Assembly (NCBI GenBank): GCA_017522445.1
Contig: JAFWZK010000058.1
Span: 2,281 to 66,280 of the forward strand
Direction of reading: 5' to 3'
DNA length: 64,000 nucleotides
Source: Alphaproteobacteria bacterium
Lineage (GTDB): Bacteria > Pseudomonadota > Alphaproteobacteria > Rs-D84
Shown here: positions 1 through 64,000 of the stretch, one piece after another
How positions within the stretch are numbered: the first letter of the stretch is position 1
Layout of the letters: each line of letters begins with the position of its first letter
Translations under genes and position numbers: made by a program
Notes under the pieces: generated by a model
Database searches by the model: none
What the model was told of the DNA's origin: nothing
The model's input: only the letters and a program-made list of their open reading frames with translations

Positions 1-2
1 TC

Positions 3-461
3 CATGACGGTGAAACACTGGGCGGATTTGCCATCGCACGGGCTGATGAAAACAGTGCCGCTAACTTCGACATCAATTCTGTGCCAGATGATGTGTGGCA
101 GCAGATTATCCCACAATTTACACCAAAACCATACACCGTAATTGAAACCGCCCCGTTCCCAATCAACAGTAGATGCAGTTACTTGGACTATATCATCGGC
201 GGAACACAAAAACCAATGTTTATCCAGGTGGCATTGATTTGTACCGGGCCACAGGCGGGATATAACACAGGGGACGAAGTTTGGGCATTTGGTATCGGAA
301 ATAAAACAAATCCACAACCAAACTGGGTTATAGACCAAGATGGTTTGCATGTGTGTCTGATGGTCGGAAAACAGAAATACTGGGCCAGCCATCGCGACAC
401 AGGTGAAACAACAGAACTGGATGATGAAAATTGGTCCGTTGTTTTCCGAGTTTACTGTTGA
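3..461 (+). CDS. tail-fibre-like protein, C-terminal part (5' end lies outside the window)
   Basis: The frame is open from the window edge to the stop at 459-461. The first residues HDGETLGGFAIARAD parallel VHDGTTPGGTPMARAD at the end of the N-terminal fibre domain of the 23965-24456 protein. The rest is unrelated to it. Confidence 0.45.
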   Translation, partial: HDGETLGGFAIARADENSAANFDINSVPDDVWQQIIPQFTPKPYTVIETAPFPINSRCSYLDYIIGGTQKPMFIQVALICTGPQAGYNTGDEVWAFGIGNKTNPQPNWVIDQDGLHVCLMVGKQKYWASHRDTGETTELDDENWSVVFRVYC

Positions 462-515
462 AAATAAAAAAATCCTTTGCTATGCTGTGCCCCGAAGAAA
501 CGAAAAGGATTTCAT

Positions 516-1757
516 ATGTATATACTTGCACTGAATTGTGGTTCTTCGTCATTGAAATACCAGGTCTTTGACGCAGACAGTAAATCTGCCATCGTTGGTG
601 GTAATGTCGAAAAAATCGGGCTGCCTGATTCTTTTGTTACACAGAAATACCCAGATGGAACAAAGCAAAAAAAAGAATGCAGTATGCAAAATCATAACGA
701 GGCATTAAATGTCGTTATGTTCATGCTGCGTGAAGCGTCCATCGATATGAACGAAATCAAAGGTGTTGGACATCGTGTCGTTCTGGGGGGTGAAAAGTTT
801 GCATCGTCCGTGGAAATTAACGATGAAGTTATTAAAACAATTGAAGAATTGTCCGCAATCGCACCACTGCATAACCCAGCCGCACTGGTCGGAATTGTCG
901 CGGCACAACAATTACTGCCAAATGCAAAGCAGGTCGCAGTGTTCGATACCGCATTTCATCAGACTATGCCAGATTATGCATATCGCTATGCGGTGCCACG
1001 TGCATGGTATACGGAACTGGGGGTTCGCAGATACGGATTCCACGGAACCAGCCACCTGTATGTGTCCAAAGTGGCCGCAAAAATGCTGGGCAAGCCGGCA
1101 AACGAATGCAACCTGATTACACTGCATATCGGTTCGGGCGCGTCTGCAACCGCAATCAAAAACGGTGTGTCGGTGGATACTTCACTGGGGATGACACCAC
1201 TGGCCGGTCTGACCATGGGCACACGTCCGGGTGATTTAGACCCAGGTATCGTTCTGTATGTAATGCAACGACTGGGCATCAGTGCAGACCAAATGCAAAA
1301 ACACCTGAACAAAGATTCAGGATTGCTGGGGCTGACCGAATGCTATGCCGACCGCCGCGATGTCGAAGGAAACAAAGATACAAATGATGCATGCCGCCTG
1401 GCCATTGAAATGGAAGCGCACAATGTAAAAAAATATATCGGTGCGTTTATGGCAGAACTGGGACATGTGGATGCAATCGTCTTTACAGCCGGTGTGGGCG
1501 AAAACGATGATTACCTGCGTGAAAAGTTCTGCGATGGTTTAGAAGAACTGGGTATCAAACTGGACAAAGAAAAGAACGCAACTGCACTGGCCCGCAAAGG
1601 TGTTGATGCGGCGGAAATCAGCACACCTGACAGTCGCGTCAAAATATTCATGGTGGCAACAAACGAAGAACTGGTTATCGTAGAAGATACACTGGCCATC
1701 ATGAACGGAACATATAATCCGAATCACTTGGAAATGGATTACAGTTTCGCAAAATAA
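516..1757 (+). CDS. ackA: acetate kinase
   Basis: N-terminus MYILALNCGSSSLKYQVFD and full-length acetate/propionate kinase pattern. ATG 516 is preceded by AAAGGA; the ORF-track start at 477 is probably too early. Confidence 0.93.
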   Translation: MYILALNCGSSSLKYQVFDADSKSAIVGGNVEKIGLPDSFVTQKYPDGTKQKKECSMQNHNEALNVVMFMLREASIDMNEIKGVGHRVVLGGEKFASSVEINDEVIKTIEELSAIAPLHNPAALVGIVAAQQLLPNAKQVAVFDTAFHQTMPDYAYRYAVPRAWYTELGVRRYGFHGTSHLYVSKVAAKMLGKPANECNLITLHIGSGASATAIKNGVSVDTSLGMTPLAGLTMGTRPGDLDPGIVLYVMQRLGISADQMQKHLNKDSGLLGLTECYADRRDVEGNKDTNDACRLAIEMEAHNVKKYIGAFMAELGHVDAIVFTAGVGENDDYLREKFCDGLEELGIKLDKEKNATALARKGVDAAEISTPDSRVKIFMVATNEELVIVEDTLAIMNGTYNPNHLEMDYSFAK

Positions 1758-1774
1758 TTACAGTCCCCATTATA

Positions 1775-1798
1775 AATCCCCCGGTCGGGGGATTTTTT
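1775..1798 (+). terminator. intrinsic terminator after ackA
   Basis: Hairpin AATCCCCC-GGTC-GGGGGATT followed by a T-run. Confidence 0.8.
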
Positions 1799-1850
1799 GC
1801 ATAATAACATAGTTAAAAAATATCCCCCAAATGGGGGATGTTTATTTCTT

Positions 1851-2000
1851 TTAGCAACCGCCGGTCATGTTGCCGATGATTTTTGATACAGAAATATCCT
1901 TGTGCAGCAAGAAATCATATTCGCAATTGCCAGATTTGTATGAACCTGTGCAGGCGGCCAATGTCATAACAGCAAATAATGCCAAGATTACTTTTTTCAT
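1851..2000 (-). CDS. small lipoprotein, unknown function
   Basis: MKKVILALFAVMTLAAC lipobox. Start refined to ATG 2000. A hairpin plus T-run lies downstream at 1815-1839 on the minus strand. Confidence 0.55.
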   Translation of the reverse strand: MKKVILALFAVMTLAACTGSYKSGNCEYDFLLHKDISVSKIIGNMTGGC

Positions 2001-2066
2001 GTTTTCTCCTTTTGTCTTAGATAACATGTAATTCATTATATAGGATTATTTTCATCCATGCAACAG

Positions 2067-2417
2067 CTAGATTGCATTTTTTATCCAATAAATACGAAAT
2101 CCGCATACCGCAATTATGTCAAAACGCGAGTCCCCAACCCAACCCGTACGCATCATATAGGTTTCTGCCGCACGACGAAGACGCATCGCCTGAACGCCAG
2201 AAACCGCGGCGGTCGCCGCCGAGATGGTCGGACGATTTTTTACCTCGATAAATACCAGTAAATTACCACGGCGGGCAATTATGTCCAATTCTGCACGGTG
2301 TGTGTGACGACCCGTGATATACCGTGAACTGACTATGCGAAATCCATGAAGGCGCAAATACATGCGGGCATAAAACTCGGATATTAAACCTGTGTTATAT
2401 GTTGTCCTAGAACGCAT
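2067..2417 (-). CDS. yraN: YraN/UPF0102 family endonuclease-like protein
   Basis: ELDIIARRGNLLVFIEVKNR core motif. Start refined to M35 of the tracked ORF, which gives a family-typical length of about 116 aa. Confidence 0.75.
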   Translation of the reverse strand: MRSRTTYNTGLISEFYARMYLRLHGFRIVSSRYITGRHTHRAELDIIARRGNLLVFIEVKNRPTISAATAAVSGVQAMRLRRAAETYMMRTGWVGDSRFDIIAVCGFRIYWIKNAI

Positions 2418-3189
2418 AGGATTTTGCCCGAAAGTTTTCACGTGCAGACTGGCTATTCTTGACCATGTCGGTCGCATTGCGACCATTGTCAACCAAATCC
2501 AACGCACCATAATATGCAATCAACATCGGATCGTAAGAGTTCGTGCTGGATATCCAATGGTCAGTGCCAGAATTCGGACCGCCATATTTATCAAGAACAC
2601 TTTGCCAGAAATATAATATCTTGTTTTCACGCTGCTTGGCAAACTTTTCGGCAGAACCTTCAACCTCGTTAACATCGTTATTGTAAACAACACGCCATAC
2701 ACGATTGTCGGTCGCATTGCTGGTGAAATATACAACAATCGTCTCGCCCGTGTTTTCACGAACCAAGTGTACCTGGGATGCATATAATAATCCACGATTG
2801 CGGGCCAAACTGTTTATGCAACGTTCCAGCGCATCCGGGGCAACCGTACCATTTTGACGACATTCATAATCCAAATTGTTTTTCCAATCGGTATTTATCG
2901 TGTATATGATACCATTTTTATCCCGCGGGGCATACAATCCATTTGAATGAAAAAATAAATCCTGGACATCTTCAAATGACATGCCCAACATTATCCCCGC
3001 AATGTCAAAACCACCAACGTCCGCAATTTCTGCATCGTCGTTCAGATATACGTCTTCGGGTAAAATATCACCATAGTCACCGTCAACAATCGCAAAATCA
3101 TTAAAATCAAACGATTCAGCCGCACTGGATGCAACCGGTGATGTCGCCAAGAATAAAACTGCAAAAATCAAAAATAAATTCTTTCTCAT
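2407..3189 (-). CDS. secreted protein, unknown function
   Basis: Signal peptide MRKNLFLIFAVLFLATSPVASSAAE. 260-aa intact ORF in an operon with the neighbouring genes. Confidence 0.6.
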   Translation of the reverse strand: MRKNLFLIFAVLFLATSPVASSAAESFDFNDFAIVDGDYGDILPEDVYLNDDAEIADVGGFDIAGIMLGMSFEDVQDLFFHSNGLYAPRDKNGIIYTINTDWKNNLDYECRQNGTVAPDALERCINSLARNRGLLYASQVHLVRENTGETIVVYFTSNATDNRVWRVVYNNDVNEVEGSAEKFAKQRENKILYFWQSVLDKYGGPNSGTDHWISSTNSYDPMLIAYYGALDLVDNGRNATDMVKNSQSARENFRAKSYAF

Positions 3190-3210
3190 ATTGATTATAT
3201 TATGAACCTT

Positions 3211-3855
3211 TTATTCCTGTAATACAATGTCAAAAACACCAAACCGAAATACCGCAGCAGGATCACCACCAGATTCTAGGTACCCTGATATGTCAAACGA
3301 ACCCGAACGCATCCCAGGGCGATAAAATATATCCATATACAATACACCACGCTGTGTAATCGGCGAAACAGAAAAATCATTCGGTCGTTCCCAGGTCTTT
3401 AATTCGTACACTATTCGCCAATATTCCCCATTTTCAGTTTTGCTTTGAAATTCGGCATCTATAACCGATGCTGTACGCAATACACCAGAGTTAGACAGAT
3501 TTTCTATGTCTGGTGCAACCGTGTCCAGCCATGTCTGAAATGTTTCAGAGGTAGACATGCGGGCCAGCGATGTGTCCCCTGCAATACGCCGTTTCGTCTC
3601 GTCAGGGTCGGGGGTTACATAAAAGAATTCCGTTATATACTTGGATATCAACATAGAACGCATCGCTTCGTCACCCAATTCCCCAGGTGTTTGCGGTTTG
3701 CCAATACGCCCAGTGTAATTGTCATTTGGCTGGAAAAAATACGGCTCTATCACGATTTTGGCAGACGTGTCGTATATCACACCAGTTGCCAATAATGATG
3801 CAAACATCAGTGCAAATAATATTAAGCCCACAAAGAATAATATCAACTTTCTCAT
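3211..3855 (-). CDS. bitopic membrane protein, unknown function (one N-terminal TM helix plus a periplasmic domain of about 180 aa)
   Basis: MRKLILFFVGLILFALMFASLLA anchor. Organisation recalls VirB8/DotI-type proteins, but this was not verified. Confidence 0.55.
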   Translation of the reverse strand: MRKLILFFVGLILFALMFASLLATGVIYDTSAKIVIEPYFFQPNDNYTGRIGKPQTPGELGDEAMRSMLISKYITEFFYVTPDPDETKRRIAGDTSLARMSTSETFQTWLDTVAPDIENLSNSGVLRTASVIDAEFQSKTENGEYWRIVYELKTWERPNDFSVSPITQRGVLYMDIFYRPGMRSGSFDISGYLESGGDPAAVFRFGVFDIVLQE

Positions 3856-4613
3856 CAGTTCATCTTGTACGCGTTAAAGGTTGAAACATAATATCCCAAT
3901 GTCTGGGGATATGAATCTAAATCCCGCGAAACCGTGGCATAGGCCATAATGTCCAATTGACCAGATGTGCTGGAATATACAGTCGCGTTAACCAGCCATG
4001 AACCACCAGATGCATTTATCTCGCCCAGGGGGGTAAAACTTATCAAGTCAGAATCAACCAGCCATGTCTCGCCCAGGGATACACGCGTCTGATACCCAGG
4101 AACAACGTTTTCAATAAAATTTGAATATACCCCTTCGCCAGACATGCAATAAATTGAACAAGACTGGATTTCTATGCCAGTTTTATTATCAGGATTACAT
4201 TCTGTTTCGCGTTCACACGATTTCCACATCGCTGTGTTTACAGCATCACTGGCCGATATCCAGAACCAATGGGAAACAAATTTGCTTAAAACAGATTCCT
4301 GAAGCGAGCGGTCCGTGGTCATTTCCGGAATACGGCTGTGGTGGTGCCCAACAACAGTCCATGCACCGGTTATTTTATTCACAGATACCAAAAATGGATG
4401 AATATGCACAGAACGATTGGCCCAGAATAAAAAACCACACATCACAATAATCAAAAAAAACAAAACCATTGTGATAATAGAAACCAACCGTGTCGCCGCA
4501 ATCGAACGACCCGCAGGAAATGCCGGTGTTTCAAATCCACCTGGATAGTCCAATGTGAAATCCCCCCCGTGCATATCTGTTATTATGCCTGGTATACCAT
4601 TATACAGGCACAA
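3855..4613 (-). CDS. bitopic membrane protein, unknown function; same architecture as the 3211-3855 product
   Basis: TM segment LVSIITMVLFFLIIVMCGFLFW followed by a periplasmic domain. Start uncertain (TTG 4613 or ATG 4574). Its stop overlaps the start of the next gene. Confidence 0.5.
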   Translation of the reverse strand: MCLYNGIPGIITDMHGGDFTLDYPGGFETPAFPAGRSIAATRLVSIITMVLFFLIIVMCGFLFWANRSVHIHPFLVSVNKITGAWTVVGHHHSRIPEMTTDRSLQESVLSKFVSHWFWISASDAVNTAMWKSCERETECNPDNKTGIEIQSCSIYCMSGEGVYSNFIENVVPGYQTRVSLGETWLVDSDLISFTPLGEINASGGSWLVNATVYSSTSGQLDIMAYATVSRDLDSYPQTLGYYVSTFNAYKMN

Positions 4614-4729
4614 GGACTGAGTTTCAATTCGTTGTTGTCATAGCCAACACCAACCGGTTCACGGTCATATACCTGGCCACAGCCGGCAAGTGCAATCGCA
4701 ACAAACAGACCCAAAATTATTTTCTTCAT
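4583..4729 (-). CDS. small lipoprotein, unknown function
   Basis: MKKIILGLFVAIALAGC lipobox with AAGGAG 7 nt upstream of ATG 4729. 48 aa. Confidence 0.55.
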   Translation of the reverse strand: MKKIILGLFVAIALAGCGQVYDREPVGVGYDNNELKLSPCACIMVYQA

Positions 4730-4790
4730 TTTGCCACTCCTTTCCCTGTGTACTTTCTGATTATAAAAATTTCTGCGTATCTGGTCAAGA

Positions 4791-7070
4791 CTAAAACTGG
4801 GTCTCGAACGATAACAAGAATCGCTGTTCACGGTCGTATTCATTCATCTTTAACGGCCAGCCCCATGAAAAGTTCATCGGCCCCATTGGTGTGTTCCAAT
4901 ATATACCAACACCCGCAGATGTACGCCAGTTGTCATCAATGTCGTTTGGATAGGTGATGGTGCCATAGGTAAATGTGTCTTCGGCGGCAGGCGGCTTGCC
5001 CAATACACCATAGTCCATAAATACAAAGCCCTTAATCTGATATTCGTCGGGAATAAAGATTGGGAAATTTAACTGGGTTGAACCATTTAATTTCCACAAA
5101 CCACCCAGTGCGTACGTCTGATACGCCCAGTTGCGTGACCCAACACCCGCAACGTCAAATCCACGCAGACTTTCCCCGCCCAGGAAATAACGATATACAC
5201 GCGACACATAGTCACCATCCAATGGCTGAATATAGCCAAAGTCCAACGATGAACGCAACTGCCACCGGTCAGACCAGAAGTTTACCATGCCAACAATGTC
5301 CGCCGTATAACGCATATAACTTTCCGTGCCACCAAACCCGGTATACGCAACCCCCAGGTTCGCAACAACGCCCGTGTGCGTATTCTGGGCAAAGTTTGTG
5401 TCCAGATTATAATATCTGAAATTAGTCCCCAGTGTGTACAGGCGGGCCTTGGTCCAATCAGGCGATACCTGGATATCATAGTTCTGGTCAAATGCCAATG
5501 ATAGACGGACGTTCTGGGTCCAATGGTCTGTCAATCGCCACCCCATGCGACCCGCAAGCGTTAAACTGTCGCGGTCATAGCCAAAACTGCCCAAACTGGA
5601 ATAATCATACATGGTATAGGATATGTCAAAACCACCAGATAACTGACGACCAAACAAATATGGCTCGGTAAAACTGAATAATGCCTGTTTCTGATACTCG
5701 GCAATCGAGGCACGCAATTGCACAATCTGACCGCGCCCCATGAAATTGTTTTCGGTAATGCCCGCATCAACCATAAAACCATTGATGTTAGACCAACCAA
5801 ACCCACCAGATAACTCGCCCGTGGGCTGTTCTTCTACACGAATGTCCAGATTCATCATGTTCGAATCCGCAACACGGGTCGGAACCATTTGGACATCCTT
5901 GAAATAGCGTGTACGCATTAAACGCTGACGCCCCTCCTCGATTGTCTGAAGCGAAAATGGATCGCCCGAACGCATTGGTATCAACTGTTCAATAACAGAA
6001 TCAAAAGTGCGTACGTTGCCCAAAATATTTATCGTATTCAGGTATATACGATTGGTCTTTTGAATCTTGAATACCAAATCAATTGTCTTGGTGTCATCGT
6101 TCTTGGTCGGGACAGGTTCAATGTTTATAAAGGCATAACCATGGTCGGCAATTGTACCGCGAATGGCGGACATGGTTTCTTCAACCTGGTCAACGTTATA
6201 TACACGGCCAGACTTCATAACAATCGAGTCAAGCAAAACATCATCGGGAATGTCCGGGAACGGATTGTCAACCGTTAATTTGCCAAATTTATACTGGTCG
6301 CCTTCGTCAACGGTAAATACAACAGAATAATATTCACGGTCCGGGGTAAAGGTGCCAACCGTATCACGCACAGCAAAATCAACATAGCCATTACGTAAAT
6401 AAAACTGACGCAACATTTGGCCATCATACTGGATTCTGTCTTCGTCAAACGTGTCAAACTGGGTCATGAAACGCCACCAGGCATGTTCACGTGATAAAAT
6501 TTCACCACGCAATGTTCTGTCGCTGAACCTGGTGTTGCCTTTGAATTTAATGTCTGTAATCCAGGTCGGATGCCCTTCGGTAATTTCGTAAACAATATTT
6601 ACACGATTGTCCGACAATTCTATCTTTTGCGGTTCAATCTTGGTACCAAAATAACCCTGGCGTTGATAGACCGTCAACATGCGTTGGACATCGGCACCAA
6701 TGGTTGACGCGTCGTACGATGAACGTTCGCGTGTCTTGATTTCCTTTTTCAAATCGTCCGTGGAAATTTCATCGTTGCCTTCGACCGTAACCATGTTGAT
6801 TATCGGTGATTCAGATACATCTATTTTTAGCACACTGCCAGACATGCGGACATTTATACGTGAAAAATAGCCGCTTTCCTGTAATTTCTTGGCAATGGCG
6901 TTCGTTCGTGTTTCGCCAACGTTGTCGCCAATCTGGACATCTGATAATATGCGTATCGATTCAGAATCCATACGACTGTTCCCCGATACGTCAATGCGAG
7001 AAACAGTCGCACCAGCAACCGGTGATATTATAAAATACGATAATAATGTTAATAATGACACTTTCTTCAT
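4791..7070 (-). CDS. bamA: outer membrane protein assembly factor BamA
   Basis: 759 aa with a signal peptide, POTRA-like repeats, a C-terminal Omp85 barrel ending in F, and the position next to rseP. Confidence 0.93.
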   Translation of the reverse strand: MKKVSLLTLLSYFIISPVAGATVSRIDVSGNSRMDSESIRILSDVQIGDNVGETRTNAIAKKLQESGYFSRINVRMSGSVLKIDVSESPIINMVTVEGNDEISTDDLKKEIKTRERSSYDASTIGADVQRMLTVYQRQGYFGTKIEPQKIELSDNRVNIVYEITEGHPTWITDIKFKGNTRFSDRTLRGEILSREHAWWRFMTQFDTFDEDRIQYDGQMLRQFYLRNGYVDFAVRDTVGTFTPDREYYSVVFTVDEGDQYKFGKLTVDNPFPDIPDDVLLDSIVMKSGRVYNVDQVEETMSAIRGTIADHGYAFINIEPVPTKNDDTKTIDLVFKIQKTNRIYLNTINILGNVRTFDSVIEQLIPMRSGDPFSLQTIEEGRQRLMRTRYFKDVQMVPTRVADSNMMNLDIRVEEQPTGELSGGFGWSNINGFMVDAGITENNFMGRGQIVQLRASIAEYQKQALFSFTEPYLFGRQLSGGFDISYTMYDYSSLGSFGYDRDSLTLAGRMGWRLTDHWTQNVRLSLAFDQNYDIQVSPDWTKARLYTLGTNFRYYNLDTNFAQNTHTGVVANLGVAYTGFGGTESYMRYTADIVGMVNFWSDRWQLRSSLDFGYIQPLDGDYVSRVYRYFLGGESLRGFDVAGVGSRNWAYQTYALGGLWKLNGSTQLNFPIFIPDEYQIKGFVFMDYGVLGKPPAAEDTFTYGTITYPNDIDDNWRTSAGVGIYWNTPMGPMNFSWGWPLKMNEYDREQRFLLSFETQF

Positions 7071-7072
7071 AA

Positions 7073-8140
7073 CTATAACCCAAATACACGCGCAATATCA
7101 TTCCACATAGTTAAAATAAATAAACCAAGAATAAATACCCAGCCAATCATTATCGCAACCTCCATCGCACGCCCCTGCAGTTTGCGACGGGTTATACCTT
7201 CGATAATCAATATCAGTAAATACCCACCATCCAGTACAGGCAATGGTAATAAATTCAATACACCCAAATTAACCGACAGTAATGCAATCAATGATAATAA
7301 TGTAAAGAAACCAGCCAACATTGCAGCACCAGAATACTGGGCAATTGTAATGAATGACCCCAACTGCTTAGATGAACGTTCACCCGTTACAATCTGTTTT
7401 AATACAACAACCAAGGTCTTGGACTCGTAATACGTTTTGCGGGCCCCAGAATACAATGCACGGAATAATCCCTGGCGTTCGGGGTCGGCACGACGGGCAC
7501 CGTCTGCAACCATCCCCCAGCGATCAGCCGGTGATAATTTGACGTTTAATAATTCATTGCCACGGACAATCAAAACATCTGCGTCACGGTTCGCCGCCAA
7601 TTCTTTGGCCAATATCAAATCACCCCAGTTCGATATTTTCGAATCATCAATGCGAACAATCGTGTCGCCTGGTTTTATGCCGGCGTTAAATGCAACAGAT
7701 TCCTGGATAACCTGGCCAATAACAGGCAGTTGAGAATTGGCAACCAAACGCGGCTGAAACATAAACAGCGACGTGTAAATCAGCCAGGCCAACAAAAAGT
7801 TCATACAGACACCCGCCGCAATAATTATGAACTGTTTCCAGGCGGGGGCAGATAAATAATGACCAACCTTTTTATCCGCCGGTAAATCCGCAAATTTTTT
7901 ACGATTGAACATGTCTTCCTGGCCATAGATGGAAACATAGCCACCCAGCGGCAGACAGGCAATCTTCCACAGGGTGCCACGTTTGTCGTGCCACTTTACA
8001 ATGGCGGGGCCAAAACCAATCGAAAATGTGTCAACACGAACCCCCGCCCAGCGGGCAGCCAAAAAATGCCCCAATTCATGCACAAAAACAACAATGCCCA
8101 AGACAATTAATAATGCAAATATGGTCAATAAAATATTCAT
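7073..8140 (-). CDS. rseP: RIP zinc metalloprotease RseP
   Basis: HELGHF motif in the first TM helix, a PDZ region and the C-terminal membrane domain. Start refined to MNILLTIF (ATG 8140), which removes the overlap with cdsA. Confidence 0.9.
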   Translation of the reverse strand: MNILLTIFALLIVLGIVVFVHELGHFLAARWAGVRVDTFSIGFGPAIVKWHDKRGTLWKIACLPLGGYVSIYGQEDMFNRKKFADLPADKKVGHYLSAPAWKQFIIIAAGVCMNFLLAWLIYTSLFMFQPRLVANSQLPVIGQVIQESVAFNAGIKPGDTIVRIDDSKISNWGDLILAKELAANRDADVLIVRGNELLNVKLSPADRWGMVADGARRADPERQGLFRALYSGARKTYYESKTLVVVLKQIVTGERSSKQLGSFITIAQYSGAAMLAGFFTLLSLIALLSVNLGVLNLLPLPVLDGGYLLILIIEGITRRKLQGRAMEVAIMIGWVFILGLFILTMWNDIARVFGL

Positions 8141-8169
8141 TTCCTGCCCTTTTCTGTTAATACGCGTGT

Positions 8170-8814
8170 TTATAACATCACCAACCAGACCAATGGCAAT
8201 ACATAAATCCAACCATCAAATCTATCTAAAATGCCACCGTGCCCCGGCAAAATCGTGCCAAAATCTTTGATGCCCAGTTTACGCTTAATCCAACTGGCCG
8301 TTAAATCACCGTACTGGGATAATAACGATACGCTGATACCAATCCACAGCAACTGTGGCATAAATGTGTCTGCCCCCAGCAACCCGTACATCACACCCGC
8401 AAAGGTGCCGCATAAAATGCCTGCTATCTGACCAGACCAGGTCTTGCCCGATGATAGACGTTCCCACATTTTATCCCCGCCAATCATACGCCCAAAAAAC
8501 CAGGCACCGATGTCTGCAGAACATATTATCATCAATAACAACAGCATTATCCATGGACGCATACCAACGTAATTTACAGACGCCAACATTAATAACAACA
8601 TCAACATAAAATACGAAAATGATAACCAATTCTGACGCAACGATGCCGATGGCGTGCGTACCAAACGCAGAACATATTCTGCAATCATTGAAATAACAAT
8701 AACCAGTCCCAAATATTTGACCGCAGAAATACCATGATATTCAGCAAATGCCGCCAATGCCGCAATTGTTGCCATTATAAATCCCACAACTATTCTTTGA
8801 CCCGTGTTTGACAT
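8170..8814 (-). CDS. cdsA: phosphatidate cytidylyltransferase
   Basis: SWIKRKLGIKDFGTILPGHGGILDRFD signature in a polytopic protein. Confidence 0.9.
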   Translation of the reverse strand: MSNTGQRIVVGFIMATIAALAAFAEYHGISAVKYLGLVIVISMIAEYVLRLVRTPSASLRQNWLSFSYFMLMLLLMLASVNYVGMRPWIMLLLLMIICSADIGAWFFGRMIGGDKMWERLSSGKTWSGQIAGILCGTFAGVMYGLLGADTFMPQLLWIGISVSLLSQYGDLTASWIKRKLGIKDFGTILPGHGGILDRFDGWIYVLPLVWLVML

Positions 8815-8831
8815 TGTTTCCCCCGTCCGTG

Positions 8832-9587
8832 TTATTTATTGCCCAGATAATTGGCCTTTTTCCCACCACCAAATCGGCGATTGCGTTTGGCAAATTCATC
8901 CAACACATGCTGCCACAGTTTTTCATTCTTGACCAAATCTGGCCAGTGTTCTGGAACAAACAACAATTCGGCATACGCCAATTTCCACAGCAAGAAATTC
9001 GATATCCGATTTTCATTGCTGGTTCGAACCATCAGGTCAATCGGTAATAAATCGCCTGTGTCCAAATATGTTTCAAATGTCGCCATGTCAACAGGTTCGC
9101 CCGCCGCAATCGCCAGGTTCACAGCATCAACAATTTCCTGCTGGCCACCATAGTTCAGGGCAAATGCAACCGTGCCGCCCGTATTCTCGGCCGTTTTGTC
9201 TTCCAGTTCATCACACAGCTTTGCCAATTTTTCGGGCAAACGTTCACGCGAACCAATCACACGATAACGCAGATTCTTGTCCAGGGCATTTTTCATGTTC
9301 TTGTTCAATTCCGTATAGAACAAGTCCATAAGAAAATCAACCTCTTCGGTGGTGCGCGACCAGTTTTCCGTAGAAAATACAAAAAACGTTATGGTCGAAA
9401 CACCACGCTTGAAAAACCATTCAACCAGATTTTCAAAGTTCGCAATGCCCGCCTGGTGCCCCATTAATGGCGGCAGTCCACGCATTTCCGCCCAACGGCG
9501 ATTGCCATCACAGATAAACGCAATGTGTTGTGGAACCTGGGTCGGTGCAGGTGTGGCAGATTGTTTTCGTTTGAATAATTTGAACAT
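8832..9587 (-). CDS. uppS: undecaprenyl diphosphate synthase
   Basis: HIAFICDGNRRWA and FSTENW motifs. Confidence 0.93.
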   Translation of the reverse strand: MFKLFKRKQSATPAPTQVPQHIAFICDGNRRWAEMRGLPPLMGHQAGIANFENLVEWFFKRGVSTITFFVFSTENWSRTTEEVDFLMDLFYTELNKNMKNALDKNLRYRVIGSRERLPEKLAKLCDELEDKTAENTGGTVAFALNYGGQQEIVDAVNLAIAAGEPVDMATFETYLDTGDLLPIDLMVRTSNENRISNFLLWKLAYAELLFVPEHWPDLVKNEKLWQHVLDEFAKRNRRFGGGKKANYLGNK

Positions 9588-9617
9588 TTTTCCTTTCCTG
9601 ATTTTTATGGTAAAACC

Positions 9618-10178
9618 CTAGACAGCCATGATGTCTGCTTCTTTTTCACGTGCCAGGGCATCAACCTCGGTCCCACGTTTGTCAAACACCTTTTGAATAT
9701 CGTCTTCGTATTTGCGCTGATCATCTTCGGAAATTTCTTTGTCGGCGACGGCACGTTTAATCTTGCCCATGGCATCTTGGCGAATATTACGCATGGAAAT
9801 CTTGGCCTCTTCGGCATATTTACCGGCAACCTTGGTCAATTCACGACGGCGTTCTTCGGTCAAAGGCGGCATGTTCAGACGAATTACACCACCCGCAGTC
9901 ATCGGATTTAACCCCAGACCAGAATCACGTATTGCCTTTTCAACAGCAGGCGCATTTGTTATATCCCAAACCGTCACAGATAATGTCTGATTGTCCGGTG
10001 TTGATACCGTTGCAACCTGGTTGATTGGCATTTCAGAGCCATAAACAGGTACACGAATTGCATCCAATAAATGAACAGATGCACGACCAGTGCGTAAACC
10101 TGCATATTCTGTCTTTAGAACTTCGATTGTTTGGGCGGTTTTCTGCTCGACTTCGGACTTTAATAACGAATAATCCAT
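9618..10178 (-). CDS. frr: ribosome recycling factor
   Basis: Full-length RRF pattern (LDAIRVPVYGSEMPINQVA ... PPLTEERRREL). Start refined to MDYSLL. Confidence 0.93.
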   Translation of the reverse strand: MDYSLLKSEVEQKTAQTIEVLKTEYAGLRTGRASVHLLDAIRVPVYGSEMPINQVATVSTPDNQTLSVTVWDITNAPAVEKAIRDSGLGLNPMTAGGVIRLNMPPLTEERRRELTKVAGKYAEEAKISMRNIRQDAMGKIKRAVADKEISEDDQRKYEDDIQKVFDKRGTEVDALAREKEADIMAV

Positions 10179-10256
10179 AATAAACACTCCTTGTTATATA
10201 CGCAGAGATTAGCAAATAGAAATATTATTTATCAAGTGGAAAGATAAAAAAGTTTT

Positions 10257-10308
10257 CCGAACCGCCCAAAATTAAAAATCCCGCAAACGCGGGATTTGTT
10301 AATGGGGC
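10257..10308. repeat. 52-bp direct repeat, left copy. Identical to 12062-12113, which spans the 3' tip of tRNA-His, its terminator and flanking sequence.
   Basis: CCGAACCGCCCAAAATTAAAAATCCCGCAAACGCGGGATTTGTTAATGGGGC is present identically at both positions. Confidence 0.9.
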
Positions 10309-10403
10309 CCCGAATTTGACACGGTTCTACCCGAAAATATACAACAAGTGCTTGATTTAGGCCCGTTGTTGAACGAGATATTAGCAGAAATTGAAACAGC
10401 AAG

Positions 10404-10901
10404 TTAGTACTTTACTTCATTTAATATTTTCCAAAATTCTGGGACGTTCTTTGGTGCCATTCCGTTCAGCAGTTGCACCGATGCGATTGAGCCAAATGGC
10501 GCATAAAAACCTTCGTCAAAATCATAGTATTTGCGGATACAGTTGTTTATCGCAACATCTATATCCGCCATTGACATATGTATCATCAAATCCCATACCC
10601 GTTCCAATATCTCGTCATACTTGTAATCACTAAATCTGTAATTATCCCAAAAATAATACAATATTTGTTCTGCCTGTGCATAACTCAAATCTTTGATATG
10701 TTCTGGGAAATTAAAACGTGGATGGGCCGCCCGATACATATCCAGTTTTTCCTGATTCACAGCGTATGCATTTATAAGTGCAGGGTTAGTTCTTTTATTA
10801 GCTGTTTCATATTCAATGATTTTATCAATCCAAGTGTCGATTGGATGCCCCCATGAAACCACAGGAATCAATAAAGTCAATAAAATCACCATCTTTTTCA
10901 T
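10404..10901 (-). CDS. secreted paralogue of the GH108-like domain of the upstream gene
   Basis: Signal peptide MKKMVILLTLLIPVVSWG. NPALI...HPRFNFPEHIKDLSYAQAEQI aligns with NPALI...HPNFNFPENVKDLSPEQVQQI of the 10934-11791 product. EGG is replaced by ETA. Confidence 0.6.
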   Translation of the reverse strand: MKKMVILLTLLIPVVSWGHPIDTWIDKIIEYETANKRTNPALINAYAVNQEKLDMYRAAHPRFNFPEHIKDLSYAQAEQILYYFWDNYRFSDYKYDEILERVWDLMIHMSMADIDVAINNCIRKYYDFDEGFYAPFGSIASVQLLNGMAPKNVPEFWKILNEVKY

Positions 10902-10933
10902 ACTGGCATTATTACAAATCAGATAATAAAAAA

Positions 10934-11791
10934 TCAATATCTATTTGTACGATTTGCCCAACCATCACCATATTTTCCCCAATCCGGCAGTCTCTGCAAA
11001 TATTCTAATCTGTTTTCTTTTAAGTCATCCATAAATTTATCGACTTTATTTTCTGGGATATTATTTAGTGCCCCAATTGTATTATTTCCAATCTTTCCAT
11101 CCACTTTCAAACTTTCACCCATTGAATCATTTAATGTTTCTTGAACCATTTTTCCTACGTTTCTAAAATTACTCATAAGTCCCATATCAAATATCGCCAT
11201 TGCAATTCTTTCGTTTTCAATTTCTCCTATACGGCGTTCATCATAATAATCCTCATTATATATTTGCTGCACTTGTTCAGGGCTTAAATCTTTTACATTT
11301 TCTGGGAAATTAAAATTTGGGTGGTCAGCATTATATTTATCCAATGTGGGTTGTGTTACGCCTATGTTTGTTGGTTGGTCTATTAAAGCAGGATTGTCAA
11401 CATATCCGCCCTCGTTTTTCATTCCCTGGCGGACTATTCTAGTTCGTCTTTCATCATTATTTAGCTCATCGCTATCATCTAATTCTATTTCTTCTATCCA
11501 ACAACGACAATTGGGGTGGTGAGGATTTTCTGGTATATCTTCCATATTTTCATAAATTGTATCAGCAAAATCCAAACAATCATCACACGTCCGCTCGTCT
11601 ACTTCTGTATGCCACCGCCATGCGGTTCTGACTGTAATATTACGCCCCGTTGCATCTGTACGACTGTTACCATATTTATTTTCAAAATAATCTTGTACCT
11701 GTTTGGCGACAGCAGCATGGTTGGGATTATTGCTGTTTGAATATGCGTCGCTGTGCATAAGGTTTAGTATATTGTTTGATAATTTGTTCAT
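10934..11791 (-). CDS. fusion of a MuF/SPP1-gp7-like head-morphogenesis domain to a GH108-type lysozyme with a PG_binding_3-like C-terminus
   Basis: WRWHTEVDERTCDDCLDFADTIYE...PHHPNCRCW is the MuF-type motif. NEGGYVDNP plus VDGKIGNNTIGAL...GWANR is the GH108/peptidoglycan-binding pattern. Start refined to MNKLSN (ATG 11791) behind AAAAGGA. Confidence 0.65.
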   Translation of the reverse strand: MNKLSNNILNLMHSDAYSNSNNPNHAAVAKQVQDYFENKYGNSRTDATGRNITVRTAWRWHTEVDERTCDDCLDFADTIYENMEDIPENPHHPNCRCWIEEIELDDSDELNNDERRTRIVRQGMKNEGGYVDNPALIDQPTNIGVTQPTLDKYNADHPNFNFPENVKDLSPEQVQQIYNEDYYDERRIGEIENERIAMAIFDMGLMSNFRNVGKMVQETLNDSMGESLKVDGKIGNNTIGALNNIPENKVDKFMDDLKENRLEYLQRLPDWGKYGDGWANRTNRY

Positions 11792-11807
11792 GTTTAATCC
11801 TTTTGGT

Positions 11808-11830
11808 AAAAAAACACCCGCGTGTGCGGG
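11808..11830 (-). terminator. leader terminator 2 upstream of the MuF-lysozyme gene
   Basis: On the minus strand: CCCGC-ACAC-GCGGG then TGTTTTTT, about 15 nt before the RBS. Confidence 0.6.
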
Positions 11831-11834
11831 CAAT

Positions 11835-11858
11835 AAAAAAAGACGACCCAATGTCGTC
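11835..11858 (-). terminator. leader terminator 1 upstream of the MuF-lysozyme gene
   Basis: On the minus strand: GACGAC-ATTGG-GTCGTC then TTTTTTT, a few nt after the predicted start site. Confidence 0.6.
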
Positions 11859-11872
11859 CGCTGAATGTGCGT

Positions 11873-11901
11873 ATTATATCATAAAATGTGCAAAAAATCA
11901 A
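11873..11901 (-). promoter_or_regulatory. sigma70-type promoter
   Basis: On the minus strand: TTGATT, a 17-nt spacer, then TATAAT. Confidence 0.55.
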
Positions 11902-11929
11902 TAAAAAACGCCCCAGATGGGACGTTTGA

Positions 11930-11949
11930 TAATGGGGCGGATAACCGGA
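11930..11949. repeat. 20-bp partial copy of the tRNA-His 3' end (identical to 12105-12124)
   Basis: TAATGGGGCGGATAACCGGA occurs at both positions. Confidence 0.8.
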
Positions 11950-12061
11950 TTGTATATTCCCATTTGCGGTGCGTCACCGCAATGGGCCCCTTTCCACACG
12001 CAACGGTTTCGCTGCACTTCGTTTGCAAAACCGGCTATCGTGTCGAACCTGCGGTTCTCGC

Positions 12062-12113
12062 CCGAACCGCCCAAAATTAAAAATCCCGCAAACGCGGGAT
12101 TTGTTAATGGGGC
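12062..12113. repeat. 52-bp direct repeat, right copy (overlaps the tRNA-His 3' end and its terminator)
   Basis: Identical to 10257-10308. Confidence 0.9.
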
Positions 12114-12185
12114 GGATAACCGGACTCGAACCGGCGACATTTGGTACCACAAACCAACGCTCTAACCAACTGAGCTATATCCGCC
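12108..12185 (-). tRNA. tRNA-His (GUG)
   Basis: Hand-folded cloverleaf GGCGGATATAGCTCAGTTGGTTAGAGC...TTGTGGT anticodon loop...GGTTCGAGTCC...TATCCGCCCCA. G-1 and C73 are encoded, and CCA is encoded. Confidence 0.9.
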
Positions 12186-12196
12186 ATACTGAATCT

Positions 12197-12270
12197 TGTC
12201 CGTACCACTTCGCCAAGGCTTCGTGGTACACTCAAATTCTCAACGCTCGCAAAGCTTGCTTGAGAATTTG
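12197..12270 (-). ncRNA. two-hairpin module immediately 3' of tRNA-Ala (homologous to 44936-45010)
   Basis: Stems GTACCAC/GTGGTAC around loop TTCGCCAAGGCTTC, plus CAAATTCTCAA/TTGAGAATTTG. The same layout with compensatory stem changes occurs 3' of tRNA-Leu. Confidence 0.45.
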
Positions 12271-12344
12271 GTGGAGCTGATCGGACTCGAACCGACGACC
12301 CCTTGCATGCCATGCAAGTGCTCTACCAACTGAGCTACAACCCC
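12269..12344 (-). tRNA. tRNA-Ala (GGC)
   Basis: GGGGTTGTAGCTCAGTTGGTAGAGC...ATGGCAT anticodon loop...GGTTCGAGTCC...CAGCTCCACCA. The G3:U70 identity pair is present. Confidence 0.9.
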
Positions 12345-12442
12345 ATGCAGGCCTTTATTTTATACCCAGGGGATTGAAAAGTCAACAAATATTCATAAAA
12401 AAATATATCTGTTGAATAACTGTCGTTTTTTTACTAAATTTT

Positions 12443-14506
12443 ATGGTGATGAAACGTGAATTGGTGGATTTTCTGAATACTGACCTGCAATTTATTCGGG
12501 GGGTGGGACCGGTATTGGCCGCACGGTTGGACGATGTGCTGGGCGGACGCAGGGTGTTGGATTTCTTAAAACACAGACCGTCTTATGTTCGGGCACGGGA
12601 TATTTCTGACAGCGTTTTGGACGCAACCCCAGGATGTACCATTACCATTCCACTGAATATCAAATCGCACAGGCGCGGGACGGTGTTCCGTGGACGCAGA
12701 CGACCAACACAAATTATCTGTGCCGACAGATTGAATAACACCGTTATTATCCAGTTCTTTAATGCAAACTTCCTGGATTATTGGTTGAAAAAAATGCCGG
12801 TCGGGTCATGGCGTATGGTTTCAGGAAAACTGGAAAAATCATCACGACCAACAATTAATCATCCGGACTTTATCGAAGAAATCGAAAACGCAAATAAAAT
12901 TCCAACCGCACAGGTCATCTATCCCGCAGGCGAAGGATTAACACAAAAGGTCTTTACAAATATTCGTGACCAGGTCTTTGCAACCCTGCCCGATAAACTG
13001 CGGGGCGAAACAGATGAACGAATAATCGAATTCTGCGAAGCACTGTATCGCGTGCATCATGCAAAATCTGATGCAGACCTGATGCCAAATGCAACATATA
13101 TGGCCAAGTTGGCGTACTGTGAATTACTGGCCCACCAATCCGCAATCGCAATCAGCAGAAAAAACAGGACTGATGTACGAAATCGCCGTGTGCCACGGGG
13201 CAAAAAATACGAACTGATGGAACGGTTCTGGCAAAATATCCCGTTCCAAATGACAAACGCACAACAAAATACATGCAATGATATCTTTGCCGATATGCAA
13301 AAAGATATTCCGATGATGCGACTGGTCCAGGGTGATGTAGGCAGTGGAAAAACAATTGTCGCAATGGCGGCGGCAATTAAAATGGCAGAATCCGGGGGAC
13401 AGACCGCACTGTTGGCACCAACAGATACACTGGCACAACAACACTTTGCCAAGTTAAAGCCACTGTGTGATAAAATCGGTGTCGTTTGCGAATGTCTGAC
13501 CGGACGAGATAAAGGTGTCGCACGGCGTGAAAAACTGATATCGCTGAAATCAGGACGGACACGGGTCGCAATTGGCACACATGCACTGTTTTCAGCAGAC
13601 GTAGAATACAAGGACTTGGGACTGGTTATCATTGACGAACAACACAGATTTGGTGTCGCACAACGCGAAGCGTTGCGTGCCAAGGGAAATAACCCCGATT
13701 TGTTGGCACTGTCGGCAACGCCAATCCCACGAACACTGTCGATGACAGTATATGGCGATATGGATGTGTCAATCATAAATGAAAAACCCGCCGGCAGAAA
13801 GCCAATTATAACAACAAAAATCCCAAAATTGCGGGTCAATGAACTGATGGAACGTATCAGACCCCAGGTTAATGCCGGGGCAAAAGTGTTTTGGGTTTGC
13901 CCGCTGGTCGAGGAATCTGAAAACGATAATGCAACAACCGCCGCAGAAGAAAGATTTGAATCTGTACAACAGCAATTTCCAGGTGCCGGGTTGGTCCACG
14001 GACAGATGGATAAAAAAGAACGTGATGCAGTTATGGAAAAATTCGCCGATGATAATTCAGGGATGCAAATACTGGTCGCAACAACTGTTATCGAGGTCGG
14101 AATTGACGTGCCACAGGCATCCATCATCGTAATCGAAAATGCAGAACGGTTCGGACTGGCCGCACTGCACCAACTGCGGGGACGTGTCGGACGCGGCAAT
14201 ACACAATCGTACTGCGTTTTGGTGTACGGATTTAATGTGTCCGAGGACGGATTAAAAAGACTGGATGTGCTGTGCGAAACAGATGATGGATTTGTTATTG
14301 CAGAACAAGACCTGATGATGCGGGGCGTGGGTGAATTACTGGGGACACGGCAAAGCGGTTGGATGCGATATCATTTCGTAGACTGGCGCGAACATCGTGA
14401 TTTGTTCAAACTGGCCGCAAATGCCGCACGAAATAACAGCACCGACAATTCATGGGTACGGGATTTGATGTTCATATTCGATCGGGGGGTGGTACTGGGT
14501 GCGTAA
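12443..14506 (+). CDS. recG: ATP-dependent DNA helicase RecG
   Basis: GDVGSGKT and DEQHRFG motifs, a wedge-domain N-terminus, 687 aa. Confidence 0.92.
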   Translation: MVMKRELVDFLNTDLQFIRGVGPVLAARLDDVLGGRRVLDFLKHRPSYVRARDISDSVLDATPGCTITIPLNIKSHRRGTVFRGRRRPTQIICADRLNNTVIIQFFNANFLDYWLKKMPVGSWRMVSGKLEKSSRPTINHPDFIEEIENANKIPTAQVIYPAGEGLTQKVFTNIRDQVFATLPDKLRGETDERIIEFCEALYRVHHAKSDADLMPNATYMAKLAYCELLAHQSAIAISRKNRTDVRNRRVPRGKKYELMERFWQNIPFQMTNAQQNTCNDIFADMQKDIPMMRLVQGDVGSGKTIVAMAAAIKMAESGGQTALLAPTDTLAQQHFAKLKPLCDKIGVVCECLTGRDKGVARREKLISLKSGRTRVAIGTHALFSADVEYKDLGLVIIDEQHRFGVAQREALRAKGNNPDLLALSATPIPRTLSMTVYGDMDVSIINEKPAGRKPIITTKIPKLRVNELMERIRPQVNAGAKVFWVCPLVEESENDNATTAAEERFESVQQQFPGAGLVHGQMDKKERDAVMEKFADDNSGMQILVATTVIEVGIDVPQASIIVIENAERFGLAALHQLRGRVGRGNTQSYCVLVYGFNVSEDGLKRLDVLCETDDGFVIAEQDLMMRGVGELLGTRQSGWMRYHFVDWREHRDLFKLAANAARNNSTDNSWVRDLMFIFDRGVVLGA

Positions 14507-15785
14507 GATATTGGTAATCTTGGTCGGAATATTGATGGCATTGCCAGGGTATGGGGCATCGCTGATTAATGACACAGAAACGGAACGGCTGCTGAATAAA
14601 CTGATTCAGCCATTGGCAGATGCCGCAAATATCCCAGATGGACGACTGAAAATTCATATCGTTGATGATAATGATTTTAATGCATTTGTCACAGGGGGCG
14701 AAGACGTCTATGTTTATACAGGACTGTTGAAACAAATAAAAAGCCCAAATGCATTCCAGGCCGTTATCGCACACGAAATGGCACATACAATCGGGGGACA
14801 CATGGCACAGATGGCCGACCGTATGGACGCAGAAATGAAACGTACCATGTTAATCCAGGCGTTGGGGGTGGGACTGATGGTGGCGGGGGGAAATCCGTCA
14901 CTGGGGGCCGGGGTGCTGGCGGGTTCTGGTGGTGTGGCCCGGCAATCAATGCTGGCATTTACGCGGGACGAAGAACGTATCGCAGATGATTTGGGGGTAA
15001 AACTGATGATGGATGCGGGGTTGAACCCAAACGGATTTGTTGATGTGCTGGAACAAATGCAGGAAATCACAGGTGCCGCAGAATCAAAAATTAATCCAAA
15101 TATGGTTAATCACCCACTGACCACAGAACGACTGAATAATGTACGGGAAAAAATAAAACATCTGGACATAAAAAAATCAAAAACACAATATGATGATGAA
15201 TTCAAACTGGTACAGGCAAAACTGGTCGGGTATCTGGATGATTTGCAACGGGTGCGGGAACTGTATCCAAATACAGATAAATCTGATGCAGGTTTGTATG
15301 CACGGGCAATCGCAAATATGCGGGGCGGAAACCTGGACGGGGCAAAAATGGGGGTTCAGACCTTGATTGCACGAAATCCAAACAATCCATATTTCTATGA
15401 ACTGATGGGGGATATTGAATATCAGTTTGGACACTTTGATGACAGTGTCGCGGCATATGAAAAATCATTAGCACTGGCGGGAAATGCACCACAGATTCAA
15501 ACCGCGTTGGCGTTGGTTTTAACCGAAAGAAACAAGCCAGGCGATACACAACAGGCAATCGAACTGTGCAAACGGTCAATCCTGGGTGAACCGGCACCAT
15601 TAACATACTGGGTTATGGGACGGGCGTACGGCGAAGATGACCCCGGACGGTCTGCGTGGGCAATGGCAGAATACTATAACCTGATTGGCAAGGATGACCA
15701 GGTAAAAAAATATGCCAAAATCGCACAGAAAAAACTGAAAAAAAACGACCCTGAATACATCAAGGCCGGTGATTTATTAAACTGA
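14499..15785 (+). CDS. M48 family metalloprotease with C-terminal TPR region (BepA/YfgC-like)
   Basis: Signal peptide, HEMAHTIGGH zinc motif and a TPR-like C-terminus. The GTG start overlaps the recG stop. Confidence 0.8.
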   Translation: MRKILVILVGILMALPGYGASLINDTETERLLNKLIQPLADAANIPDGRLKIHIVDDNDFNAFVTGGEDVYVYTGLLKQIKSPNAFQAVIAHEMAHTIGGHMAQMADRMDAEMKRTMLIQALGVGLMVAGGNPSLGAGVLAGSGGVARQSMLAFTRDEERIADDLGVKLMMDAGLNPNGFVDVLEQMQEITGAAESKINPNMVNHPLTTERLNNVREKIKHLDIKKSKTQYDDEFKLVQAKLVGYLDDLQRVRELYPNTDKSDAGLYARAIANMRGGNLDGAKMGVQTLIARNPNNPYFYELMGDIEYQFGHFDDSVAAYEKSLALAGNAPQIQTALALVLTERNKPGDTQQAIELCKRSILGEPAPLTYWVMGRAYGEDDPGRSAWAMAEYYNLIGKDDQVKKYAKIAQKKLKKNDPEYIKAGDLLN

Positions 15786-15796
15786 AAAAATCCACC

Positions 15797-16513
15797 CTAG
15801 TCCAAAACCTGGTTCTGCAAATCTGTTAATTTCCGGCATGCGGTTTGGGCCATGGCCATCAGTTCGGTTAACTGGGACGCGGTAAATGGATGCTGTTCGC
15901 CAGTGGCCTGGATTTCGATGAAATCGCCAGAACCAGAAACAACAAAATTTGAATCCAGTTCCGCTTCGCAGTCTTCGTCATAGTCCAGGTCCAATACCAA
16001 TTCACCATGCCACAAGCCCGCAGATACCGCCACAACATTGTCAGATATCGGATTTTCATGTATCCGACCATTCGCCAACAGCCAACGTACCGCCAATGAC
16101 AATGCAACAAAACCACCCGTTATGCTGGCACAGCGGGTGCCACCATCGCCCTGTAACACATCGCAGTCAATCGTTATCGTATGCCGCCCCAGTTTTTCCA
16201 TATCAACAACACTGCGAAGCGAACGGCCAATCAGACGTGAAATTTCAATCGCACGATTGTCGCGGGTCATGGCTTCGTGGCCACGGCGGGTACCATTGGC
16301 ACGGGGCAACATAGAATATTCCGCAGTTACCCAACCACCCGTTTTGTTCTGAATCCGTTTCCAGGTTGGCTGACTGAAATCAATCGATGCGGTACACAAT
16401 ACGTGCGTGCCGCCAATCTTTATCAAACAGGACCCTTCGGCCCATTTGTTAACCCCCGTTTCCATTGATACAGGACGCATTTGGTTCGATTTGCGCAATG
16501 ATGGACGTAACAT
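15797..16513 (-). CDS. rph: ribonuclease PH
   Basis: MRPVS..GVNKWAEGSCLIKIGGTHVLCTAS and DCDVLQGDGGTRCASITG motifs. Confidence 0.93.
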   Translation of the reverse strand: MLRPSLRKSNQMRPVSMETGVNKWAEGSCLIKIGGTHVLCTASIDFSQPTWKRIQNKTGGWVTAEYSMLPRANGTRRGHEAMTRDNRAIEISRLIGRSLRSVVDMEKLGRHTITIDCDVLQGDGGTRCASITGGFVALSLAVRWLLANGRIHENPISDNVVAVSAGLWHGELVLDLDYDEDCEAELDSNFVVSGSGDFIEIQATGEQHPFTASQLTELMAMAQTACRKLTDLQNQVLD

Positions 16514-16635
16514 TTTTATTCCCTTTGGTTATTATTTTTACTGATTATATATATGTGTATGTTTTTTGCAATCTGTTTTGATGGTTGCTTTTTATTTCAA
16601 ATGTTGCTAACCTGGGACCCGTCAAAAGGATTTTT

Positions 16636-17658
16636 ATGTCAGTACGGACAAAGCGCCTGATTAAAAAAATTATCAGTTATTCAGGTATTTTCTTTTTCAT
16701 CGTCGCCGCAGGTATGCTGTGGTGGCAGTTACGAGATTACAGCTTGTCGGATATCGCACATGCAATACTGGATATACCGTTTTTGAATCTGGCGATGGCA
16801 TGTGTGGCATGCCTGTTGGGATATTTGGCACTGTCGTTATACGACTATTTGGCGTTGAACTATGTCGGCGGACGGGTGTCATGGTGGAAATGGATGCTGG
16901 CCGGGATGCTGGGGTTTGCAATCAGCAATAACGCAGGACACGCAGTCGTCAGTGGTGGTGCAATTCGATACAGATTATATACACGGTGGCGTATCCGGGG
17001 TGGCGATATTTTGAAAATGCTGACAATTTCAGGTTTTACATATTTCCTGGGGGCGTCCGCAATCGTGGTTATCAGCTATTTCTTGGTACCACATCAGCTG
17101 TTCGAAGGGTCTGTGGGGGCCAGCGTGGGAATAAATGCACTGTTTATATTCTGTTTGGCGGCACTGTTGGCATACTTTGCATCGACAATTATATTTTATG
17201 GCAAAAGTATTAAAATTGGTGAAATAAAATTCCAAATCCCATCAACAAAAATGGCATTTACACAAACAATCCTGGGAATTACAGACAGTGTACTGGCAGG
17301 GCTGGTGTTGTATTGCTGTCTGGTGCCATTTGTGCAGATTCCGTTCGTTGTGTTTATCGGACTGTTCGCAATCGCACAATCAACCGGTGTGTTCAGCCAG
17401 GTACCAGGTGGTATCGGCGTGTTCGAAAGTGTGTTCTTAATCGCCCTGCCCGATACCGTGGACAAGGCAAATATTTTCGGGGCACTGTTGGCATATCGGA
17501 TAATTTACTATGTGTTCCCACTTATCGGAATGGGCGGCCTGTTCGTGGTTTATGAACGATGGTTGCGTTCGCGCATGAAGCGTTGGATTAACGAGGCAAA
17601 AGAAAAAATCCCAGCAAAAATCAAAAGCATAAAATCTGAAATAAAAATCAGAAAATAA
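16636..17658 (+). CDS. UPF0104 / lysylphosphatidylglycerol-synthase-TM-region family membrane protein
   Basis: Polytopic protein with the family-typical PGGIGVFE motif. Start refined to MSVRTKRL behind AAAGGA. Confidence 0.7.
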   Translation: MSVRTKRLIKKIISYSGIFFFIVAAGMLWWQLRDYSLSDIAHAILDIPFLNLAMACVACLLGYLALSLYDYLALNYVGGRVSWWKWMLAGMLGFAISNNAGHAVVSGGAIRYRLYTRWRIRGGDILKMLTISGFTYFLGASAIVVISYFLVPHQLFEGSVGASVGINALFIFCLAALLAYFASTIIFYGKSIKIGEIKFQIPSTKMAFTQTILGITDSVLAGLVLYCCLVPFVQIPFVVFIGLFAIAQSTGVFSQVPGGIGVFESVFLIALPDTVDKANIFGALLAYRIIYYVFPLIGMGGLFVVYERWLRSRMKRWINEAKEKIPAKIKSIKSEIKIRK

Positions 17659-17864
17659 ATACCTTGATAAATCATATATGCTCGTGTTAAAATAGCCCCT
17701 GTGCATAATATAGGGTTATAAGTAAGTGTTTGTATTATCACTGTTTTCAACAATCCGATTGGTGCTGATGATTATCGTGGCACAATCCCTTGGCATGGGC
17801 ATGGACGCCCCATGGGGACGGAATGTTGCCGTTATATGCACCCGCAAAACAAAAGGATTATTAT

Positions 17865-19658
17865 ATGTCAAAAAAAATATACGTGGATGCAGTCCACCCA
17901 GAAGAAACACGTGTTGTTGTTGTTGATACTGCAACAAATCGTGTCGCGGACTTTGACGTTGAAACCACAACAAAACCACAAATCAAAGGCAATATCTATC
18001 TGGCCAAGGTTATTCGTGTGGAACCGTCTTTACAGGCCGCATTCGTTGATTATGGCACAGGAAAAAATGGTTTTCTGCCGTTTTCAGAAATTCATCCAGA
18101 CTATTACCAGGTCAGTGCAGAACAAAAGAAAAAGTTGCTGGAACTGGCACATGCAAATATCGTCGATGATGATGATGACCCAAATGACGAAGAAGACGAA
18201 GTCGCAGAATATGATGACCACAGTGCAGGCGAAGATAACAAAGAGTTCGCAAAACGTGCACGGGAATTTAAAATCCAGGACGTTATCAAACCAAAACAAA
18301 TACTGCTGATTCAAGGTGTCAAGGAAGAGCGCGGTCAAAAAGGTGCGTCAATGACAACATATCTGTCGTTGGCGGGACGGTTTGCCGTATTGATGCCTAA
18401 TTCACGCAAAAGAAACAGCTATGGTATTTCCAAGAAAATTTCTGACAAGGCAGAACGTGCCAGATTGCGCGAGATTCTGCATGAACTGAAAATACCAAAG
18501 GGAATGACCGTTGTTCTGCGTACGGCGGCAATGGGGGCAACACCTGCGGATATTACGGCAGACTATGAGTACCTGGTAAACCTGTGGAATGAAATTCGCA
18601 AAACAACACTGGAATCGGTCGCACCCGTTACAATTCATACCGAAGATTCTCTGCTGAGACGCGTTGTGCGTGACTTTGTCAGTGATAAAGAGGATGTTCT
18701 GATTATCCAGGGCGAAGATGCATACGATGCCGCCAAACAATATTTCCAGCAAATGTACGGCAAGGCACCACGTAAACAGTTGGTACACTATAAAGACACA
18801 GCTGTGCCATTGATGGTCAAGGCCGGGGTAGAAAAACAACTGGAAGGATTGCACGGTCCATACGTGACACTGCCATCTGGGGGATCGCTGGTTATCAACC
18901 AGACCGAAGCAATGGTGACAATTGATGTTAACTCGTCCAGGGCAATCAAAGAAAAAGATATCGAACAGACCGCACTGAATACCAACCTGGAAGCCGCAGA
19001 GGAAATCGCACTGCAGTTGCGTCTGCGTGATTTGGCAGGTATCGTGGCGGTTGACTTTATCGATATGGAAGAAGAAAAAAATAACCGTAAACTGGAAATG
19101 AAAATGCGCGAGGTTATGAAACGTGACCGTGCACGCACCCAGGTGGCAAAAATTAATAACTTTGGGGTGCTGATGCTGTCACGACAAAGATTGCGCAGCA
19201 GCTTTATGGAATCGTCGTATGTGGCATGTCCACACTGTATGGGGGCCGGGGTTGTGCCATCAATTCAGACGGCGGCAGTTATCCTGTTCAGACATTTACA
19301 GGAAAAACTGCTGGCTAAATCTGCACAAAAAATAATCATGACAGTGCCAACAGATGTCGCAATCTATTTGCTGAACCATAAACGGGCAGAACTGGCCGAG
19401 ATGGAGGCAAAGTTCGAAACAGAAATCGTTATCGTGGGTGATGACAGCCTAATGAATATTGACCAATATTCTATCCAGCGGGTCGCACCAGAACAAAATA
19501 AAACAGACGAACTGTTGAATGCGTATGCACCGTCGACAGATGTTAAAAAGAAAAATGCCCAGCATATAGATGCAAAAAAAACAACTGTTAACGCACAACG
19601 CAGAAAACGTAAAAAACAGCAAAAGAAAAAAACATTCTGGCAAAAGCTGGTCAGCTAG
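17865..19658 (+). CDS. rne: ribonuclease E/G family protein (RNase E-like)
   Basis: S1 domain start MSKKIYVDAVHPEETRVVVVD, an acidic insertion, the CPHCMGAGV zinc-link and a Lys/Arg-rich tail. Start refined to ATG 17865. Confidence 0.88.
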   Translation: MSKKIYVDAVHPEETRVVVVDTATNRVADFDVETTTKPQIKGNIYLAKVIRVEPSLQAAFVDYGTGKNGFLPFSEIHPDYYQVSAEQKKKLLELAHANIVDDDDDPNDEEDEVAEYDDHSAGEDNKEFAKRAREFKIQDVIKPKQILLIQGVKEERGQKGASMTTYLSLAGRFAVLMPNSRKRNSYGISKKISDKAERARLREILHELKIPKGMTVVLRTAAMGATPADITADYEYLVNLWNEIRKTTLESVAPVTIHTEDSLLRRVVRDFVSDKEDVLIIQGEDAYDAAKQYFQQMYGKAPRKQLVHYKDTAVPLMVKAGVEKQLEGLHGPYVTLPSGGSLVINQTEAMVTIDVNSSRAIKEKDIEQTALNTNLEAAEEIALQLRLRDLAGIVAVDFIDMEEEKNNRKLEMKMREVMKRDRARTQVAKINNFGVLMLSRQRLRSSFMESSYVACPHCMGAGVVPSIQTAAVILFRHLQEKLLAKSAQKIIMTVPTDVAIYLLNHKRAELAEMEAKFETEIVIVGDDSLMNIDQYSIQRVAPEQNKTDELLNAYAPSTDVKKKNAQHIDAKKTTVNAQRRKRKKQQKKKTFWQKLVS

Positions 19659-19663
19659 GCAAA

Positions 19664-19695
19664 AAATCCCCAATTTATGGGGATTTTATTTTTGA
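19664..19695 (+). terminator. intrinsic terminator after rne
   Basis: ATCCCC-AATTTAT-GGGGAT hairpin followed by a T-rich tract. Confidence 0.7.
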
Positions 19696-19767
19696 ATACT
19701 TGACTGAATATGAATTTACTTTTATCATACCCCTGATAGTAAGTATAATTTAAGGATTTAAATAAAT

Positions 19768-20874
19768 ATGCCAAAAATTTCAGTGATTGTACCATGTTAT
19801 AATGTAGCGCCTTATGTTGGGGCGTGCCTGGATTCCATCTTGTCACAATCTTTGCGTGATATTGAAATAATTTGCGTGAATGACAAATCATCGGACAACA
19901 CATTAGATGTATTGACAGAATATGCACAAAAAGATAGTCGCATAAAGATTATTAATCAGCCAACAAATATGGGGGTGGCAGTTGCACGCAACACAGCCAT
20001 GGATATGGCAACGGGCGACTTTATTTCATTCATGGATGCGGATGACATGTTGCCTGATGATGATGTTCTGGCGGATATGTATAATGCAGCGATAAAACAT
20101 GACGTGAAAATCTGTGGTGGGTCTGTTATCATGTGGAACCCAAACACAGATACCGAAGAAACTCATAATTTAACGGTCAGCAAGTTCAACGAAAATACAA
20201 TCATGCACTATGCAGAATGGCCAAATGATTATGGTTTCTGGCGGTTTATTTATGATAGACAATGGCTGATTGAAAACAAAATTTATTTCCCAAAATATAT
20301 TCGCCAGGAAGACCCAGTGTTCTTTGTTCGTGCAATGTGTCTGGCGGGTAAATTCTATGCGTTAAAACGTCCAACATACAAATATCGCATATCATATAAA
20401 CCCATAAACTGGACCAATCAAACAATCAAGGATGTTTTTTGTGGTCTGCGTGATTGTCTGAATATTGCACGCGGATATAAGATGCACGATTTATATCTAA
20501 ACATAGCAGAACACACAAACCACTTTATTGCAGGCATTCGCGCCATTGACAGAAAAACAGCAATCCGTGAAATATGCGATGTAATTGAAATGCTGGCGGA
20601 TTATGCGCCGAATGATTTTGTGCCGGATAAGTTCTTTTTAGATATTGTAAAGTTCCACAGATATCGTGTGTATGATAAGTATGCACATGAAATGATTGCC
20701 AGCAAGCGTATCTATCTGTTTAATCTGATACCAATTTGTCGTATTAAAACCACCAGATTATTTACGTATGTGCAACTGTTAGACCTTGTGCCATTGTTAC
20801 GTATCCGTCGTGACAGTCGTGCGACACGATATTATTTATTCAACCTGATTCCATTACTAAAAATCAAGGGGTAA
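19768..20874 (+). CDS. family 2 glycosyltransferase with a repeated C-terminal peptide motif
   Basis: MPKISVIVPCYNVAPYV...VNDKSSDNT GT2 N-terminus. The C-terminus carries YLFNLIPICRIK / LLDLVPLLRIR / YLFNLIPLLKIK repeats. Confidence 0.85.
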   Translation: MPKISVIVPCYNVAPYVGACLDSILSQSLRDIEIICVNDKSSDNTLDVLTEYAQKDSRIKIINQPTNMGVAVARNTAMDMATGDFISFMDADDMLPDDDVLADMYNAAIKHDVKICGGSVIMWNPNTDTEETHNLTVSKFNENTIMHYAEWPNDYGFWRFIYDRQWLIENKIYFPKYIRQEDPVFFVRAMCLAGKFYALKRPTYKYRISYKPINWTNQTIKDVFCGLRDCLNIARGYKMHDLYLNIAEHTNHFIAGIRAIDRKTAIREICDVIEMLADYAPNDFVPDKFFLDIVKFHRYRVYDKYAHEMIASKRIYLFNLIPICRIKTTRLFTYVQLLDLVPLLRIRRDSRATRYYLFNLIPLLKIKG

Positions 20875-20877
20875 TGC

Positions 20878-22821
20878 ATGCCAAAAATATCGGTTATTGT
20901 TCCTATTTATAATGTAGAAAAATATATATCCACGTGTCTGGAATCTTTGTTAAATCAGACATTATCAGATATTGAAATTATTTGTGTTGATGATTGTGGT
21001 ACAGATGAATCAATGCGAATTGTAAAAAAAATCGCTAAAACAGATAAACGAATCAAAATCATTCACAATGAACAAAACAGTGGCCTGTCTGAAAGTCGCA
21101 ATAACGGAATGAAGTGTGCAACTGCACCATATATTATGTTCTGCGATTCCGATGACTGGTTTGCACCAGATATGTGCGAAAAAATGTACAACGCAATTAC
21201 CGCAGATGGGGCAGATTTGGCAATTTGCGGAACCGAAGTTATATATGAGGCAGACCATAACAGAAAGGAAAGTGATGATAACTACTTTGCAATTCGGCAC
21301 ACAGGAACAGTTGAACTGACCCAAGATATCCAAAATACATATTCTGTATGCGCATGGAATAAAATCTATAGACGCGATATAATTGAACAGCATGATGTAA
21401 AGTTTCCGCGTGGTCTGAAATACGAAGATAACTATTTTTATAATGCATATTGCCTGTGGGTAAACAAGACAGCGTTTATCAATGATAAACTGTATAAATA
21501 TCGCAGACGCACGGGTTCAATTATGAATAATACATATGGAAACAAAGTTCTGAATCTGGATACAATAAAAATTGCGATTGCATGGTTTGAATATGCCAAA
21601 ACATATGGGAAACTAAATAAAAAGTTAAATTGGTTTTGGGGCAAGTTCTTTTATGAATTAGTGTGCAATTCATTGGATTATTCCAGCAAGGACAATCACA
21701 AAAAATGCTATGAAACGGCACAAAAGTTTATCCAGGAAAATCTGGATATCACAATACTGGACAATCATGCAAGACGAAATATCGCACAGATTATGCACCG
21801 CACAATAAAGCCACGACGTATGCTGGGTGGACTGATAAAAATCCAAACAACACCAGATGAAACATTCCTGCGTGTGTTTGGGATTAAGGTTGTCAGGGCA
21901 AGATATGACACGTATAAGACAAAGTATTATCTGATGGGGATGCGTGTGTTTCATAAATCACCAACTGCAAAAATTGATATTCCCGAATTGATAAACAAAC
22001 CAGATTTTGACGATACAAATCTGTTGAGAGAATTAAAAAATCTGGGACGGTTTACATACATTCCAAACCCAGGAAATATCGGTGATATGCTGATTGCGTC
22101 TGCGACATACGACTTTTTTGACCGCAACGGATTGAAATATCAGCCATATAATAAGCATAAAAAAATGCGCAAAAATATTGTCTATGGTGGTGGTGGAATC
22201 TGGACAGCTGATTACGAAAAAGATTGGTGCAAGTTTCTGCCTTGGTTCCAAAAGGCAGAGCGTGTTGTGATTCTGCCTGGCTCTTTTAACAACTGCCAAA
22301 AATTGATAGATATATTGGATGAAAGATTTGTGGTATTCTGTCGTGAAAAACGCAGTTATGATTATTTGCAGCAAGCAAATACAAAGGCAAAGATTTTGCT
22401 GGACCACGATATGGCGTTTAGGTTGAAACAGATGCCAAAGCATATGCGTATCACCGGCAAGGGTGCAACAGTATTAAAATCTGTTTCATTTCAATCTATT
22501 CCACAAACTGCATTTTTTATGCGTGTTGATCGTGAAAGTGCAGGAAAATATAAAACTGATTTGGACGTGTCAGATATTACATATGGGATGCATTATGACA
22601 AACGTGATTGGATTGATTTCTGTACAGGTTTAATGTTGGCGGTGGTGAATCGGGCGGATGTTGTTGTAACGGACCGACTGCACGTTGCAATTGCGGCACA
22701 TTTGTTGAACAAGCAGGTTTACATGTTGGACAACACATACGGCAAGTTGTCCGCAGTGTATGAACATTCAATGAAGCAATTTACAAATGTGCATTTCTGT
22801 TCTGAAATGCCGAAACTGTAA
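20878..22821 (+). CDS. fusion of a GT2 glycosyltransferase to a polysaccharide pyruvyl-transferase-like domain
   Basis: N-terminus MPKISVIVPIYNVEKYI...VDDCGTDES. The C-terminal half has IPNPGNIGDMLI and VVTDRLHVAIAA patterns typical of pyruvyl transferases. Confidence 0.75.
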   Translation: MPKISVIVPIYNVEKYISTCLESLLNQTLSDIEIICVDDCGTDESMRIVKKIAKTDKRIKIIHNEQNSGLSESRNNGMKCATAPYIMFCDSDDWFAPDMCEKMYNAITADGADLAICGTEVIYEADHNRKESDDNYFAIRHTGTVELTQDIQNTYSVCAWNKIYRRDIIEQHDVKFPRGLKYEDNYFYNAYCLWVNKTAFINDKLYKYRRRTGSIMNNTYGNKVLNLDTIKIAIAWFEYAKTYGKLNKKLNWFWGKFFYELVCNSLDYSSKDNHKKCYETAQKFIQENLDITILDNHARRNIAQIMHRTIKPRRMLGGLIKIQTTPDETFLRVFGIKVVRARYDTYKTKYYLMGMRVFHKSPTAKIDIPELINKPDFDDTNLLRELKNLGRFTYIPNPGNIGDMLIASATYDFFDRNGLKYQPYNKHKKMRKNIVYGGGGIWTADYEKDWCKFLPWFQKAERVVILPGSFNNCQKLIDILDERFVVFCREKRSYDYLQQANTKAKILLDHDMAFRLKQMPKHMRITGKGATVLKSVSFQSIPQTAFFMRVDRESAGKYKTDLDVSDITYGMHYDKRDWIDFCTGLMLAVVNRADVVVTDRLHVAIAAHLLNKQVYMLDNTYGKLSAVYEHSMKQFTNVHFCSEMPKL

Positions 22822-22839
22822 TTTTTTGGGAGGCGCTGT

Positions 22840-23934
22840 ATGCAAAAATTTCATAAATATGTAGATATAACAATCCCTGTAGAAGCATGTAATTTCCGTT
22901 GTCATTACTGCTATATATGGCAATGCAAGAATATGGACAGAAATAAAAGTGTCTTCAAATATTCTGCCGAGCATGTTGCCAAGGGGCTATCCAAGGAACG
23001 GCTTGGAGGCACATGCTTGATGAATGTTTGTGGTATTGGCGAAACATTGTTTTCGCAATTCACAATTGATTTAGCAAAACTTTTGTTGGAACAGGGGCAT
23101 TTTGTCATTATCGTAACAAACGGATGTGCCCAAGATAGCTCTTATGAACAATTGGCGAATTTCCCAGGTGAATTAAAACGCAGGCTGTTGGTAAAGTTTT
23201 CGTTCCACTATCTGGAACTAATGAGATTAAACTTGTTTGAAAAATACTGGCAACATGTTCATACAGTAAAAGATTCTGGTTGCTCTATTTCCATAGAGTT
23301 TTGCCCCTCTGATGAGGCAATGCCATATAAAGAAGACATCAAAACCATGTGCCTTAACGAGGTAGGCGCATTACCACATGTAACAAACGCACGTGTAAAT
23401 ACCAGCAAAGAATTTGAACTGATGACAAAATTGTCCGTTGAAGAATATAAAGCCTTTTGGAGTGATTTCTGCAGCGAAATGTTTGATATAAAAATTGAAT
23501 CTTTTGCTAAAAAACACTCTACCTTTTGTTATGCGGGGGACTGGTCTGTCTATCTAAACGCAGGAACAGGACATATGTTCCAATGCCATTGTGGAGAAAC
23601 AATATCTGACGACGTATTTCAAGATATAAATAAACCATTCCCAACAAAAACTGTGGGACAGTGCCGTGCGCCATACTGCATAAATGCTCATTGCGGAATG
23701 TGTATGGGATGTTTGCCAGATGTTGATGTTCAAACATTCTGTTCAACACGTGATCGTGTTTGCGCCGATGGGACACATTGGCTGTCGCCGGAATGGATAG
23801 AGTTCAGTTCACAAAAACTGTATGATAACAACCCACGATTGCCCGCAGAAGAAGAACAAAAAATCATGCAGTTATCAAAAAGAAAAAAGCACAACCATTC
23901 GTTTTGGTGGCATGTGCGACACTTTAAGTTCTGA
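22840..23934 (+). CDS. radical SAM protein with a Cys-rich C-terminal domain
   Basis: CNFRCHYC (CxxxCxxC) near the N-terminus. Additional clusters CYAGD..QCHCG..CRAPYCINAHCGMCMGC resemble SPASM/twitch auxiliary-cluster regions. Confidence 0.8.
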   Translation: MQKFHKYVDITIPVEACNFRCHYCYIWQCKNMDRNKSVFKYSAEHVAKGLSKERLGGTCLMNVCGIGETLFSQFTIDLAKLLLEQGHFVIIVTNGCAQDSSYEQLANFPGELKRRLLVKFSFHYLELMRLNLFEKYWQHVHTVKDSGCSISIEFCPSDEAMPYKEDIKTMCLNEVGALPHVTNARVNTSKEFELMTKLSVEEYKAFWSDFCSEMFDIKIESFAKKHSTFCYAGDWSVYLNAGTGHMFQCHCGETISDDVFQDINKPFPTKTVGQCRAPYCINAHCGMCMGCLPDVDVQTFCSTRDRVCADGTHWLSPEWIEFSSQKLYDNNPRLPAEEEQKIMQLSKRKKHNHSFWWHVRHFKF

Positions 23935-23935
23935 T

Positions 23936-23966
23936 TAAAAAACCTGGGGTGACGCCCCAGGTTTTT
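23936..23966. terminator. bidirectional terminator between the radical SAM gene and the phage-like cluster
   Basis: A-run, CCTGGGG-TGACG-CCCCAGG, then T-run, between convergent genes. Confidence 0.75.
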
Positions 23967-24456
23967 ATTCGGCGGACATGCCATATGCAACCCACATACC
24001 AGACATGTCCATCACCCAAGTATGCCATGTGTCGGCAATCTGGGTTCTGTGTCCAGAAAAACCAGTGGTTGTTATGTCGTATATGTTGATTGTAACTGCA
24101 CATATAGTTGCTGAGTCGCTAGACGATATGCTGACTGTTGGCGGTACCGCAAATGCTACGGGAAAATTTACACTGCGTCCTGATAATCGTCCACCCTGTT
24201 CCACCCAACCACTGCGATATTTGCGATACCATGTATAGTTGTTTTCAGATGTCGGCATTTGCCAGGCAATCACATAATCTGCCCCAGACATATCGGTAAT
24301 CGCATCTGCACGCGCCATTGGTGTGCCACCAGGTGTCGTGCCGTCGTGTACGCGAAGTGTGTTGTTCGTGGTGTCAACCGTTATTTCACCAACGGCACCT
24401 GTAAAGTTTTCGTGTTCGGCGGCCGTTCCACGCCGAAATTGTATTTGTCGTGACAT
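23965..24456 (-). CDS. tail fibre protein
   Basis: N-terminus IQFRRGTAAEHENFTGAVGEITVDTTNNTLRVHDGTTPGG is the widespread fibre N-terminal (Mtd_N-type) pattern. The C-terminus YTWYRKYRSGWVEQGG...VNFPVAF is a common fibre-tip pattern. Confidence 0.75.
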   Translation of the reverse strand: MSRQIQFRRGTAAEHENFTGAVGEITVDTTNNTLRVHDGTTPGGTPMARADAITDMSGADYVIAWQMPTSENNYTWYRKYRSGWVEQGGRLSGRSVNFPVAFAVPPTVSISSSDSATICAVTINIYDITTTGFSGHRTQIADTWHTWVMDMSGMWVAYGMSAE

Positions 24457-24484
24457 AAGAATATATTCCTTTGGTTATAAATAG

Positions 24485-24721
24485 TTATTTGATAACTGCA
24501 CCCTTAATCAGGGTCAGGTCTTCTTTGATATCGTCAATCTTGATTTGTATCTGGCCGATACCTGTTTCCAATATCGTTGTCCGATTTTCCAGCGATGTTA
24601 TGCGGGTGTCAAAACTTTCGTGTTCGGCAACAGATAAATCTTGGCGGGCCGCCCAATAGACCAGCCCACCAATGAAAACAATCAAAAACCAACTGTTACG
24701 AAGAAAATCTAGGATGTTCAT
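24485..24721 (-). CDS. small membrane-anchored coiled-coil protein (phage-type)
   Basis: N-terminal TM helix WFLIVFIGGLVYWAA followed by a heptad-like region. 4-nt overlap with the upstream gene. Confidence 0.5.
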   Translation of the reverse strand: MNILDFLRNSWFLIVFIGGLVYWAARQDLSVAEHESFDTRITSLENRTTILETGIGQIQIKIDDIKEDLTLIKGAVIK

Positions 24722-24921
24722 GACTTGTCCCCCCTGCCCCGTGAAATCAGTGATTCTATCTGACGAACCAGGGCACGTTGGGATTCAAGCCAGCGCAACT
24801 CGTTATCTGTGGCGTTCGGCCCCAGGGTGCGAGAAATAGTTATTTTCCGCAGGTAATCCAATACCTGCCCACCCGATGGCGTGCCAAAACAACGGGCAAA
24901 ACTTTGTTCAATTTCTGTCAC
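24718..24921 (-). CDS. small conserved portal-adjacent phage protein (Bbp19-like pattern)
   Basis: FGTPSGGQVLDYLRKITISRTLGPNATDNELRWLESQRALV resembles, from memory, the small proteins encoded next to portals of BPP-1-like podoviruses. Confidence 0.45.
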   Translation of the reverse strand: MTEIEQSFARCFGTPSGGQVLDYLRKITISRTLGPNATDNELRWLESQRALVRQIESLISRGRGDKS

Positions 24922-26159
24922 AGCGCATCACCCCCCAGTACACTTTCAATTGCTGTCATCTGGGCAATCGGGGCAATGTATTTTAATTCTGCATCGCCAT
25001 TTAGCTGGATTGGTGCTATCAAACCGCGGCGTGCCAATATCTGTAATCCACGGTCGCATAATGGACGAATAAACTCGTGCAATAAACGGCCATAGGTCGC
25101 ACCCAATATTCGCATCATGTCTGCATTGCGGGCCATGATTTCAGTGGCGGTCATTTCTTTTTCAGACAGCAATCCCAATCGGTCCGCCAACATGGCATGA
25201 CGAATGCGTTCACGTAAATCTTTCAGTATTAACTGGGATACGTCAAAGTTGGCAGCACTGTTCAATGGGGTCAAACCTGTTGAACCCACCGCCTTGGGGA
25301 TAATCGCCCCAGGGGTCAGGTTGATATTGTTCAGGTTAATCACACCATCATCGTCTGCCTGCCAGATGCCGGTAACCGCAATAGTTGCATTTTTTAAAAC
25401 CAGTTCAACAACCTTGTTCGCGGTTTTTATGTCCGGTAATGCACGCAGTACAGGTCCACGACCGTATAACTCGCCAGATGCCAATGACCAACGAAAGATT
25501 ATGTATGGATTCGTTTCAAATGTGCCACGGGACACAATGTTGTTTTCCAGTTCCCCACCAACATCCAACCAGGCCGTGAATTCAGTACCAACCAAGCTTT
25601 GAACCAAATTTAATGGGGCGTTTGGATTCTGGGTTATCATGTCACGTATATTTGATGGTGGCGTCCAGGTGGGATAACGTTCCAGAACCTCGTACAGGGG
25701 GATGGATGTGGTATGAAAAACAGCATCCGGTAAAATCGCAATATCTGTCATAGGCACCGCTGTAAATGTAAAGGCAGAGGACGAACCAAGGGGGGCCTCG
25801 GCCATAAATAGGCATGCGGTGCCATTTATCACCAAATCCATATAGCACTGGTGTATCGTGGTGTAAAAATTGGAATCGTTCAAATTAGCACGCAAAACAG
25901 CGGTCGCAATGTCTGCGTTCTGGGACATTTCACTTTCGCCCACCAGTTGCAGCCATAATGATTCTGGCGGTGTCAGCAATGTATAAATAGATGCCGCCAG
26001 ATTGTCCGCCGCATCTGATGCCGTGGCATCGTACAGTGTGGCTGTGTCTGAATCTGTGGCAGGTATCGTATAACGACGGGCATCGTCCCAGCGTGTCAAC
26101 CAGGGGGAACGCATGTCCAATGCACGTTTATACAGGTTTTGCAGGTTGTTTGGTTGCAT
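24918..26159 (-). CDS. portal (head-to-tail connector) protein, T7 gp8-type
   Basis: 413 aa. The N-terminal pattern LYKRALDMRSPWLTRWDDARRYTIP...AADNLAASIYTLLTPP matches the podovirus connector family as I recall it. It lies directly downstream of the terminase. Confidence 0.7.
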   Translation of the reverse strand: MQPNNLQNLYKRALDMRSPWLTRWDDARRYTIPATDSDTATLYDATASDAADNLAASIYTLLTPPESLWLQLVGESEMSQNADIATAVLRANLNDSNFYTTIHQCYMDLVINGTACLFMAEAPLGSSSAFTFTAVPMTDIAILPDAVFHTTSIPLYEVLERYPTWTPPSNIRDMITQNPNAPLNLVQSLVGTEFTAWLDVGGELENNIVSRGTFETNPYIIFRWSLASGELYGRGPVLRALPDIKTANKVVELVLKNATIAVTGIWQADDDGVINLNNINLTPGAIIPKAVGSTGLTPLNSAANFDVSQLILKDLRERIRHAMLADRLGLLSEKEMTATEIMARNADMMRILGATYGRLLHEFIRPLCDRGLQILARRGLIAPIQLNGDAELKYIAPIAQMTAIESVLGGDAL

Positions 26160-26189
26160 AAAAAAACTCCTTTGTGTGTGTTTTGTTTG

Positions 26190-27059
26190 TTAAACCGTAA
26201 AGTTTGTGTTTGCAGAATATGTTGTAATGGCACGACCACTGGGACGTACAATAAATGGCGTGTGCGCTATTGCACCGGCAACCGCGTCCAGACCATCATC
26301 GTGCATGCCAGATACACCGGCCGGTGACCAACCCAACATTTCTGATAAAAATGGGGTCTGACGAATGCGCATGTGGGCGTGCAGGCGACCTGTTGATAAA
26401 ACGGGCTCGATTGCGGACAGGATGCGGTCCGATTTGCTGCGACTGTTCTGAATCTTTGTTATGCGTACAGTAAAACCACGAGTGGCAGCACAATTACGCA
26501 TAATCTCGGGCAAGCCGCCACCAATGCCGTTGGTTTCCAAAACCAGATTATGCAAATTGCGACGCGACATAAAATCTAATACCTGGTCACACTGGTGCGA
26601 CAAAGGATATTGGATGCCGTCCGATACTGTTAAATACAAAATGTCATCAATAAAAATATGACGACTGTTATCATCACGATACAACAATACACAGGCACTG
26701 TTGTCACGATTGCGGCGACCAGATGATGGGTCCCAATACAGCACATGACCCGTTATCGTAAAATCCCCAATACTTGCAGTTCGCGGATTAAACTCGTCAG
26801 AATAAAATATAAGCGAACCAGGATCCAGACGTGTTCGTTCGGGCGGTATAAATTCCAATAGCATCTGAGATGAAAAATGACGATGACCAACCAAAGTACG
26901 CATCTGTTCTATGCGGGCAGCAGAAAATAATTCAGGCCAGGCAGAGGTACCGTCCGCATTAACTAGCGGAATTTTCAGGACTTTGTACCCAGATAAAAAA
27001 GGCGTTGAAAAAGCATTTTTTTCATATACCATGGGCATAGAAGAAAAGGATTGTGACAT
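26190..27059 (-). CDS. terminase large subunit, C-terminal (nuclease) fragment
   Basis: WPELF..IEQMR...FSSQMLLEF, then WDPSSG...LETNGIGGG...MHDDGLDA (RNase-H-like nuclease signature). It lacks any Walker motif. A possible own start at ATG 27059 is preceded by AGGGG. Confidence 0.7.
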   Translation of the reverse strand: MSQSFSSMPMVYEKNAFSTPFLSGYKVLKIPLVNADGTSAWPELFSAARIEQMRTLVGHRHFSSQMLLEFIPPERTRLDPGSLIFYSDEFNPRTASIGDFTITGHVLYWDPSSGRRNRDNSACVLLYRDDNSRHIFIDDILYLTVSDGIQYPLSHQCDQVLDFMSRRNLHNLVLETNGIGGGLPEIMRNCAATRGFTVRITKIQNSRSKSDRILSAIEPVLSTGRLHAHMRIRQTPFLSEMLGWSPAGVSGMHDDGLDAVAGAIAHTPFIVRPSGRAITTYSANTNFTV

Positions 27060-28623
27060 GGATTTTACCCCTAAGACATTACCAACCAATTTAGAAGCAG
27101 AACAGGCCGTGTTGGCCGCTGTGTTGATGAAAAACCGCGCACTGGAACAGGTGGGTGAATTCCTGAATGCAAAACACTTTTCACACCCCGCACACCAAGA
27201 AATCTATCGGTTGGCGGAAAAACAATTCGCAGCAGGTATACCGTTTGATATTATTACCGCAAAAAACTATCTGGACCAACAGGGGGTTCTGGAATCAGTG
27301 GGCGGTGTTGAATACCTTAGCCAGCTGGCCAGTGCAGGCACAACAGTTGTAAATGTTGAACAATATGGACGAATAGTTTATGAAAATGCACTGCGACGCG
27401 ATTTAATCGCACTGGGCCAGGAAATCACAGACAAGGCATTCATAGAAGACCTGGATAATCCCGTGGCACGACAAATCGAAGCCGCAGAACAAAAACTGTT
27501 CGATATGGCAACCACAGGTGCATCAGAACGTGAAATTACATCTATTTCAAGTGCACTGGATGCCGCCATGGCCGAAGCAGAAATCGCATACAAGGCAGAT
27601 GGACAATTGTCTGGTTTAACAACTGGACTGAATGCACTGGATACATCAATCAGCGGTCTGCATCATTCTGACCTGATTATTATCGCAGGACGACCCGCAA
27701 TGGGAAAAACAACACTGGCAATGAATATCGCATTTAATGCAGCAAATGCAATCGCACATGGACGGGCCAATAAAAACTATACAGGGGCGGTCGTATTTTT
27801 CAGTCTGGAAATGTCCGCGTCCCAGCTGGCGGCACGTGTGCTGTCTTCGCAATCGCGGGTCAAGGCATCGTCTATGCGTGAAGGTACGCTGACCGATGAA
27901 GATTTCCTGAAAATGTCCCAGTATGCCGCAGCCATTTCCAAGGTGCCACTGTTCATAGATGATACCGCAGGTATGTCTGTGCCAATGATGCGTACACGGG
28001 TGCGGCGACTGGCCAGAAAACATGGTGGTATCGCATTGATTGTTATTGACTATTTACAATTGATGACATCACCCGGCGGTAAACACAATGATAATCGTGT
28101 CCAGGAAATTTCCGAGATTACACGTGGCCTTAAAATGCTGGCCAAAGAAATGGATGTGCCAGTTATCGCACTGTCTCAGTTATCGCGTAGCGTGGAATCA
28201 CGTGATGATAAACGACCAATGTTGTCAGATTTGCGTGAATCAGGTTCAATCGAACAGGACGCCGATATCGTTATGTTTACATATCGCGAAGAATACTATT
28301 TGCAAAACCGCGATCCAAATGAACGAATTTCAAATAATACCAACGATAAAATGCATGATTCTTGGCAAAACAGAATGGATCGTGCACGCGGCAAGGCCGA
28401 TATAATCATCGGTAAAAACCGCCATGGAAGACCCGAAACCGTCAGAACCGCTTTCTTTGGCGATTTCAGCTTGTTCGATAACCTGGAAGAGTTCGAGGCA
28501 CGCGGTGAAAACGAATACGCTCAGCCCGCCCCCACAATCTCGGCAGCCAGTCTGATGAACGAAGACGATGTAATGCCAACACCAATCGATGATGATGCAA
28601 TTCCAGATGATATGCCGTTGTAA
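27058..28623 (+). CDS. dnaB: replicative DNA helicase DnaB with an acidic C-terminal extension
   Basis: LPTNLEAEQAVLAAVLM N-terminal domain, GRPAMGKT Walker A and a RecA-like core ending DIIIGKNRHGRP. Start refined to MDFTPK (ATG 27058) behind AAAGGA. Confidence 0.92.
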   Translation: MDFTPKTLPTNLEAEQAVLAAVLMKNRALEQVGEFLNAKHFSHPAHQEIYRLAEKQFAAGIPFDIITAKNYLDQQGVLESVGGVEYLSQLASAGTTVVNVEQYGRIVYENALRRDLIALGQEITDKAFIEDLDNPVARQIEAAEQKLFDMATTGASEREITSISSALDAAMAEAEIAYKADGQLSGLTTGLNALDTSISGLHHSDLIIIAGRPAMGKTTLAMNIAFNAANAIAHGRANKNYTGAVVFFSLEMSASQLAARVLSSQSRVKASSMREGTLTDEDFLKMSQYAAAISKVPLFIDDTAGMSVPMMRTRVRRLARKHGGIALIVIDYLQLMTSPGGKHNDNRVQEISEITRGLKMLAKEMDVPVIALSQLSRSVESRDDKRPMLSDLRESGSIEQDADIVMFTYREEYYLQNRDPNERISNNTNDKMHDSWQNRMDRARGKADIIIGKNRHGRPETVRTAFFGDFSLFDNLEEFEARGENEYAQPAPTISAASLMNEDDVMPTPIDDDAIPDDMPL

Positions 28624-28695
28624 TTATTTTACTTGCACCATAATTAAAAATTGACTATTATTTTGTCAAGAAACAATAGTTTTAGGAGTTTTATT

Positions 28696-29703
28696 ATGGC
28701 CCAAGAAGAAATTATATTTCCAAATAATATACGCAATATTCGCCTGGCCAAGGGAATGAAAATGACCGACCTGGCCAGACGGGCAGATTTATCGTTGTCT
28801 GCGGTTTCTAAAATCGAAAAGGGTGTTCGCAGACTGAACCAAAAACAATTACTGCGTATCTGCAATATCTTGGGATGCAAGTTGTCCGATGTGTTTATCA
28901 AAGAATCTGATGCCGTCGCCGACCAATGGCAAAGCGAAATTAAACGCAGATTAAGCGACAATGAAAACAGCGGATTAAAAGTCTTTGGCAGCGGAATGCG
29001 TAAAATTCGCCAGCAGTCCGGAAAAACTATTGCACAGGCCGCAAAAGACGCAGGTATGACACTGTCTGTGTACCATAAAATCGAGGTTGGACAACGCGAA
29101 ATCTATAAAAATGAAATCGAACCGTTGGCGGCTTCGTTCGCAATGAAAACAGAAGAACTGTTCGATAAAATCGCAAACTTGTACAAATCCGGTGAATTGA
29201 ATAAACATATCAGCAAGGTCAAGGAACGTGTTAAATCTGTTCTGGTGCCGGGAAATCCGTTGTCGGGTATCGATATGCAGGGCAGTTTATATGGCGCAAA
29301 ACTGTATGACAGTGCACGTAAAAAACTGGTGCCAGTGTTCGGAACCCCGTCCGGTAAAGCAATCGCATTTAATAAATCTGACTCTGCAATGATTATCGCA
29401 CCATCCGAACTGGAAGGACGAAAAGGTATCTATGCCATTATGCCCAATACCAAAAGAATGGGGGGGATGATACCAGAAAAATCATACATCTTTGCAGATG
29501 CACTGACACAGGCAAAACCAGGTGATTTGGCCGTGTGTCTGGATGTGGACTTTGATACGCTGGGGACCGATGAAACCGTTAATGCACAAGTTGCAATCAT
29601 TAAACAGGATTCCAGGGGTAAAGTTCTGGGACACATCCTGGGGCCTGATGAAAAAATTACACCAAAAACAATGCACAAAGTTATTATGGTTGTCATGGAA
29701 TAA
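28696..29703 (+). CDS. transcriptional regulator with two XRE-type HTH domains and a degenerate S24/LexA-like C-terminal domain
   Basis: IRNIRLAKGMKMTDLARRADLSLSAVSKIEKG and MRKIRQQSGKTIAQAAKDAGMTLSVYHKIEVG. The C-terminus has a LexA-like fold pattern, with MGGM where GxSM is expected. Start refined to MAQEEI behind AGGAG. Confidence 0.75.
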   Translation: MAQEEIIFPNNIRNIRLAKGMKMTDLARRADLSLSAVSKIEKGVRRLNQKQLLRICNILGCKLSDVFIKESDAVADQWQSEIKRRLSDNENSGLKVFGSGMRKIRQQSGKTIAQAAKDAGMTLSVYHKIEVGQREIYKNEIEPLAASFAMKTEELFDKIANLYKSGELNKHISKVKERVKSVLVPGNPLSGIDMQGSLYGAKLYDSARKKLVPVFGTPSGKAIAFNKSDSAMIIAPSELEGRKGIYAIMPNTKRMGGMIPEKSYIFADALTQAKPGDLAVCLDVDFDTLGTDETVNAQVAIIKQDSRGKVLGHILGPDEKITPKTMHKVIMVVME

Positions 29704-29733
29704 TTCAAACAATATACCCAGAGAGAGAATACA

Positions 29734-30375
29734 ATGAATACAAAATCCAGTGCAACAGCATTAAAACTGTTAAATCTGTACCGCCAAGAACACGTTATAA
29801 TCGGCGGTTGGGCCGCCGTCAATCAGGTCTTTGTCGCACAGGCAAATGATGATGTTATCCGGGAACTGAAAAATATGCCAACAGGTAAATCACTGGTTCA
29901 ACACATAGAAAACCTGAGAAGCGGCAAAACACCAATGGATTCAATCGAACGTGATTTAATGCCATATGGCGGAATGATGCTGGATTCAACTGTGCCTTCA
30001 ATCAAACTGGATGATAATCAGTGGCAGGAACTGGAATATGGTATCGATAACTTTACACCAGATCAGGCAGGATTGGAAACCTTTACCGCACTGGGGGTGG
30101 TGCAAAAGTTCGGAACAGAATGGATTACCGCAATCGCAGATGCAATAAACCAAAAACCATACCTGCGAGATAAATGGAATATCATAACCCAGACATATAA
30201 TGCATATCGACTGTGGAATACAGCAAATGAAATTATCGCAACCCCAATTTCAGAACGCGTCCGCGGTCAGGTCCAGGCCGATATGCCAGAATACGAAACA
30301 TATCTGCCAATGTTCGGTGATGCGGGTATGCAATTGCTGGAAAAATTAAGAACCATTATCAGCAGTTTAAAATAG
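29734..30375 (+). CDS. hypothetical protein (213 aa)
   Basis: Intact ORF, last gene of the plus-strand insert. Its end overlaps the stop of the terminase ATPase fragment by 9 nt. No motif recognised. Confidence 0.5.
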   Translation: MNTKSSATALKLLNLYRQEHVIIGGWAAVNQVFVAQANDDVIRELKNMPTGKSLVQHIENLRSGKTPMDSIERDLMPYGGMMLDSTVPSIKLDDNQWQELEYGIDNFTPDQAGLETFTALGVVQKFGTEWITAIADAINQKPYLRDKWNIITQTYNAYRLWNTANEIIATPISERVRGQVQADMPEYETYLPMFGDAGMQLLEKLRTIISSLK

Positions 30376-30987
30376 TTCCCCCTGCCCCGTATCTGTGCGA
30401 TATATCGTATCGTGTGTGTGCGGTGTTCCTATGTATACCATGGCACCGGTGGGCGATAATATAAAATCCAGTTCACGTAATCGTTCACGCAGGTCTGCAC
30501 GCTTTTGCAGGGTGTTTGATGTGTTTGGAACCTCGACGTCATCACATATAATTAAATCTGCACGCATGCCAGTGATGTTGCCGTGTATGCCCTGGCATAT
30601 GACAGACGGCTCGCGGATGCCAATGGGGCGATTGACCGTTATTCGACCCATCGACCATTCTTTTTTATTCGATGGAACCAAATTGCTGCACCAGGGATGA
30701 TTTTCCAATATGTGACGAATGTGCGATACCATACGGGTCGACAACCCTGATTCCGCAGATAATATTAATATACGTGTTTGGGGATATAAATACAAAACAC
30801 AGGCCGCAAAAATCCCAACAACCGTGGATTTGCCCGAATGACGAAATGCCATCAGCAATCCACGATGCGGTGAATCACACAATACACCATACAGAAATTC
30901 CAATATCTGACGATGATGACGTGGCGTTTTTAACCCCAATACTCGATTCCATTCGTCCAAAAAATCATAAAATACCGTAATCATCAC
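30367..30987 (-). CDS. terminase large subunit, N-terminal (ATPase) fragment
   Basis: Walker A-like FRHSGKST, Walker B DLIICDD and the coupling motif IGTP. The stop comes 21 codons after IGTP. Confidence 0.75.
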   Translation of the reverse strand: MMITVFYDFLDEWNRVLGLKTPRHHRQILEFLYGVLCDSPHRGLLMAFRHSGKSTVVGIFAACVLYLYPQTRILILSAESGLSTRMVSHIRHILENHPWCSNLVPSNKKEWSMGRITVNRPIGIREPSVICQGIHGNITGMRADLIICDDVEVPNTSNTLQKRADLRERLRELDFILSPTGAMVYIGTPHTHDTIYRTDTGQGELF

Positions 30988-31516
30988 GATTTTCGTTCGG
31001 TGCAGGTTCTGTTATGACACCATAGTCATTTATCAATTTCGGCAACGCATTTTCCAATACACCCAACAGATTTCTGTACAACCCCATTACCGACCCGCCC
31101 GATAATTTGTCATTTATTACAGAATGGGTATAGTCAATTAACGATTTAATGTTATCATGACGGTTCGCCCATTGCGATAAATCAATGTTGACCGAATGTA
31201 AATCCTGGAATGCAGATAACAAAAAGTTAAAGTCAGAGTTTAAATCTTCGGGATCTATTTGGGCCGTTGGCTGATAGTCAATCGTACGTGATAATGATAT
31301 TTGTCTGAAAATGTCCAGACGTGTGCCTGTTTCCGGGGCAATATCAAAAACAACATTGCCACCAGAAAAATCAGAGTTTGGTATCACAGTAAAATTAGCC
31401 CCGTGATTATCTAAAACCTCGTTTATCGCAACGCAAATGTCCGCGACCTGAAAAAACGGAAAGGAAAATGCAAACTCGGTCGTCGTGCCGTCCGCAATAT
31501 AAGATATTTTGTACAT
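30965..31516 (-). CDS. tail-fibre adaptor protein with a T7 gp17 N-terminal-like domain
   Basis: YIADGTTTEFAFSFPFFQVADICVAIN...IDYQPTAQIDPEDLNSDFNFLLSAFQDL follows the Y..DG....F.IPF...V pattern of podovirus fibre N-termini. Confidence 0.55.
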   Translation of the reverse strand: MYKISYIADGTTTEFAFSFPFFQVADICVAINEVLDNHGANFTVIPNSDFSGGNVVFDIAPETGTRLDIFRQISLSRTIDYQPTAQIDPEDLNSDFNFLLSAFQDLHSVNIDLSQWANRHDNIKSLIDYTHSVINDKLSGGSVMGLYRNLLGVLENALPKLINDYGVITEPAPNENRDDYGIL

Positions 31517-31539
31517 ATTTATACCCCCATGACCTGTTC

Positions 31540-31887
31540 CTAGCCAACCAAATCATCAAATCTGGATAAAATTGATCGCAGCAAGTTTGGCTTTTTAGCA
31601 GTACTTTGTTTTAACTTTTTCAAATTATTACGACGTTTTTCTTCGTATGGGGCCGCGGTTTCAGAACGCAAACGTTCCAATACGCGACCGGCGGTCATGC
31701 CTGATGCAGATACACCAGACGAACCATACTTGGCGCGCTGGGCGGCCAAGACTTTTTTCACCAGATTCGTCTTTTCTGTGTTATCTGTCGCCATCTGGGC
31801 AAGAATTTCTTTGCGTTGGCTTTTTGCCTGCTTCTTGGCATCTTTATAGTCCAAGATTTCTGTCACATCTGATACAAGTTGTCCCAT
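31540..31887 (-). CDS. small basic virion-associated-type protein, unknown function
   Basis: 115 aa, Lys/Arg-rich and predicted helical. It sits between tail genes. Confidence 0.4.
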   Translation of the reverse strand: MGQLVSDVTEILDYKDAKKQAKSQRKEILAQMATDNTEKTNLVKKVLAAQRAKYGSSGVSASGMTAGRVLERLRSETAAPYEEKRRNNLKKLKQSTAKKPNLLRSILSRFDDLVG

Positions 31888-31950
31888 GTGTTTTCCTTTG
31901 CTTTGTTTGATTTGTTTTATGTGTTATTAAAATTGTTGGCACAATGATAA

Positions 31951-33666
31951 CTAGATCATGTACCAGCCATGTAAACTGACCGATAAAACAGTCAGCGGAT
32001 ATGATTCTGTACCGTGAATTGTCCATGGCGGGCGTATACAGTCATGTGCTGTACCCAATAAATTCAGCGAAACATCACCACTGAAACCAGGTGAATCCGC
32101 GGCATATATCACATTAGGTAAACTGATGCGTTGATTGTTAATGTGTAATGATTTGGAATCCAATAATCGGGCAACCAGTTTTCTTAACCGTATCCGACGT
32201 GGATTATGCCCCGATGCCCGCAACGGTAAACCAGAGGCAATATATGCAAAACTGAACGTGCCACAATCGTCCTGACAATCTGAATCAAAGTATTCCAGAC
32301 TGATTACCCCTGAACGCTTGACCGCGACGTATGTGCGACCATCTGTAACCGCAACCGATAAAAAATCGCCCGCTGTGCGGTATGTGCACCATGCAGAAAT
32401 ACCAACCGATGAATTCTGGTTTAAAACGGCCATAATACCATCTGAACGAACAATGTACAGTCTGCGTTCAGTCGCGTTATAGCACATGTCAACAGGAACC
32501 TGCATCAGGTGCTTGGCCATAACAGATAAATCATTGGCGTTATAGTTTTCACCTAACTCGTCCAGCCCCAGTTCGCGCAAATCACAACCACTGGCGGAAA
32601 TAAAGATTGTCGAACCTTCGATTTTCTGGGGTGGCAAATATCGCGATGTGTACGAGCCAACTGATGTGTGCTGCTTGATATCAACAGACGATGGGGTCAG
32701 CGGTTTGCTGGATATCGCCCATTCGCCCGCATTCGTCAATATCTGCAAATTTTCACTGCTGACCAGGGTGCAAATCTGTTGACGCTGTTGCGATAATAAT
32801 GATATGAAAATCGCTTCGTCATCCAGGCCTGTGCCACCGTCAAAATTGTTGTGACGCCCAACCTGGGACATCCAAATGCCCGCAGGCCAATCGCGCGAAC
32901 CACCAAATACCAATCTGTCCTGGTGAAATGTGATACTGCGGGGCCATCCACGGCGGGAACCAAAGGCCGCCTCGGACCAAGATGATACCGGGGATGATGG
33001 TAATGAATACGAACCGTTTGTGTGGGCAACAATCTGGGTGGAAGATATATATTCCGCAACCGTCCATTGGCGATCCAATAAATACAGCCGACCATTTACA
33101 TTATCAGGTGTCCAAAAATCACGATTGGTCGTAAATGTCGCATAATTATTGCCAGAACTGTTGGCTGTGACGGTTATCGTAATGTCCGATGCATCATCAA
33201 AGCGAACAAACGGTATGTTCAGCGTCATGTCCGAATCATTGCGGGAAAATGTAAAGTCCGAAATGTAAAATCTGTCCGGATGTTTGACCAGCGTCTGGGG
33301 ACAATGGTCAGGATGAACAAATATCATCGTACCAAAACGCTGGGCATACTGCAGATTGGATAAATCTGCAACTGACCATGGTGTTATCAAATCCTGGACC
33401 AAATCGCCCCCCAGATATATGTCCATGTGAAAATCCGTCAGGGCAAGCAAATATTCCGCACCGTCCGATACCGAAAATGATATCAGGCGTGCTTGCCCAA
33501 CCAAATTGTCAATGTGACGCAACCCATAACGACGCGATAAACCACCACCAGATATAACATTCATATTCTCTAAACGGGACAGACCATTTATATTATCACT
33601 GGTGTAAAATTCTGGGGCAACTTCGCCGTTTGCAAACGAGTTTTGTGTCTTTATAAAATCTGTCAT
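31951..33666 (-). CDS. large tail protein (tail tubular protein B / nozzle-like)
   Basis: 571 aa directly after the tubular-A-like gene. The N-terminus FANGEVAPEFYTSDNINGLSRLENMNVISGGGLSRRYG resembles podovirus tail-tube/stabilisation proteins as I recall them. Confidence 0.5.
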   Translation of the reverse strand: MTDFIKTQNSFANGEVAPEFYTSDNINGLSRLENMNVISGGGLSRRYGLRHIDNLVGQARLISFSVSDGAEYLLALTDFHMDIYLGGDLVQDLITPWSVADLSNLQYAQRFGTMIFVHPDHCPQTLVKHPDRFYISDFTFSRNDSDMTLNIPFVRFDDASDITITVTANSSGNNYATFTTNRDFWTPDNVNGRLYLLDRQWTVAEYISSTQIVAHTNGSYSLPSSPVSSWSEAAFGSRRGWPRSITFHQDRLVFGGSRDWPAGIWMSQVGRHNNFDGGTGLDDEAIFISLLSQQRQQICTLVSSENLQILTNAGEWAISSKPLTPSSVDIKQHTSVGSYTSRYLPPQKIEGSTIFISASGCDLRELGLDELGENYNANDLSVMAKHLMQVPVDMCYNATERRLYIVRSDGIMAVLNQNSSVGISAWCTYRTAGDFLSVAVTDGRTYVAVKRSGVISLEYFDSDCQDDCGTFSFAYIASGLPLRASGHNPRRIRLRKLVARLLDSKSLHINNQRISLPNVIYAADSPGFSGDVSLNLLGTAHDCIRPPWTIHGTESYPLTVLSVSLHGWYMI

Positions 33667-33691
33667 TTGTTGTTTTCCCTTTGGTAAATTG

Positions 33692-34210
33692 TCAAAAACG
33701 GCTGGTGATTAATGAAAAGTCAGTCAAACACGAAGGGGCAGATGTTGTGCTGTCCAGATATTTTGCAGTCTGTAATTCCGTTTCATACAACGCCGCCAAC
33801 ATGCGAAATACCGTTTGATCACCCAACAAGGGAATACAAAATTCCATCGCCAAACGCGTCACCGCCAATGATATAAAATAACTGGGGAACTGTTCCGGTG
33901 ATACACGCCGAAGAACAACAACAGACACACTGTCTGAATCAGATATAATCCGATTGCCTGTAATATCACCGTCCGAACGTAATACACGCAATACATCCGA
34001 TGGAATCAAAAAATCGCCATCTGTATTGCGAACCAAATCCAATTGGGCCGTCGCAAAACGCCATGGATGCAGCGATATCAAAGAATCTGTGATAACATCA
34101 AACAATGTACGTGAAAGTTTGGCGGCCGCACTGTCGTCCGTCAATGACTGGATTGGCTGTTCCCCCAGTTTTAACAGTGCCATAGAACATAAATCTATTT
34201 TGGTTAGCAT
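33692..34210 (-). CDS. tail tubular protein A / head-tail adaptor-like
   Basis: MLTKIDLCSMALLKLGEQPIQSLTDDSAAAKLSRTLFDVITDSLISLHPWRFA matches the widespread podovirus pattern (..AL..LG...I.SL.D.S..A......Y......LL....W.FA). Confidence 0.55.
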   Translation of the reverse strand: MLTKIDLCSMALLKLGEQPIQSLTDDSAAAKLSRTLFDVITDSLISLHPWRFATAQLDLVRNTDGDFLIPSDVLRVLRSDGDITGNRIISDSDSVSVVVLRRVSPEQFPSYFISLAVTRLAMEFCIPLLGDQTVFRMLAALYETELQTAKYLDSTTSAPSCLTDFSLITSRF

Positions 34211-34287
34211 TTTTTGACCCTTTGGTTATGTTATGAATAAAATTGGGCCGAAATTAATCGGCCCGAACATAAGAAAATAAAAAACAT

Positions 34288-34521
34288 TTATGCCAATGCA
34301 ACCGTAGTCACATTTAATTCAGTGATATTAATTCTTTTAATCGCCGTGTTGTCAGATGCGTTAATAATTACAATATCACCAATGTTCATCAGCGTTTTTA
34401 CACCATTAAAATACCCGTTCGCAGTAATAGTAGACATCGTTTCAGATGCACTGCAATAGTGCCACAATGTAAAACCATTTGCATATGCAATCACGGATAA
34501 GTTTTTGTTCTGAAATGCCAT
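34288..34521 (-). CDS. small phage protein downstream of the capsid gene (possible decoration/accessory head protein)
   Basis: MAFQNKNLSVIAYANGFTLWHY... Start refined to ATG 34521 behind AAAGGA. Function unknown. Confidence 0.45.
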   Translation of the reverse strand: MAFQNKNLSVIAYANGFTLWHYCSASETMSTITANGYFNGVKTLMNIGDIVIINASDNTAIKRINITELNVTTVALA

Positions 34522-34556
34522 TTGTGTTTTCCTTTTGGTTAATGATGATATTAATT

Positions 34557-35384
34557 TTATGCGCTCAAAGAATCTGAACATTTAACGCGAACAATACCTG
34601 TGTCGTCTATTAACACCGCACCCTGAGACATGCTGTTGCTGATAAAGTGGGCAGCACGCTCTCCGTGCCATGAAATGTCAGTCTTGACATCCTGACCACA
34701 GGCATGACCAATGCTGGACGCATGATAGATAAAGCAGTCACGATTTGTACCCGATACGGGCAAACCATTGTGCAGAACCCATGTAATGCCCAACCATTTG
34801 CGGGCAATACCACCATTTAACAACGGGGCAGTATTACCAACATAATCCGCCGAGACAAACTCGTCCAGCGACAACAGCTCGTTCCACTGGTGTACGCCAA
34901 CAACTGCAAAGCGGCGGCCATCATCTGGAACGTCGTTTGTATTTAATACCTCGACTGCAGATAAAATCAATTCTTTGGTCAGCCCTGTTGAATAATCCCC
35001 AACTGTTGCCGTTGCATCATTCATTGCCGAGATAATCAATTCATCTGTTTTACGCCCCAATGCGTATGCACCCGCAGATGCAACAACACGACGTTCGTCT
35101 ATGTTCGTTTTTAATTCATCCAATGCGTCAACCCAATCGCCCGCATAGTAATCCATCAGCATGCATTCAACAGGTTCATGATTTAAATTCATAACAGGTA
35201 CAATGCCATGACGTGATTTTGTGCTGGCTGTGCCACGCCCAACCTTTTGAAACGTGGTAGATGCACCAATTACACCAGATTTACTGCGAACAGTTGAACG
35301 CAGTTTCGTGCCCATTTGCTGGTACGCCAAATGAACATCCGCTTCGAATTGTTTCACAAATACATTATCTATGGAAACAGACAT
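34557..35384 (-). CDS. major capsid protein
   Basis: 275 aa downstream of the scaffold-like gene. VFVKQFEADVHLAYQQMGTKLRSTV...GRKTDELIISAM resembles podovirus capsid proteins as I recall them. Confidence 0.6.
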   Translation of the reverse strand: MSVSIDNVFVKQFEADVHLAYQQMGTKLRSTVRSKSGVIGASTTFQKVGRGTASTKSRHGIVPVMNLNHEPVECMLMDYYAGDWVDALDELKTNIDERRVVASAGAYALGRKTDELIISAMNDATATVGDYSTGLTKELILSAVEVLNTNDVPDDGRRFAVVGVHQWNELLSLDEFVSADYVGNTAPLLNGGIARKWLGITWVLHNGLPVSGTNRDCFIYHASSIGHACGQDVKTDISWHGERAAHFISNSMSQGAVLIDDTGIVRVKCSDSLSA

Positions 35385-35592
35385 ACAATAATCCTTTTGG
35401 TTAAGTAAAAATTAAATTGCAGTATTTATAAAATAAACACTGCAGGTGTATTTTGTGTTCTGGTTATGCATAACTGCGCCATAAAACAAAAAAGGTTATT
35501 TCGGGTTCACACCAATGTGTGAATTGTCCGATAAAAAATGAAAGAAAAAATATCAGTCAGACTGTGCACGTTAATCTGACTGATACTGATTC

Positions 35593-35615
35593 AAAAAAAC
35601 CCCGCAATCGCGGGG
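35593..35615 (-). terminator. intrinsic terminator after the Lys/Ala-repeat gene
   Basis: On the minus strand: CCCCGC-GATT-GCGGGG followed by TTTTTTT. Confidence 0.7.
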
Positions 35616-35623
35616 AATATTTA

Positions 35624-36100
35624 TTATTTTTTCTTGCACACTTTCTTGGCAACAGGTTTTTTTGCAACCGGTTTTTTAATTGCGGCTTTTTTTACAACTG
35701 GTTTTTTCACCGCAACTTTTTTTGCAGGTGCAGCTTTCTTTGCGACTGGTTTTTTCACCGCAACTTTTTTCGCAGGTGCAGCTTTCTTTGCAACTGGTTT
35801 TTTCACCGCAACTTTTTTCGCAGGTGCAACTTTCTTTGCAACTGGTTTTTTTACCGCAACTTTTTTCGCAGGTGCAACTTTCTTTGCAACTGGTTTTTTC
35901 ACCGCAACTTTTTTCGCAGGTGCAGCTTTCTTTGCGACTGGTTTTTTCACCGCAACTTTTTTCGCAGGTGCAGCTTTCTTTGCAGCCGGTTTTTTCACTG
36001 CAACTTTTTTCGCAGGTGCAGCTTTCTTTGCGACTGGTTTTTTTTCTTCTGCTTTTTTGACCGCTTCTTTTTTGCGTATTCTTAAAAATGGAAATGCCAT
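35624..36100 (-). CDS. Lys/Ala/Pro-repeat, histone H1-like basic protein
   Basis: 158 aa made almost entirely of KKPVAKKAAPAKKVAV units. Own RBS (AAGGAGAG) and terminator. The three plus-strand ORFs over the same DNA are repeat artefacts. Confidence 0.7.
   Translation of the reverse strand: MAFPFLRIRKKEAVKKAEEKKPVAKKAAPAKKVAVKKPAAKKAAPAKKVAVKKPVAKKAAPAKKVAVKKPVAKKVAPAKKVAVKKPVAKKVAPAKKVAVKKPVAKKAAPAKKVAVKKPVAKKAAPAKKVAVKKPVVKKAAIKKPVAKKPVAKKVCKKK
35697..36032. repeat. tandem repeat, 7 x 48 bp, in frame
   Basis: Unit ACTGGTTTTTTCACCGCAACTTTTTTCGCAGGTGCAGCTTTCTTTGCA starts at 35697, 35745, 35793, 35841, 35889, 35937 and 35985, with only point differences. Degenerate partial copies lie on both sides. 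Confidence 0.95.
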
Positions 36101-36211
36101 TCTTCTCTCCTTCTAGGTGTTTTGTTTGAATAGAACAAATCCGTTTTGTTCTTGGTTTCTATTTTATCATGAAACATGAAACCGAGTAAAGCAGAAAAGT
36201 AATTTTTTTCA

Positions 36212-36868
36212 TCATGAATATAATTTTTTAAATCCATTTTCTATTTTACGTATGTATTCAACATCGTTATCACGCCAGTATTTTGGGTCACGCATCATAC
36301 GACGTAAATCAGAATCTGTCAGATTGTCGGATGCAGAGTTTTCCGTATGAACATTTGGTTCCATTGATTGCATCATTTTGTAAATGCTTTGTATTCCCTG
36401 GGGTGTAGAACATAACTCGGTAAATGCATCGTGTGGTAAAAATCGTTCACCAAATGTGTTTATTTCACGTAATGCATGTTGCATTTTTTCATTTCCACCA
36501 AAAAAATTCTGCAGCTGAGTTATTGCATTGCTTTCATCCTGGACAGAAAATATTTCTGATATCAATGGTGATAAAAATTCGTTCGCAATGTTATAAATTT
36601 CAGAAACCTGATTACAAGTTAACCCTAGGTCAAAAAATTTCTGACGCAACATTTCATCATCGTATAGTTCATTTGTTGGATACTCGGACGCAGATGATGG
36701 GACGCCAATTGCACGATTAAACTTTTGACGTGTTTCATCGTCTGCATCGGCCGATGGAATTGATACCATACCACCAATCTTTTTTTCTAATTCTTTGTAC
36801 GAACGTACCAACGCGTCTGTATTCAACGTACCATCATTGTTTAAAAATTTTTCTGGGATATTATCCAT
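36212..36868 (-). CDS. scaffolding protein-like
   Basis: MDNIPEKFLNNDGTLNTDALVRSYKELEKKIGG resembles the N-termini of phage scaffolding/capsid-assembly proteins. It is helical and acidic and lies upstream of the capsid gene. Start refined to ATG 36868. Confidence 0.5.
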   Translation of the reverse strand: MDNIPEKFLNNDGTLNTDALVRSYKELEKKIGGMVSIPSADADDETRQKFNRAIGVPSSASEYPTNELYDDEMLRQKFFDLGLTCNQVSEIYNIANEFLSPLISEIFSVQDESNAITQLQNFFGGNEKMQHALREINTFGERFLPHDAFTELCSTPQGIQSIYKMMQSMEPNVHTENSASDNLTDSDLRRMMRDPKYWRDNDVEYIRKIENGFKKLYS

Positions 36869-37058
36869 TATCTTTTCCTTTGGTTTCATTTGAACGGCGT
36901 AAAAAATAAATTCCAGCCAATGTGAATATTGCCTGCAACATTGTAAACAGATCTGTGTCACCAACCAGGTATGCCCCCAGTGCCGATACAATACCAGTTG
37001 CAGAAATTATATATGTTCGATACCCAGACAGATATCCACCACGTATAAACTTGCGCAT
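36861..37058 (-). CDS. holin-like small membrane protein (two TM segments)
   Basis: MRKFIRGGYLSGYRTYIISATGIVSALGAYLVG..LQAIFTLAGIYFLRR with a charged C-terminus, directly after the cell-wall hydrolase gene. Confidence 0.45.
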   Translation of the reverse strand: MRKFIRGGYLSGYRTYIISATGIVSALGAYLVGDTDLFTMLQAIFTLAGIYFLRRSNETKGKDNG

Positions 37059-37074
37059 ACTGTGCACCCCGCGA

Positions 37075-37485
37075 CTAAAGATAAAACAGTACATTGTCTA
37101 TGTCCGCAATGTATCCACGTGCAATCGCCCAGTCGGGTAATATATCGGCGTGATGAAATGCGGTCGCACCATTACAACAATCAGGTAACATACCAGATAA
37201 CATTCGCTTTGCCGTGCGAACACACATCTGAAAATGACGCGAATCCGCAGGAACAGTTAATCGTTCGTGATGCGGAGAACTTTCGTCCAGTACAGAAAAA
37301 ATTTTCATGTCACGAATTATTTCATGCATTGAACGGTTCGTCTTGATGGACAGGTTCCTTATCATCGTGGTCATTGCTTCGACCAACCGCAGCGACGTGC
37401 CACCTGTTTGTGCATAAACAACACGTGCAATCTGATACGCCAATGATGCAGATGCATCCGGATTCGGTATAATAGTTAACTGCAT
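37075..37485 (-). CDS. cell wall hydrolase (SleB/Hydrolase_2-like)
   Basis: LAYQIARVVYAQTGG...VEAMTTMIRN...NGATAFHHADILPDWA...FY follows the SleB-family pattern. Confidence 0.6.
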   Translation of the reverse strand: MQLTIIPNPDASASLAYQIARVVYAQTGGTSLRLVEAMTTMIRNLSIKTNRSMHEIIRDMKIFSVLDESSPHHERLTVPADSRHFQMCVRTAKRMLSGMLPDCCNGATAFHHADILPDWAIARGYIADIDNVLFYL

Positions 37486-37512
37486 TGCAATACCTTTTTA
37501 TGTCTGAGTATG

Positions 37513-37537
37513 AAAAAACCACGTGATGGACACGTGG
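37513..37537 (-). terminator. leader terminator 2 upstream of the phage-like cluster
   Basis: On the minus strand: CCACGTG-TCCAT-CACGTGG then TTTTTTC. Confidence 0.6.
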
Positions 37538-37541
37538 AAAT

Positions 37542-37568
37542 AAAAAAACGCCACAACCTTTGTTGTGG
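37542..37568 (-). terminator. leader terminator 1 upstream of the phage-like cluster
   Basis: On the minus strand: CCACAAC-AAAG-GTTGTGG then CGTTTTTTT. Confidence 0.6.
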
Positions 37569-37595
37569 ACACAATCTTTGCTGTTTATGTCGTGC

Positions 37596-37624
37596 AGTAT
37601 ACCATATTTTCAGCACAAAGTCAA
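37596..37624 (-). promoter_or_regulatory. sigma70-type promoter of the phage-like cluster
   Basis: On the minus strand: TTGACT, a 17-nt spacer, then TATACT. Confidence 0.55.
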
Positions 37625-37635
37625 GAACTTTTTTT

Positions 37636-37662
37636 AAAAAACGCGATTTTCCGCGTTTTTTT
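37636..37662. terminator. bidirectional terminator after birA
   Basis: AAAAAACGCG-ATTTTC-CGCGTTTTTTT. Confidence 0.6.
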
Positions 37663-38326
37663 ATACCCCTATCTCGTCGCCATAAACCAATAAATATCGC
37701 GTATCACGACGTAAAACCAAGGCACCATTTTCATTTATACCAACCAAAACTGCCGATTCGCCCCTGTATCGAACAGGACGGTTTATACATGCCGCCAATT
37801 CCAACCAACGTTCCCGAACACTGCGAAAATCCGCACGTCGCCATACATCAATATTTCGCATTAAACGTGCCAGTAATTCATTTAATGGTGTCTGGGAATA
37901 GTCTTTCATCCGGGTCGTCTGGTGACGTTCAACGGTCGGATTTGAATTGACATTTATCCCAATACCCACGATTACAAAACGACCTGAATACTCGATCAAA
38001 ATACCTGCGATTTTCTTGCCGTCAACCAAGATATCGTTGGGCCACTTTATTGTCGGATGAATGCCAAACGATGCAATCGTTTCCGCAACCGCAACCGCAA
38101 CCGCATAAGACAGACGTGCGTCACGCTGGGGACAGGAAAAAATAAAACTGGTGTATAAATTACCGTGATGTGAAACCCATGTTCGACGAAAACGGCCCCG
38201 CCCTGCACTTTGTGCCGCCGCCAACACAACAGTTCCATCACGTGCACGGCCAGTCGATATCAAATCATGGGCACAGTCCTGGGTGCTGGGGATTTTATCA
38301 AACGAAAGCAGCTTATAATTCGCCAA
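37661..38326 (-). CDS. birA: biotin--[acetyl-CoA-carboxylase] ligase (group I, no HTH)
   Basis: GRGRFRRTW motif and KWPNDILVDGKKIAGIL. The start is uncertain: TTG 38326 behind AGGGGG is proposed, since the tracked start at 38440 would overlap the upstream gene by 128 nt. Confidence 0.8.
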   Translation of the reverse strand: MANYKLLSFDKIPSTQDCAHDLISTGRARDGTVVLAAAQSAGRGRFRRTWVSHHGNLYTSFIFSCPQRDARLSYAVAVAVAETIASFGIHPTIKWPNDILVDGKKIAGILIEYSGRFVIVGIGINVNSNPTVERHQTTRMKDYSQTPLNELLARLMRNIDVWRRADFRSVRERWLELAACINRPVRYRGESAVLVGINENGALVLRRDTRYLLVYGDEIGV

Positions 38327-38768
38327 TACTGTATACCCCCTTGGTATTTCTGATAAAATTATGCCCGTATGTTTTTCGTAACTGGTAAATCGCCGTATCA
38401 ACTGTGTGCGTTGCCGCATCGGGTGCATAGCCCAATGCATGTTTTAACTGATTGGCGGTCATGCCACCACTTTTATACAACAGCACCAACAGCTGGCTTT
38501 GAATCTGGGGCAGCGATACATTTTTCCCAAAGATTTCGTATAAAACACGACCAATGTCGGCCGCATCCAGAATTAAAGACTTAAGTTCCAGCAACCCAAC
38601 AGACGGTGGAACAGATAAATCATCAAAATTTATAACGGAAATGCTGGGCTTTTCATGAACAGTCGCATTCAGGTCAGAAAATATCTGGCGCCATATTGGG
38701 TCTGAACTGAATATTTGAATGCCCGTAAACATATATAAATGGTAAACAATCTGCAATAAAATGTCCAA
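38313..38768 (-). CDS. OmpR/PhoB-type winged-helix DNA-binding protein with a short, degenerate receiver-like N-terminus
   Basis: C-terminus HTVDTAIYQLRKTYGHNFIRNTKGVYSIGEL. The N-terminus has IQIFSSDP where a receiver would have hhhhDDDP and is too short for a full REC domain. Confidence 0.55.
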   Translation of the reverse strand: MDILLQIVYHLYMFTGIQIFSSDPIWRQIFSDLNATVHEKPSISVINFDDLSVPPSVGLLELKSLILDAADIGRVLYEIFGKNVSLPQIQSQLLVLLYKSGGMTANQLKHALGYAPDAATHTVDTAIYQLRKTYGHNFIRNTKGVYSIGEL

Positions 38769-38830
38769 TAAAAAACCACAACATCTGACGATATCGTGGT
38801 TTGGGGATGTCGAAAACCTGAAACTAAAAT

Positions 38831-39076
38831 CTAATCACGTTCGGTGGCCGACTGTTCTATGAACTTGGTAAAGTCTTGGATGCGGGCACCTGTGGACGAT
38901 AAAATTTTAGAAATACTGTTGGTCGATGGCCAACGTGGCTGTCCTTCTTTGGACCAACGCTTGCTTTTGTTAAATGTGGTCGGGTCCAGCCCACTGCATT
39001 TGGCCAACCCAGAACAGGACATCCCATGCTCGGTGGCAAACTTTTCTATTGCACGCCAGACATCATCATGTGTCAT
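38831..39076 (-). CDS. small HTH DNA-binding protein (phage-repressor N-terminal-domain type, no S24 domain)
   Basis: MSCSGLAKCSGLDPTTFNKSKRWSKEGQPRWPSTNSISKIL resembles the N-terminal domain of alphaproteobacterial S24-family repressors. Confidence 0.6.
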   Translation of the reverse strand: MTHDDVWRAIEKFATEHGMSCSGLAKCSGLDPTTFNKSKRWSKEGQPRWPSTNSISKILSSTGARIQDFTKFIEQSATERD

Positions 39077-39235
39077 TTTTCTCTCCCTCGGTTACTGATA
39101 TGCCAGAAAATTTTTCCCATCTGACACACCTTGACTTTATTCCAAAAATACAGTAAAAACAATAAGTCCTATTTCCTAGGAATCATATGACAGCAAAAAT
39201 AATAATAAATACCAAATTTTTTTTTGACAAAACAC

Positions 39236-39264
39236 TTGACAAATCGTTTTTTGTATACTATATT
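39236..39264 (+). promoter_or_regulatory. sigma70-type promoter of the candidate sRNA
   Basis: TTGACA, a 17-nt spacer, then TATATT. Confidence 0.5.
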
Positions 39265-39270
39265 CGAATC

Positions 39271-39462
39271 GTCAAAGGGACAAAACCCAATGACCAGATG
39301 TAAAAGTCTGTATGGGAACCAGAGGTTCAGACTCCCTCCTACATTCTCTCTCCTCTGGACTCTGGTTCTCTCCAATCTTGGTTTAGAGTGTCCAATTTCT
39401 TTTTCTCCTTTCCTTCCTTTCGGGACACTCGAAACAACCGCCGGAAACGGCGGTGTTTTTTT
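39271..39462 (+). ncRNA. candidate trans-acting sRNA (~190 nt) with CU-rich loops
   Basis: It has its own promoter. Hairpin 39319-39358 has a loop containing CUCCCUCC. Hairpin 39386-39430 has a loop UUUCUUUUUCUCCUUUCCUUCCUUUC. The terminator ACCGCCG-GAAA-CGGCGGT plus T7 ends at 39462. No plus-strand gene lies downstream. Confidence 0.5.
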
Positions 39463-39473
39463 ATTTAATACCT

Positions 39474-41672
39474 TTACATAAAATTGATTGGATTAACGTC
39501 TATTTTAACACGTATGTTGGCGGGTTGTTTTATGCGCGACAACCATTTCGATACAATCGGCTGCAGGGCCGCATTCTGGCCGCCCGCAACCAAAAATCGC
39601 ATGCGATACCAATTGCGTACCTGGTATATCTGGGCCGGAATTGGCCCCATTATCTTGCCACCGGTCAATTTCGGGGCCGCCGCCGACAAATCTGTGCAAT
39701 ATTTTTGCAGAACTGATTCACGTTGTCCTTCGACAATTACTGCAATTAACTGGCCAAAGGGGGGCATTTGGGCCGCACGCCGCCCTGCCATATCAGTCGC
39801 CATAAAACTGTCACGGTCAGATGCACATATCGCAGTTAAAACAGGATGGTCGGGCTGGTACGTCTGCAACAATACCGTACCAGGGTGTTCGCCACGACCC
39901 GCACGACCCGCAACCTGGAATAATTGTTGAAATGTATGCTCGGCCGCACGAAAATCTGTTCCAAACAGCCCCATATCACTGTCCACCACACCAACCAATG
40001 TCAAATTTGGAAAATGATGACCTTTGGCTAAAATCTGTGTACCAATCACTATGTCTAAATCACCAGATTCCATCTTATCAACCAGACGTTCCAATGACTG
40101 ACGCGAAGTAATTATATCACTGGACACCAAAGCCGTTCGGGCAGATGGAAAACGGGCGGACACTTCCTGTTGTATCTGTTCCAGACCAACACCACGCATG
40201 GAAACATCTGTCCCGCAATCTGGACATGCAGTATTTAATGGGGCTGTGCGACCACATATGTGACACAGCAATTTACCCAATCTTTTATGGTACGTCATAC
40301 CAACACTGCAATCAGTGCACGTCGCAGTCCAACCGCATTTTTTACACTGAACAATCGGGGCAAAACCACGGCGATTTATAAACAACATTGCCTGGTGACC
40401 AGATGACAGGGTTTGACCAATCGCATCACACAATTGGGACGACAGATGACCGGGAAACTCGTTACCCCGAAACGTATATGAATCTGGGTGATTTTCACGC
40501 AAATCAATTGTCTTGATTTCAGGCAATTGGGCACCACCAAAACGCGATGTCAATTTCAAATGCACGTATTTGCCCAGATTTACATTTTCCAATGTCTCGG
40601 CCGCGGGGGTCGCAGATGCCAAAACAACCGGAATCCGTGCAATAGACGCACGTAAAATCGCCATGTCACGGGCATGATAATTACCCATATCTTCCTGTTT
40701 ATAGGATGTGTCATGTTCTTCGTCAATTACAATCAGCCCCAAATCCTGCCATGGTAAAAACAATGCACTGCGTGTGCCAACAACCATGCGAATTTTTCCA
40801 TTTAATACACCACGCCATATTTGACGGCGGCGGGCCGCGGTTAAATTACTGTGCCAAACAACCGGTGACATACCAAAACGCGATGCAAAGCGGTGCATAA
40901 ACTGGGCCGTTAATGCAATTTCAGGCATCATCAGTAATACAGATTTCCCCGAACTGTATGCGCGCCATGCAGAATCAAAATAAACCTGGGTTTTACCACT
41001 GCCCGTGATACCGTCCAGCAGGTGTACACTGAAACCACCACGTGATATCGCATCGCCAATTGTGTCCGCCGCAACCTGCTGACCCGCGTTCAGAACAATA
41101 TCCCCTGAATCGCAATAGTTTAAATTATCGTACGCGTTTTCACATGGCACCGTTCCCGATGGCACCAGTGTCTGATTCTTAATCAACGACCGAACAACCG
41201 CAGAGCTGACATGGGCGATATTTTGAATATCTGATGCGGTCATGGGTTCATTATCATTTGATGAAAAAGCGTCCGAAACCGCCAAACGATTGTCCGTCAT
41301 ACGGGCAGTCGTTGAAAAGTTGAACGAATACAGCTGGTCCGTGCGGGGGGGCGAAAACGCATCCTGAACATTCACAATTAAACGCAAAATCATCCCAGGC
41401 GGCATCAGCGTCCATGATGACATGCGGGCAATCCACTGTAAATCAGTGATGTTTAACCCAGAATCATAAACCGCAGATACATTTTTTATTTTATTTTCTG
41501 GTAAATCACTGTCGCCCAGCCCCCAAATAACCCCAATACATGGTCGGTTCATAACATGCACACACACAAATGTGCCAATTTCAGCAGCCGCAGTCAGGCG
41601 ATAATCATAACCGCCATTTGGAATATTGGATACAAGTACTTTTACAACTGTGCCAGGTTCAAACATGACCAT
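39474..41672 (-). CDS. priA: primosomal replication restart helicase PriA
   Basis: GITGSGKT and DEEHD motifs with a Cys4-Cys4 zinc region CKKCGW..CTDC..CHICG..CPDCG. Start refined to MVMFEPGTVV. Confidence 0.9.
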   Translation of the reverse strand: MVMFEPGTVVKVLVSNIPNGGYDYRLTAAAEIGTFVCVHVMNRPCIGVIWGLGDSDLPENKIKNVSAVYDSGLNITDLQWIARMSSWTLMPPGMILRLIVNVQDAFSPPRTDQLYSFNFSTTARMTDNRLAVSDAFSSNDNEPMTASDIQNIAHVSSAVVRSLIKNQTLVPSGTVPCENAYDNLNYCDSGDIVLNAGQQVAADTIGDAISRGGFSVHLLDGITGSGKTQVYFDSAWRAYSSGKSVLLMMPEIALTAQFMHRFASRFGMSPVVWHSNLTAARRRQIWRGVLNGKIRMVVGTRSALFLPWQDLGLIVIDEEHDTSYKQEDMGNYHARDMAILRASIARIPVVLASATPAAETLENVNLGKYVHLKLTSRFGGAQLPEIKTIDLRENHPDSYTFRGNEFPGHLSSQLCDAIGQTLSSGHQAMLFINRRGFAPIVQCKKCGWTATCTDCSVGMTYHKRLGKLLCHICGRTAPLNTACPDCGTDVSMRGVGLEQIQQEVSARFPSARTALVSSDIITSRQSLERLVDKMESGDLDIVIGTQILAKGHHFPNLTLVGVVDSDMGLFGTDFRAAEHTFQQLFQVAGRAGRGEHPGTVLLQTYQPDHPVLTAICASDRDSFMATDMAGRRAAQMPPFGQLIAVIVEGQRESVLQKYCTDLSAAAPKLTGGKIMGPIPAQIYQVRNWYRMRFLVAGGQNAALQPIVSKWLSRIKQPANIRVKIDVNPINFM

Positions 41673-41812
41673 AATGTACTTGTTTTTTTGGTTTTTTTCA
41701 ATATCATTATTATGGATAAACACGGGGATTTTATATGTGGAAACTTTTCTTTGAGTTTTGTTATGCAATATCATATCTGATACCAATCAAAAAAGTGCGA
41801 AACGCGTTCAGA

Positions 41813-42475
41813 ATGAACAAACTGTTTGACTATAAAAACAAACTGAACGCAATTAAAAGTGCATGCCCAAATCTGAACTGGAAAAATATGCGACTGGCCA
41901 AGGGTGGTGGCAGTTTGGCATTTATCGTTGATAACACTGTGTTCAAGGTGCGCAAATTTCACCTGACGGATAAGTGCCAGGAAAAATTCGAACGTGAAAA
42001 ACGTATCACAGATGCGATTGCACCGGTTCTGCCAATCGCTGTGCCACATATCGAATTAATTTGGGCGGGCGGTTATTTGTTCTATAAAACAGTGTTTATC
42101 CCAGGTCGAGTCCTGATGGATTTGCCGTTGAAAAAAATACTGAAACACCGTGAAAAAATCGGAAAACAAATTGGCGATGTTATATGCGTACTGTTTAATA
42201 CCAAATTTCCAGAATTAAACGATTTGCGACCATCAGACTGCGGTAAAAACGATTGTGGTTTGACGCACGGCGATATGTGCAGCAATATTATCGTTAACCC
42301 AGATACCATGGATGTTGTGGGAATCATTGACTGGGAATACGCCGGATTTACATCGTTGAAACGGGAATTCTTTGGTATATTCCGTGTCCGCAGAAAAATG
42401 CGTAAAACAGATATTGCACCAATCGCAATGTGGACATACTTTGAAAAATGTGTTCTGAATAAGAAATCTAGATAA
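41813..42475 (+). CDS. APH-family phosphotransferase/kinase-like protein
   Basis: LTHGDMCSNIIVNPDTMDVVGIIDWEYAG (HGD..N..IDWE pattern). Start refined to MNKLFDY. Confidence 0.65.
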   Translation: MNKLFDYKNKLNAIKSACPNLNWKNMRLAKGGGSLAFIVDNTVFKVRKFHLTDKCQEKFEREKRITDAIAPVLPIAVPHIELIWAGGYLFYKTVFIPGRVLMDLPLKKILKHREKIGKQIGDVICVLFNTKFPELNDLRPSDCGKNDCGLTHGDMCSNIIVNPDTMDVVGIIDWEYAGFTSLKREFFGIFRVRRKMRKTDIAPIAMWTYFEKCVLNKKSR

Positions 42476-43352
42476 TCATATCAATATCCGAATCAGACGG
42501 CACATGATTAATTATCACATCTGGATTATACTGGGTACGAAACCAGGTTCGCTGACGCTTGGCATACTGGGCGGTTTTGGTTATCCAGTTTTCAATACAT
42601 TCAGATTCACTGATTTCACCACGAATAAAACGACATAACTGGGATGCACCAATTGCACGACTTTCATCCCAACCAGATTCAATTATACGTTTGGCCTCGA
42701 CAATAGCACCACCAGATAACATCATTGGTACGCGGGCCGCAATTCGTTTACGCAAAATATCTGCATCGGGATTTATCAAAATACGTGTTGCGTGTGGAAT
42801 CACCGCACCAGTTCGTGGCAGCCCATGAAATTCATATATATGATGACCGGTTTCCAGAAAAACTTCCAATGCACGGGCAATACGCTGGGGGTCGGTGAAC
42901 GCAAAGTCCGCCGGCAACAGCCCACGGGCAGATTCAATATCGTCCTGCACCATTTGACGGGCACGGATGCGATTTTCATCAGATATATCAGGCATGGGTG
43001 ATATACCATTTATCAGTGCATTTATATAATATCCTGTACCACCAACAAATATCGGGGTGCGGCCAGATGCCAGTGCCGCATCGTATTCGCGACGTGCCAT
43101 GCCCAGATAGTCAACCACAGATATTTGTTCTGATAATGGTAATATGGAAAACAGACGATATGGCACGCCATCAATTTCATCTGATACGGTGCGATTTGCA
43201 AATGGACTGGCGGCGATATTTTCAATGCCTGAATAGATTTGCACACTGTCGCAATTTATTATCGTGCCATTTATACGCAATGCCAGACGATGGGCAAAGT
43301 CCGATTTGCCCGATGCAGTTGGCCCTGTGATAATGTACGCAGTCTGTGTCAT
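42468..43352 (-). CDS. miaA: tRNA dimethylallyltransferase
   Basis: ITGPTASGKS P-loop and family pattern throughout. Confidence 0.9.
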   Translation of the reverse strand: MTQTAYIITGPTASGKSDFAHRLALRINGTIINCDSVQIYSGIENIAASPFANRTVSDEIDGVPYRLFSILPLSEQISVVDYLGMARREYDAALASGRTPIFVGGTGYYINALINGISPMPDISDENRIRARQMVQDDIESARGLLPADFAFTDPQRIARALEVFLETGHHIYEFHGLPRTGAVIPHATRILINPDADILRKRIAARVPMMLSGGAIVEAKRIIESGWDESRAIGASQLCRFIRGEISESECIENWITKTAQYAKRQRTWFRTQYNPDVIINHVPSDSDIDMII

Positions 43353-43465
43353 GTGTGTAATTATACCTGGTGATTTTTCGTTGTAAATAAAATATTGTAA
43401 AAATCAAATCAATGGTGCTAAGATACCAAATGTCTGATTAAGAATAAACGAAAGGAATATATAAT

Positions 43466-44467
43466 ATGTCAAAAGTAAGAGTTGCAATTAACGGTTTCGG
43501 TCGTATTGGTCGTTTGGTTCTGCGGGCGGCACTGGAATCAGGACGTGATGATATTGAATTTGTTGCAGTAAATGACTTGGCACCGGCCGAACAAAACGCA
43601 TATTTGTTAAAGTATGATTCTGTGCATGGGAATCTGCCAATGGATGTAAAACTGGATGGCGAATATATCATCGCAGGAAATCAAAAGATTAAATGTCTGT
43701 CTGAACGCGACCCCGCAAAATTACCATGGGGCGAAATGAATATCGATATTGTTATGGAATGCACAGGTATCTTTACCGCCGCAGACAAGGCACGTGTTCA
43801 CCTGGATGCGGGTGCAAAACGTGTACTGGTTTCGGCACCGTCGGCGGGGGCAGATAAAACAATCGTATACGGTGTTAACCAAGATACACTGACCCCAGAT
43901 GACCTGATTGTGTCAAACGCATCATGCACAACAAACTGTCTGGCACCGGTGGTTCAGGTTCTGAATAACACATTCGGTGTTGTGTCGGGTTGGATGACAA
44001 CTGTGCATGCATATACCGGTGACCAGCAATTATTGGATAAAAACCACAAAGATTTTCGACGTGCACGTGCGGCAAACCTGTCCATGATTCCAACCAGCAC
44101 AGGTGCCGCCAAGGCAATTGGACTGGTACTGCCGGAATTGGCGGGTAAATTGGATGGCATGGCAATTCGCGTACCAATACCGGACGTATCGGTGGTTGAA
44201 CTGGTCGCAAATCTGGAACGCAATGCCACCGTTGATGAAATTAACAGTGCAATGCGTGCCGCACAATCAAAAACATTTGGATATAACGATTTGCCACTGG
44301 TGTCAATTGACTTTACCCACGATGCACACAGTTCAATCTTTGATGCCGGCCAGACCAAGGTTCTGGGGGATAAATTAGTTCATGTGACCGCATGGTATGA
44401 TAACGAGTGGGGCTTTTCAAACCGTATGAACGACACCGCCGTTGCAATGGGAAAACTGATAAAATAA
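43466..44467 (+). CDS. gap: type I glyceraldehyde-3-phosphate dehydrogenase
   Basis: INGFGRIGR and SNASCTTNCLAP motifs. Confidence 0.95.
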   Translation: MSKVRVAINGFGRIGRLVLRAALESGRDDIEFVAVNDLAPAEQNAYLLKYDSVHGNLPMDVKLDGEYIIAGNQKIKCLSERDPAKLPWGEMNIDIVMECTGIFTAADKARVHLDAGAKRVLVSAPSAGADKTIVYGVNQDTLTPDDLIVSNASCTTNCLAPVVQVLNNTFGVVSGWMTTVHAYTGDQQLLDKNHKDFRRARAANLSMIPTSTGAAKAIGLVLPELAGKLDGMAIRVPIPDVSVVELVANLERNATVDEINSAMRAAQSKTFGYNDLPLVSIDFTHDAHSSIFDAGQTKVLGDKLVHVTAWYDNEWGFSNRMNDTAVAMGKLIK

Positions 44468-44472
44468 AAAAC

Positions 44473-44495
44473 ATCCCCCGTTTGGGGGATTTTTT
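44473..44495 (+). terminator. intrinsic terminator after gap
   Basis: ATCCCCC-GTTT-GGGGGAT followed by TTTTT. Confidence 0.8.
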
Positions 44496-44600
44496 AGTTG
44501 TAGGTGGTTAGTGTAAGTGGTTAGTAATGGTCCCTGCGGGGCAATGGATACCGGCCGCCGCCGGTATGACGAGAGAGCGGATGTATCTGACACTTTTAGA

Positions 44601-44797
44601 TTGCGTTTCAGGTTTGTTTATCATATAATATGTTGGCATTGGGAAAACTGGTGTGGGGTGTAAAAACCCGTAAGTAAGTAAATAATATTTCTCCGACCAT
44701 ATTGGTTGGAGGGTTGTGAATATGTTGAATAAACAACACTACTCTTACTTGTAGTCTTTAACCTCCAACCGCCTTTTGTGCGGTTTTTTTGTTTTTT
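44601..44797 (+). ncRNA. candidate short transcript / attenuator-like leader with a 10-codon mini-ORF
   Basis: TTGCGT, a 17-nt spacer, then TATAAT at 44601-44629. Long stem GGTTGGAGG (44704-12) / CCTCCAACC (44762-70) encloses the mini-ORF 44722-44754 and its GGAGG. The terminator stem 44767-44785 plus T-runs competes with the 3' arm of that stem. Confidence 0.3.
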
Positions 44798-44816
44798 TAA
44801 CAAATGGAGGAATAAA

Positions 44817-44972
44817 ATGGGTATTGTATTAGTAGACAGCAAATATTTTGGCCAGTATTTGGCCCGTGCGCGCAAAACGGTAAACCTGCGCCGGGCAGAT
44901 GCCATAATGACTCAACTGACTGCCGCGCAAAAACAAATTGTCCCACTTCGCCAAGGCTTCGTGGGACACTAA
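44817..44972 (+). pseudogene. 51-codon ORF, possibly the remnant of an XRE-type HTH gene
   Basis: GGAGGA RBS. KYFGQYLARARKTVNLRRADA resembles the start of an HTH domain. The ORF runs into the repeated hairpin module 3' of tRNA-Leu. Confidence 0.25.
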
Positions 44973-45010
44973 ATTTTCCTAGTCGGCAAAGCCGATAAGT
45001 AAAATTTGTG
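44936..45010 (-). ncRNA. two-hairpin module immediately 3' of tRNA-Leu (homologous to 12197-12270)
   Basis: GTCCCAC/GTGGGAC stem around the identical loop TTCGCCAAGGCTTC, plus a second hairpin abutting the tRNA CCA end. Confidence 0.45.
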
Positions 45011-45093
45011 GTGCGGGTAAGGAGAGTCGAACTCCTATGGGTTGCCCCACTGGAACCTAAATCCAGCGCGTCTACCAGTTTCGCCATACCCGC
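45009..45093 (-). tRNA. tRNA-Leu (UAG)
   Basis: GCGGGTATGGCGAAACTGGTAGACGC...TTTAGGT anticodon loop, a long variable arm, then GGTTCGACTCTCC...ACCCGCACCA. Confidence 0.9.
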
Positions 45094-45129
45094 TTTTGAA
45101 CAGTTTTTCTATTTTATGATAAAATTTAC

Positions 45130-45158
45130 TTGATTTCCAGTAAAAATTAACATACAAT
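45130..45158 (+). promoter_or_regulatory. sigma70-type promoter of rpmG
   Basis: TTGATT, a 17-nt spacer, then TACAAT. Confidence 0.45.
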
Positions 45159-45188
45159 CCCACCCAGAATAATTAAAAGGCAAATAAA

Positions 45189-45368
45189 ATGGCATCAAAA
45201 AAAGGTAGCAAAGAAGTTGTTCAGTTAAGAAATAATGAAACTGGCGTCTTCTATATCACAACAAAAAATACAAAATCTGAAAATACCCAGGGTAAAATGA
45301 AATTCCGCAAGTATGATAAAAAACTGCGTAAACATGTCGTTATGACAGAGGCAAAGGTTTCACACTAA
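45189..45368 (+). CDS. rpmG: 50S ribosomal protein L33 (below the ORF-track size cut-off)
   Basis: Hand translation gives MASKKGSKEVVQLRNNETGVFYITTKNTKSENTQGKMKFRKYDKKLRKHVVMTEAKVSH, which matches the L33 pattern (..FY.T.KN......K...RKYDP..RKHV.F.E.K). AAAAGG precedes the ATG. Confidence 0.85.
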   Translation: MASKKGSKEVVQLRNNETGVFYITTKNTKSENTQGKMKFRKYDKKLRKHVVMTEAKVSH

Positions 45369-45403
45369 TCATATTTGTGTCTTGTTTTTTGGTTGTAAAA
45401 AAA

Positions 45404-45427
45404 TACCCCAATCGGGGTGTTTTTTTA
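45404..45427 (+). terminator. intrinsic terminator after rpmG
   Basis: ACCCC-AATC-GGGGT followed by a T-run. Confidence 0.7.
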
Positions 45428-45433
45428 TTGTTC

Positions 45434-45507
45434 TTGACACAAAAAAATACATTTTGCATAAAAACTTCTACAAAACGCTTGACTTTTATATAAAAAAACA
45501 TACAATT
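45434..45507 (+). promoter_or_regulatory. tandem duplicated promoters upstream of rplU-rpmA
   Basis: Two related ~45-bp units, each with CTTGAC(A/T) and ..ATACA(T/A)TTTGCATAAA. The second reads TTGACT, a 16-nt spacer, then TACAAT. Confidence 0.4.
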
Positions 45508-45572
45508 TGCATAAACTTTTCGCCAAACGGCGTAAAAAAATGTAAACAAACAACAAAAGTAAGAGAAAGAAA

Positions 45573-45872
45573 ATGAGCGATTTTGCAATCTTTCAAACCG
45601 GCGGCAAACAATATCGCGTGGCAAACGGCGATATTATCAAGGTTGAAAAACTGAATGCCGAAGGTACGGTCGAATTTGACCAGGTATTAATGGTCGGCGA
45701 TAAAATCGGTACCCCATTCGTAGAAGGGGCAAAGGTCGTCGCAGAAGTAATTGAACAGAAACGCGCTGACAAAATTTTGGTATTCAAGAAAAAACGTCGC
45801 CAGAATTATCGCCGCACAGCCGGCCATCGTCAGTTCATTACTGTTTTGAAAATCAAAGAAATCAAGGCATAA
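45573..45872 (+). CDS. rplU: 50S ribosomal protein L21
   Basis: [24 protein letters not shown] pattern. Confidence 0.95.
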
Positions 45873-45884
45873 GGGGGCAGAACT

Positions 45885-46154
45885 ATGGCACATAAGAAAG
45901 CGGGTTCCGCATCAATGAACGGACGCGACTCGGAAGGGCGCAGATTAGGTATTAAAAAATCTGGTGGCAGCCGCGTTATCCCAGGAAACATCATCATTCG
46001 CCAACGTGGTACATCTGTACACCCAGGTCTGAATGTTGGTATGGGTAAAGACCACACAATATTTGCAAAAATTGCCGGTATTGTGAAGTTCAAAAAGGGT
46101 AACGGCGACCGTAAAACTGTTTCCGTAATCCCAGAAGAAACAGACGCAAAATAA
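45885..46154 (+). CDS. rpmA: 50S ribosomal protein L27
   Basis: [34 protein letters not shown] pattern. Confidence 0.95.
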
Positions 46155-46155
46155 T

Positions 46156-46181
46156 AAAATCCCCCAATCGGGGGATTTTTT
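46156..46181. terminator. bidirectional terminator between rpmA and lpxI
   Basis: AATCCCCC-AATC-GGGGGATT with flanking A- and T-runs. Confidence 0.8.
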
Positions 46182-47019
46182 ATTCGTCCATGGCCAAGAT
46201 AAATATGCCGCGTTCGTTCGCGGCCGATATTACCGCAGGTTTGTTTACAACAAAACACGTTTTCGTATTAACAACAATCCCACGCAATTTGGCATCTGCA
46301 ACCGCATTTACCGTATCGACACCAATCGCAGGGATATCTATGCGTAAATCCTGGCCCGGTTTGGTCATCTTGGCAAAAACACCGCTGGATTTCCGTTTCG
46401 CAGAACGCATGTCAACAACACGCGATAACATTTTGGCGGTGCCTTCGGCCGCCTCGACCGCAATTACCTGGGAATCAACAACAACCGATGCACCAATGTC
46501 CGCAGAACCAATTGTGTGTGAAACATCTATGGCACGTTCAATATTCTTGGTATCAGATTTGCTGGGCTGGGCCCGTGTCTGAACCCCCGCCGTTTCAAAC
46601 GTCAATTCCGGTGCCAAATCCTGGGCCGCAACAATTTCAAACCCCTGCCCTTCAAGAACTTTATTTAACGCAACTGCCATTGAATCATACCCCCGTTGAT
46701 GTCTTAATAATTTCAGCAATATTCGCAACGACCAAAAATCAGGCCGAACGTCAGATAAATTTGGATGCCCCAAGGCACCAACAAATACCAATTTACGTAT
46801 CCCACGCCGCCGAACCGCACGGGCCGCACGACCACCACCCCCCAGGCGAATGACCATATCGGGATTCAGACGCATATCTACGAACCCACGCAACCCAATC
46901 ACAAATACGTCCCAGCCCGCACGCCGCAGTGCATCGCGTGTGAAAAACGGTAAATCCAACGCACCTGCAATCAGGGCGATTTTCTTATCCGATTTGTTTT
47001 CTGTTTTCTTTTTGCACAT
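46180..47019 (-). CDS. lpxI: UDP-2,3-diacylglucosamine pyrophosphatase LpxI (DUF1009 family)
   Basis: IALIAGALDLP start and GADIGASVVVDSQVIAVEAAEGT pattern. Confidence 0.75.
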   Translation of the reverse strand: MCKKKTENKSDKKIALIAGALDLPFFTRDALRRAGWDVFVIGLRGFVDMRLNPDMVIRLGGGGRAARAVRRRGIRKLVFVGALGHPNLSDVRPDFWSLRILLKLLRHQRGYDSMAVALNKVLEGQGFEIVAAQDLAPELTFETAGVQTRAQPSKSDTKNIERAIDVSHTIGSADIGASVVVDSQVIAVEAAEGTAKMLSRVVDMRSAKRKSSGVFAKMTKPGQDLRIDIPAIGVDTVNAVADAKLRGIVVNTKTCFVVNKPAVISAANERGIFILAMDE

Positions 47020-47103
47020 GGTGTAATAGTACGATTAAATCAGACTGGAATCAAGTCGCAATTTATGATACAATTAAATGTAATGATAATATACGGATGA
47101 AAA

Positions 47104-47877
47104 ATGAAAAAAATATCTTGGTTCGCAATGCTGTTGGCAACATGTTCAGGAATCTCAACCGCAAATGCAAAATTAGATGACGATATATTCCAACGCGAAA
47201 TTATGACGGGATTGGACCTGGTCGGGGTACGTGAAACAATTGACACCATTACAGAAAATGCACCAGGTGAACTGGGACGCGAGGTATATGAAACAGCAAG
47301 TGCCGTCCAGACCAAGGATACACAACTGTTTATCCCAACGTCTATGTACCTTAGGATGGGTGGGGGATTAAACCTGGGGTTTGCGACAGATTCAGCACAG
47401 CTGGACGAAAACGAATATGAAAGTTCGGGCAGTTATTCAGCAATCATCGGACTGGGGTGGAACCTGTCATCGTATGTTCGGGCGGAATTAGATTTCCAGA
47501 ATACAATGTTTAAGTTTTCAGACCTGGATAATCATCAGGCAGTATATCAGACCATTGGCGGAATGCTGTATTTCGACCTGGCAAAACGATACGTGCAAAA
47601 CGGTGATATTACGCACCGCAGAACATTTGTGCCATTTATTGGCGTGGGGGCCGGAATGGGAACCTATGAATTCCAAGGAGTCGGCGGGGCAGATGGATTT
47701 GTTATCGCAGCACCACGTGCAACCGCAGGATTTAACATAATGTTTAACGATTTGATTGGACTGGATATAGAATACCAATATCAACTGATGATTGGAAATG
47801 GTTTCGGATGGAATACAAATAACAAGGGTGCCAATAGTGTCAGCAATATAATGGCATTAATTCGGGCAAATTTCTAG
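47104..47877 (+). CDS. outer-membrane beta-barrel protein (porin/OmpA-like barrel family)
   Basis: Signal peptide, alternating amphipathic strands, C-terminal ...IRANF. Confidence 0.7.
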   Translation: MKKISWFAMLLATCSGISTANAKLDDDIFQREIMTGLDLVGVRETIDTITENAPGELGREVYETASAVQTKDTQLFIPTSMYLRMGGGLNLGFATDSAQLDENEYESSGSYSAIIGLGWNLSSYVRAELDFQNTMFKFSDLDNHQAVYQTIGGMLYFDLAKRYVQNGDITHRRTFVPFIGVGAGMGTYEFQGVGGADGFVIAAPRATAGFNIMFNDLIGLDIEYQYQLMIGNGFGWNTNNKGANSVSNIMALIRANF

Positions 47878-47903
47878 AATAGAAAAAAACAGGGGTTAAC
47901 ATT

Positions 47904-48551
47904 ATGAAATTAAATCTTATTTTGCCATTAATGTGTATGATGCCAATGGTCGCCAATGCAGCAATCACATATCGCGTAGAACAAGTGAAAATGCCTGCAC
48001 CAACTTCAGGATACGATAACGAAGCGTTTGCCAGAAATCACAGGTTTTATGTCGGCGGAATGTACAACTTTGCCATGTGGCAGGACTTTACAGACGATAA
48101 CGGTATCAGTATTAATGGAAAAAATGCTTCTTCGTTCGAAGTAATGACCGGTGTTCGCGTTTTTGATACATTCAGAACCGAGCTGAACTATGTTCGAACA
48201 AATGCCGAATGGAATACAATGTCGTTTGATGGGGATACATTTATGATTAACGCAATATTAGATGCACGGTTTGATAATATTTATCGATCTTTTCGTGGGC
48301 AAAATATTGTGCCATACGTTGGCGTGGGGGCTGGATTATCGTGGAACTCGGCCAATGATGGGGTAAAATTGGATAAAAAAATCGCCCCGGCATTGGCAGC
48401 ACTGGCAGGTATTGGATTTGAACTGAGCGATTGGTTCGCACTGGATATGGGATACAGATATTTTTGGATGAACAACCCAGGAACAAATGTAATCGATCGA
48501 CTGAATCCGGCCGCACACCAATTCCGTGTGGGGGCACGCGTAAATTTCTGA
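47904..48551 (+). CDS. outer-membrane beta-barrel protein (paralogous type)
   Basis: Signal peptide MKLNLILPLMCMMPMVANA, shared VPYVGVGAG motif, C-terminal ...GARVNF. Confidence 0.7.
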   Translation: MKLNLILPLMCMMPMVANAAITYRVEQVKMPAPTSGYDNEAFARNHRFYVGGMYNFAMWQDFTDDNGISINGKNASSFEVMTGVRVFDTFRTELNYVRTNAEWNTMSFDGDTFMINAILDARFDNIYRSFRGQNIVPYVGVGAGLSWNSANDGVKLDKKIAPALAALAGIGFELSDWFALDMGYRYFWMNNPGTNVIDRLNPAAHQFRVGARVNF

Positions 48552-48552
48552 C

Positions 48553-49479
48553 ATGACCAGTACATGCCCCTTTTTTGGTAAATGCGGTGGGTGTCAGTTC
48601 GATATAACGGCAGATGATTATCCTGACAAAAAACGTGCCACACTGCCAAAAAACCTGATTACACACAGTCCAATTTGGATTGCACACGGACAACGCAGAC
48701 GTGCCGACGCCGCATTCGCAGGAAATCAGTTCGGATTCTTTCAGCATGGAACAAAAAATATTGTCCCTGTCAGATTCTGCCCAAATCTGGTAGCAGAAAT
48801 AAACGCTGTTTTGCCAATGCTGGCAAACATGCCATGGATTGGGGCTGGGGCATGCCTGATAACCCTGTGCGACAATGGAATAGATATCGCAATTACGTCC
48901 AGTGTACCCTTTTTTACCCCGGAATTTAAAAATGCCGCAAATAATATTCCAGCAATCCGAATAACGTGGAACAACAAAATTGTTAAGCAGACACAACAAC
49001 CAATTGTAAAGTTTGGCGAACATGCGGTGCAATACCCATCAAATGCATTTCTGCAGCCCAGTATTATCGGGGCAGATACTTTGCGTAATCTGGTTATATC
49101 ACGGGCATCAGGTGCAAAACGGGTGGCGGATTTGTTCTGTGGATTGGGAAATTTTACATTTGCACTGAAGGCCGATGGATTCGATATTGTTGGAACAGGT
49201 GTTAAACGCGACCTGTTCAAAAAACCGCTGACGGTTGGGATGCTGAACAATTATGACTGCGTCGTTATGGACCCACCACGTGCAGGTGCAGACGCACAGT
49301 GCAAGGAAATAATCAAAAGCAACGTAAAACGAATTATCTATGTATCCTGTAATCCAAATACTTTTATTCGCGATAAAGCAACACTGGAAAGTGGTGGATA
49401 CAAAATGGTCGAAGTAATCCCAGTTGACCAATTTGCGGGCAGTAATCACTGGGAACTGTTCAGCGTGTTCGAAAAATAA
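48553..49479 (+). CDS. SAM-dependent RNA (uracil-5-)methyltransferase, RlmD/TrmA family (short form)
   Basis: N-terminal Cys cluster CPFFGKCGGC, DPPRAG motif and SCNPNTFIRD. Confidence 0.75.
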   Translation: MTSTCPFFGKCGGCQFDITADDYPDKKRATLPKNLITHSPIWIAHGQRRRADAAFAGNQFGFFQHGTKNIVPVRFCPNLVAEINAVLPMLANMPWIGAGACLITLCDNGIDIAITSSVPFFTPEFKNAANNIPAIRITWNNKIVKQTQQPIVKFGEHAVQYPSNAFLQPSIIGADTLRNLVISRASGAKRVADLFCGLGNFTFALKADGFDIVGTGVKRDLFKKPLTVGMLNNYDCVVMDPPRAGADAQCKEIIKSNVKRIIYVSCNPNTFIRDKATLESGGYKMVEVIPVDQFAGSNHWELFSVFEK

Positions 49480-49501
49480 AAATCGCCCAGTTGGGCAATT
49501 T

Positions 49502-51733
49502 TTATTTACTGAATTTTCCACTGCGTGGGAATCCGACCGGGATTGTGCGTCCCTGGGATGCACGTTTGGCACGCCATGGCGACCAATCATCCATCTTGGT
49601 CGTGCCACGACCTGTCGTCCAACCAAATCCGTTCGCCGCATCAAAGAACATAACATCCAATACATATGTACGTTCGGCATTATACTTTTGCAGTATTACC
49701 CCCTTGCCACGGGTCATTTCAGGTATTTCAGATGTCGCAAATATCAACAATTTGTCATTAGAACCAGACATCGCAACCATATCACCAGATACCAATACAC
49801 ACATGTGTGCCGGATTGCCAGGTTCTGTGTTCATAACCTGTTTACCATTGCGGGTCTGGGCCAGACAATTTTCACCAGATATTATAAACCCATTGCCATG
49901 ACGTGATACCAACAGATACCGTGCATTAACATCCAGAACAAATGCACGGACAATATCTTCATCCGCCGCAATATCCGCCATCATGCGAACTGATTCTCCA
50001 AAACCACGTGCAGACGGCAATTCGTTCGCAGCCAGGGTAAACATCTTGCCTGATGTGCCGAACAGGTTTATCTTGTCAGTTGACTGGGCATGGAACGCAG
50101 TATGCAATTCGTCCCCTTCTTTGAATTTCAAATCCAGTGAGTTTAAATCCAAATGTCCCTTGGCCGCACGTATCCAGCCCATTGTCGATAAAATTATGGT
50201 CAGTGGTTCTTTTTCAATAAATTCATCGGCGTTAACTGTGATTTCTTCGGTCTGTTCCGCCCAGGTTGTGCGGCGGCGACCCAATTTAGTCTTTTTATCA
50301 TACGTCTTTTTAATGTCATTAAACCATGCCTTTAACTGAGCATTTTGGATTTCAGGACTGGCCAGCAGTGCCATTAACTGTTCCTGCTCGGCACGCAGGG
50401 CAGCATCTTCACGCTTGATTTCCATCTCTTCTAATTTGCGCAGTGAACGCAGGCGGGTGTTTAATATCGCCTCGACCTGAACCTCGGTCAAATTAAATTC
50501 CGCCATTAATACCGATTTTGCATCGTCTTCGTTGCGAATAATCTCGATAACACGGTCCAGATTCAAATACACAACCAATAAACCACCCAATATCTCTAGT
50601 CGGCGGGCAATGTTCGATAGGCGCCAACGCGTCCGACGCTGTAAAACATTTGTTTGATGGGCAACAAACTCTCGCAAGACATCACCAATCGGCATAACAC
50701 GGGGAACACCACGCGAATCAATCACGTTAAAGTTCATGTTAAAGCGATATTCTAAATCCGTCATCGCAAACAGATGTGCCATCATCTTGTCCGCAGGGAT
50801 GTTGCGCGACTTTGGCGTAATCACAATCCGAACATCTGTCGTAGATTCATCAATAATATCGTCAACCAATGGCAATTTCTTGGCGTCAATCAATCCGGCA
50901 ATCTGTTCAACCAGTTTAGACTTTACAATCCCATACGGAATTTCTGTTATTACGGCCTGCCAGCCGCCACGTTCCAGATTCTCGATTTCCCAGCGGGCAC
51001 GAATGCGAAATGCACCACGACCTGTTTCATAATTCTTGACAATGGTGTCAAAGCTGTCAATCAATATGCCGCCTGTCGGAAAATCAGGACCAACCAGCTT
51101 TTTCATTATCTGGGATGTGGTTGCATCTGGATTGTCAACAACCAGATTCAGGGCATCACAAACCTCGGCCACGTTATGGGTCGGGATATTCGTTGCCATA
51201 CCAACCGCAATACCCATGCCACCATTGGCCAACAAGTTCGGAAACGCACCAGGCATTACAACAGGTTCAACCGTCGTACCATCAAAATTCGGCATCATGT
51301 CAACACTGTCTTCGTCCAGACCGTCCATAATGGACATGGCCGCCGCTGTCATCTTGGATTCAGTGTAACGATATGCCGCCTGGGGGTCGCCATCTATGTT
51401 GCCAAAATTACCCTGACCATCAATCAAAGGATAACGAACGGAAAAATCCTGGGCCAGACGAACCATCGCATCGTAAACAGAACTGTCCCCGTGGGGATGA
51501 TAATGACCCAATACATCACCAACAACCGTCGCACATTTGCGAAATGCCGCACTGGGGGACAGTTTCTGACGCAACATCGAATATAAAATGCGACGATGTA
51601 CGGGCTTTAACCCATCGCGAACATCGGGCAATGCACGTGATACAATCGTGCTGACCGCATAGGATAAATAACGTTCCGACAATGCGTCTGAAAGTTGCTG
51701 TGAAAAAATGTTTTCTGATATTTCTTTTCCCAT
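49502..51733 (-). CDS. parC: DNA topoisomerase IV subunit A
   Basis: [19 protein letters not shown] and the AAYRYTE active-site region. 743 aa, with no GyrA-box (QRRGGKG) in the C-terminal domain. Confidence 0.85.
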
Positions 51734-51799
51734 AATGCTAGAAACTTAGAACATTTCAAAAAAAATAACAACTGAAAAAAATCAGTTGCTGAAAAAAAA

Positions 51800-52078
51800 C
51801 TATTGCGATATTTTATTCTTAATCTCGCGTATGCGGGCAAGAATTTCTTTCAGGTCCGCATCAGTCGCGGCGGGGGCGGGTCTGTTCTGAATCTCGTCCG
51901 CCAGGACAATACATAATGTCGCCAATAATGCATTTTCAGGCAGCGGACCAATCTTATCCAATATCTGACGGGCACGTGCATCAACCATTTTACCCAATTC
52001 AGCCAAACGCATTTCTTGGCCATCTTCACAGCCCATAGGATAATTCTTGTTCACAATTGGTATAGATACAACACTCAT
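51800..52078 (-). CDS. zapA: cell division protein ZapA
   Basis: 92 aa with a family-like pattern, in the conserved pairing with the upstream coiled-coil gene. Confidence 0.7.
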   Translation of the reverse strand: MSVVSIPIVNKNYPMGCEDGQEMRLAELGKMVDARARQILDKIGPLPENALLATLCIVLADEIQNRPAPAATDADLKEILARIREIKNKISQ

Positions 52079-52287
52079 TTTTTCAGTTTCCTTAGTATAG
52101 ATATTGACCGATTAATCATTTCCGTTGCACGGGTGTTCTTGTCCCGCAAAGAACGAACCTGTTCGGTCAGAATTGCAACCTCTAAATCTGTTTGTTTACC
52201 CGCGTGTATGGCGGTGCCACGTAAACGAGCAGCCGCTTCTTCTAGATGTGTCAGTTCTTGAAAAATTTGTTGTTTTATATCTGCCAT
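52075..52287 (-). CDS. DUF4164-type coiled-coil protein
   Basis: 70-aa coiled coil whose stop overlaps the zapA start. This arrangement is typical of alphaproteobacteria. Confidence 0.5.
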   Translation of the reverse strand: MADIKQQIFQELTHLEEAAARLRGTAIHAGKQTDLEVAILTEQVRSLRDKNTRATEMINRSISILRKLKK

Positions 52288-52370
52288 GCTGTCAGTTTAA
52301 GATATTTTTTATGTGCGTTCAACCCTAAAATGTGATATACTGTACCAATGTATTGTGGGGGTTAAGGTAC

Positions 52371-53510
52371 ATGAAAACAAAAATCATTTATATTTCCGGG
52401 GGCGAAACCTTTGAAATGACACAAATTCGTGCCGCGTTGGACGAAGTGCGTACTGTGTTGGGACTGGATAAAAATACCATACTGTTTGGCGTACCCGTCG
52501 ATGATGACAGTGCAATTAACACAGAAACGTTAAATGCCAAAACAGAATCTTTGACCGAATCTGATGCGGAACCGTTAATAAACCAGGAACAATCGCTGAA
52601 TACATATATTGATGCAGATGGTACACTGGCAAATGATGATTTTGTCCAAATAGACCAAGCTGACCCATCTGTTCAACCAGACGCAGAAATATCTGCAGAC
52701 GATGTTACCACGGAAATCGATAATGAAACATCAGAAAAAATTATACCAATCCTGTCGATTTTGTCCGCCCAGGAAGAAATAACTGACCCCGCAGAACAGG
52801 ATGAAGAAATTGTCACGGAATTGGCCGACAACACCAATCAAGCGGTTGATGCTGAACAAGACAAAGCAACAGTTGTCGAAGAAATCGCAGAAGAATCTAT
52901 TGACTTAAACGAAGCTGAACAGGCAGTCGTCGTCAACATAACAGAAACTGTCCAGGAATATGACAGTGACCCAACCAACCCCGGCGATACAACACAAATA
53001 TTTGATATCAGTGTCGATACAGAACTGACCACACCAATTGCCGATGATGAAATGCCCGTCACACCGCAGACCGTCACAATTGGCGATATGATTTCAGATG
53101 ACGTGCCAGAAATGCCGGCAGAAAAAACACTGGAACAGTTACTGGAAAGCATGAAACCATTACGTGAAGATTTGCATAACGAACAAGATGAGATTGCCCC
53201 CGTTGTCCCAGACGAGGAAGTCAGTACACTGGGGACCGATACTGATGCGACACTGGCACAACTGGCGACAGAGTTTGCAAAAAACCAAGATAAAATTGCA
53301 AAAAACAGCAAATCTGGAACAACTGGCAAAATCGGTAAACTGAAAAATATTTTGCCCCTGCCCTTTTCTAAACAAAAAAACAAAGACAGTGGACTGATGG
53401 GCGACCTGTTCGGATGGGCCGGAATCGCGGCAAATGATGATGAAATTACTTTGCCAGGTTTCTTTACAACAAACATGTCAGCCAACAAGGTACATAATGA
53501 CCAAGAATGA
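52371..53510 (+). CDS. highly acidic low-complexity protein with small ordered termini
   Basis: N-terminus MKTKIIYISGGETFEMTQIRAALDEVR, about 280 aa of D/E/T/Q-rich sequence, and a basic/hydrophobic C-terminus GKIGKLKNILPLPF...DLFGWAGIAANDDEITLPGFF. Start refined to ATG 52371. Confidence 0.6.
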   Translation: MKTKIIYISGGETFEMTQIRAALDEVRTVLGLDKNTILFGVPVDDDSAINTETLNAKTESLTESDAEPLINQEQSLNTYIDADGTLANDDFVQIDQADPSVQPDAEISADDVTTEIDNETSEKIIPILSILSAQEEITDPAEQDEEIVTELADNTNQAVDAEQDKATVVEEIAEESIDLNEAEQAVVVNITETVQEYDSDPTNPGDTTQIFDISVDTELTTPIADDEMPVTPQTVTIGDMISDDVPEMPAEKTLEQLLESMKPLREDLHNEQDEIAPVVPDEEVSTLGTDTDATLAQLATEFAKNQDKIAKNSKSGTTGKIGKLKNILPLPFSKQKNKDSGLMGDLFGWAGIAANDDEITLPGFFTTNMSANKVHNDQE

Positions 53511-54487
53511 ATACAGACACAATTCTTAGGTTGCTGGAAAATGCAGGATTCCGTAATTTGTCTGCGGATGCAGAGTTTTTGTATGCCGAAGACCCATCGT
53601 GCATCCTGCGCAGTTTTGAAACGTTTGCCGAGTATGCATGGATTATCATCGCCGTATTCACAGGACTGATGCTGTTCGGATGGAGTATATCTTTGCTGCG
53701 GGGGGCAAAAAATGATATATTTTCAAATCTGACTAATTTAATACTTATTTTCGGAACACTGACAATCAGCAAACCTATTCTGAATTTCATATATGGGGGC
53801 AATCTGTTTGGGCAAGGATGCAAAACTATTCAAATACCACTGGGGGATGTTCATAAACTGCTGGATAAACAAAAATCTGGTTTTGCAAAACAAAATAACG
53901 AACTGTACGAAGATATAACCATTGTTGATTCCGGCCCAATCGGTGACACAAATATCACAGAAACACAGACCGCCAGTGTTGAAATAAATGCCGAAACACG
54001 CGTGAACGAATACCACACAACAAATATGGTTAATGTGGGTGACCTGCCAATCGCAGCCGCAGAATCTGGCAAGGATGTTATATACACTATGCCAAATGGA
54101 CAAAAAATCAGAAAAACAGGCGGATATCGATCCTGGCGTAATAATAACCCAGGTAATATCAGATACAGCGAATTTACACGAAAAGTCGGTGCCATCGGTC
54201 AGGCAGGCGGTTTTGCAGTGTTCCCCAATGAAGATATTGGTATGTATGCAATCAAGGCACTGCTGCGAACAGACAGTTATAATAAATTGACCGTGGCAGG
54301 TGCAATCAGCAGATATGCACCACCGTCGGAAAATAATACGTCTGCATACCACAGAAATATCGAAAAACTGACCGGATTGTCCATCAACAAAAGGATGTCC
54401 GAACTGACCGAAGCCGAACTGGATGCGGTGGCAAATGCAATTAAAAAAATCGAGGGCTGGAAAGTCGGAACCATTACAAAGGCATAA
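53507..54487 (+). CDS. membrane protein with a conserved-looking C-terminal domain (WRNNNPGNIRY motif)
   Basis: Two N-terminal TM segments. The C-terminus reads GGYRSWRNNNPGNIRYSEF...GFAVFPNEDIGMYAIKALL. 4-nt overlap with the upstream gene. Confidence 0.55.
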   Translation: MNTDTILRLLENAGFRNLSADAEFLYAEDPSCILRSFETFAEYAWIIIAVFTGLMLFGWSISLLRGAKNDIFSNLTNLILIFGTLTISKPILNFIYGGNLFGQGCKTIQIPLGDVHKLLDKQKSGFAKQNNELYEDITIVDSGPIGDTNITETQTASVEINAETRVNEYHTTNMVNVGDLPIAAAESGKDVIYTMPNGQKIRKTGGYRSWRNNNPGNIRYSEFTRKVGAIGQAGGFAVFPNEDIGMYAIKALLRTDSYNKLTVAGAISRYAPPSENNTSAYHRNIEKLTGLSINKRMSELTEAELDAVANAIKKIEGWKVGTITKA

Positions 54488-54492
54488 CACAA

Positions 54493-55098
54493 ATGAAGTC
54501 AAAACTGCTGGGCACAATTACAATTATTTTAGTTGCTTTGATTGGAATACTGGGGTGGATGCTGTGGAAAAAACAATCTGACCCAGACATAACAACACAC
54601 GGAACAGAATATATTCAACCCGCACCCACAAATATGCCCGCCATGTTTTCAGACGGACTGGCGCTGCCAGATGTCAGTACAGATGGTAAACTGGATGAAA
54701 CAGGTGCAGGAATTGAAAAAACAGATGTCTTTTATCGCGACCTGAACCAGGATAAGCTGACCGATAAAATTACACGTGTAAAACACGAAAATGGAACCAG
54801 TCATTTTTGGTATGAATACAAAATCGAACTGCAACGCAATAATAATACATGGAATAATGTAACACCAAATGGATTCAGAACAACCGAAGGGGCCGAATGT
54901 GCATTGCAAAAACTGCAATTCATATTTAAACCAAGATTCCAAGTAATCAAAATATCGCGACCATGGAAAGACTCGTGGGATACACCAACCATGGCAACAA
55001 AGACTGTTTGGGAACTGAAAAATAATGTAATCCATCAGACCAAATCAGAACAGGTCGGCCACGTTTGTGATGTAACTGAACTATTTTTCAAAAAATGA
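54493..55098 (+). CDS. bitopic membrane protein, unknown function
   Basis: TM anchor LLGTITIILVALIGILGWMLW. Third gene of the operon. Confidence 0.5.
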   Translation: MKSKLLGTITIILVALIGILGWMLWKKQSDPDITTHGTEYIQPAPTNMPAMFSDGLALPDVSTDGKLDETGAGIEKTDVFYRDLNQDKLTDKITRVKHENGTSHFWYEYKIELQRNNNTWNNVTPNGFRTTEGAECALQKLQFIFKPRFQVIKISRPWKDSWDTPTMATKTVWELKNNVIHQTKSEQVGHVCDVTELFFKK

Positions 55099-55785
55099 TG
55101 ATTTGTTGGCCCATGGCTGGGCCCAATATGAATGTACTATGCCACCAGATGTTACCAATAAATGGTCAACCAAACGTACATGAACCAACCTTAGTAATGA
55201 ATTTAAATCCGCAGTCGCCTGGATGTCCGCAGATGAAAAACTGTTGTTTGACATAGGATGATTGTGAACCAAAATTACACCCGTCGCATTTAATGCCATG
55301 GCACGTTGCAGAATTTCACGCGGGTATACCAAAGACTCGTCAACTGTGCCACGACTGTGTACCTCGTCAGATATCAGTTTGGATTCTGCCCCCAGATATA
55401 AAACATGCATTTCTTCAACACGACAATCAGAAACCAAATCACGGCAATAATTGTTTCTGTACATCTCGTCAGATAAATATGTGCCACTCTTGGCCATCTG
55501 CATGTGTGAAATGTTATTCAAATCATGAAATAACTTTATCAATATCGCCGCACTGCGACCAATTCCCGACACAGACATCAATTCAGAAATCGGGGCATGC
55601 AGAATATTATAAATACTTTCAAACCGTGCCAACAAGGTGCGTGCCAGAACACGAACGTCACGCCGTGGAATCGCATAGGTCAACAGTAATTCTAACTTCT
55701 CGTAATCTGACAGTTTGCCATCCAAGAATTTGTCTTTTAATCGCTCTCTGTGACCAACATGAAATAACGCGTCTGTTTTCGACAT
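55081..55785 (-). CDS. radC: RadC-family JAMM-domain protein
   Basis: LVHNHPMSNNSFSSADIQ (HNHP..S..D JAMM motif) with an HhH-like N-terminus. Start refined to MSKTDALF. Confidence 0.85.
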   Translation of the reverse strand: MSKTDALFHVGHRERLKDKFLDGKLSDYEKLELLLTYAIPRRDVRVLARTLLARFESIYNILHAPISELMSVSGIGRSAAILIKLFHDLNNISHMQMAKSGTYLSDEMYRNNYCRDLVSDCRVEEMHVLYLGAESKLISDEVHSRGTVDESLVYPREILQRAMALNATGVILVHNHPMSNNSFSSADIQATADLNSLLRLVHVRLVDHLLVTSGGIVHSYWAQPWANKSSFFEK

Positions 55786-55790
55786 CAGAA

Positions 55791-56552
55791 CTAGGCCATT
55801 TTTTCCGTGAATATTATCGCACCATCTTCGGTAATACCAATGGTATGTTCCCACTGGGCCGATAAACCACCATCAACAGTACGGGCCGTCCAACCATCTG
55901 CATCTATTTTACATTCGGGGGAACCTGTGTTTATCATCGGCTCTATGGTAAATACCAAACCTGGAACCATTTTTACCCTGTCCCATTGTTTGTCATAAAA
56001 ATGATAAATTTGCGGTTCATCATGCATTACTTTGCCTATGCCATGACCAACAAAATCACGCGATATAGAAAAACCATGTGGCGATACAACCGCTTCGATG
56101 GTTTTGCCAATCTCGGACAGCGGAACACCAGGTGCACACACAGATATCGCCGCATGCAGTGCGTCCTGGCATACCTGGACCAACCTGCGTGCGGTGGGCG
56201 ATACATTGCCAATCATGAACATACGTGATGCATCACCGTGGAAACCTTTGTATTCGGCCGTCAAATCAATGTTTACAATATCGCCGTCTTTTAAAATACA
56301 ATCGTCACTGGGAATACCATGCACAATAACATCATTAACCGATGTACAAATATGCCGGGGATATCCCTGATATCCCAAATCAGATGAACGTGCACCGTTT
56401 TCATGTAAAAACTGGGCCACCATGCGATCTATCTCGCCCGTGGAAATACCCGCATGAATGTGCGGCGATATAAAATCAAAACAACGCGCAACCAGGTCGC
56501 CAACAGTACGTAAACGTTTGAAATCTTTGGGTGCATAGACAGATGCCAACAT
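55791..56552 (-). CDS. map: type I methionine aminopeptidase
   Basis: VIVHGIPS, DIVNIDL, GHGIG and FTIEPM motifs. Confidence 0.93.
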   Translation of the reverse strand: MLASVYAPKDFKRLRTVGDLVARCFDFISPHIHAGISTGEIDRMVAQFLHENGARSSDLGYQGYPRHICTSVNDVIVHGIPSDDCILKDGDIVNIDLTAEYKGFHGDASRMFMIGNVSPTARRLVQVCQDALHAAISVCAPGVPLSEIGKTIEAVVSPHGFSISRDFVGHGIGKVMHDEPQIYHFYDKQWDRVKMVPGLVFTIEPMINTGSPECKIDADGWTARTVDGGLSAQWEHTIGITEDGAIIFTEKMA

Positions 56553-57544
56553 TATTTATTCCTTTTTCTAATCGACAGTTTTGCTGCACGAACCGACAGT
56601 TTCAGTGCAAAATCACGCAATAATATCTCGGCCGGCATGCCAGTCGTACGCAACTGGCGTTCCAATTCGTTCAATCGTATCAAGACAGCCGTGATTTCAG
56701 ATTCTGGCCAGATGCGAATTGCCATTTTAAATTTATCTTCGACCTTCCAAAACAGCTTGGGAACCTGACCGTTAACAACCGCATTCTGTAATTTCTTGAA
56801 GTGCATCACCAACATGCGAACCAGCATGTTAGATTCCTTGTTATCGTATAATAAACGGTCCAGTGCCATCATAGTCTGCGGAACATGACCCGCCGTTAAT
56901 GAATACAAAAAGTCATCTATGTCAGATGCACCGGTATCTGGTAAACACTTTTCAACATCGGACAGCTCTACAATGTGTTTGTCATCAACATACAGTGCAA
57001 TTTTCGCCAAAAAACCACGTGTAATCCCACGATCGCCCCCCAGGTGAGTCGTCATGTATGCCATCGCATCCGGGGTTATCTGATGAATGCCCGCAGCAGC
57101 AGACAATTCGGCACGAATTAAGGCAGCCAATGTTTTCGCGTCATCGGTATAACACGCCAAGGCCGCCATGTTGTCCGCACACTCGAACATAGAACGCAGC
57201 CCACCGCCCGCACGTAATTCAGCAGCCGTAACAATAACGGTCGCACATAATCCAGGATGTTCAACCAATTCTGCAATCGCCTTGGCCCAGGCATCGCCCG
57301 CATTAGACAATACAACCATTTTATGACCACCAAACATAGATGGGGTACAGGCCTCGGCAAAAAGGGCATCCTGTTTTTCGCGCAACTCGTCACAATCCAG
57401 TGCAAACAGGTTATCTTTTTCAATCCCCAGTTTCTTTATCGACAGGTCGCAATACTCGTCAACCTGGCCCGCGTCGGGCCCGTATATTAAAACAGCACGA
57501 ACTTTGTCTATGCCAGATTTAAAATCAGAATCTTTCCACTTCAT
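56552..57544 (-). CDS. holA: DNA polymerase III subunit delta
   Basis: 330 aa, with VLIYGPDAGQV near the N-terminus, in the conserved lptE-holA pairing. Confidence 0.75.
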   Translation of the reverse strand: MKWKDSDFKSGIDKVRAVLIYGPDAGQVDEYCDLSIKKLGIEKDNLFALDCDELREKQDALFAEACTPSMFGGHKMVVLSNAGDAWAKAIAELVEHPGLCATVIVTAAELRAGGGLRSMFECADNMAALACYTDDAKTLAALIRAELSAAAGIHQITPDAMAYMTTHLGGDRGITRGFLAKIALYVDDKHIVELSDVEKCLPDTGASDIDDFLYSLTAGHVPQTMMALDRLLYDNKESNMLVRMLVMHFKKLQNAVVNGQVPKLFWKVEDKFKMAIRIWPESEITAVLIRLNELERQLRTTGMPAEILLRDFALKLSVRAAKLSIRKRNK

Positions 57545-58032
57545 TACTTTTGCGTGTCCATTTCACTGGTATGCGAATGTTTATATGTTTCGGCAATTAC
57601 ACGAGTGCCAATTTGTTCGGCCAATACACGTATCGTATTTTGAACCGCGTTATTGTACGATGCGTTCGATGCAACCAAATAGCGAACAAATGTATAGGAT
57701 TCAGATGCACTGGCCGTGCCAGACGCAATTTCTGTGCCGTTGTACGATAATACATACGTTGCAGTCAATATTATTTCCTGCCACCTGGCATCACCCGTTT
57801 GTTCCAATGCCTTGTACTGGGTAATCGGATTTTTTAGCGATACTTCCAATGTATATGGAACAGTTGATTCATGCTGGCCACCAAAACGGGCCCACAGTGC
57901 ATTTCGCAAATCTATGCCGTTGACACCACTGATTGGGGCAACATAAATATCTGTATCTTGGCCAGAAAACATGGGTTTGAAACCGCATGCCGTTATGAAT
58001 AACAATGATAAACACAGTAAATTTTTTTTCAT
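57544..58032 (-). CDS. lptE: LPS-assembly lipoprotein LptE
   Basis: MKKNLLCLSLLFITACGFKP lipobox, in the position upstream of holA. The tracked ORF's 145-codon N-terminal extension is rejected. Confidence 0.7.
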   Translation of the reverse strand: MKKNLLCLSLLFITACGFKPMFSGQDTDIYVAPISGVNGIDLRNALWARFGGQHESTVPYTLEVSLKNPITQYKALEQTGDARWQEIILTATYVLSYNGTEIASGTASASESYTFVRYLVASNASYNNAVQNTIRVLAEQIGTRVIAETYKHSHTSEMDTQK

Positions 58033-58101
58033 GGACGTATCCGTTTTCCTGTTGCTTTTTTTTGTTATATTACCTAGACTTTTTATAAATCGCAAGGGGG
58101 A

Positions 58102-59349
58102 ATGATGAATATTTTTATCATTATTTTGGTTACATTGTTTATGGCGGGATACTTTATGATGGACAGCCCCAGCCAATATATCAAAAAACACGATACTCAG
58201 TACGCCATAACTCAGGCCGATTTGCGGGCAATCGCACAATGTGCAACCGCAATGCATAACGCACAAATAAACGGTTTCGAATTTAATGATATCTGTACAG
58301 AACAAAATCAAATACGCAGCGACTTTGTTTGTCTGGATAATAATATGAGAATTACCAACTGTGATGCAGGACGAAACAGAAAACCAATGTACAGCTATAT
58401 TGTTACTGCAACAGGTGCACTGGATGAAAATAACTATAATGATATGATGCTGGTGCTGGAAAAACATTTCGCAGACGCTGGAACATTTGGAATGTTCCGA
58501 AATAATGAAATCGTGGCCGGCGGAACATCAACTAAACGCAGGGTGCCAGACGCAATCATAGAAAAAATGGAACTGACAGATAATCAATTGGTATACTTTA
58601 CACAATACGAGATACCATCACCAGGGGAACAGGTGGTTGTTAACGTTCAACCAGATATAGTATGCCCAACAGGAACCGCAAAAACATACAAATTTGGACG
58701 TTGGCAATGCGTTGCATTTAATCCAAAAACCAACTGTGGTGGCGATATGATTTGGGATTCTGATTTGTATGAATGTGTGCCAGATGAATCCAGAAAGCAA
58801 CTGTGCGGAACAAATCAAACCGCAATACTGGTTGACAGTGTTTGGGAATGTGTGGAACCGTTTCCAGATAAACAATGCCCTGTAAATATGGTGGCACGAT
58901 TGAACTATAATACACTGGAATGGGAATGCGTTATCGACCCAACAATGGATAAAAATATCAAGAAATGCAATAACGTAATTCGTGGTGCAATATCTGGAAC
59001 ATTGGGGGCAACACTGCGAATTCCCCAGTCGCCTTGTACAGACTGTGAACGTATGATTGTCGACCCAGAAACATGCAAGACAACATGCCTGCCCGACCCG
59101 GCAAAAATAGATGACGTCAAATGCTATCCAGGGCCAACCGCAGAGTGCAGTGGCCCAACACGTGCGTTCTTTTTCGGTTTTCCAAACGCAGAATATGCGG
59201 AAAATGTTGAATCGATTCGCGGAATGGATATACCACTGGACGGAACACGGGCACAAAACAGACGCTTTAATTGTATGGACTGTGCCGTGTCAGGTCAAAT
59301 AATAGATACAGAAAAATCACGCCCACCTTATGTGGTGGTGTGCAAGTAA
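58102..59349 (+). CDS. membrane-anchored cysteine-rich protein, unknown function
   Basis: TM anchor IFIIILVTLFMAGYFMM. The C-terminal half has repeated W-x-C-V modules (GRWQCVAF, SVWECVEP, LEWECVID) and many further Cys. Confidence 0.55.
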   Translation: MMNIFIIILVTLFMAGYFMMDSPSQYIKKHDTQYAITQADLRAIAQCATAMHNAQINGFEFNDICTEQNQIRSDFVCLDNNMRITNCDAGRNRKPMYSYIVTATGALDENNYNDMMLVLEKHFADAGTFGMFRNNEIVAGGTSTKRRVPDAIIEKMELTDNQLVYFTQYEIPSPGEQVVVNVQPDIVCPTGTAKTYKFGRWQCVAFNPKTNCGGDMIWDSDLYECVPDESRKQLCGTNQTAILVDSVWECVEPFPDKQCPVNMVARLNYNTLEWECVIDPTMDKNIKKCNNVIRGAISGTLGATLRIPQSPCTDCERMIVDPETCKTTCLPDPAKIDDVKCYPGPTAECSGPTRAFFFGFPNAEYAENVESIRGMDIPLDGTRAQNRRFNCMDCAVSGQIIDTEKSRPPYVVVCK

Positions 59350-59374
59350 CCCCCAAAAAAATGGGGGACTTATT

Positions 59375-59938
59375 TTATTTGTGCTGTAATTGTGCCATTT
59401 CGTTGCAGATGGATGTCAGCTGTCCCGCCAATTCGGCATATTCGGCTTCATATTTCAACATGTCGCCGGTATATTGGACCGCAATATCAGAACCACGCTG
59501 GGACGCGTCCACGTTTTCACTGCAGGCAAATATACGCTCGGACAATTTATCCATGCGATCTTCGATATTTTGGCGTGCGTGTTCCAGCTGTGCCATCTTG
59601 GGGGCAGTAATAATTTTATCATAATTTTTGTAAAATTGATTGACATACTGCAATTGTTCCGCGGCAGATTTGCCACGTGCCATTTTCTTTGAAACGCCGG
59701 CTGCCTGTGCCTCGTAATCACACAAGTCGCGTTCTGCATCTAATACAGTTTCACGGTCATAGCGATTGTTCGTTATATAAAAATGCAAATCCGTCATCTG
59801 ACGTTCTATAACCTTGTACTCGTCAGATGCACGTTCGCCAGATTCAACAAAAGCACGCAACTGGGCGGCCGATTTGTCAATAATCGGTTTCAAAGTCTGA
59901 TATACATATTCTAACGTCTGCGTTTTCTTGAACACCAT
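59375..59938 (-). CDS. coiled-coil protein, unknown function
   Basis: 187-aa helical/heptad-like sequence, convergent with the Cys-rich gene across a shared hairpin. Confidence 0.45.
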   Translation of the reverse strand: MVFKKTQTLEYVYQTLKPIIDKSAAQLRAFVESGERASDEYKVIERQMTDLHFYITNNRYDRETVLDAERDLCDYEAQAAGVSKKMARGKSAAEQLQYVNQFYKNYDKIITAPKMAQLEHARQNIEDRMDKLSERIFACSENVDASQRGSDIAVQYTGDMLKYEAEYAELAGQLTSICNEMAQLQHK

Positions 59939-60052
59939 TTGTACCCCCTGTTACCCACTATATCTTATATAGGACAAAATTGTGTAATTGTCAACCATTA
60001 AAAAATAGTGGGGAACAAATGTCCCCACCATAAAAAACATAACCACAATGAA

Positions 60053-61636
60053 CTAGGCACGGGTAAACGCACCATCATCCAACATATCACGAACGGCAAA
60101 GTGTTTAACCTTTTTCGCGGATGTTGATGGCAATTCTTCTTCGGTAATCGCAAAGTGTTTAACCCATTTATACTGGGCAATTTGCATATTAGACTTCTTT
60201 AACAAAAATGCAACGCGTTCAACCGTTGTGCCGGGTTTAACCTGGAATACAGCAAAGGGAACCGTTTTCCCCTTAATCACATATTCAAAAACAGCAGCAT
60301 TCAAGATTTCTTCGTTTTGCAGATATAAATCTTCCAGTTCGTCCGGATAGACATTTTTACCGCTGTCCAGGACAATAACCTGTTTCTGACGGCCCTTGAC
60401 CGTTAAACGACCGTATTTGTCCAGACAACCAATATCACCCGTCTTGAACCAGCCCTGTTCAAACGCCTCGGCGTTGGCGGTGTCGTTGTCCAAATACCCA
60501 GGCATTACCATGTTGCCACGTACCCAAATTTCACCAACACCCTTTTTATCAGGATTATGAATCTGGATTTCGTTACCCAATAATGGTCCCGCATAGTACA
60601 TCGAACCATTGGCACGGCGAAACGCAAAGTTAAAATTCGCAGGACCAGTCGTTTCTGTTAACCCATAACAGTCCCCAACCACAAAACCCATGCTCTCGTA
60701 AAATTTCCGAATAGATGGCTTTAACGTTGCACCCGCAGATATCAAAACCTTGGTATTGCCACCAAAGGCATCGCGGACAGGTTTTGTAACCTTGTCAACC
60801 AGCCACCCCAGACCAATCGCACGCAAAATATGCCGCATCGATACAATTACACGCATCAATGTCCAAACATGCTTTTCACGGGCAGAACCAACTATCTTTT
60901 TATAGAATACTTCCCAAATGCGAGGAACCGCAGGGATAACTTCGGGTTTGTACTGTTTAAAGTCTTTGATAAATTCCTGGGGCTTTAAGACAGGTTGCAA
61001 CAACAATTTGCCCTGCAACGCAACAGGTACAATAATATTAATCACAACACCGTATATATGATACAGCGGCAGAAATCCATAAAATGTATAGCCAGGATGT
61101 ATCACGTCTGCATAAAACTGGGCACCATCACGCAATGATATCAAATTGCCATGCGTCAAACCAACCACCTTGGGGTTGCCGGTTGAACCAGATGTAAATG
61201 ACAATTGGGCAATGTCTTCGCGGTCCGTTTCTGCCATGACAAAATTATTTTCGTCTGTGTCATCAATGCTTTCGATGTCAAACATTTCACATGGTGCGTT
61301 TTCGATAAACAGAGAATGCTGGGCCAGTGCCAGTTTACAATCCGTACGCTTCATCATGTTGATGTGTTCCGTGGTATTCAACCCAGTATCCAACATCAAT
61401 GCACGGGCACCAATGGACGTAATCGCAAAGTATGACCGTACAAAGTCGGGTGTGTTGCCCGATAAAATTGCGACTGTGTCACCCTTTTTAATACCAAAAC
61501 GTTGCGCCAATAAAACAGCACGTTGTTTTACACGTTTTAACAAATCTGCATAGGTTTCGTTCTGGCGCACAAAGAAAATACTGTCTTTGTTACGGGAACA
61601 TACGTCCTGCAGCATTTCATAAATATTCTTTATCAT
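60053..61636 (-). CDS. AMP-dependent synthetase/ligase (long-chain acyl-CoA synthetase-like)
   Basis: SFTSGSTGNPKVVGLTHGN AMP-binding motif, plus YGLTET and GWFKTGDIG. Start refined to MIKNIYEML. Confidence 0.85.
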   Translation of the reverse strand: MIKNIYEMLQDVCSRNKDSIFFVRQNETYADLLKRVKQRAVLLAQRFGIKKGDTVAILSGNTPDFVRSYFAITSIGARALMLDTGLNTTEHINMMKRTDCKLALAQHSLFIENAPCEMFDIESIDDTDENNFVMAETDREDIAQLSFTSGSTGNPKVVGLTHGNLISLRDGAQFYADVIHPGYTFYGFLPLYHIYGVVINIIVPVALQGKLLLQPVLKPQEFIKDFKQYKPEVIPAVPRIWEVFYKKIVGSAREKHVWTLMRVIVSMRHILRAIGLGWLVDKVTKPVRDAFGGNTKVLISAGATLKPSIRKFYESMGFVVGDCYGLTETTGPANFNFAFRRANGSMYYAGPLLGNEIQIHNPDKKGVGEIWVRGNMVMPGYLDNDTANAEAFEQGWFKTGDIGCLDKYGRLTVKGRQKQVIVLDSGKNVYPDELEDLYLQNEEILNAAVFEYVIKGKTVPFAVFQVKPGTTVERVAFLLKKSNMQIAQYKWVKHFAITEEELPSTSAKKVKHFAVRDMLDDGAFTRA

Positions 61637-61799
61637 TATAATAACCTTGTTATTTTGTATTGTCTGTGCCGGTATCACCATAATGCCGACACAGGTAATA
61701 TATCCATTTTGTCCAGGAAAAACAACCTAATAATACAAATCTGTGCCACCAGGAACTAAATCCAACAAATACAAGATATAGTAAAAAATTGTTTTGCCG

Positions 61800-61815
61800 T
61801 CTCTATATTTTGTGT
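61800..61815. promoter_or_regulatory. NrdR-box-like palindrome (distal)
   Basis: TCTCTATATTTTGTGT compared with the recalled NrdR consensus acaCwAtATaTwGtgt. Confidence 0.3.
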
Positions 61816-61996
61816 TTTTGCGAATCTAGCGAATCGCCAAGGGCAACAAAAAATGACTTTTTTTTACACAAAAGAAATATTGGTATCAAGACACCGATTC
61901 TGTTTTTCGTCTGTAATATGCAGAAATTCCCCTTTTTTAAAAGTAAAGCAAAAAATAATTTTTTTTGCGTTTTTCATAGTTGATAGTATTTTTACA

Positions 61997-62012
61997 AAAC
62001 TATATATTGTTA
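61997..62012. promoter_or_regulatory. NrdR-box-like palindrome 1 upstream of nrdD
   Basis: AAACTATATATTGTTA compared with the recalled consensus. Confidence 0.3.
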
Positions 62013-62029
62013 GTAAACAAATAGAACAA

Positions 62030-62045
62030 CCACTATATGTTGTGT
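62030..62045. promoter_or_regulatory. NrdR-box-like palindrome 2 upstream of nrdD
   Basis: CCACTATATGTTGTGT compared with the recalled consensus. It lies 33 bp from box 1 and 25 bp upstream of the nrdD ATG. Confidence 0.35.
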
Positions 62046-62069
62046 TTTTACAAGATTGGAGTAAGAAAA

Positions 62070-64000
62070 ATGTCAGAAACACAAAATAAAATTACAATTC
62101 AAATAACACCTACACTGACCACACGACTGGTCGCAGTCCAAAAACGCAGTGGCGAAACTGTCCCGTTTGATGTGAAAAAGATTTATGAAGCTATCAAAAA
62201 GGCAGTGGCAGTCACAACCGAAATATCGGACGTGGAAATAGTGAAAATTACACAGGAAGTGTTGAAAAGACTGGATGAAAACTTTGCAAATAGAACACCA
62301 ACAGTCGAGGCAATCCAGGATACTGTCATCCAAACACTGATGGATGCACATGCATATAAAACAGCCGAGGCATACATTATTTATCGTCAAAAACGTACAG
62401 AAATTCGCGAATCTATGGTCGATGCGGTCGAAGTTATCGAAGGATATGTTGGTGGTTCAAACTGGCGTATCAAAGAAAATGCAAATGTGGGCTATTCCAT
62501 CGGTGGCCTGATTTTGCGTACCAGTGAACGTGTTACCGCGGAATATTGGTTGAACCTGTATCCGCGGGCCGTTGCTGAGGCACATAAGACGGCCGCAATC
62601 CATGTACATGATTTGGGATGGTTGACCGGTTATTGTGCAGGATGGTCACTGCGTGAACTGTTGTACGAAGGTTTTAATGGCGTGGATGGTTATCTGCAAT
62701 GCGAACCTGCACGACACATGGCGACGGCAATTTCACATATGGTTAATTTCTTGGGAACATTGCAGAATGAATTCGCAGGGGCACAGGCATTTTCATCCGT
62801 GGATACATATTTGGCACCATACGTCAGAATCGATAACCTGAGCTATGCAGACGTGAAAAATGCAATGCAAACATTGGTCTTTAACTGTGCGGTGCCATGT
62901 CGCTGGGGAACACAGACACCATTTATTAACTTTACATTCGACTGGACATGCCCCGAGGATTTAAAACCACAACGTCCATTTATCGGCAAAGAACAAGTTG
63001 ACTTTACATACGGTGATTTGCAGGCAGAAATGGACATGATTAACAAGGCATTTCTGGAAGTTATGACCGAAGGTGATGCACTGGGACGACCATTCACATT
63101 CCCAATTCCAACATACAACATCACACCGGATTTCCCATGGGAACACCCAAATGTAAAACCACTGTTTGAATTGGCGGCAAAGTATGGAATTCCAAACTTC
63201 CAAAACTTTCTGAATTCCGACTTGAACCCAACAGATGTGCGTTCAATGTGCTGTCGGTTGCGTTTGGATGTACGCGAATTATTAAAACGCGGTGGTGGAC
63301 TGTTTGGTTCGGCGGAAAAAACCGGTTCAATCGGTGTTATCACAATTAACCTGGCACGGCTGGGGTATATCCATCGTGGAAATCGCGAGGGACTGTTCAC
63401 AGAATTGAAACGGTTACTGGATTTGGGGCGTGATGCGTTGGAAATTAAACGCAAAATTATTACAAAAAATATGGAACGTGGGCTGTATCCATTTACACGC
63501 AGATATTTGGGTGATTGGAATCATCACTTTTCAACAATCGGTGTAAATGGTGCGAATGAAATGGTACGCAACTTTACGGGCGATCGTGAAAATATCGCAT
63601 CACCAATGGGTAAAAAATTGGTGCTGGATGTGATGGACTTTATCCGTGAAAACCTGGCCACATTCCAGGAACAGACCGGAAACCTGTATAATCTGGAGGC
63701 AACACCAGCCGAAGGTTGTTCATATCGGTTTGCCAAGACGGACGTCAAAAACTTTCCAGATATTATCACCGCAGGAACGCCAGATGCACCATATTATACA
63801 AACTCTACACAGTTGCCAGTGAACTTTACAGACGACCCGTTTGTCGCACTGGAACACCAGGAAGAACTGCAACGTAAATATACGGGTGGGACAATGTTGC
63901 ACCTGTATATGGGTGAACCTGTATCCAGCGGAGATGCCGCACAGAAAATCGTGCGGACAATATTTGAAAACTACAAGGTGCCATATATGACACTGACACC
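62070..64000 (+). CDS. nrdD: anaerobic ribonucleoside-triphosphate reductase, N-terminal ~643 codons (3' end outside the window; absent from the ORF track)
   Basis: Hand translation gives MSETQNKITIQITPTLTTRLVAVQKRSGETVPFDVKKIYEAIKKAV (ATP-cone), then HVHDLGWLTGYCAGWSL...NEFAGAQAFSSVDTYLAPYV. The frame is open to the window end. GGAG lies 8 nt upstream of ATG 62070. Confidence 0.85.
   Translation, partial: MSETQNKITIQITPTLTTRLVAVQKRSGETVPFDVKKIYEAIKKAVAVTTEISDVEIVKITQEVLKRLDENFANRTPTVEAIQDTVIQTLMDAHAYKTAEAYIIYRQKRTEIRESMVDAVEVIEGYVGGSNWRIKENANVGYSIGGLILRTSERVTAEYWLNLYPRAVAEAHKTAAIHVHDLGWLTGYCAGWSLRELLYEGFNGVDGYLQCEPARHMATAISHMVNFLGTLQNEFAGAQAFSSVDTYLAPYVRIDNLSYADVKNAMQTLVFNCAVPCRWGTQTPFINFTFDWTCPEDLKPQRPFIGKEQVDFTYGDLQAEMDMINKAFLEVMTEGDALGRPFTFPIPTYNITPDFPWEHPNVKPLFELAAKYGIPNFQNFLNSDLNPTDVRSMCCRLRLDVRELLKRGGGLFGSAEKTGSIGVITINLARLGYIHRGNREGLFTELKRLLDLGRDALEIKRKIITKNMERGLYPFTRRYLGDWNHHFSTIGVNGANEMVRNFTGDRENIASPMGKKLVLDVMDFIRENLATFQEQTGNLYNLEATPAEGCSYRFAKTDVKNFPDIITAGTPDAPYYTNSTQLPVNFTDDPFVALEHQEELQRKYTGGTMLHLYMGEPVSSGDAAQKIVRTIFENYKVPYMTLT

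What the first reader, a model, noticed from the sequence alone, without database searches (positions are those of the whole stretch)
35624..36100. Histone-H1-like Lys/Ala/Pro repeat protein encoded by a 7 x 48-bp tandem array inside the head-assembly module
Seen:
- The 158-aa protein is almost entirely KKPVAKKAAPAKKVAV units.
- The DNA repeats are near-identical 48-mers (35697-36032), in frame.
- The gene has its own strong RBS and its own terminator.
- It sits between the scaffold-like and capsid-like genes.

Established: AKP/KA-repeat proteins (Hc1/Hc2, AlgP, PhaF C-terminus, BpH1) bind and condense DNA non-specifically. Perfect tandem repeats change copy number by slippage or recombination.

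Inference: it could be a packaged DNA-condensing or charge-neutralising protein for a small capsid, or a moron-like nucleoid protein. The repeat number is likely to vary between strains.
Basis: partly seen in the sequence, partly recalled or inferred. Interest (0 to 1): 0.6.

Follow-up and report, generated by a model that had tools for sequence, protein, structure and literature searches.

The report
Histone-like lysine-repeat gene inside tamed phage
A small, extremely lysine-rich repeat protein of the bacterial "histone H1-like" kind is encoded as a self-contained gene wedged between the scaffold and capsid genes of a tamed phage cluster found throughout a group of tiny-genome gut bacteria. 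It most likely acts as a general DNA-coating protein of the cell, not as a part needed to build the capsid.

Summary
ORF 35624-36100 (-) encodes a 158-aa, net +58 protein with seven in-frame 48-bp units, a strong RBS and its own terminator. It lies between a T7-type scaffold gene and a capsid gene.

The window comes from a Candidatus Enterousia / order Rs-D84 gut alphaproteobacterium (genomes under 1 Mb). The phage genes form a vertically inherited podovirus-derived head-tail cluster kept in more than 200 loci.

The lysine-repeat gene sits in the same slot in all 135 loci that have it and enough upstream DNA. It carries a conserved sigma-70-type promoter, a 5' palindrome, an AGGAG RBS and a terminator. 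Protein length runs from 68 to 164 aa and repeat period from 15 to 174 bp.

Free phage relatives have no gene in this slot, and a sister lineage has a membrane-protein gene there.

Four metatranscriptomes cover this gene and almost nothing else in a 10.8-kb orthologous locus.

Best reading (about 0.5): a moron-like, independently expressed, Hc2/AlgP-type disordered polycation that binds and condenses DNA in the cell. A packaged, protamine-like role (about 0.2) is not excluded.

The gene is a new member of a known kind. The surrounding cluster is the more novel object.

The parts
35624..36100 (-). Coding sequence of the 158-aa Lys/Ala/Pro/Val repeat protein (here called KAP). It has an N-terminal MAFPFLRIRKK helix, seven 16-aa units and a C-terminal ...KKVCKKK.
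   Evidence: Pfam HC2 58.4 bits against a cutoff of 40. AlphaFold2 gives a helix at residues 4-19 and no fold for the rest (pLDDT about 56, pTM 0.16). The orthologue occupies the same position in 135 loci.
35681..36043 (-). In-frame tandem array, period 48 bp, 7.6 copies (seven full units at 35708-36043).
   Evidence: TRF score 635, 94% matches. In other species the period is 15-174 bp, always a multiple of 3.
36161..36190 (-). Sigma-70-type promoter of the KAP gene: TTTACT, 18 nt spacer, TAAAAT, with TG before the -10 hexamer.
   Evidence: The hexamers are conserved and the spacer sequence varies; the pattern is present in 130 of 135 loci.
36132..36152 (-). Invariant palindrome AGAACAAA-N5-TTTGTTCT at the start of the 5' UTR. 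It could be a stabilising 5' hairpin or an operator.
   Evidence: Unique in the window, with 0 expected by chance. Present in 134 of 135 loci. As RNA it forms an 8-bp hairpin.
36105..36112 (-). Shine-Dalgarno sequence AAGGAGAG.
   Evidence: AGGAG is present in 135 of 135 loci.
35593..35615 (-). Intrinsic terminator t1 (CCCCGCGATTGCGGGG followed by T7) directly after the stop codon.
   Evidence: A hairpin with a T run lies within 70 nt of the stop in 135 of 135 loci. In run X43, an RNA contig over the orthologous locus L142 ends just after the equivalent terminator there.
35549..35587 (-). Second hairpin (t2): the sequence-conserved inverted repeat ATCAGTCAGAT-N-GTCTGACTGAT followed by a T run. 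It could be a back-up terminator, a regulator binding site, or both.
   Evidence: Present in about 59% of loci by a strict pattern.
35418..35481 (-). Capsid leader: conserved TGGCGCA..GCATAACCAGAA motif followed by a hairpin with a T run just before the capsid RBS.
   Evidence: The core motif CATAAMCAGMA has only two exact matches in the window, here and in the hydrolase leader.
34557..35384 (-). Major capsid protein gene, the downstream neighbour.
   Evidence: Pfam PF19821 E = 4e-72 and phrog_3437. Median 85% (all loci) to 90% (genome set) amino-acid identity to the window across loci.
36212..36991 (-). Scaffold (T7 capsid-assembly-like) gene, the upstream neighbour. The true start is probably at 36868. 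The protein is acidic (pI 4.7, net -13).
   Evidence: Pfam PF05396 and phrog_3742; charge.
37519..37624 (-). Leader of the hydrolase-holin-scaffold operon: near-consensus promoter, CATAAACAGCA motif and two intrinsic terminators.
   Evidence: (105 loci, covarying stems).

Best explanation
The gene encodes an intrinsically disordered polycation of the bacterial histone H1-like kind (Hc2, AlgP, BpH1 type). It has a short N-terminal helix, a tail of AKKxx-type repeats carrying +24 to +60 net charge, and usually one to three cysteines before a terminal KKK.

Shown:
- It is a self-contained transcription unit with its own sigma-70-type promoter, 5' hairpin or palindrome, strong RBS and one or two terminators.
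- It lies at the scaffold-capsid junction of a vertically inherited, podovirus-derived head-tail cluster in Rs-D84 / Ca. Enterousia bacteria. In free phage relatives this junction holds no gene.

Inferred:
- It was acquired after domestication, like a moron.
- It is transcribed from its own promoter independently of, and often more strongly than, the particle genes.
- It binds DNA, and possibly RNA, non-specifically through its lysines, neutralising charge and compacting the nucleoid of these cells with very small genomes.
- When the cluster is switched on by read-through of its terminators, the gene would also be transcribed with the head genes, so a secondary presence in particles is possible.
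- The array expands, contracts and homogenises by slippage or unequal recombination. Selection acts only on frame, composition and approximate length.
For: - Composition and family: K 37%, net +58. Pfam HC2 is above its threshold and NCBIfam hist_H1_lk_Burk scores 79 against 80. The only database relatives are K/A/P tails fused to HU, SWIB, DksA and RsfS, that is, nucleoid or ribosome proteins.
- Structure: no fold beyond helix 4-19.
- Autonomous unit: in 135 loci the promoter is present in 96%, the palindrome in 99%, the RBS in 100% and the terminator in 100%. Its 5' region lacks the CATAAMCAGMA-plus-terminator leader that the hydrolase and capsid operons share.
- Not ancestral to the phage module: scaffold is followed directly by capsid in Pelagibacter phage Hodr and in viral contig L126. 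No PHROG family matches the protein.
- Not required by the cluster: L121 and L131 keep birA-hydrolase-scaffold-capsid but have a 188-aa membrane-protein gene in the slot.
- Expression: runs X42-45 are RNA, since they hold gap contigs at up to about 1400x depth. Within the 10.8-kb orthologous locus L142 they cover the KAP gene and, besides it, a single 162-nt contig in one run. The KAP coverage includes its unique 5' and 3' ends. KAP-like contigs at depth 17-33 occur in pig-gut metatranscriptome X36, against depth 2-5 for capsid-like contigs.
- Repeat dynamics: length 68-164 aa, period 15-174 bp, within-array identity 66-98%, mostly 80% or more.
Against: - No direct evidence of DNA binding or of cellular location.
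- The gene has kept its place between scaffold and capsid across all 135 loci that carry it. This would also fit a particle role, although the whole region from HTH81 to portal is equally syntenic.
- In runs X35 and X36, capsid and tail-tube transcripts of an L142-like strain were found at 93% identity or more, but KAP transcripts were not. KAP is therefore not always the dominant transcript.
- Repeated k-mers inflate contig depth, and Logan contigs are a poor measure of expression.
- The conserved N-terminal MAFxF helix and the C-terminal cysteines have no assigned role in a nucleoid model. They could be a targeting signal and a crosslinking signal.
- Whether these genomes lack other nucleoid proteins could not be checked.
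Confidence: 0.5

Rival explanations
1. Packaged, protamine-like internal protein. KAP is loaded into procapsids, for example through its N-terminal helix or by binding the acidic scaffold. It stays with the DNA and neutralises part of its charge in the domesticated particle. The C-terminal cysteines crosslink it outside the cell.
For: - Invariant position between scaffold and capsid in all 135 KAP-bearing loci with enough upstream DNA.
- Conserved N-terminal helix and C-terminal Cys in 70% of orthologues.
- The scaffold is acidic (net -13) and KAP is +58.
- Terminators inside the cluster and the promoter-plus-double-terminator leader suggest antitermination, which would co-transcribe KAP with the head genes.
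- The cluster lacks T7-type internal core genes, so other internal proteins could be used.
Against: - Absent from the free phage relatives and from all PHROGs.
- A sister lineage keeps the cluster without it.
- It has its own promoter and lacks the leader motif shared by the structural operons.
- RNA covers KAP and almost nothing else in four samples, and structural genes without KAP in two others.
- No prohead protease or known targeting signal was found.
- Full neutralisation of about 35 kb would need roughly 1,200 copies (about 19 MDa). That figure is my own arithmetic.
Confidence: 0.2
2. A cellular polyanion binder whose target is not the chromosome. It could silence RNA or ribosomes, as Hc1 is reported to repress translation. 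Alternatively it could bind polyphosphate or extracellular DNA.
For: - The same kind of tail is fused to RsfS (ribosome silencing factor) and DksA in other bacteria.
- It is a disordered polycation.
- Expression is independent of the particle genes.
Against: - Most fusions are to DNA-binding HU and SWIB domains.
- There is no signal peptide for an extracellular role (sequence).
- Nothing specific points to RNA.
Confidence: 0.1
3. An assembly or regulation accessory of the cluster. It could be a scaffold-binding chaperone that times scaffold release, or a silencer that coats the AT-rich cluster DNA and keeps it off.
For: - Opposite charges of KAP and scaffold.
- Location in the head-assembly module.
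- Conserved operator-like palindromes around the gene.
Against: - Assembly works without it in phage relatives and in the L121 lineage.
- There is no evidence of sequence-specific binding.
Confidence: 0.08
4. Not a real protein gene: an ORF created by a DNA repeat, or a real product encoded on the other strand.
For: The antisense frame is open in 62 of 62 orthologues, and two long ORFs lie on the + strand.
Against: - The antisense frame is open by construction from AAR/GCN/CCN/GTN codons.
- Promoter, RBS, ATG and terminators all face the KAP frame and are conserved in 96-100% of 135 loci.
- The N and C termini are conserved while the repeat DNA differs.
- All periods are multiples of 3.
Confidence: 0.02

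Closest known systems
Chlamydia trachomatis Hc2 (hctB), histone H1-like protein
   Same: - A Lys/Ala-rich protein built almost wholly of short lysine-rich repeats.
- Size varies through different numbers of intragenic repeat elements (165-237 aa in Hc2; PMC2848022).
- The Pfam HC2 model matches above its threshold.
   Different: - The NCBIfam Hc2 model is far below its cutoff (45 against 135), so this is not an orthologue.
- The host is an alphaproteobacterium, not a Chlamydia.
- It has its own N-terminal MAFxF helix and a C-terminal Cys-Lys motif.
- It is embedded in a phage-derived cluster.
- No developmental cycle is known for the host.
Burkholderia/Bordetella-type histone H1-like proteins (NCBIfam NF038053; BpH1) and Pseudomonas AlgP
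   Same: - A stand-alone K/A/P repeat protein of similar size.
- Scores 79 bits against a cutoff of 80.
- These proteins are known, from my own knowledge, to bind DNA non-specifically, and in Bordetella to vary in repeat number.
   Different: - The score is just below the family cutoff and the similarity is compositional.
- The genomic context is different.
Morons of lambdoid prophages (Juhala and Hendrix concept; for example lambda bor/lom and HK97 gene 15)
   Same: - A single gene with its own promoter and terminator.
- It lies between two structural genes that are adjacent in related phages.
- It can be expressed while the structural genes are off.
   Different: - The carrier here is not a prophage but an apparently fixed, vertically inherited cluster.
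- The unit is conserved across all 135 KAP-bearing loci examined, from many species, rather than being sporadic.
- The product is a nucleoid-type polycation, not a membrane or virulence factor.
Packaged DNA-associated basic proteins of viruses (T4 internal proteins IPI-III, adenovirus VII/mu, baculovirus P6.9)
   Same: Small, very basic proteins encoded among or near head genes that travel with the DNA. They are the model for the rival explanation.
   Different: - No capsid-targeting sequence or prohead protease was found.
- No homologue exists in phage families.
- Presence in particles is untested.

Membership tests
Pfam HC2 (PF07382), histone H1-like nucleoprotein | Whole-protein score at or above the gathering threshold. 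| tested here: met
   58.4 bits against 40, E = 1.4e-15, residues 6-158. The match is to a low-complexity model, so it shows shared composition and repeat type, not common descent.
NCBIfam NF038052, Hc2 (chlamydial) | Score at or above the curated cutoff. | tested here: not met
   45.4 bits against 135.
NCBIfam NF038053, hist_H1_lk_Burk | Score at or above the curated cutoff. | tested here: not met
   79.0 bits against 80, borderline.
Bacterial histone H1-like K/A/P repeat proteins (functional class) | More than 30% Lys, Ala/Pro-rich short repeats, no globular domain. | tested here: met
   K 37%; K+A+V+P make up 92% of residues. The 62 orthologues have K 32-39%. AlphaFold2 shows only helix 4-19, with the rest at pLDDT about 56.
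Bacterial histone H1-like K/A/P repeat proteins (functional class) | Non-specific DNA binding and compaction. | not testable with these tools
   Needs EMSA, microscopy or expression in E. coli.
Bacterial histone H1-like K/A/P repeat proteins (functional class) | Intragenic repeat number varies among strains or species (as in hctB and bpH1). | tested here: met
   Between species: 68-164 aa and periods of 15-174 bp. Within the species there is only a hint: repeat unitigs 35818-35891 are present in runs X1 and X2 but absent from X3 and X4.
Hc1 (HctA, Pfam PF07432) | Conserved folded N-terminal domain followed by a K/A tail. | tested here: not met
   No PF07432 hit in the Pfam scan. Only one 16-residue helix is predicted.
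Moron (autonomous gene unit in a phage structural operon) | Own promoter and own terminator flanking a single gene. | tested here: met
   Promoter in 96% and terminator in 100% of 135 loci, with variable spacer sequence. This is in silico only.
Moron (autonomous gene unit in a phage structural operon) | The flanking genes are adjacent in related phages. | tested here: met
   Scaffold is followed directly by capsid in Pelagibacter phage Hodr and in L126.
Moron (autonomous gene unit in a phage structural operon) | Expressed when the structural genes are silent. | tested here: inconclusive
   Runs X42-45 cover the KAP gene and one other 162-nt contig within 10.8 kb. These are assembled contigs without strand information, and repeat k-mers inflate depth. 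Runs X35 and X36 show the opposite pattern at high stringency.
Packaged internal head proteins (T4 IP-like) | Present inside particles; targeting signal processed by a prohead protease. | not testable with these tools
   No protease gene was found in the cluster. Particle proteomics is needed.
Gene transfer agent / viriform (context of the gene) | Phage-derived structural cluster inherited vertically under purifying selection, without replication or integration genes. | tested here: met
   Same gene order in all loci long enough to show it. Capsid identity of 85-90% exceeds that of DnaB, PriA and BirA. Divergence of structural genes correlates with that of housekeeping neighbours (Spearman 0.6-0.8). 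No integrase or phage polymerase lies in the cluster.
Gene transfer agent / viriform (context of the gene) | Particles package and transfer host DNA. | not testable with these tools
   Needs particle isolation and sequencing.

The most novel reading that the evidence does not exclude
Rs-D84 / Ca. Enterousia bacteria carry a previously undescribed, podovirus-derived gene-transfer-agent-like particle system. KAP is its protamine-like cargo: a histone-like polycation loaded into a tailed-phage-type capsid to condense the packaged DNA, crosslinked through its C-terminal cysteines. This would be the first histone-like DNA condensation inside a Caudoviricetes-derived capsid.
Probability: 0.15. Interest if true: 0.8.

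Novelty: new member of a known kind. Interest (0 to 1): 0.45.

Why it matters
Histone H1-like repeat proteins are among the few bacterial proteins that compact DNA purely by charge. They have been studied in only a handful of pathogens. Here one is a fixed feature across a large sample of an uncultured group of gut bacteria with genomes under 1 Mb, where every retained gene is likely to be used.

The set gives a natural series of over 130 orthologues. They differ in repeat unit, copy number and charge but keep the same termini and regulatory signals. That is useful material for asking what is actually selected in such proteins.

Its location also draws attention to a larger object: a conserved, podovirus-type head-tail cluster with a split terminase and terminator-rich leaders. 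I found no description of it in the searchable literature. If particles are made, this would be a new type of domesticated phage element, and the KAP gene would be either its passenger or its cargo.

Tried and rejected
- Homologue search with the KAP protein returned only compositional matches: K/A/P tails on HU, SWIB, DksA and RsfS. It did not even return the Enterousia orthologues, so orthology was established by synteny instead.
- Exact look-up of four KAP sequences in the protein collection found nothing. The gene is probably uncalled, or called with another start, in public MAGs.
- PHROGs and PADLOC gave no match for KAP. Rfam gave nothing significant around it.
- ORF openness as evidence for the frame was rejected, because the antisense frame is always open by composition.
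- I considered a sigma-54 promoter and a CtrA box in the capsid leader. Both were rejected: the spacing of TGGCGC..GCAT varies between species, and the TTAA-N7-TTAAC match in the window is not conserved.
- I considered a LexA-type box for the 5' palindrome. It was rejected because GAAC-N13-GTTC fits no known SOS box (my own knowledge).
- Strain-level copy number from short-read unitigs could not be resolved, because contigs break in the array.
- RNA runs at 80% identity on the window could not be interpreted. Conserved genes map preferentially, and three of the four runs (X26, X27, X30) are not confirmed RNA; X26 and X27 hold contigs of 50-110 kb.
- The literature search found no report of a phage-like cluster, GTA or histone-like protein in Enterousia or Rs-D84.

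Full report
**1. The observation**

ORF 35624-36100 on the minus strand encodes a 158-aa protein. It has 59 Lys, 41 Ala, 28 Val and 18 Pro, net charge +58 and pI 11.2. Seven consecutive 16-aa units KKP[VA]AKK[AV]APAKKVAV make up 112 of the 158 residues.

Tandem Repeats Finder reports one array at 35681-36043: period 48, 7.6 copies, 94% matches, no indels, score 635. It is by far the strongest array in the window.

The ATG is preceded by AAGGAGAG. The stop is followed at once by CCCCGCGATTGCGGGG and a T7 run. A second strong hairpin follows, and together the two fold at -33 kcal/mol with z = -8.

The upstream gene matches the T7 capsid-assembly (scaffold) family. The downstream gene matches Phage_capsid_2 and phrog_3437.

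**2. Where the window comes from and what surrounds the gene**

The capsid protein has relatives in 228 GTDB species-representative genomes. The 80 best, at 86-98% identity, were retrieved. All are gut MAGs labelled Candidatus Enterousia or uncultured Alphaproteobacteria. Enterousia belongs to order Rs-D84, whose genomes are about 0.75-1.0 Mb (PMC12306168).

The phage-like genes span about 23.9-37.6 kb. On the minus strand, in order, they are:
- cell-wall hydrolase
- a small membrane protein
- scaffold
- KAP
- capsid
- a 97-aa protein
- tail tubular A-like and B-like proteins
- a 115-aa basic protein
- the N-terminal domain of a T7-type tail fibre
- a terminase ATPase ORF
- three opposite-strand genes (unknown 213 aa, a double-HTH regulator, dnaB)
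- a terminase nuclease ORF
- portal
- an Mtd_N/H-lectin tail protein

Everything else examined in the window is housekeeping: recG, RNase PH, RNase E/G, glycosyltransferases, birA, priA, miaA, gap and lpxI.

The gene order from HTH81 to portal is the same in all loci long enough to show it. Capsid identity to the window is 85% (median over all loci) to 90% (the 80 genome loci). That is higher than for DnaB (82%), PriA (76%) or BirA (62-72%). Divergence of the structural genes tracks that of housekeeping neighbours (Spearman 0.6-0.8).

This is a vertically inherited, selected, phage-derived cluster and not a prophage. The closest free phages are 32-37 kb podoviruses: Pelagibacter phage Hodr at 45% identity, and HTVC010P-type and Vibrio phages at about 33%.

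**3. The KAP gene in relatives**

A Lys/Ala/Pro/Val ORF lies 190-270 bp upstream of the capsid gene in every genome, viral-collection or metagenome locus that has enough upstream DNA and a capsid at least 76.8% identical to the window's. The exception is one small lineage described below.

Many MAG contigs end inside the repeat. This explains why the gene is poorly represented in protein databases.

In 135 loci the following are conserved:

| Feature | Share of 135 loci |
|---|---|
| Promoter TTTACT-N16-19-[TA]AnAAT | 96% |
| Palindrome GAACAAA-N-TTTGTTC just downstream of the -10 | 99% |
| AGGAG RBS | 100% |
| Hairpin plus T run within 70 nt of the stop | 100% |
| N-terminus M-x-[FL]-x-[FL] | 99% |
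| C-terminal K[KR]K | 99% |
| At least one Cys in the last 16 residues | 70% |

The promoter hexamers are conserved while the spacer sequence varies, which is the footprint of a real promoter.

The repeat region itself is not conserved. Protein length ranges from 68 to 164 aa. The best-scoring repeat period per species ranges from 15 to 174 bp and is always a multiple of three. Identity within each array is 66-98%, mostly 80% or more. The arrays are therefore repeatedly rebuilt and homogenised. Selection acts on frame, composition and rough length.

Within the window's own species, short-read unitigs break in the array. The variant units at 35818-35891 are present in two runs and absent from two others. 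This hints at strain differences but gives no copy count.

**4. Is the gene part of the ancestral head module?**

No. In Pelagibacter phage Hodr and in viral contig L126 (capsid 49% identical) the scaffold gene is followed directly by the capsid gene. The 64%-identity phage contigs L122-124 also have no such gene upstream of the capsid gene. No PHROG family matches KAP.

In L121 and L131 (capsids 76-77% identical to the window's) a 188-aa multi-pass membrane protein with no family match occupies the slot; L121, the longer locus, also shows the same birA-hydrolase-scaffold neighbourhood. In L121 it sits behind a TTTACT -35 element at the same place after the scaffold stop. In L120 the same gene is inverted.

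The scaffold-capsid junction is thus an insertion slot, and the cluster can exist without KAP.

**5. Regulation**

The operon that starts with the hydrolase has three conserved elements in 105 loci: a near-consensus promoter (CTTGACTTT...TGATACAAT), then the motif CATAAACAGCA, then two intrinsic terminators whose stems covary.

The capsid gene has its own leader with the related motif CATAACCAGAA, followed by a hairpin with a T run. These two leaders hold the only exact matches to CATAAMCAGMA in the window.

A promoter followed by terminators is the layout of operons controlled by antitermination. This is an inference from lambda-type late operons and the Caulobacter GTA (PMC11150451, listed; read as abstract only).

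The KAP 5' region has neither the motif nor a leader terminator. It has its own palindrome, which is unique in the window. KAP is insulated from the capsid gene by t1 and t2. KAP is therefore wired differently from the structural genes, although read-through from the scaffold gene would include it.

**6. RNA evidence (weak but informative)**

Runs X42-45 behave as metatranscriptomes. They hold short gap contigs from many bacteria at depths up to about 1400.

On the 10.8-kb orthologous locus L142 they cover the KAP gene in all four runs. The coverage includes its unique 5' end (4439-4497) and its 3' end up to just past terminator t1 (to 4818). The only other hit is one 162-nt contig.

In pig-gut metatranscriptomes X35 and X36, contigs at least 93% identical cover HTH81, the capsid 3' half, the tail-tube genes and the 115-aa gene, but not KAP. 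At 80% identity, KAP-like contigs of related species appear at depth 17-33, against 2-15 for capsid-like contigs.

Caveats: these are assembled contigs without strand information; repeated k-mers inflate depth; and depth 0 does not prove absence. Taken together the data show three things. The cluster is transcribed in vivo. KAP is transcribed. The two are not tightly coupled.

**7. What the protein is**

Pfam HC2 matches above its threshold (58 bits against 40). NCBIfam's Burkholderia-type histone H1-like model scores 79 against 80, and the chlamydial Hc2 model 45 against 135. A database search returns only K/A/P tails attached to HU, SWIB, DksA or RsfS. AlphaFold2 without an alignment predicts one helix (residues 4-19, pLDDT 74-83) and no fold for the rest (pTM 0.16).

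KAP belongs to the compositional class of bacterial histone H1-like proteins. It is not an orthologue of any named member.

**8. Mechanism and weights**

*Shown:*
- an autonomous, conserved transcription unit encoding a disordered polycation
- insertion at a junction that holds no gene in phages
- rapid repeat turnover
- transcription in gut samples

*Inferred:*
- Non-specific electrostatic binding and compaction of DNA in the cell, as established for Hc1/Hc2, AlgP and BpH1. This is from my own knowledge; Hc2 repeat variation is from PMC2848022.
- Independent expression of the moron type.

I put about 0.5 on this reading. The packaged, protamine-like role gets about 0.2. The invariant position, the N-terminal helix, the C-terminal cysteines and the acidic scaffold (net -13) keep it alive. 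The phage comparison, the sister lineage, the separate wiring and the RNA pattern weigh against it. Other polyanion targets such as RNA, ribosomes or polyphosphate get about 0.1. An assembly or silencing accessory gets about 0.08. A non-gene artefact gets about 0.02.

**9. Novelty**

The protein is a new member of a known kind. Its conserved termini, its fixed place in a domesticated phage cluster and the series of over 130 natural variants are new details.

The cluster itself has order-wide conservation in bacteria with genomes under 1 Mb, a terminase split by dnaB, and terminator-rich leaders. It appears undescribed in the searchable literature and is the more interesting object.

Noticed in passing
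window 23965-37660 (loci L001-L210): A podovirus-type (T7/HTVC010P-like) head-tail-lysis cluster is conserved in gene order in over 200 loci of Rs-D84 / Ca. Enterousia bacteria, whose genomes are under 1 Mb. Its capsid is more conserved than DnaB, PriA or BirA, and its divergence tracks that of housekeeping neighbours. No integrase, polymerase or T7-type internal core genes are present. It is a candidate new GTA-like domesticated element, and I found no paper describing it.
   Followed up: partly
window 26190-27089 (-) and 30367-30987 (-), with 26911-30375 (+) between them: The large terminase is split into an ATPase ORF (Walker A RHSGKST, Walker B LIICDD) and a nuclease ORF. They are separated by 3.3 kb holding dnaB, a double-HTH regulator and an unknown 213-aa gene on the other strand. 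Both halves and the insert are conserved in about 70 species (TerL_N 80% and TerL_C 65% median identity).
   Followed up: partly
window 37519-37624 (-): The leader of the hydrolase operon has a near-consensus extended -10 promoter followed by two intrinsic terminators with covarying stems. It is conserved in 105 loci. This layout suggests control by antitermination.
   Followed up: partly
window 35458-35468 (-) and 37579-37589 (-): The motif CATAAMCAGMA has exactly two perfect matches in the 64 kb. Each lies in a leader (capsid and hydrolase) just upstream of terminator-like hairpins, and both are conserved across species. It may be a shared regulatory or antiterminator loading site.
   Followed up: partly
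window 35549-35587 (-): The inverted repeat ATCAGTCAGAT..GTCTGACTGAT between KAP and capsid keeps its stem sequence across species, unlike ordinary terminators. It may be a binding site for one of the conserved HTH regulators, for example the 81-aa HTH at 38831-39076, which is 89-90% identical across species.
   Followed up: no
L121 2121-2687 (+); L131 1-200; L120 1-870 (-): In a sister lineage the scaffold-capsid slot holds a 188-aa multi-pass membrane protein with no Pfam, PHROG, NCBIfam or PADLOC match. In L120 the gene is inverted.
   Followed up: partly
L142 1264-1730 and 5562-8993 (runs X35, X36): Pig-gut metatranscriptome contigs 95-99% identical to an Enterousia locus cover the HTH81 regulator, the capsid, the tail tube and the 115-aa gene. 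They do not cover birA, hydrolase or scaffold. The particle genes therefore seem to be transcribed in vivo.
   Followed up: partly
window 23965-24456 (-): A 163-aa protein downstream of portal combines an Mtd_N domain (major tropism determinant N-terminus, as in Bordetella phage BPP-1) with an H-type lectin domain. It is a likely receptor-binding tail protein of the cluster. The T7-type fibre gene (30965-31516) retains only its N-terminal domain.
   Followed up: no
window 35600-35615: Terminator t1 is scored as terminator-like on both strands, so it could also stop any antisense transcription coming from the capsid side.
   Followed up: no

What the first reader, a model, noticed from the sequence alone, without database searches (positions are those of the whole stretch)
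37486..37625. Near-consensus promoter followed by two tandem intrinsic terminators in the leader of the phage-like cluster (antitermination-type control)
Seen (minus strand), in order:
1. TTGACT, a 17-nt spacer, then TATACT
2. about 20 nt later, CCACAAC-AAAG-GTTGTGG plus T7
3. three nt later, CCACGTG-TCCAT-CACGTGG plus T6
4. about 25 nt later, the RBS and ATG of the first gene (37485)

Further terminator-like hairpins precede the capsid gene (35385-35620).

Established: a strong constitutive promoter with a terminator immediately downstream is the signature of phage late operons, which are opened by Q-type or RNA-based (put-like) processive antitermination.

Inference: the whole cluster is silent unless an antiterminator acts. 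None is recognisable in this window. The same architecture recurs at 11805-11901.
Basis: partly seen in the sequence, partly recalled or inferred. Interest (0 to 1): 0.6.

Follow-up and report, generated by a model that had tools for sequence, protein, structure and literature searches.

The report
Promoter plus twin terminators before phage-like genes
A strong promoter followed at once by two transcription stop signals sits in front of a domesticated T7-like particle gene cluster in an uncultured gut alphaproteobacterium; the design is conserved in relatives and most likely keeps these lysis and capsid genes off until a factor lets RNA polymerase read through.

Summary
On the minus strand lie a near-consensus sigma-70 promoter (TTGACT, 17 nt, TGnTATACT), a conserved 23-nt 5' segment, two hairpin-plus-T-run terminators, and the start of a cell-wall hydrolase gene. 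No room is left for another promoter.

About 15 related lineages keep the same layout at the same place (birA, leader, hydrolase, holin-like gene, T7-like scaffold and capsid). Ten of the 13 stem pairs show compensatory changes.

The second site (11808-11901) is real. It heads an unlinked MuF/GH108 peptidoglycan hydrolase gene and is conserved in about 10 lineages. More conserved terminator-like hairpins precede the capsid gene.

Best reading: a late-operon-type leader opened by processive antitermination. Known examples are lambdoid Q, Pseudomonas AlpA and the GTA factors BrrG and GafZ. This remains an inference. I found no antiterminator gene, no shared factor-binding motif and no usable transcript data.

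The principle is known. The setting is new: a T7-like GTA-like cluster with a twin-terminator leader at two loci.

The parts
37636..37661 (-). Intrinsic terminator of the upstream birA gene (A6-CGCGGAAAATCGCG-T6), which insulates the leader from birA transcription
   Evidence: Relatives have a different hairpin at the same place.
37596..37624 (-). Sigma-70 type promoter: -35 TTGACT (37624-37619), 17-nt spacer, extended -10 TG (37604-37603), -10 TATACT (37601-37596)
   Evidence: CTTGACTT, the 17-nt spacing, TGn and TAnnnT are invariant in 15 lineages.
37569..37591 (-). Conserved 5' leader segment GACATAAACAGCAAAGATTGTGT. It is the start of the transcript if the TSS lies near 37590. It may form a weak hairpin (ACAUAA/UUGUGU) and contains a conserved nA(G/A)ATT hexamer.
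   Evidence: The segment is sequence-conserved. The proposed helix is 84% paired but has no compensatory changes.
37542..37568 (-). Terminator 1: CCACAAC-AAAG-GTTGTGG, then CG and T7
   Evidence: Five of its 7 pairs show compensatory changes.
37513..37537 (-). Terminator 2: CCACGTG-TCCAT-CACGTGG, then T6
   Evidence: Five of its 6 pairs show compensatory changes.
37483..37499 (-). Ribosome-binding site (AAAAAGG) and ATG of the first gene, 27 nt after terminator 2. No conserved promoter fits in this gap.
37075..37485 (-). First gene: 136-aa SleB-type cell-wall hydrolase (Pfam Hydrolase_2, below the curated cutoff)
36861..37058 (-). Second gene: about 65-aa protein with two hydrophobic helices (holin-like by inspection), present after the hydrolase in nearly all relatives examined (not called in L007)
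23965..37485 (-). T7-like head and tail cluster: scaffold, lysine-repeat protein, capsid, tail tube A and B, fibre, terminase in two pieces, portal, fibre. No replication, integrase or RNA polymerase gene was recognised. A dnaB-XRE-213 aa operon on the other strand interrupts it.
   Evidence: The synteny next to birA is conserved.
35385..35623 (-). Conserved 5' region of the capsid gene. It holds terminator A (35615-35593), an invariant long palindromic hairpin plus T-run (35585-35545), a covarying hairpin C (35523-35506), a conserved block (35486-35450) and hairpin E plus a T-rich tail (35444-35407).
   Evidence: The leader model also picks up the A+B pair at 21.7 bits.
11808..11901 (-). Second leader of the same architecture: TTGATT, 17 nt, TGATATAAT; hairpin 11859-11841 plus T7; hairpin 11831-11815 plus T7; ATG at 11791
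   Evidence: Conserved in about 10 lineages.
10934..11791 (-). Gene served by the second leader: 285-aa protein with a Mu-F-like N-terminal part, a GH108 lysozyme domain and a peptidoglycan-binding domain

Best explanation
The region is the regulatory leader of a chromosomally fixed, T7-derived particle gene cluster (GTA-like) in an uncultured gut alphaproteobacterium.

Proposed mechanism:
1. Host sigma-70 RNA polymerase starts efficiently at a near-consensus promoter with an extended -10.
2. It makes a short RNA of about 50 to 80 nt and is released at one of two consecutive intrinsic terminators.
3. The lysis pair (hydrolase and holin-like protein) and the structural genes behind it therefore stay essentially off.
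4. Expression needs polymerase made resistant to termination near the promoter. The agent would be a processive antiterminator encoded elsewhere, or one of the unassigned small DNA-binding proteins nearby.
5. Such polymerase would also pass the conserved terminator-like hairpins in front of the capsid gene.
6. The unlinked MuF/GH108 hydrolase locus carries the same module and would be switched on together with the cluster.

Shown here: the promoter and terminator anatomy, its conservation and covariation, its recurrence at a second locus, and the gene content.

Inferred: that the hairpins terminate, that read-through is conditional, and that a factor exists.
For: - Anatomy and coordinates.
- Rarity: tandem same-strand terminator pairs number 3 in the window against 0.1 in shuffles. 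Only the two phage-derived loci have them in a 5' leader.
- Contrast with housekeeping genes: other extended -10 promoters in the window run straight into an RBS, with no hairpin and T-run.
- Conservation: 15 lineages of the main leader and about 10 of the second keep the promoter geometry, both hairpins and both T-runs, while the stem sequences change.
- Covariation: 10 of 13 pairs, 0 of 500 shuffles, slid controls 24-49% paired against 90.5%.
- Hairpin energies: about -8 to -15 kcal/mol in most lineages (terminator 1 about -5 to -9), each followed by 6-8 U.
- No other promoter: only 17-42 poorly conserved nt separate terminator 2 from the ATG.
- No other mechanism fits: the stems are not conserved in sequence, no alternative pairing is conserved, and no Rfam family matches. 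A mechanism independent of terminator sequence is therefore needed.
- The operon starts with a hydrolase and a two-TM protein.
- Internal terminator-like hairpins are conserved.
Against: - No antiterminator gene was recognised in the 64 kb. Pfam and PHROGs gave nothing. A confident model of the conserved 213-aa protein has no PDB fold match.
- The -35/-10 spacer, where the Q-lambda, Q21, AlpA and GafZ sites lie, is not conserved. This holds between lineages, between the two leaders of this genome, and even between close relatives.
- The candidate -10-like pause hexamer is present at an aligned position in only about two thirds of lineages.
- No boxA or ops occurs in the leaders.
- There is no direct transcript evidence. 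Metatranscriptome contigs cover cluster genes at depths like gap and birA, and none covers the leader.
Confidence: 0.5

Rival explanations
1. Fixed attenuator. There is no dedicated factor. The twin terminators simply pass a small constant or stochastic fraction of a very active promoter's transcripts. This sets a low level of expression, or expression in rare cells, for dangerous lysis and particle genes.
For: No antiterminator and no shared factor-binding motif was found. Stem stabilities are moderate, about -8 to -9 kcal/mol for terminator 1 in most lineages, so some leak is expected. RNA-derived contigs of cluster genes exist at depths like those of housekeeping genes.
Against: A weak promoter would give the same result at lower cost. 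Instead, a full-consensus promoter (-35, 17 nt, TGn, -10) is invariant in about 25 lineages of two leader families. More terminator-like hairpins inside the operon would multiply the loss before the capsid gene.
Confidence: 0.2
2. Small-RNA gene. The promoter and terminators make a stable RNA of about 80 nt that is the functional product. Its conserved 5' segment acts as a seed and its two hairpins with U-tails as an Hfq-type body. Read-through into the hydrolase gene is incidental.
For: The architecture resembles typical trans-acting sRNAs. The 23-nt 5' segment is the best conserved non-promoter sequence of the main leader.
Against: The first gene has no promoter of its own, so it depends on read-through. 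The second leader family has a short 5' segment that is not conserved. A duplex scan of the whole window found no target beyond the background extreme: best -21.6 kcal/mol, inside frr, about 4 SD among 12,788 windows. No Rfam family matches.
Confidence: 0.1
3. Insulator for another transcription system. The terminators only block host sigma-70 polymerase. The cluster is really transcribed from other signals by a dedicated polymerase or alternative sigma factor encoded elsewhere, for example a retained T7-type RNA polymerase. The conserved 5' segment and the conserved block before the capsid gene would then be candidate promoters.
For: The cluster is T7-like, and T7-like phages use their own polymerase with about 23-nt promoters. 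The conserved 5' segment is 23 nt long, and another conserved sequence block precedes the capsid gene.
Against: No polymerase or sigma gene is in the window. The two conserved blocks share no obvious common motif. The hairpin plus U-run signals lie downstream of the putative start and would also hinder a T7-type enzyme (general knowledge, not tested here). The second leader has no such conserved block.
Confidence: 0.1

Closest known systems
Lambdoid late-gene control: PR' promoter, 6S RNA/tR' terminator and Q protein (Q-lambda, Q21, Q82)
   Same: A strong constitutive sigma-70 promoter is followed closely by an intrinsic terminator. A short terminated RNA is made. Lysis genes come first and head and tail genes follow. 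Read-through must be independent of terminator sequence.
   Different: There are two terminators within about 80 nt of the start, not one at about +120 to +190. No conserved site lies between -35 and -10. No Q-family gene is next to the promoter. The cluster is T7-like and fixed in the chromosome, not a lambdoid prophage.
Pseudomonas aeruginosa AlpA system (alpBCDE lysis genes and the PA0807/ampDh3 locus), PMC7969949 and PMC9371919
   Same: Chromosomal self-lysis genes and a second, unlinked peptidoglycan-hydrolase locus each have a promoter followed by one or two intrinsic terminators upstream of the first ORF. A small DNA-binding antiterminator opens both.
   Different: AlpA targets share a motif (GGGACG-N5-GGTA) between -35 and -10; the two leaders here share none that is conserved. 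No Phage_AlpA-family protein was found. The conserved 81-aa neighbour is a Cro/C1-type HTH of unknown role.
Bartonella GTA: PbgtA-K promoter, long leader with terminator, Q21-like BrrG (bioRxiv 10.1101/2024.11.20.624540)
   Same: An alphaproteobacterial domesticated phage cluster has a conserved near-consensus sigma-70 promoter (TTGACA-N17-TATCAT), a terminator in the leader, and an antiterminator encoded at another locus.
   Different: The BaGTA leader is about 860 nt with one weak terminator (-6 kcal/mol) and a required -10-like element 5 bp after the -10. Here the leader is about 105 nt with two canonical terminators, and the -10-like element is only a candidate. The particle type also differs (T7-like here).
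Caulobacter GTA: GafY/IHF activation and GafZ antitermination (PMC11150451)
   Same: A GTA cluster whose transcription must pass terminators. Dispersed accessory loci are co-regulated.
   Different: In Caulobacter the promoter is activator-dependent, the terminator lies after the first gene and consists of three 150-bp GC-rich repeats, and the GafZ site is a palindrome between -35 and -10. None of these features is seen here.
HK022 put RNA and lambda N/nut
   Same: Cis elements in the first tens of nucleotides of the transcript could modify polymerase. The 5' segment here could form a small hairpin with a conserved loop.
   Different: The put stem-loops are not followed by U-runs and act as the antiterminator themselves. 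boxA is absent here. The second leader has almost no RNA upstream of terminator 1.

Membership tests
Q-type (lambdoid) late-operon leader | Strong sigma-70 promoter directly upstream of an intrinsic terminator that precedes the late (lysis, then structural) genes | tested here: met
   conserved in 15 lineages
Q-type (lambdoid) late-operon leader | Q-binding element embedded in the promoter, between -35 and -10 | tested here: not met
   Apart from TT after the -35 and the TGn, the spacer is not conserved among lineages. A site that co-evolves with its factor cannot be excluded.
Q-type (lambdoid) late-operon leader | A -10-like (NANNNT) sigma-dependent pause element in the initially transcribed region | tested here: inconclusive
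   nA(G/A)ATT lies at about +13 to +18 (37578-37573). It is at the aligned position in about 10 of 15 lineages and shifted by 1-2 nt in the others. NANNNT is common by chance.
Q-type (lambdoid) late-operon leader | Q-family antiterminator gene next to the promoter | tested here: not met
   The upstream genes are birA, a 139-aa weak wHTH protein and an 81-aa Cro/C1-type HTH protein. There is no Q-family Pfam or PHROG hit. Only this window was searched.
AlpA-type antitermination regulon | Two or more target promoters that share a factor-binding motif between -35 and -10, each followed by leader terminators | tested here: inconclusive
   Two loci with leader terminators are present. Their spacers agree at 10 of 17 positions, but that similarity is lost in close relatives (L082).
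AlpA-type antitermination regulon | AlpA-family (Phage_AlpA) small winged-helix protein | tested here: not met
   No such hit in the window
N/nut and rrn-type antitermination | boxA sequence in the leader RNA | tested here: not met
   No boxA-like match in either leader
RfaH/LoaP (NusG paralogue) control | ops-like recruitment element in the leader and a NusG paralogue | tested here: not met
   No ops match in the leaders. No KOW/NusG hit in the window. LoaP-type sites are not defined well enough to test.
HK022 put-type RNA antiterminator | Two promoter-proximal stem-loops that act without U-tracts and have conserved structure-specific nucleotides | tested here: not met
   Both stem-loops are followed by 6-8 U in all lineages, and their sequences vary freely.
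Riboswitch or classical attenuator | A conserved alternative (antiterminator) pairing or a ligand/peptide-sensing domain upstream of the terminator | tested here: not met
   Only 23 nt precede terminator 1. RNAalifold finds only the two hairpins. There is no Rfam match and no leader ORF.
Gene transfer agent (domesticated phage cluster) | A structural and lysis gene set without replication or integration genes, inherited vertically at a fixed chromosomal place | tested here: met
   Gene content. The same neighbours (81 aa, 139 aa, birA) occur in lineages with 52-88% hydrolase identity.
Gene transfer agent (domesticated phage cluster) | Particles that package random host DNA and transfer it | not testable with these tools
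   Needs particle purification and sequencing. The organism is known only from metagenomes.

The most novel reading that the evidence does not exclude
Uncultured gut Alphaproteobacteria carry a so far undescribed T7-derived gene transfer agent (or related killing or transfer particle). Its main cluster and at least one unlinked peptidoglycan-hydrolase locus form a regulon marked by a 'consensus promoter plus twin terminator' leader. A processive antiterminator of a new kind switches the regulon; it is not Q, AlpA or GafZ and has no promoter-spacer site. It may be recruited through the conserved 23-nt start of the transcript or be one of the conserved unassigned proteins of the locus.
Probability: 0.3. 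Interest if true: 0.75.

Novelty: new variant of a known kind. Interest (0 to 1): 0.55.

Why it matters
If the reading is right, it extends promoter-terminator-antiterminator control, recently shown for the Bartonella and Caulobacter GTAs and for Pseudomonas self-lysis genes, to a third lineage. This one has an independent, podovirus-type origin and lives in gut bacteria that nobody has cultured.

It would give:
- a simple sequence signature for finding all parts of such dispersed particle systems in metagenomes: a consensus promoter, two terminators, then an RBS;
- a compact, portable, very tight off-switch of about 130 bp that can be tested in standard reporter systems;
- a concrete search for the missing factor.

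If the reading is wrong and the leader is a fixed attenuator, the element is still a clear, conserved case of expression set by tandem terminators.

Tried and rejected
- Rfam, at gathering and at permissive thresholds, matched nothing in the leaders or the capsid 5' region.
- Trans-target scan. The 25-nt 5' segment was scanned against the whole window by RNA duplex energy. Nothing exceeded the expected extreme, so the sRNA-seed idea gained no support.
- A 5' hairpin (ACAUAA/UUGUGU) is 84% paired but shows no compensatory change, so I do not claim it.
- Transcript evidence. Only four low-coverage gut metatranscriptomes (contigs only) hold this organism. None covers the leader, and depths are uninformative.
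- Antiterminator search. Pfam and PHROGs were run on most of the larger ORFs of the window. PDB sequence searches gave nothing useful.
- Structure models. The AlphaFold model of the conserved 213-aa protein (pLDDT 80) has no fold match in PDB. The single-sequence model of the 139-aa protein had pLDDT 44 and was discarded.
- boxA and ops patterns are absent from the leaders.
- No repeats flank the 3.3-kb segment that splits the terminase.
- Viral-contig and first metagenome scans with the two hydrolases found nothing. A capsid query in IMG/VR returned mostly 9-14 kb fragments of the same chromosomal cluster, not free phage genomes.
- A sigma-54 promoter in the capsid 5' block was considered and rejected, because the GG-to-GC spacing varies between lineages.

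Full report
**What is there**

On the minus strand the biotin-protein ligase gene birA ends at 37661 and has its own terminator (37661-37636). The following elements come next:
- TTGACT (37624-37619), a 17-nt spacer, then TGG-TATACT (37604-37596);
- a 23-nt segment, GACATAAACAGCAAAGATTGTGT (37591-37569);
- hairpin CCACAAC-AAAG-GTTGTGG (37568-37551), then CG and T7;
- ATTT, then hairpin CCACGTG-TCCAT-CACGTGG (37537-37519), then T6;
- 27 nt that include an AAGG ribosome-binding site;
- the ATG at 37485.

ViennaRNA folds the leader into exactly these two hairpins, plus a weak 5' hairpin.

**Is it chance?**

A 10-of-12 promoter match alone means little: 25 were found against 19.8 expected. Terminator-like sites are enriched, with 51 against 20.3 +/- 4.9 in dinucleotide shuffles. 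Same-strand pairs no more than 25 nt apart are rare: 3 in the window against a mean of 0.1 and a maximum of 1 in 60 shuffles.

One of the three pairs (1777-1843) lies at the 3' end of ackA. The other two (37568-37519 and 11859-11815) lie between a promoter and a start codon.

Other intergenic promoters of the TTG...TGnTAnnnT type in the window stand before ackA, the RNase E/G gene, gap and frr. These run straight into a ribosome-binding site with no hairpin and T-run. The promoter type is therefore the organism's ordinary strong promoter. The twin terminators are special to these two loci.

**Context**

The window comes from an uncultured gut alphaproteobacterium. The closest genome record is a water-buffalo colon MAG, and the sequence occurs in gut, faecal and manure metagenomes.

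The gene order downstream of the leader is as follows:
- a 136-aa SleB-type cell-wall hydrolase (Pfam Hydrolase_2, just below the curated cutoff);
- a roughly 65-aa protein with two hydrophobic helices (holin-like, by inspection);
- T7-type scaffold;
- a lysine-rich KKPVAKK repeat protein;
- capsid;
- a 97-aa protein;
- tail tube A and B;
- a 115-aa protein;
- a T7 fibre N-terminal domain;
- terminase in two pieces;
- portal;
- two small ORFs;
- an Mtd_N/H-lectin fibre.

I recognised no replication, integration or RNA polymerase gene.

The block [81-aa Cro/C1-type HTH]-[139-aa protein]-[birA]-leader-[hydrolase]-[small TM protein]-[scaffold]-[repeat protein]-[capsid] recurs in all examined relatives (the small TM gene was not called in one locus, L007), with hydrolase identity from 52 to 88%. 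The genes further upstream differ among them: priA, miaA, corA, a tRNA methyltransferase or ribosomal protein genes. This is the pattern of a domesticated, vertically inherited phage remnant, that is, a GTA-like element. IMG/VR holds many 9-14 kb fragments of it labelled as viral.

**Conservation of the leader**

Fifteen distinct leaders were collected: the window, L001, L002, L004, L005, L007, L009, L012, L014, L016, L023, L038, L047, L050 and L051. All of them keep:
- CTTGACTT;
- exactly 17 nt of spacer, with TG at -15/-14;
- TAnnnT;
- a related 5' segment, consensus CAT(A/C)AA.AG...A(G/A)ATT.TGTCC;
- hairpin 1 plus 6-8 T;
- hairpin 2 plus 6-8 T;
- an RBS and the ATG.

The sequence between the birA stop and the -35, and between terminator 2 and the RBS, is not conserved.

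The stems change while staying paired. Examples for hairpin 1 are CCACAAC/GTTGTGG, CCACAC/GTGTGG, CCGCGGG/CCGGCGG, TTCACAC/GTGTGAA and CCGCAAA/TTTGCGG. Examples for hairpin 2 are CCACGTG, CCACGCG, CCCTGTGTG, CCCATGCA, GGGTCGCA and AGGTCGCA.

On a model-based alignment of 13 sequences, 10 of 13 pairs have compensatory double changes, 90.5% of cells are paired, 0 of 500 column shuffles reach this, and slid controls give 24-49%. That alignment was fitted to the structure, which favours it. However, an independent MAFFT/RNAalifold run gave the same two helices and also 10 of 13.

Hairpin energies are about -8 to -15 kcal/mol in most lineages.

**The second site**

At 11901-11808 lies TTGATT, 17 nt, TGATATAAT, about 13 nt, GGACGAC-ATTG-GGTCGTC(T) plus T7, ATTG, CCCGC-ACA-CGCGGGTG plus T7, an RBS and the ATG at 11791.

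The gene encodes a 285-aa protein with a Mu-F-like part, a GH108 lysozyme domain and a peptidoglycan-binding domain. It is followed by a 177-aa paralogous secreted protein. Here the pair sits in a 1.8-kb island beside tRNA-His, bounded by an exact 52-bp repeat.

In relatives the gene pair has other neighbours but always carries its leader. About ten lineages keep the promoter, hairpin 1 plus T-run and, in all but the most distant, hairpin 2 plus T-run, again with varying stems. The covariance model built from the first leader finds several of these at low score.

Two unlinked, phage-derived peptidoglycan-hydrolase loci thus share one regulatory architecture without sharing its sequence.

**Inside the operon**

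The 239-nt region before the capsid gene is conserved in ten lineages. It contains:
- a canonical terminator directly after the repeat-protein gene;
- a 17-bp hairpin whose core (ATCAGTCAGA...TCTGACTGAT) is invariant and is followed by T6-8;
- a covarying hairpin in TGGAYAAT-...-ACCC;
- a conserved TGGCGCA...TGCATAACCA block;
- a variable hairpin with a T-rich tail.

A polymerase coming from the leader promoter would therefore have to pass at least four or five terminator-like signals to reach the capsid gene.

**Mechanism**

Four points argue for regulated, processive read-through:
1. The first gene has no promoter of its own, so it depends on read-through.
2. A full-consensus promoter is kept invariant, although a weak one would be enough for low expression.
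3. The terminator stems are free to vary and no alternative pairing is conserved. This excludes riboswitch, attenuator or BglG-type control, which act on a specific terminator.
4. There are several terminators in series, at two loci.

This is the logic of lambdoid Q (PMC6606751). Recent work shows the same logic for chromosomal elements:
- AlpA of P. aeruginosa opens the alpBCDE lysis operon, which has one leader terminator. It also opens the PA0807/ampDh3 peptidoglycan-amidase locus, which has two (PMC7969949).
- Q21-like BrrG opens the Bartonella GTA operon from a near-consensus constitutive promoter (10.1101/2024.11.20.624540).
- GafZ lets polymerase pass terminators in the Caulobacter GTA cluster (PMC11150451).

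The AlpA case is the closest in layout.

**What speaks against it, or is missing**

- I found no antiterminator. No Q, AlpA, NusG/KOW or sigma-like domain occurs in the window.
- The conserved 213-aa protein sits in a dnaB-XRE-213 aa operon that interrupts the cluster. It gives a confident all-helical model with no PDB fold match.
- The 139-aa protein upstream of birA is only weakly like winged-helix DNA-binding domains, and its single-sequence model was unusable.
- The promoter spacer, where the Q-lambda, Q21, AlpA and GafZ sites lie, is not conserved.
- The only candidate sigma-dependent pause element, nA(G/A)ATT at 37578-37573, is imperfectly conserved.
- boxA and ops are absent.
- Transcript data are too thin. 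Contigs from four gut metatranscriptomes touch the scaffold, tube, fibre and repeat genes at depths of 2-3. This is similar to gap and birA, and nothing covers the leader. It neither shows silence nor excludes DNA carry-over.

**Rivals**

I give 0.5 to conditional processive antitermination. The rivals are:
- a fixed attenuator without a factor (0.2);
- a small-RNA gene (0.1), for which no target was found and in which the second leader has no conserved seed;
- an insulator combined with another transcription system, such as a phage-type polymerase encoded elsewhere (0.1).

**Novelty**

The control principle is known. The following were not found described, either in the Rfam release searched here or in the papers found and read here:
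- the compact twin-terminator leader of about 105 nt;
- its presence at two unlinked hydrolase loci;
- the absence of the usual promoter-embedded factor site;
- the setting in a T7-like GTA-like cluster of gut Alphaproteobacteria.

The only podovirus-like GTA-like element I found reported is FpGTA of Faecalibacterium (PMC12946183). I rate the finding as a new variant of a known kind, of moderate interest.

Noticed in passing
window 35385-35623 (minus strand); L002-L023 homologous regions: The roughly 240-nt region before the capsid gene is a conserved, structured non-coding element. It holds a terminator, a 17-bp hairpin with an invariant palindromic core (ATCAGTCAGA-N9-13-TCTGACTGAT) plus a T-run, a covarying hairpin in TGGAYAAT..ACCC, and a conserved TGGCGCA..TGCATAACCA block. 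The palindrome is unique in the window. Because its sequence is invariant rather than covarying, it looks like a protein-binding site (operator or RNA site). No Rfam family matches.
   Followed up: partly
window 26190-30987: The T7-type large terminase is encoded in two ORFs on the minus strand: the ATPase part at 30367-30987 and the rest plus the nuclease at 26190-27089. They are separated by 3.3 kb on the plus strand that carries dnaB, a 350-aa double-HTH XRE protein and a highly conserved 213-aa protein of unknown fold. The same dnaB-XRE-212 aa block, with the terminase C-terminal part beyond it, occurs at this position in a relative with 59% hydrolase identity (L023). No flanking repeats were found.
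   Followed up: partly
window 35624-36100: Between the scaffold and capsid genes lies a 158-aa protein made almost entirely of KKPVAKKAAPAKKVAV-type repeats (Pfam HC2, histone H1-like). Its length varies from about 100 to 164 aa among relatives. It may be a DNA-condensing protein of the particle.
   Followed up: no
window 10257-12113: An exact 52-bp direct repeat (10257-10308 and 12062-12113) includes the 3' end of tRNA-His and its terminator. It brackets a 1.8-kb low-GC island that carries the MuF/GH108 gene pair. A third, degraded copy lies at 11900-11949. This looks like the scar of successive integrations at tRNA-His with no integrase left.
   Followed up: partly
window 38313-39076: An 81-aa Cro/C1-type HTH gene with its own terminator (38802-38773), and a 139-aa weak winged-helix ORF that overlaps the birA start, accompany the cluster in all relatives examined (in L012 one 212-aa ORF is called there instead), whatever lies further upstream. 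They may be regulators of the cluster. Alternatively, the 139-aa ORF may be a detached DNA-binding domain of BirA.
   Followed up: partly
window 1777-1843: A third tandem terminator pair lies after the acetate kinase gene. Its second hairpin is bidirectional and shared with the converging gene. This is an ordinary 3'-end arrangement and served as a contrast to the two leader pairs.
   Followed up: yes
L025-L065 (IMG/VR): Many IMG/VR 'viral genomes' of about 10-12.5 kb are fragments of this chromosomal cluster. Many of them are cut exactly at the start of the capsid gene, so the regulatory leader and lysis genes are left out of the predicted viral region.
   Followed up: no
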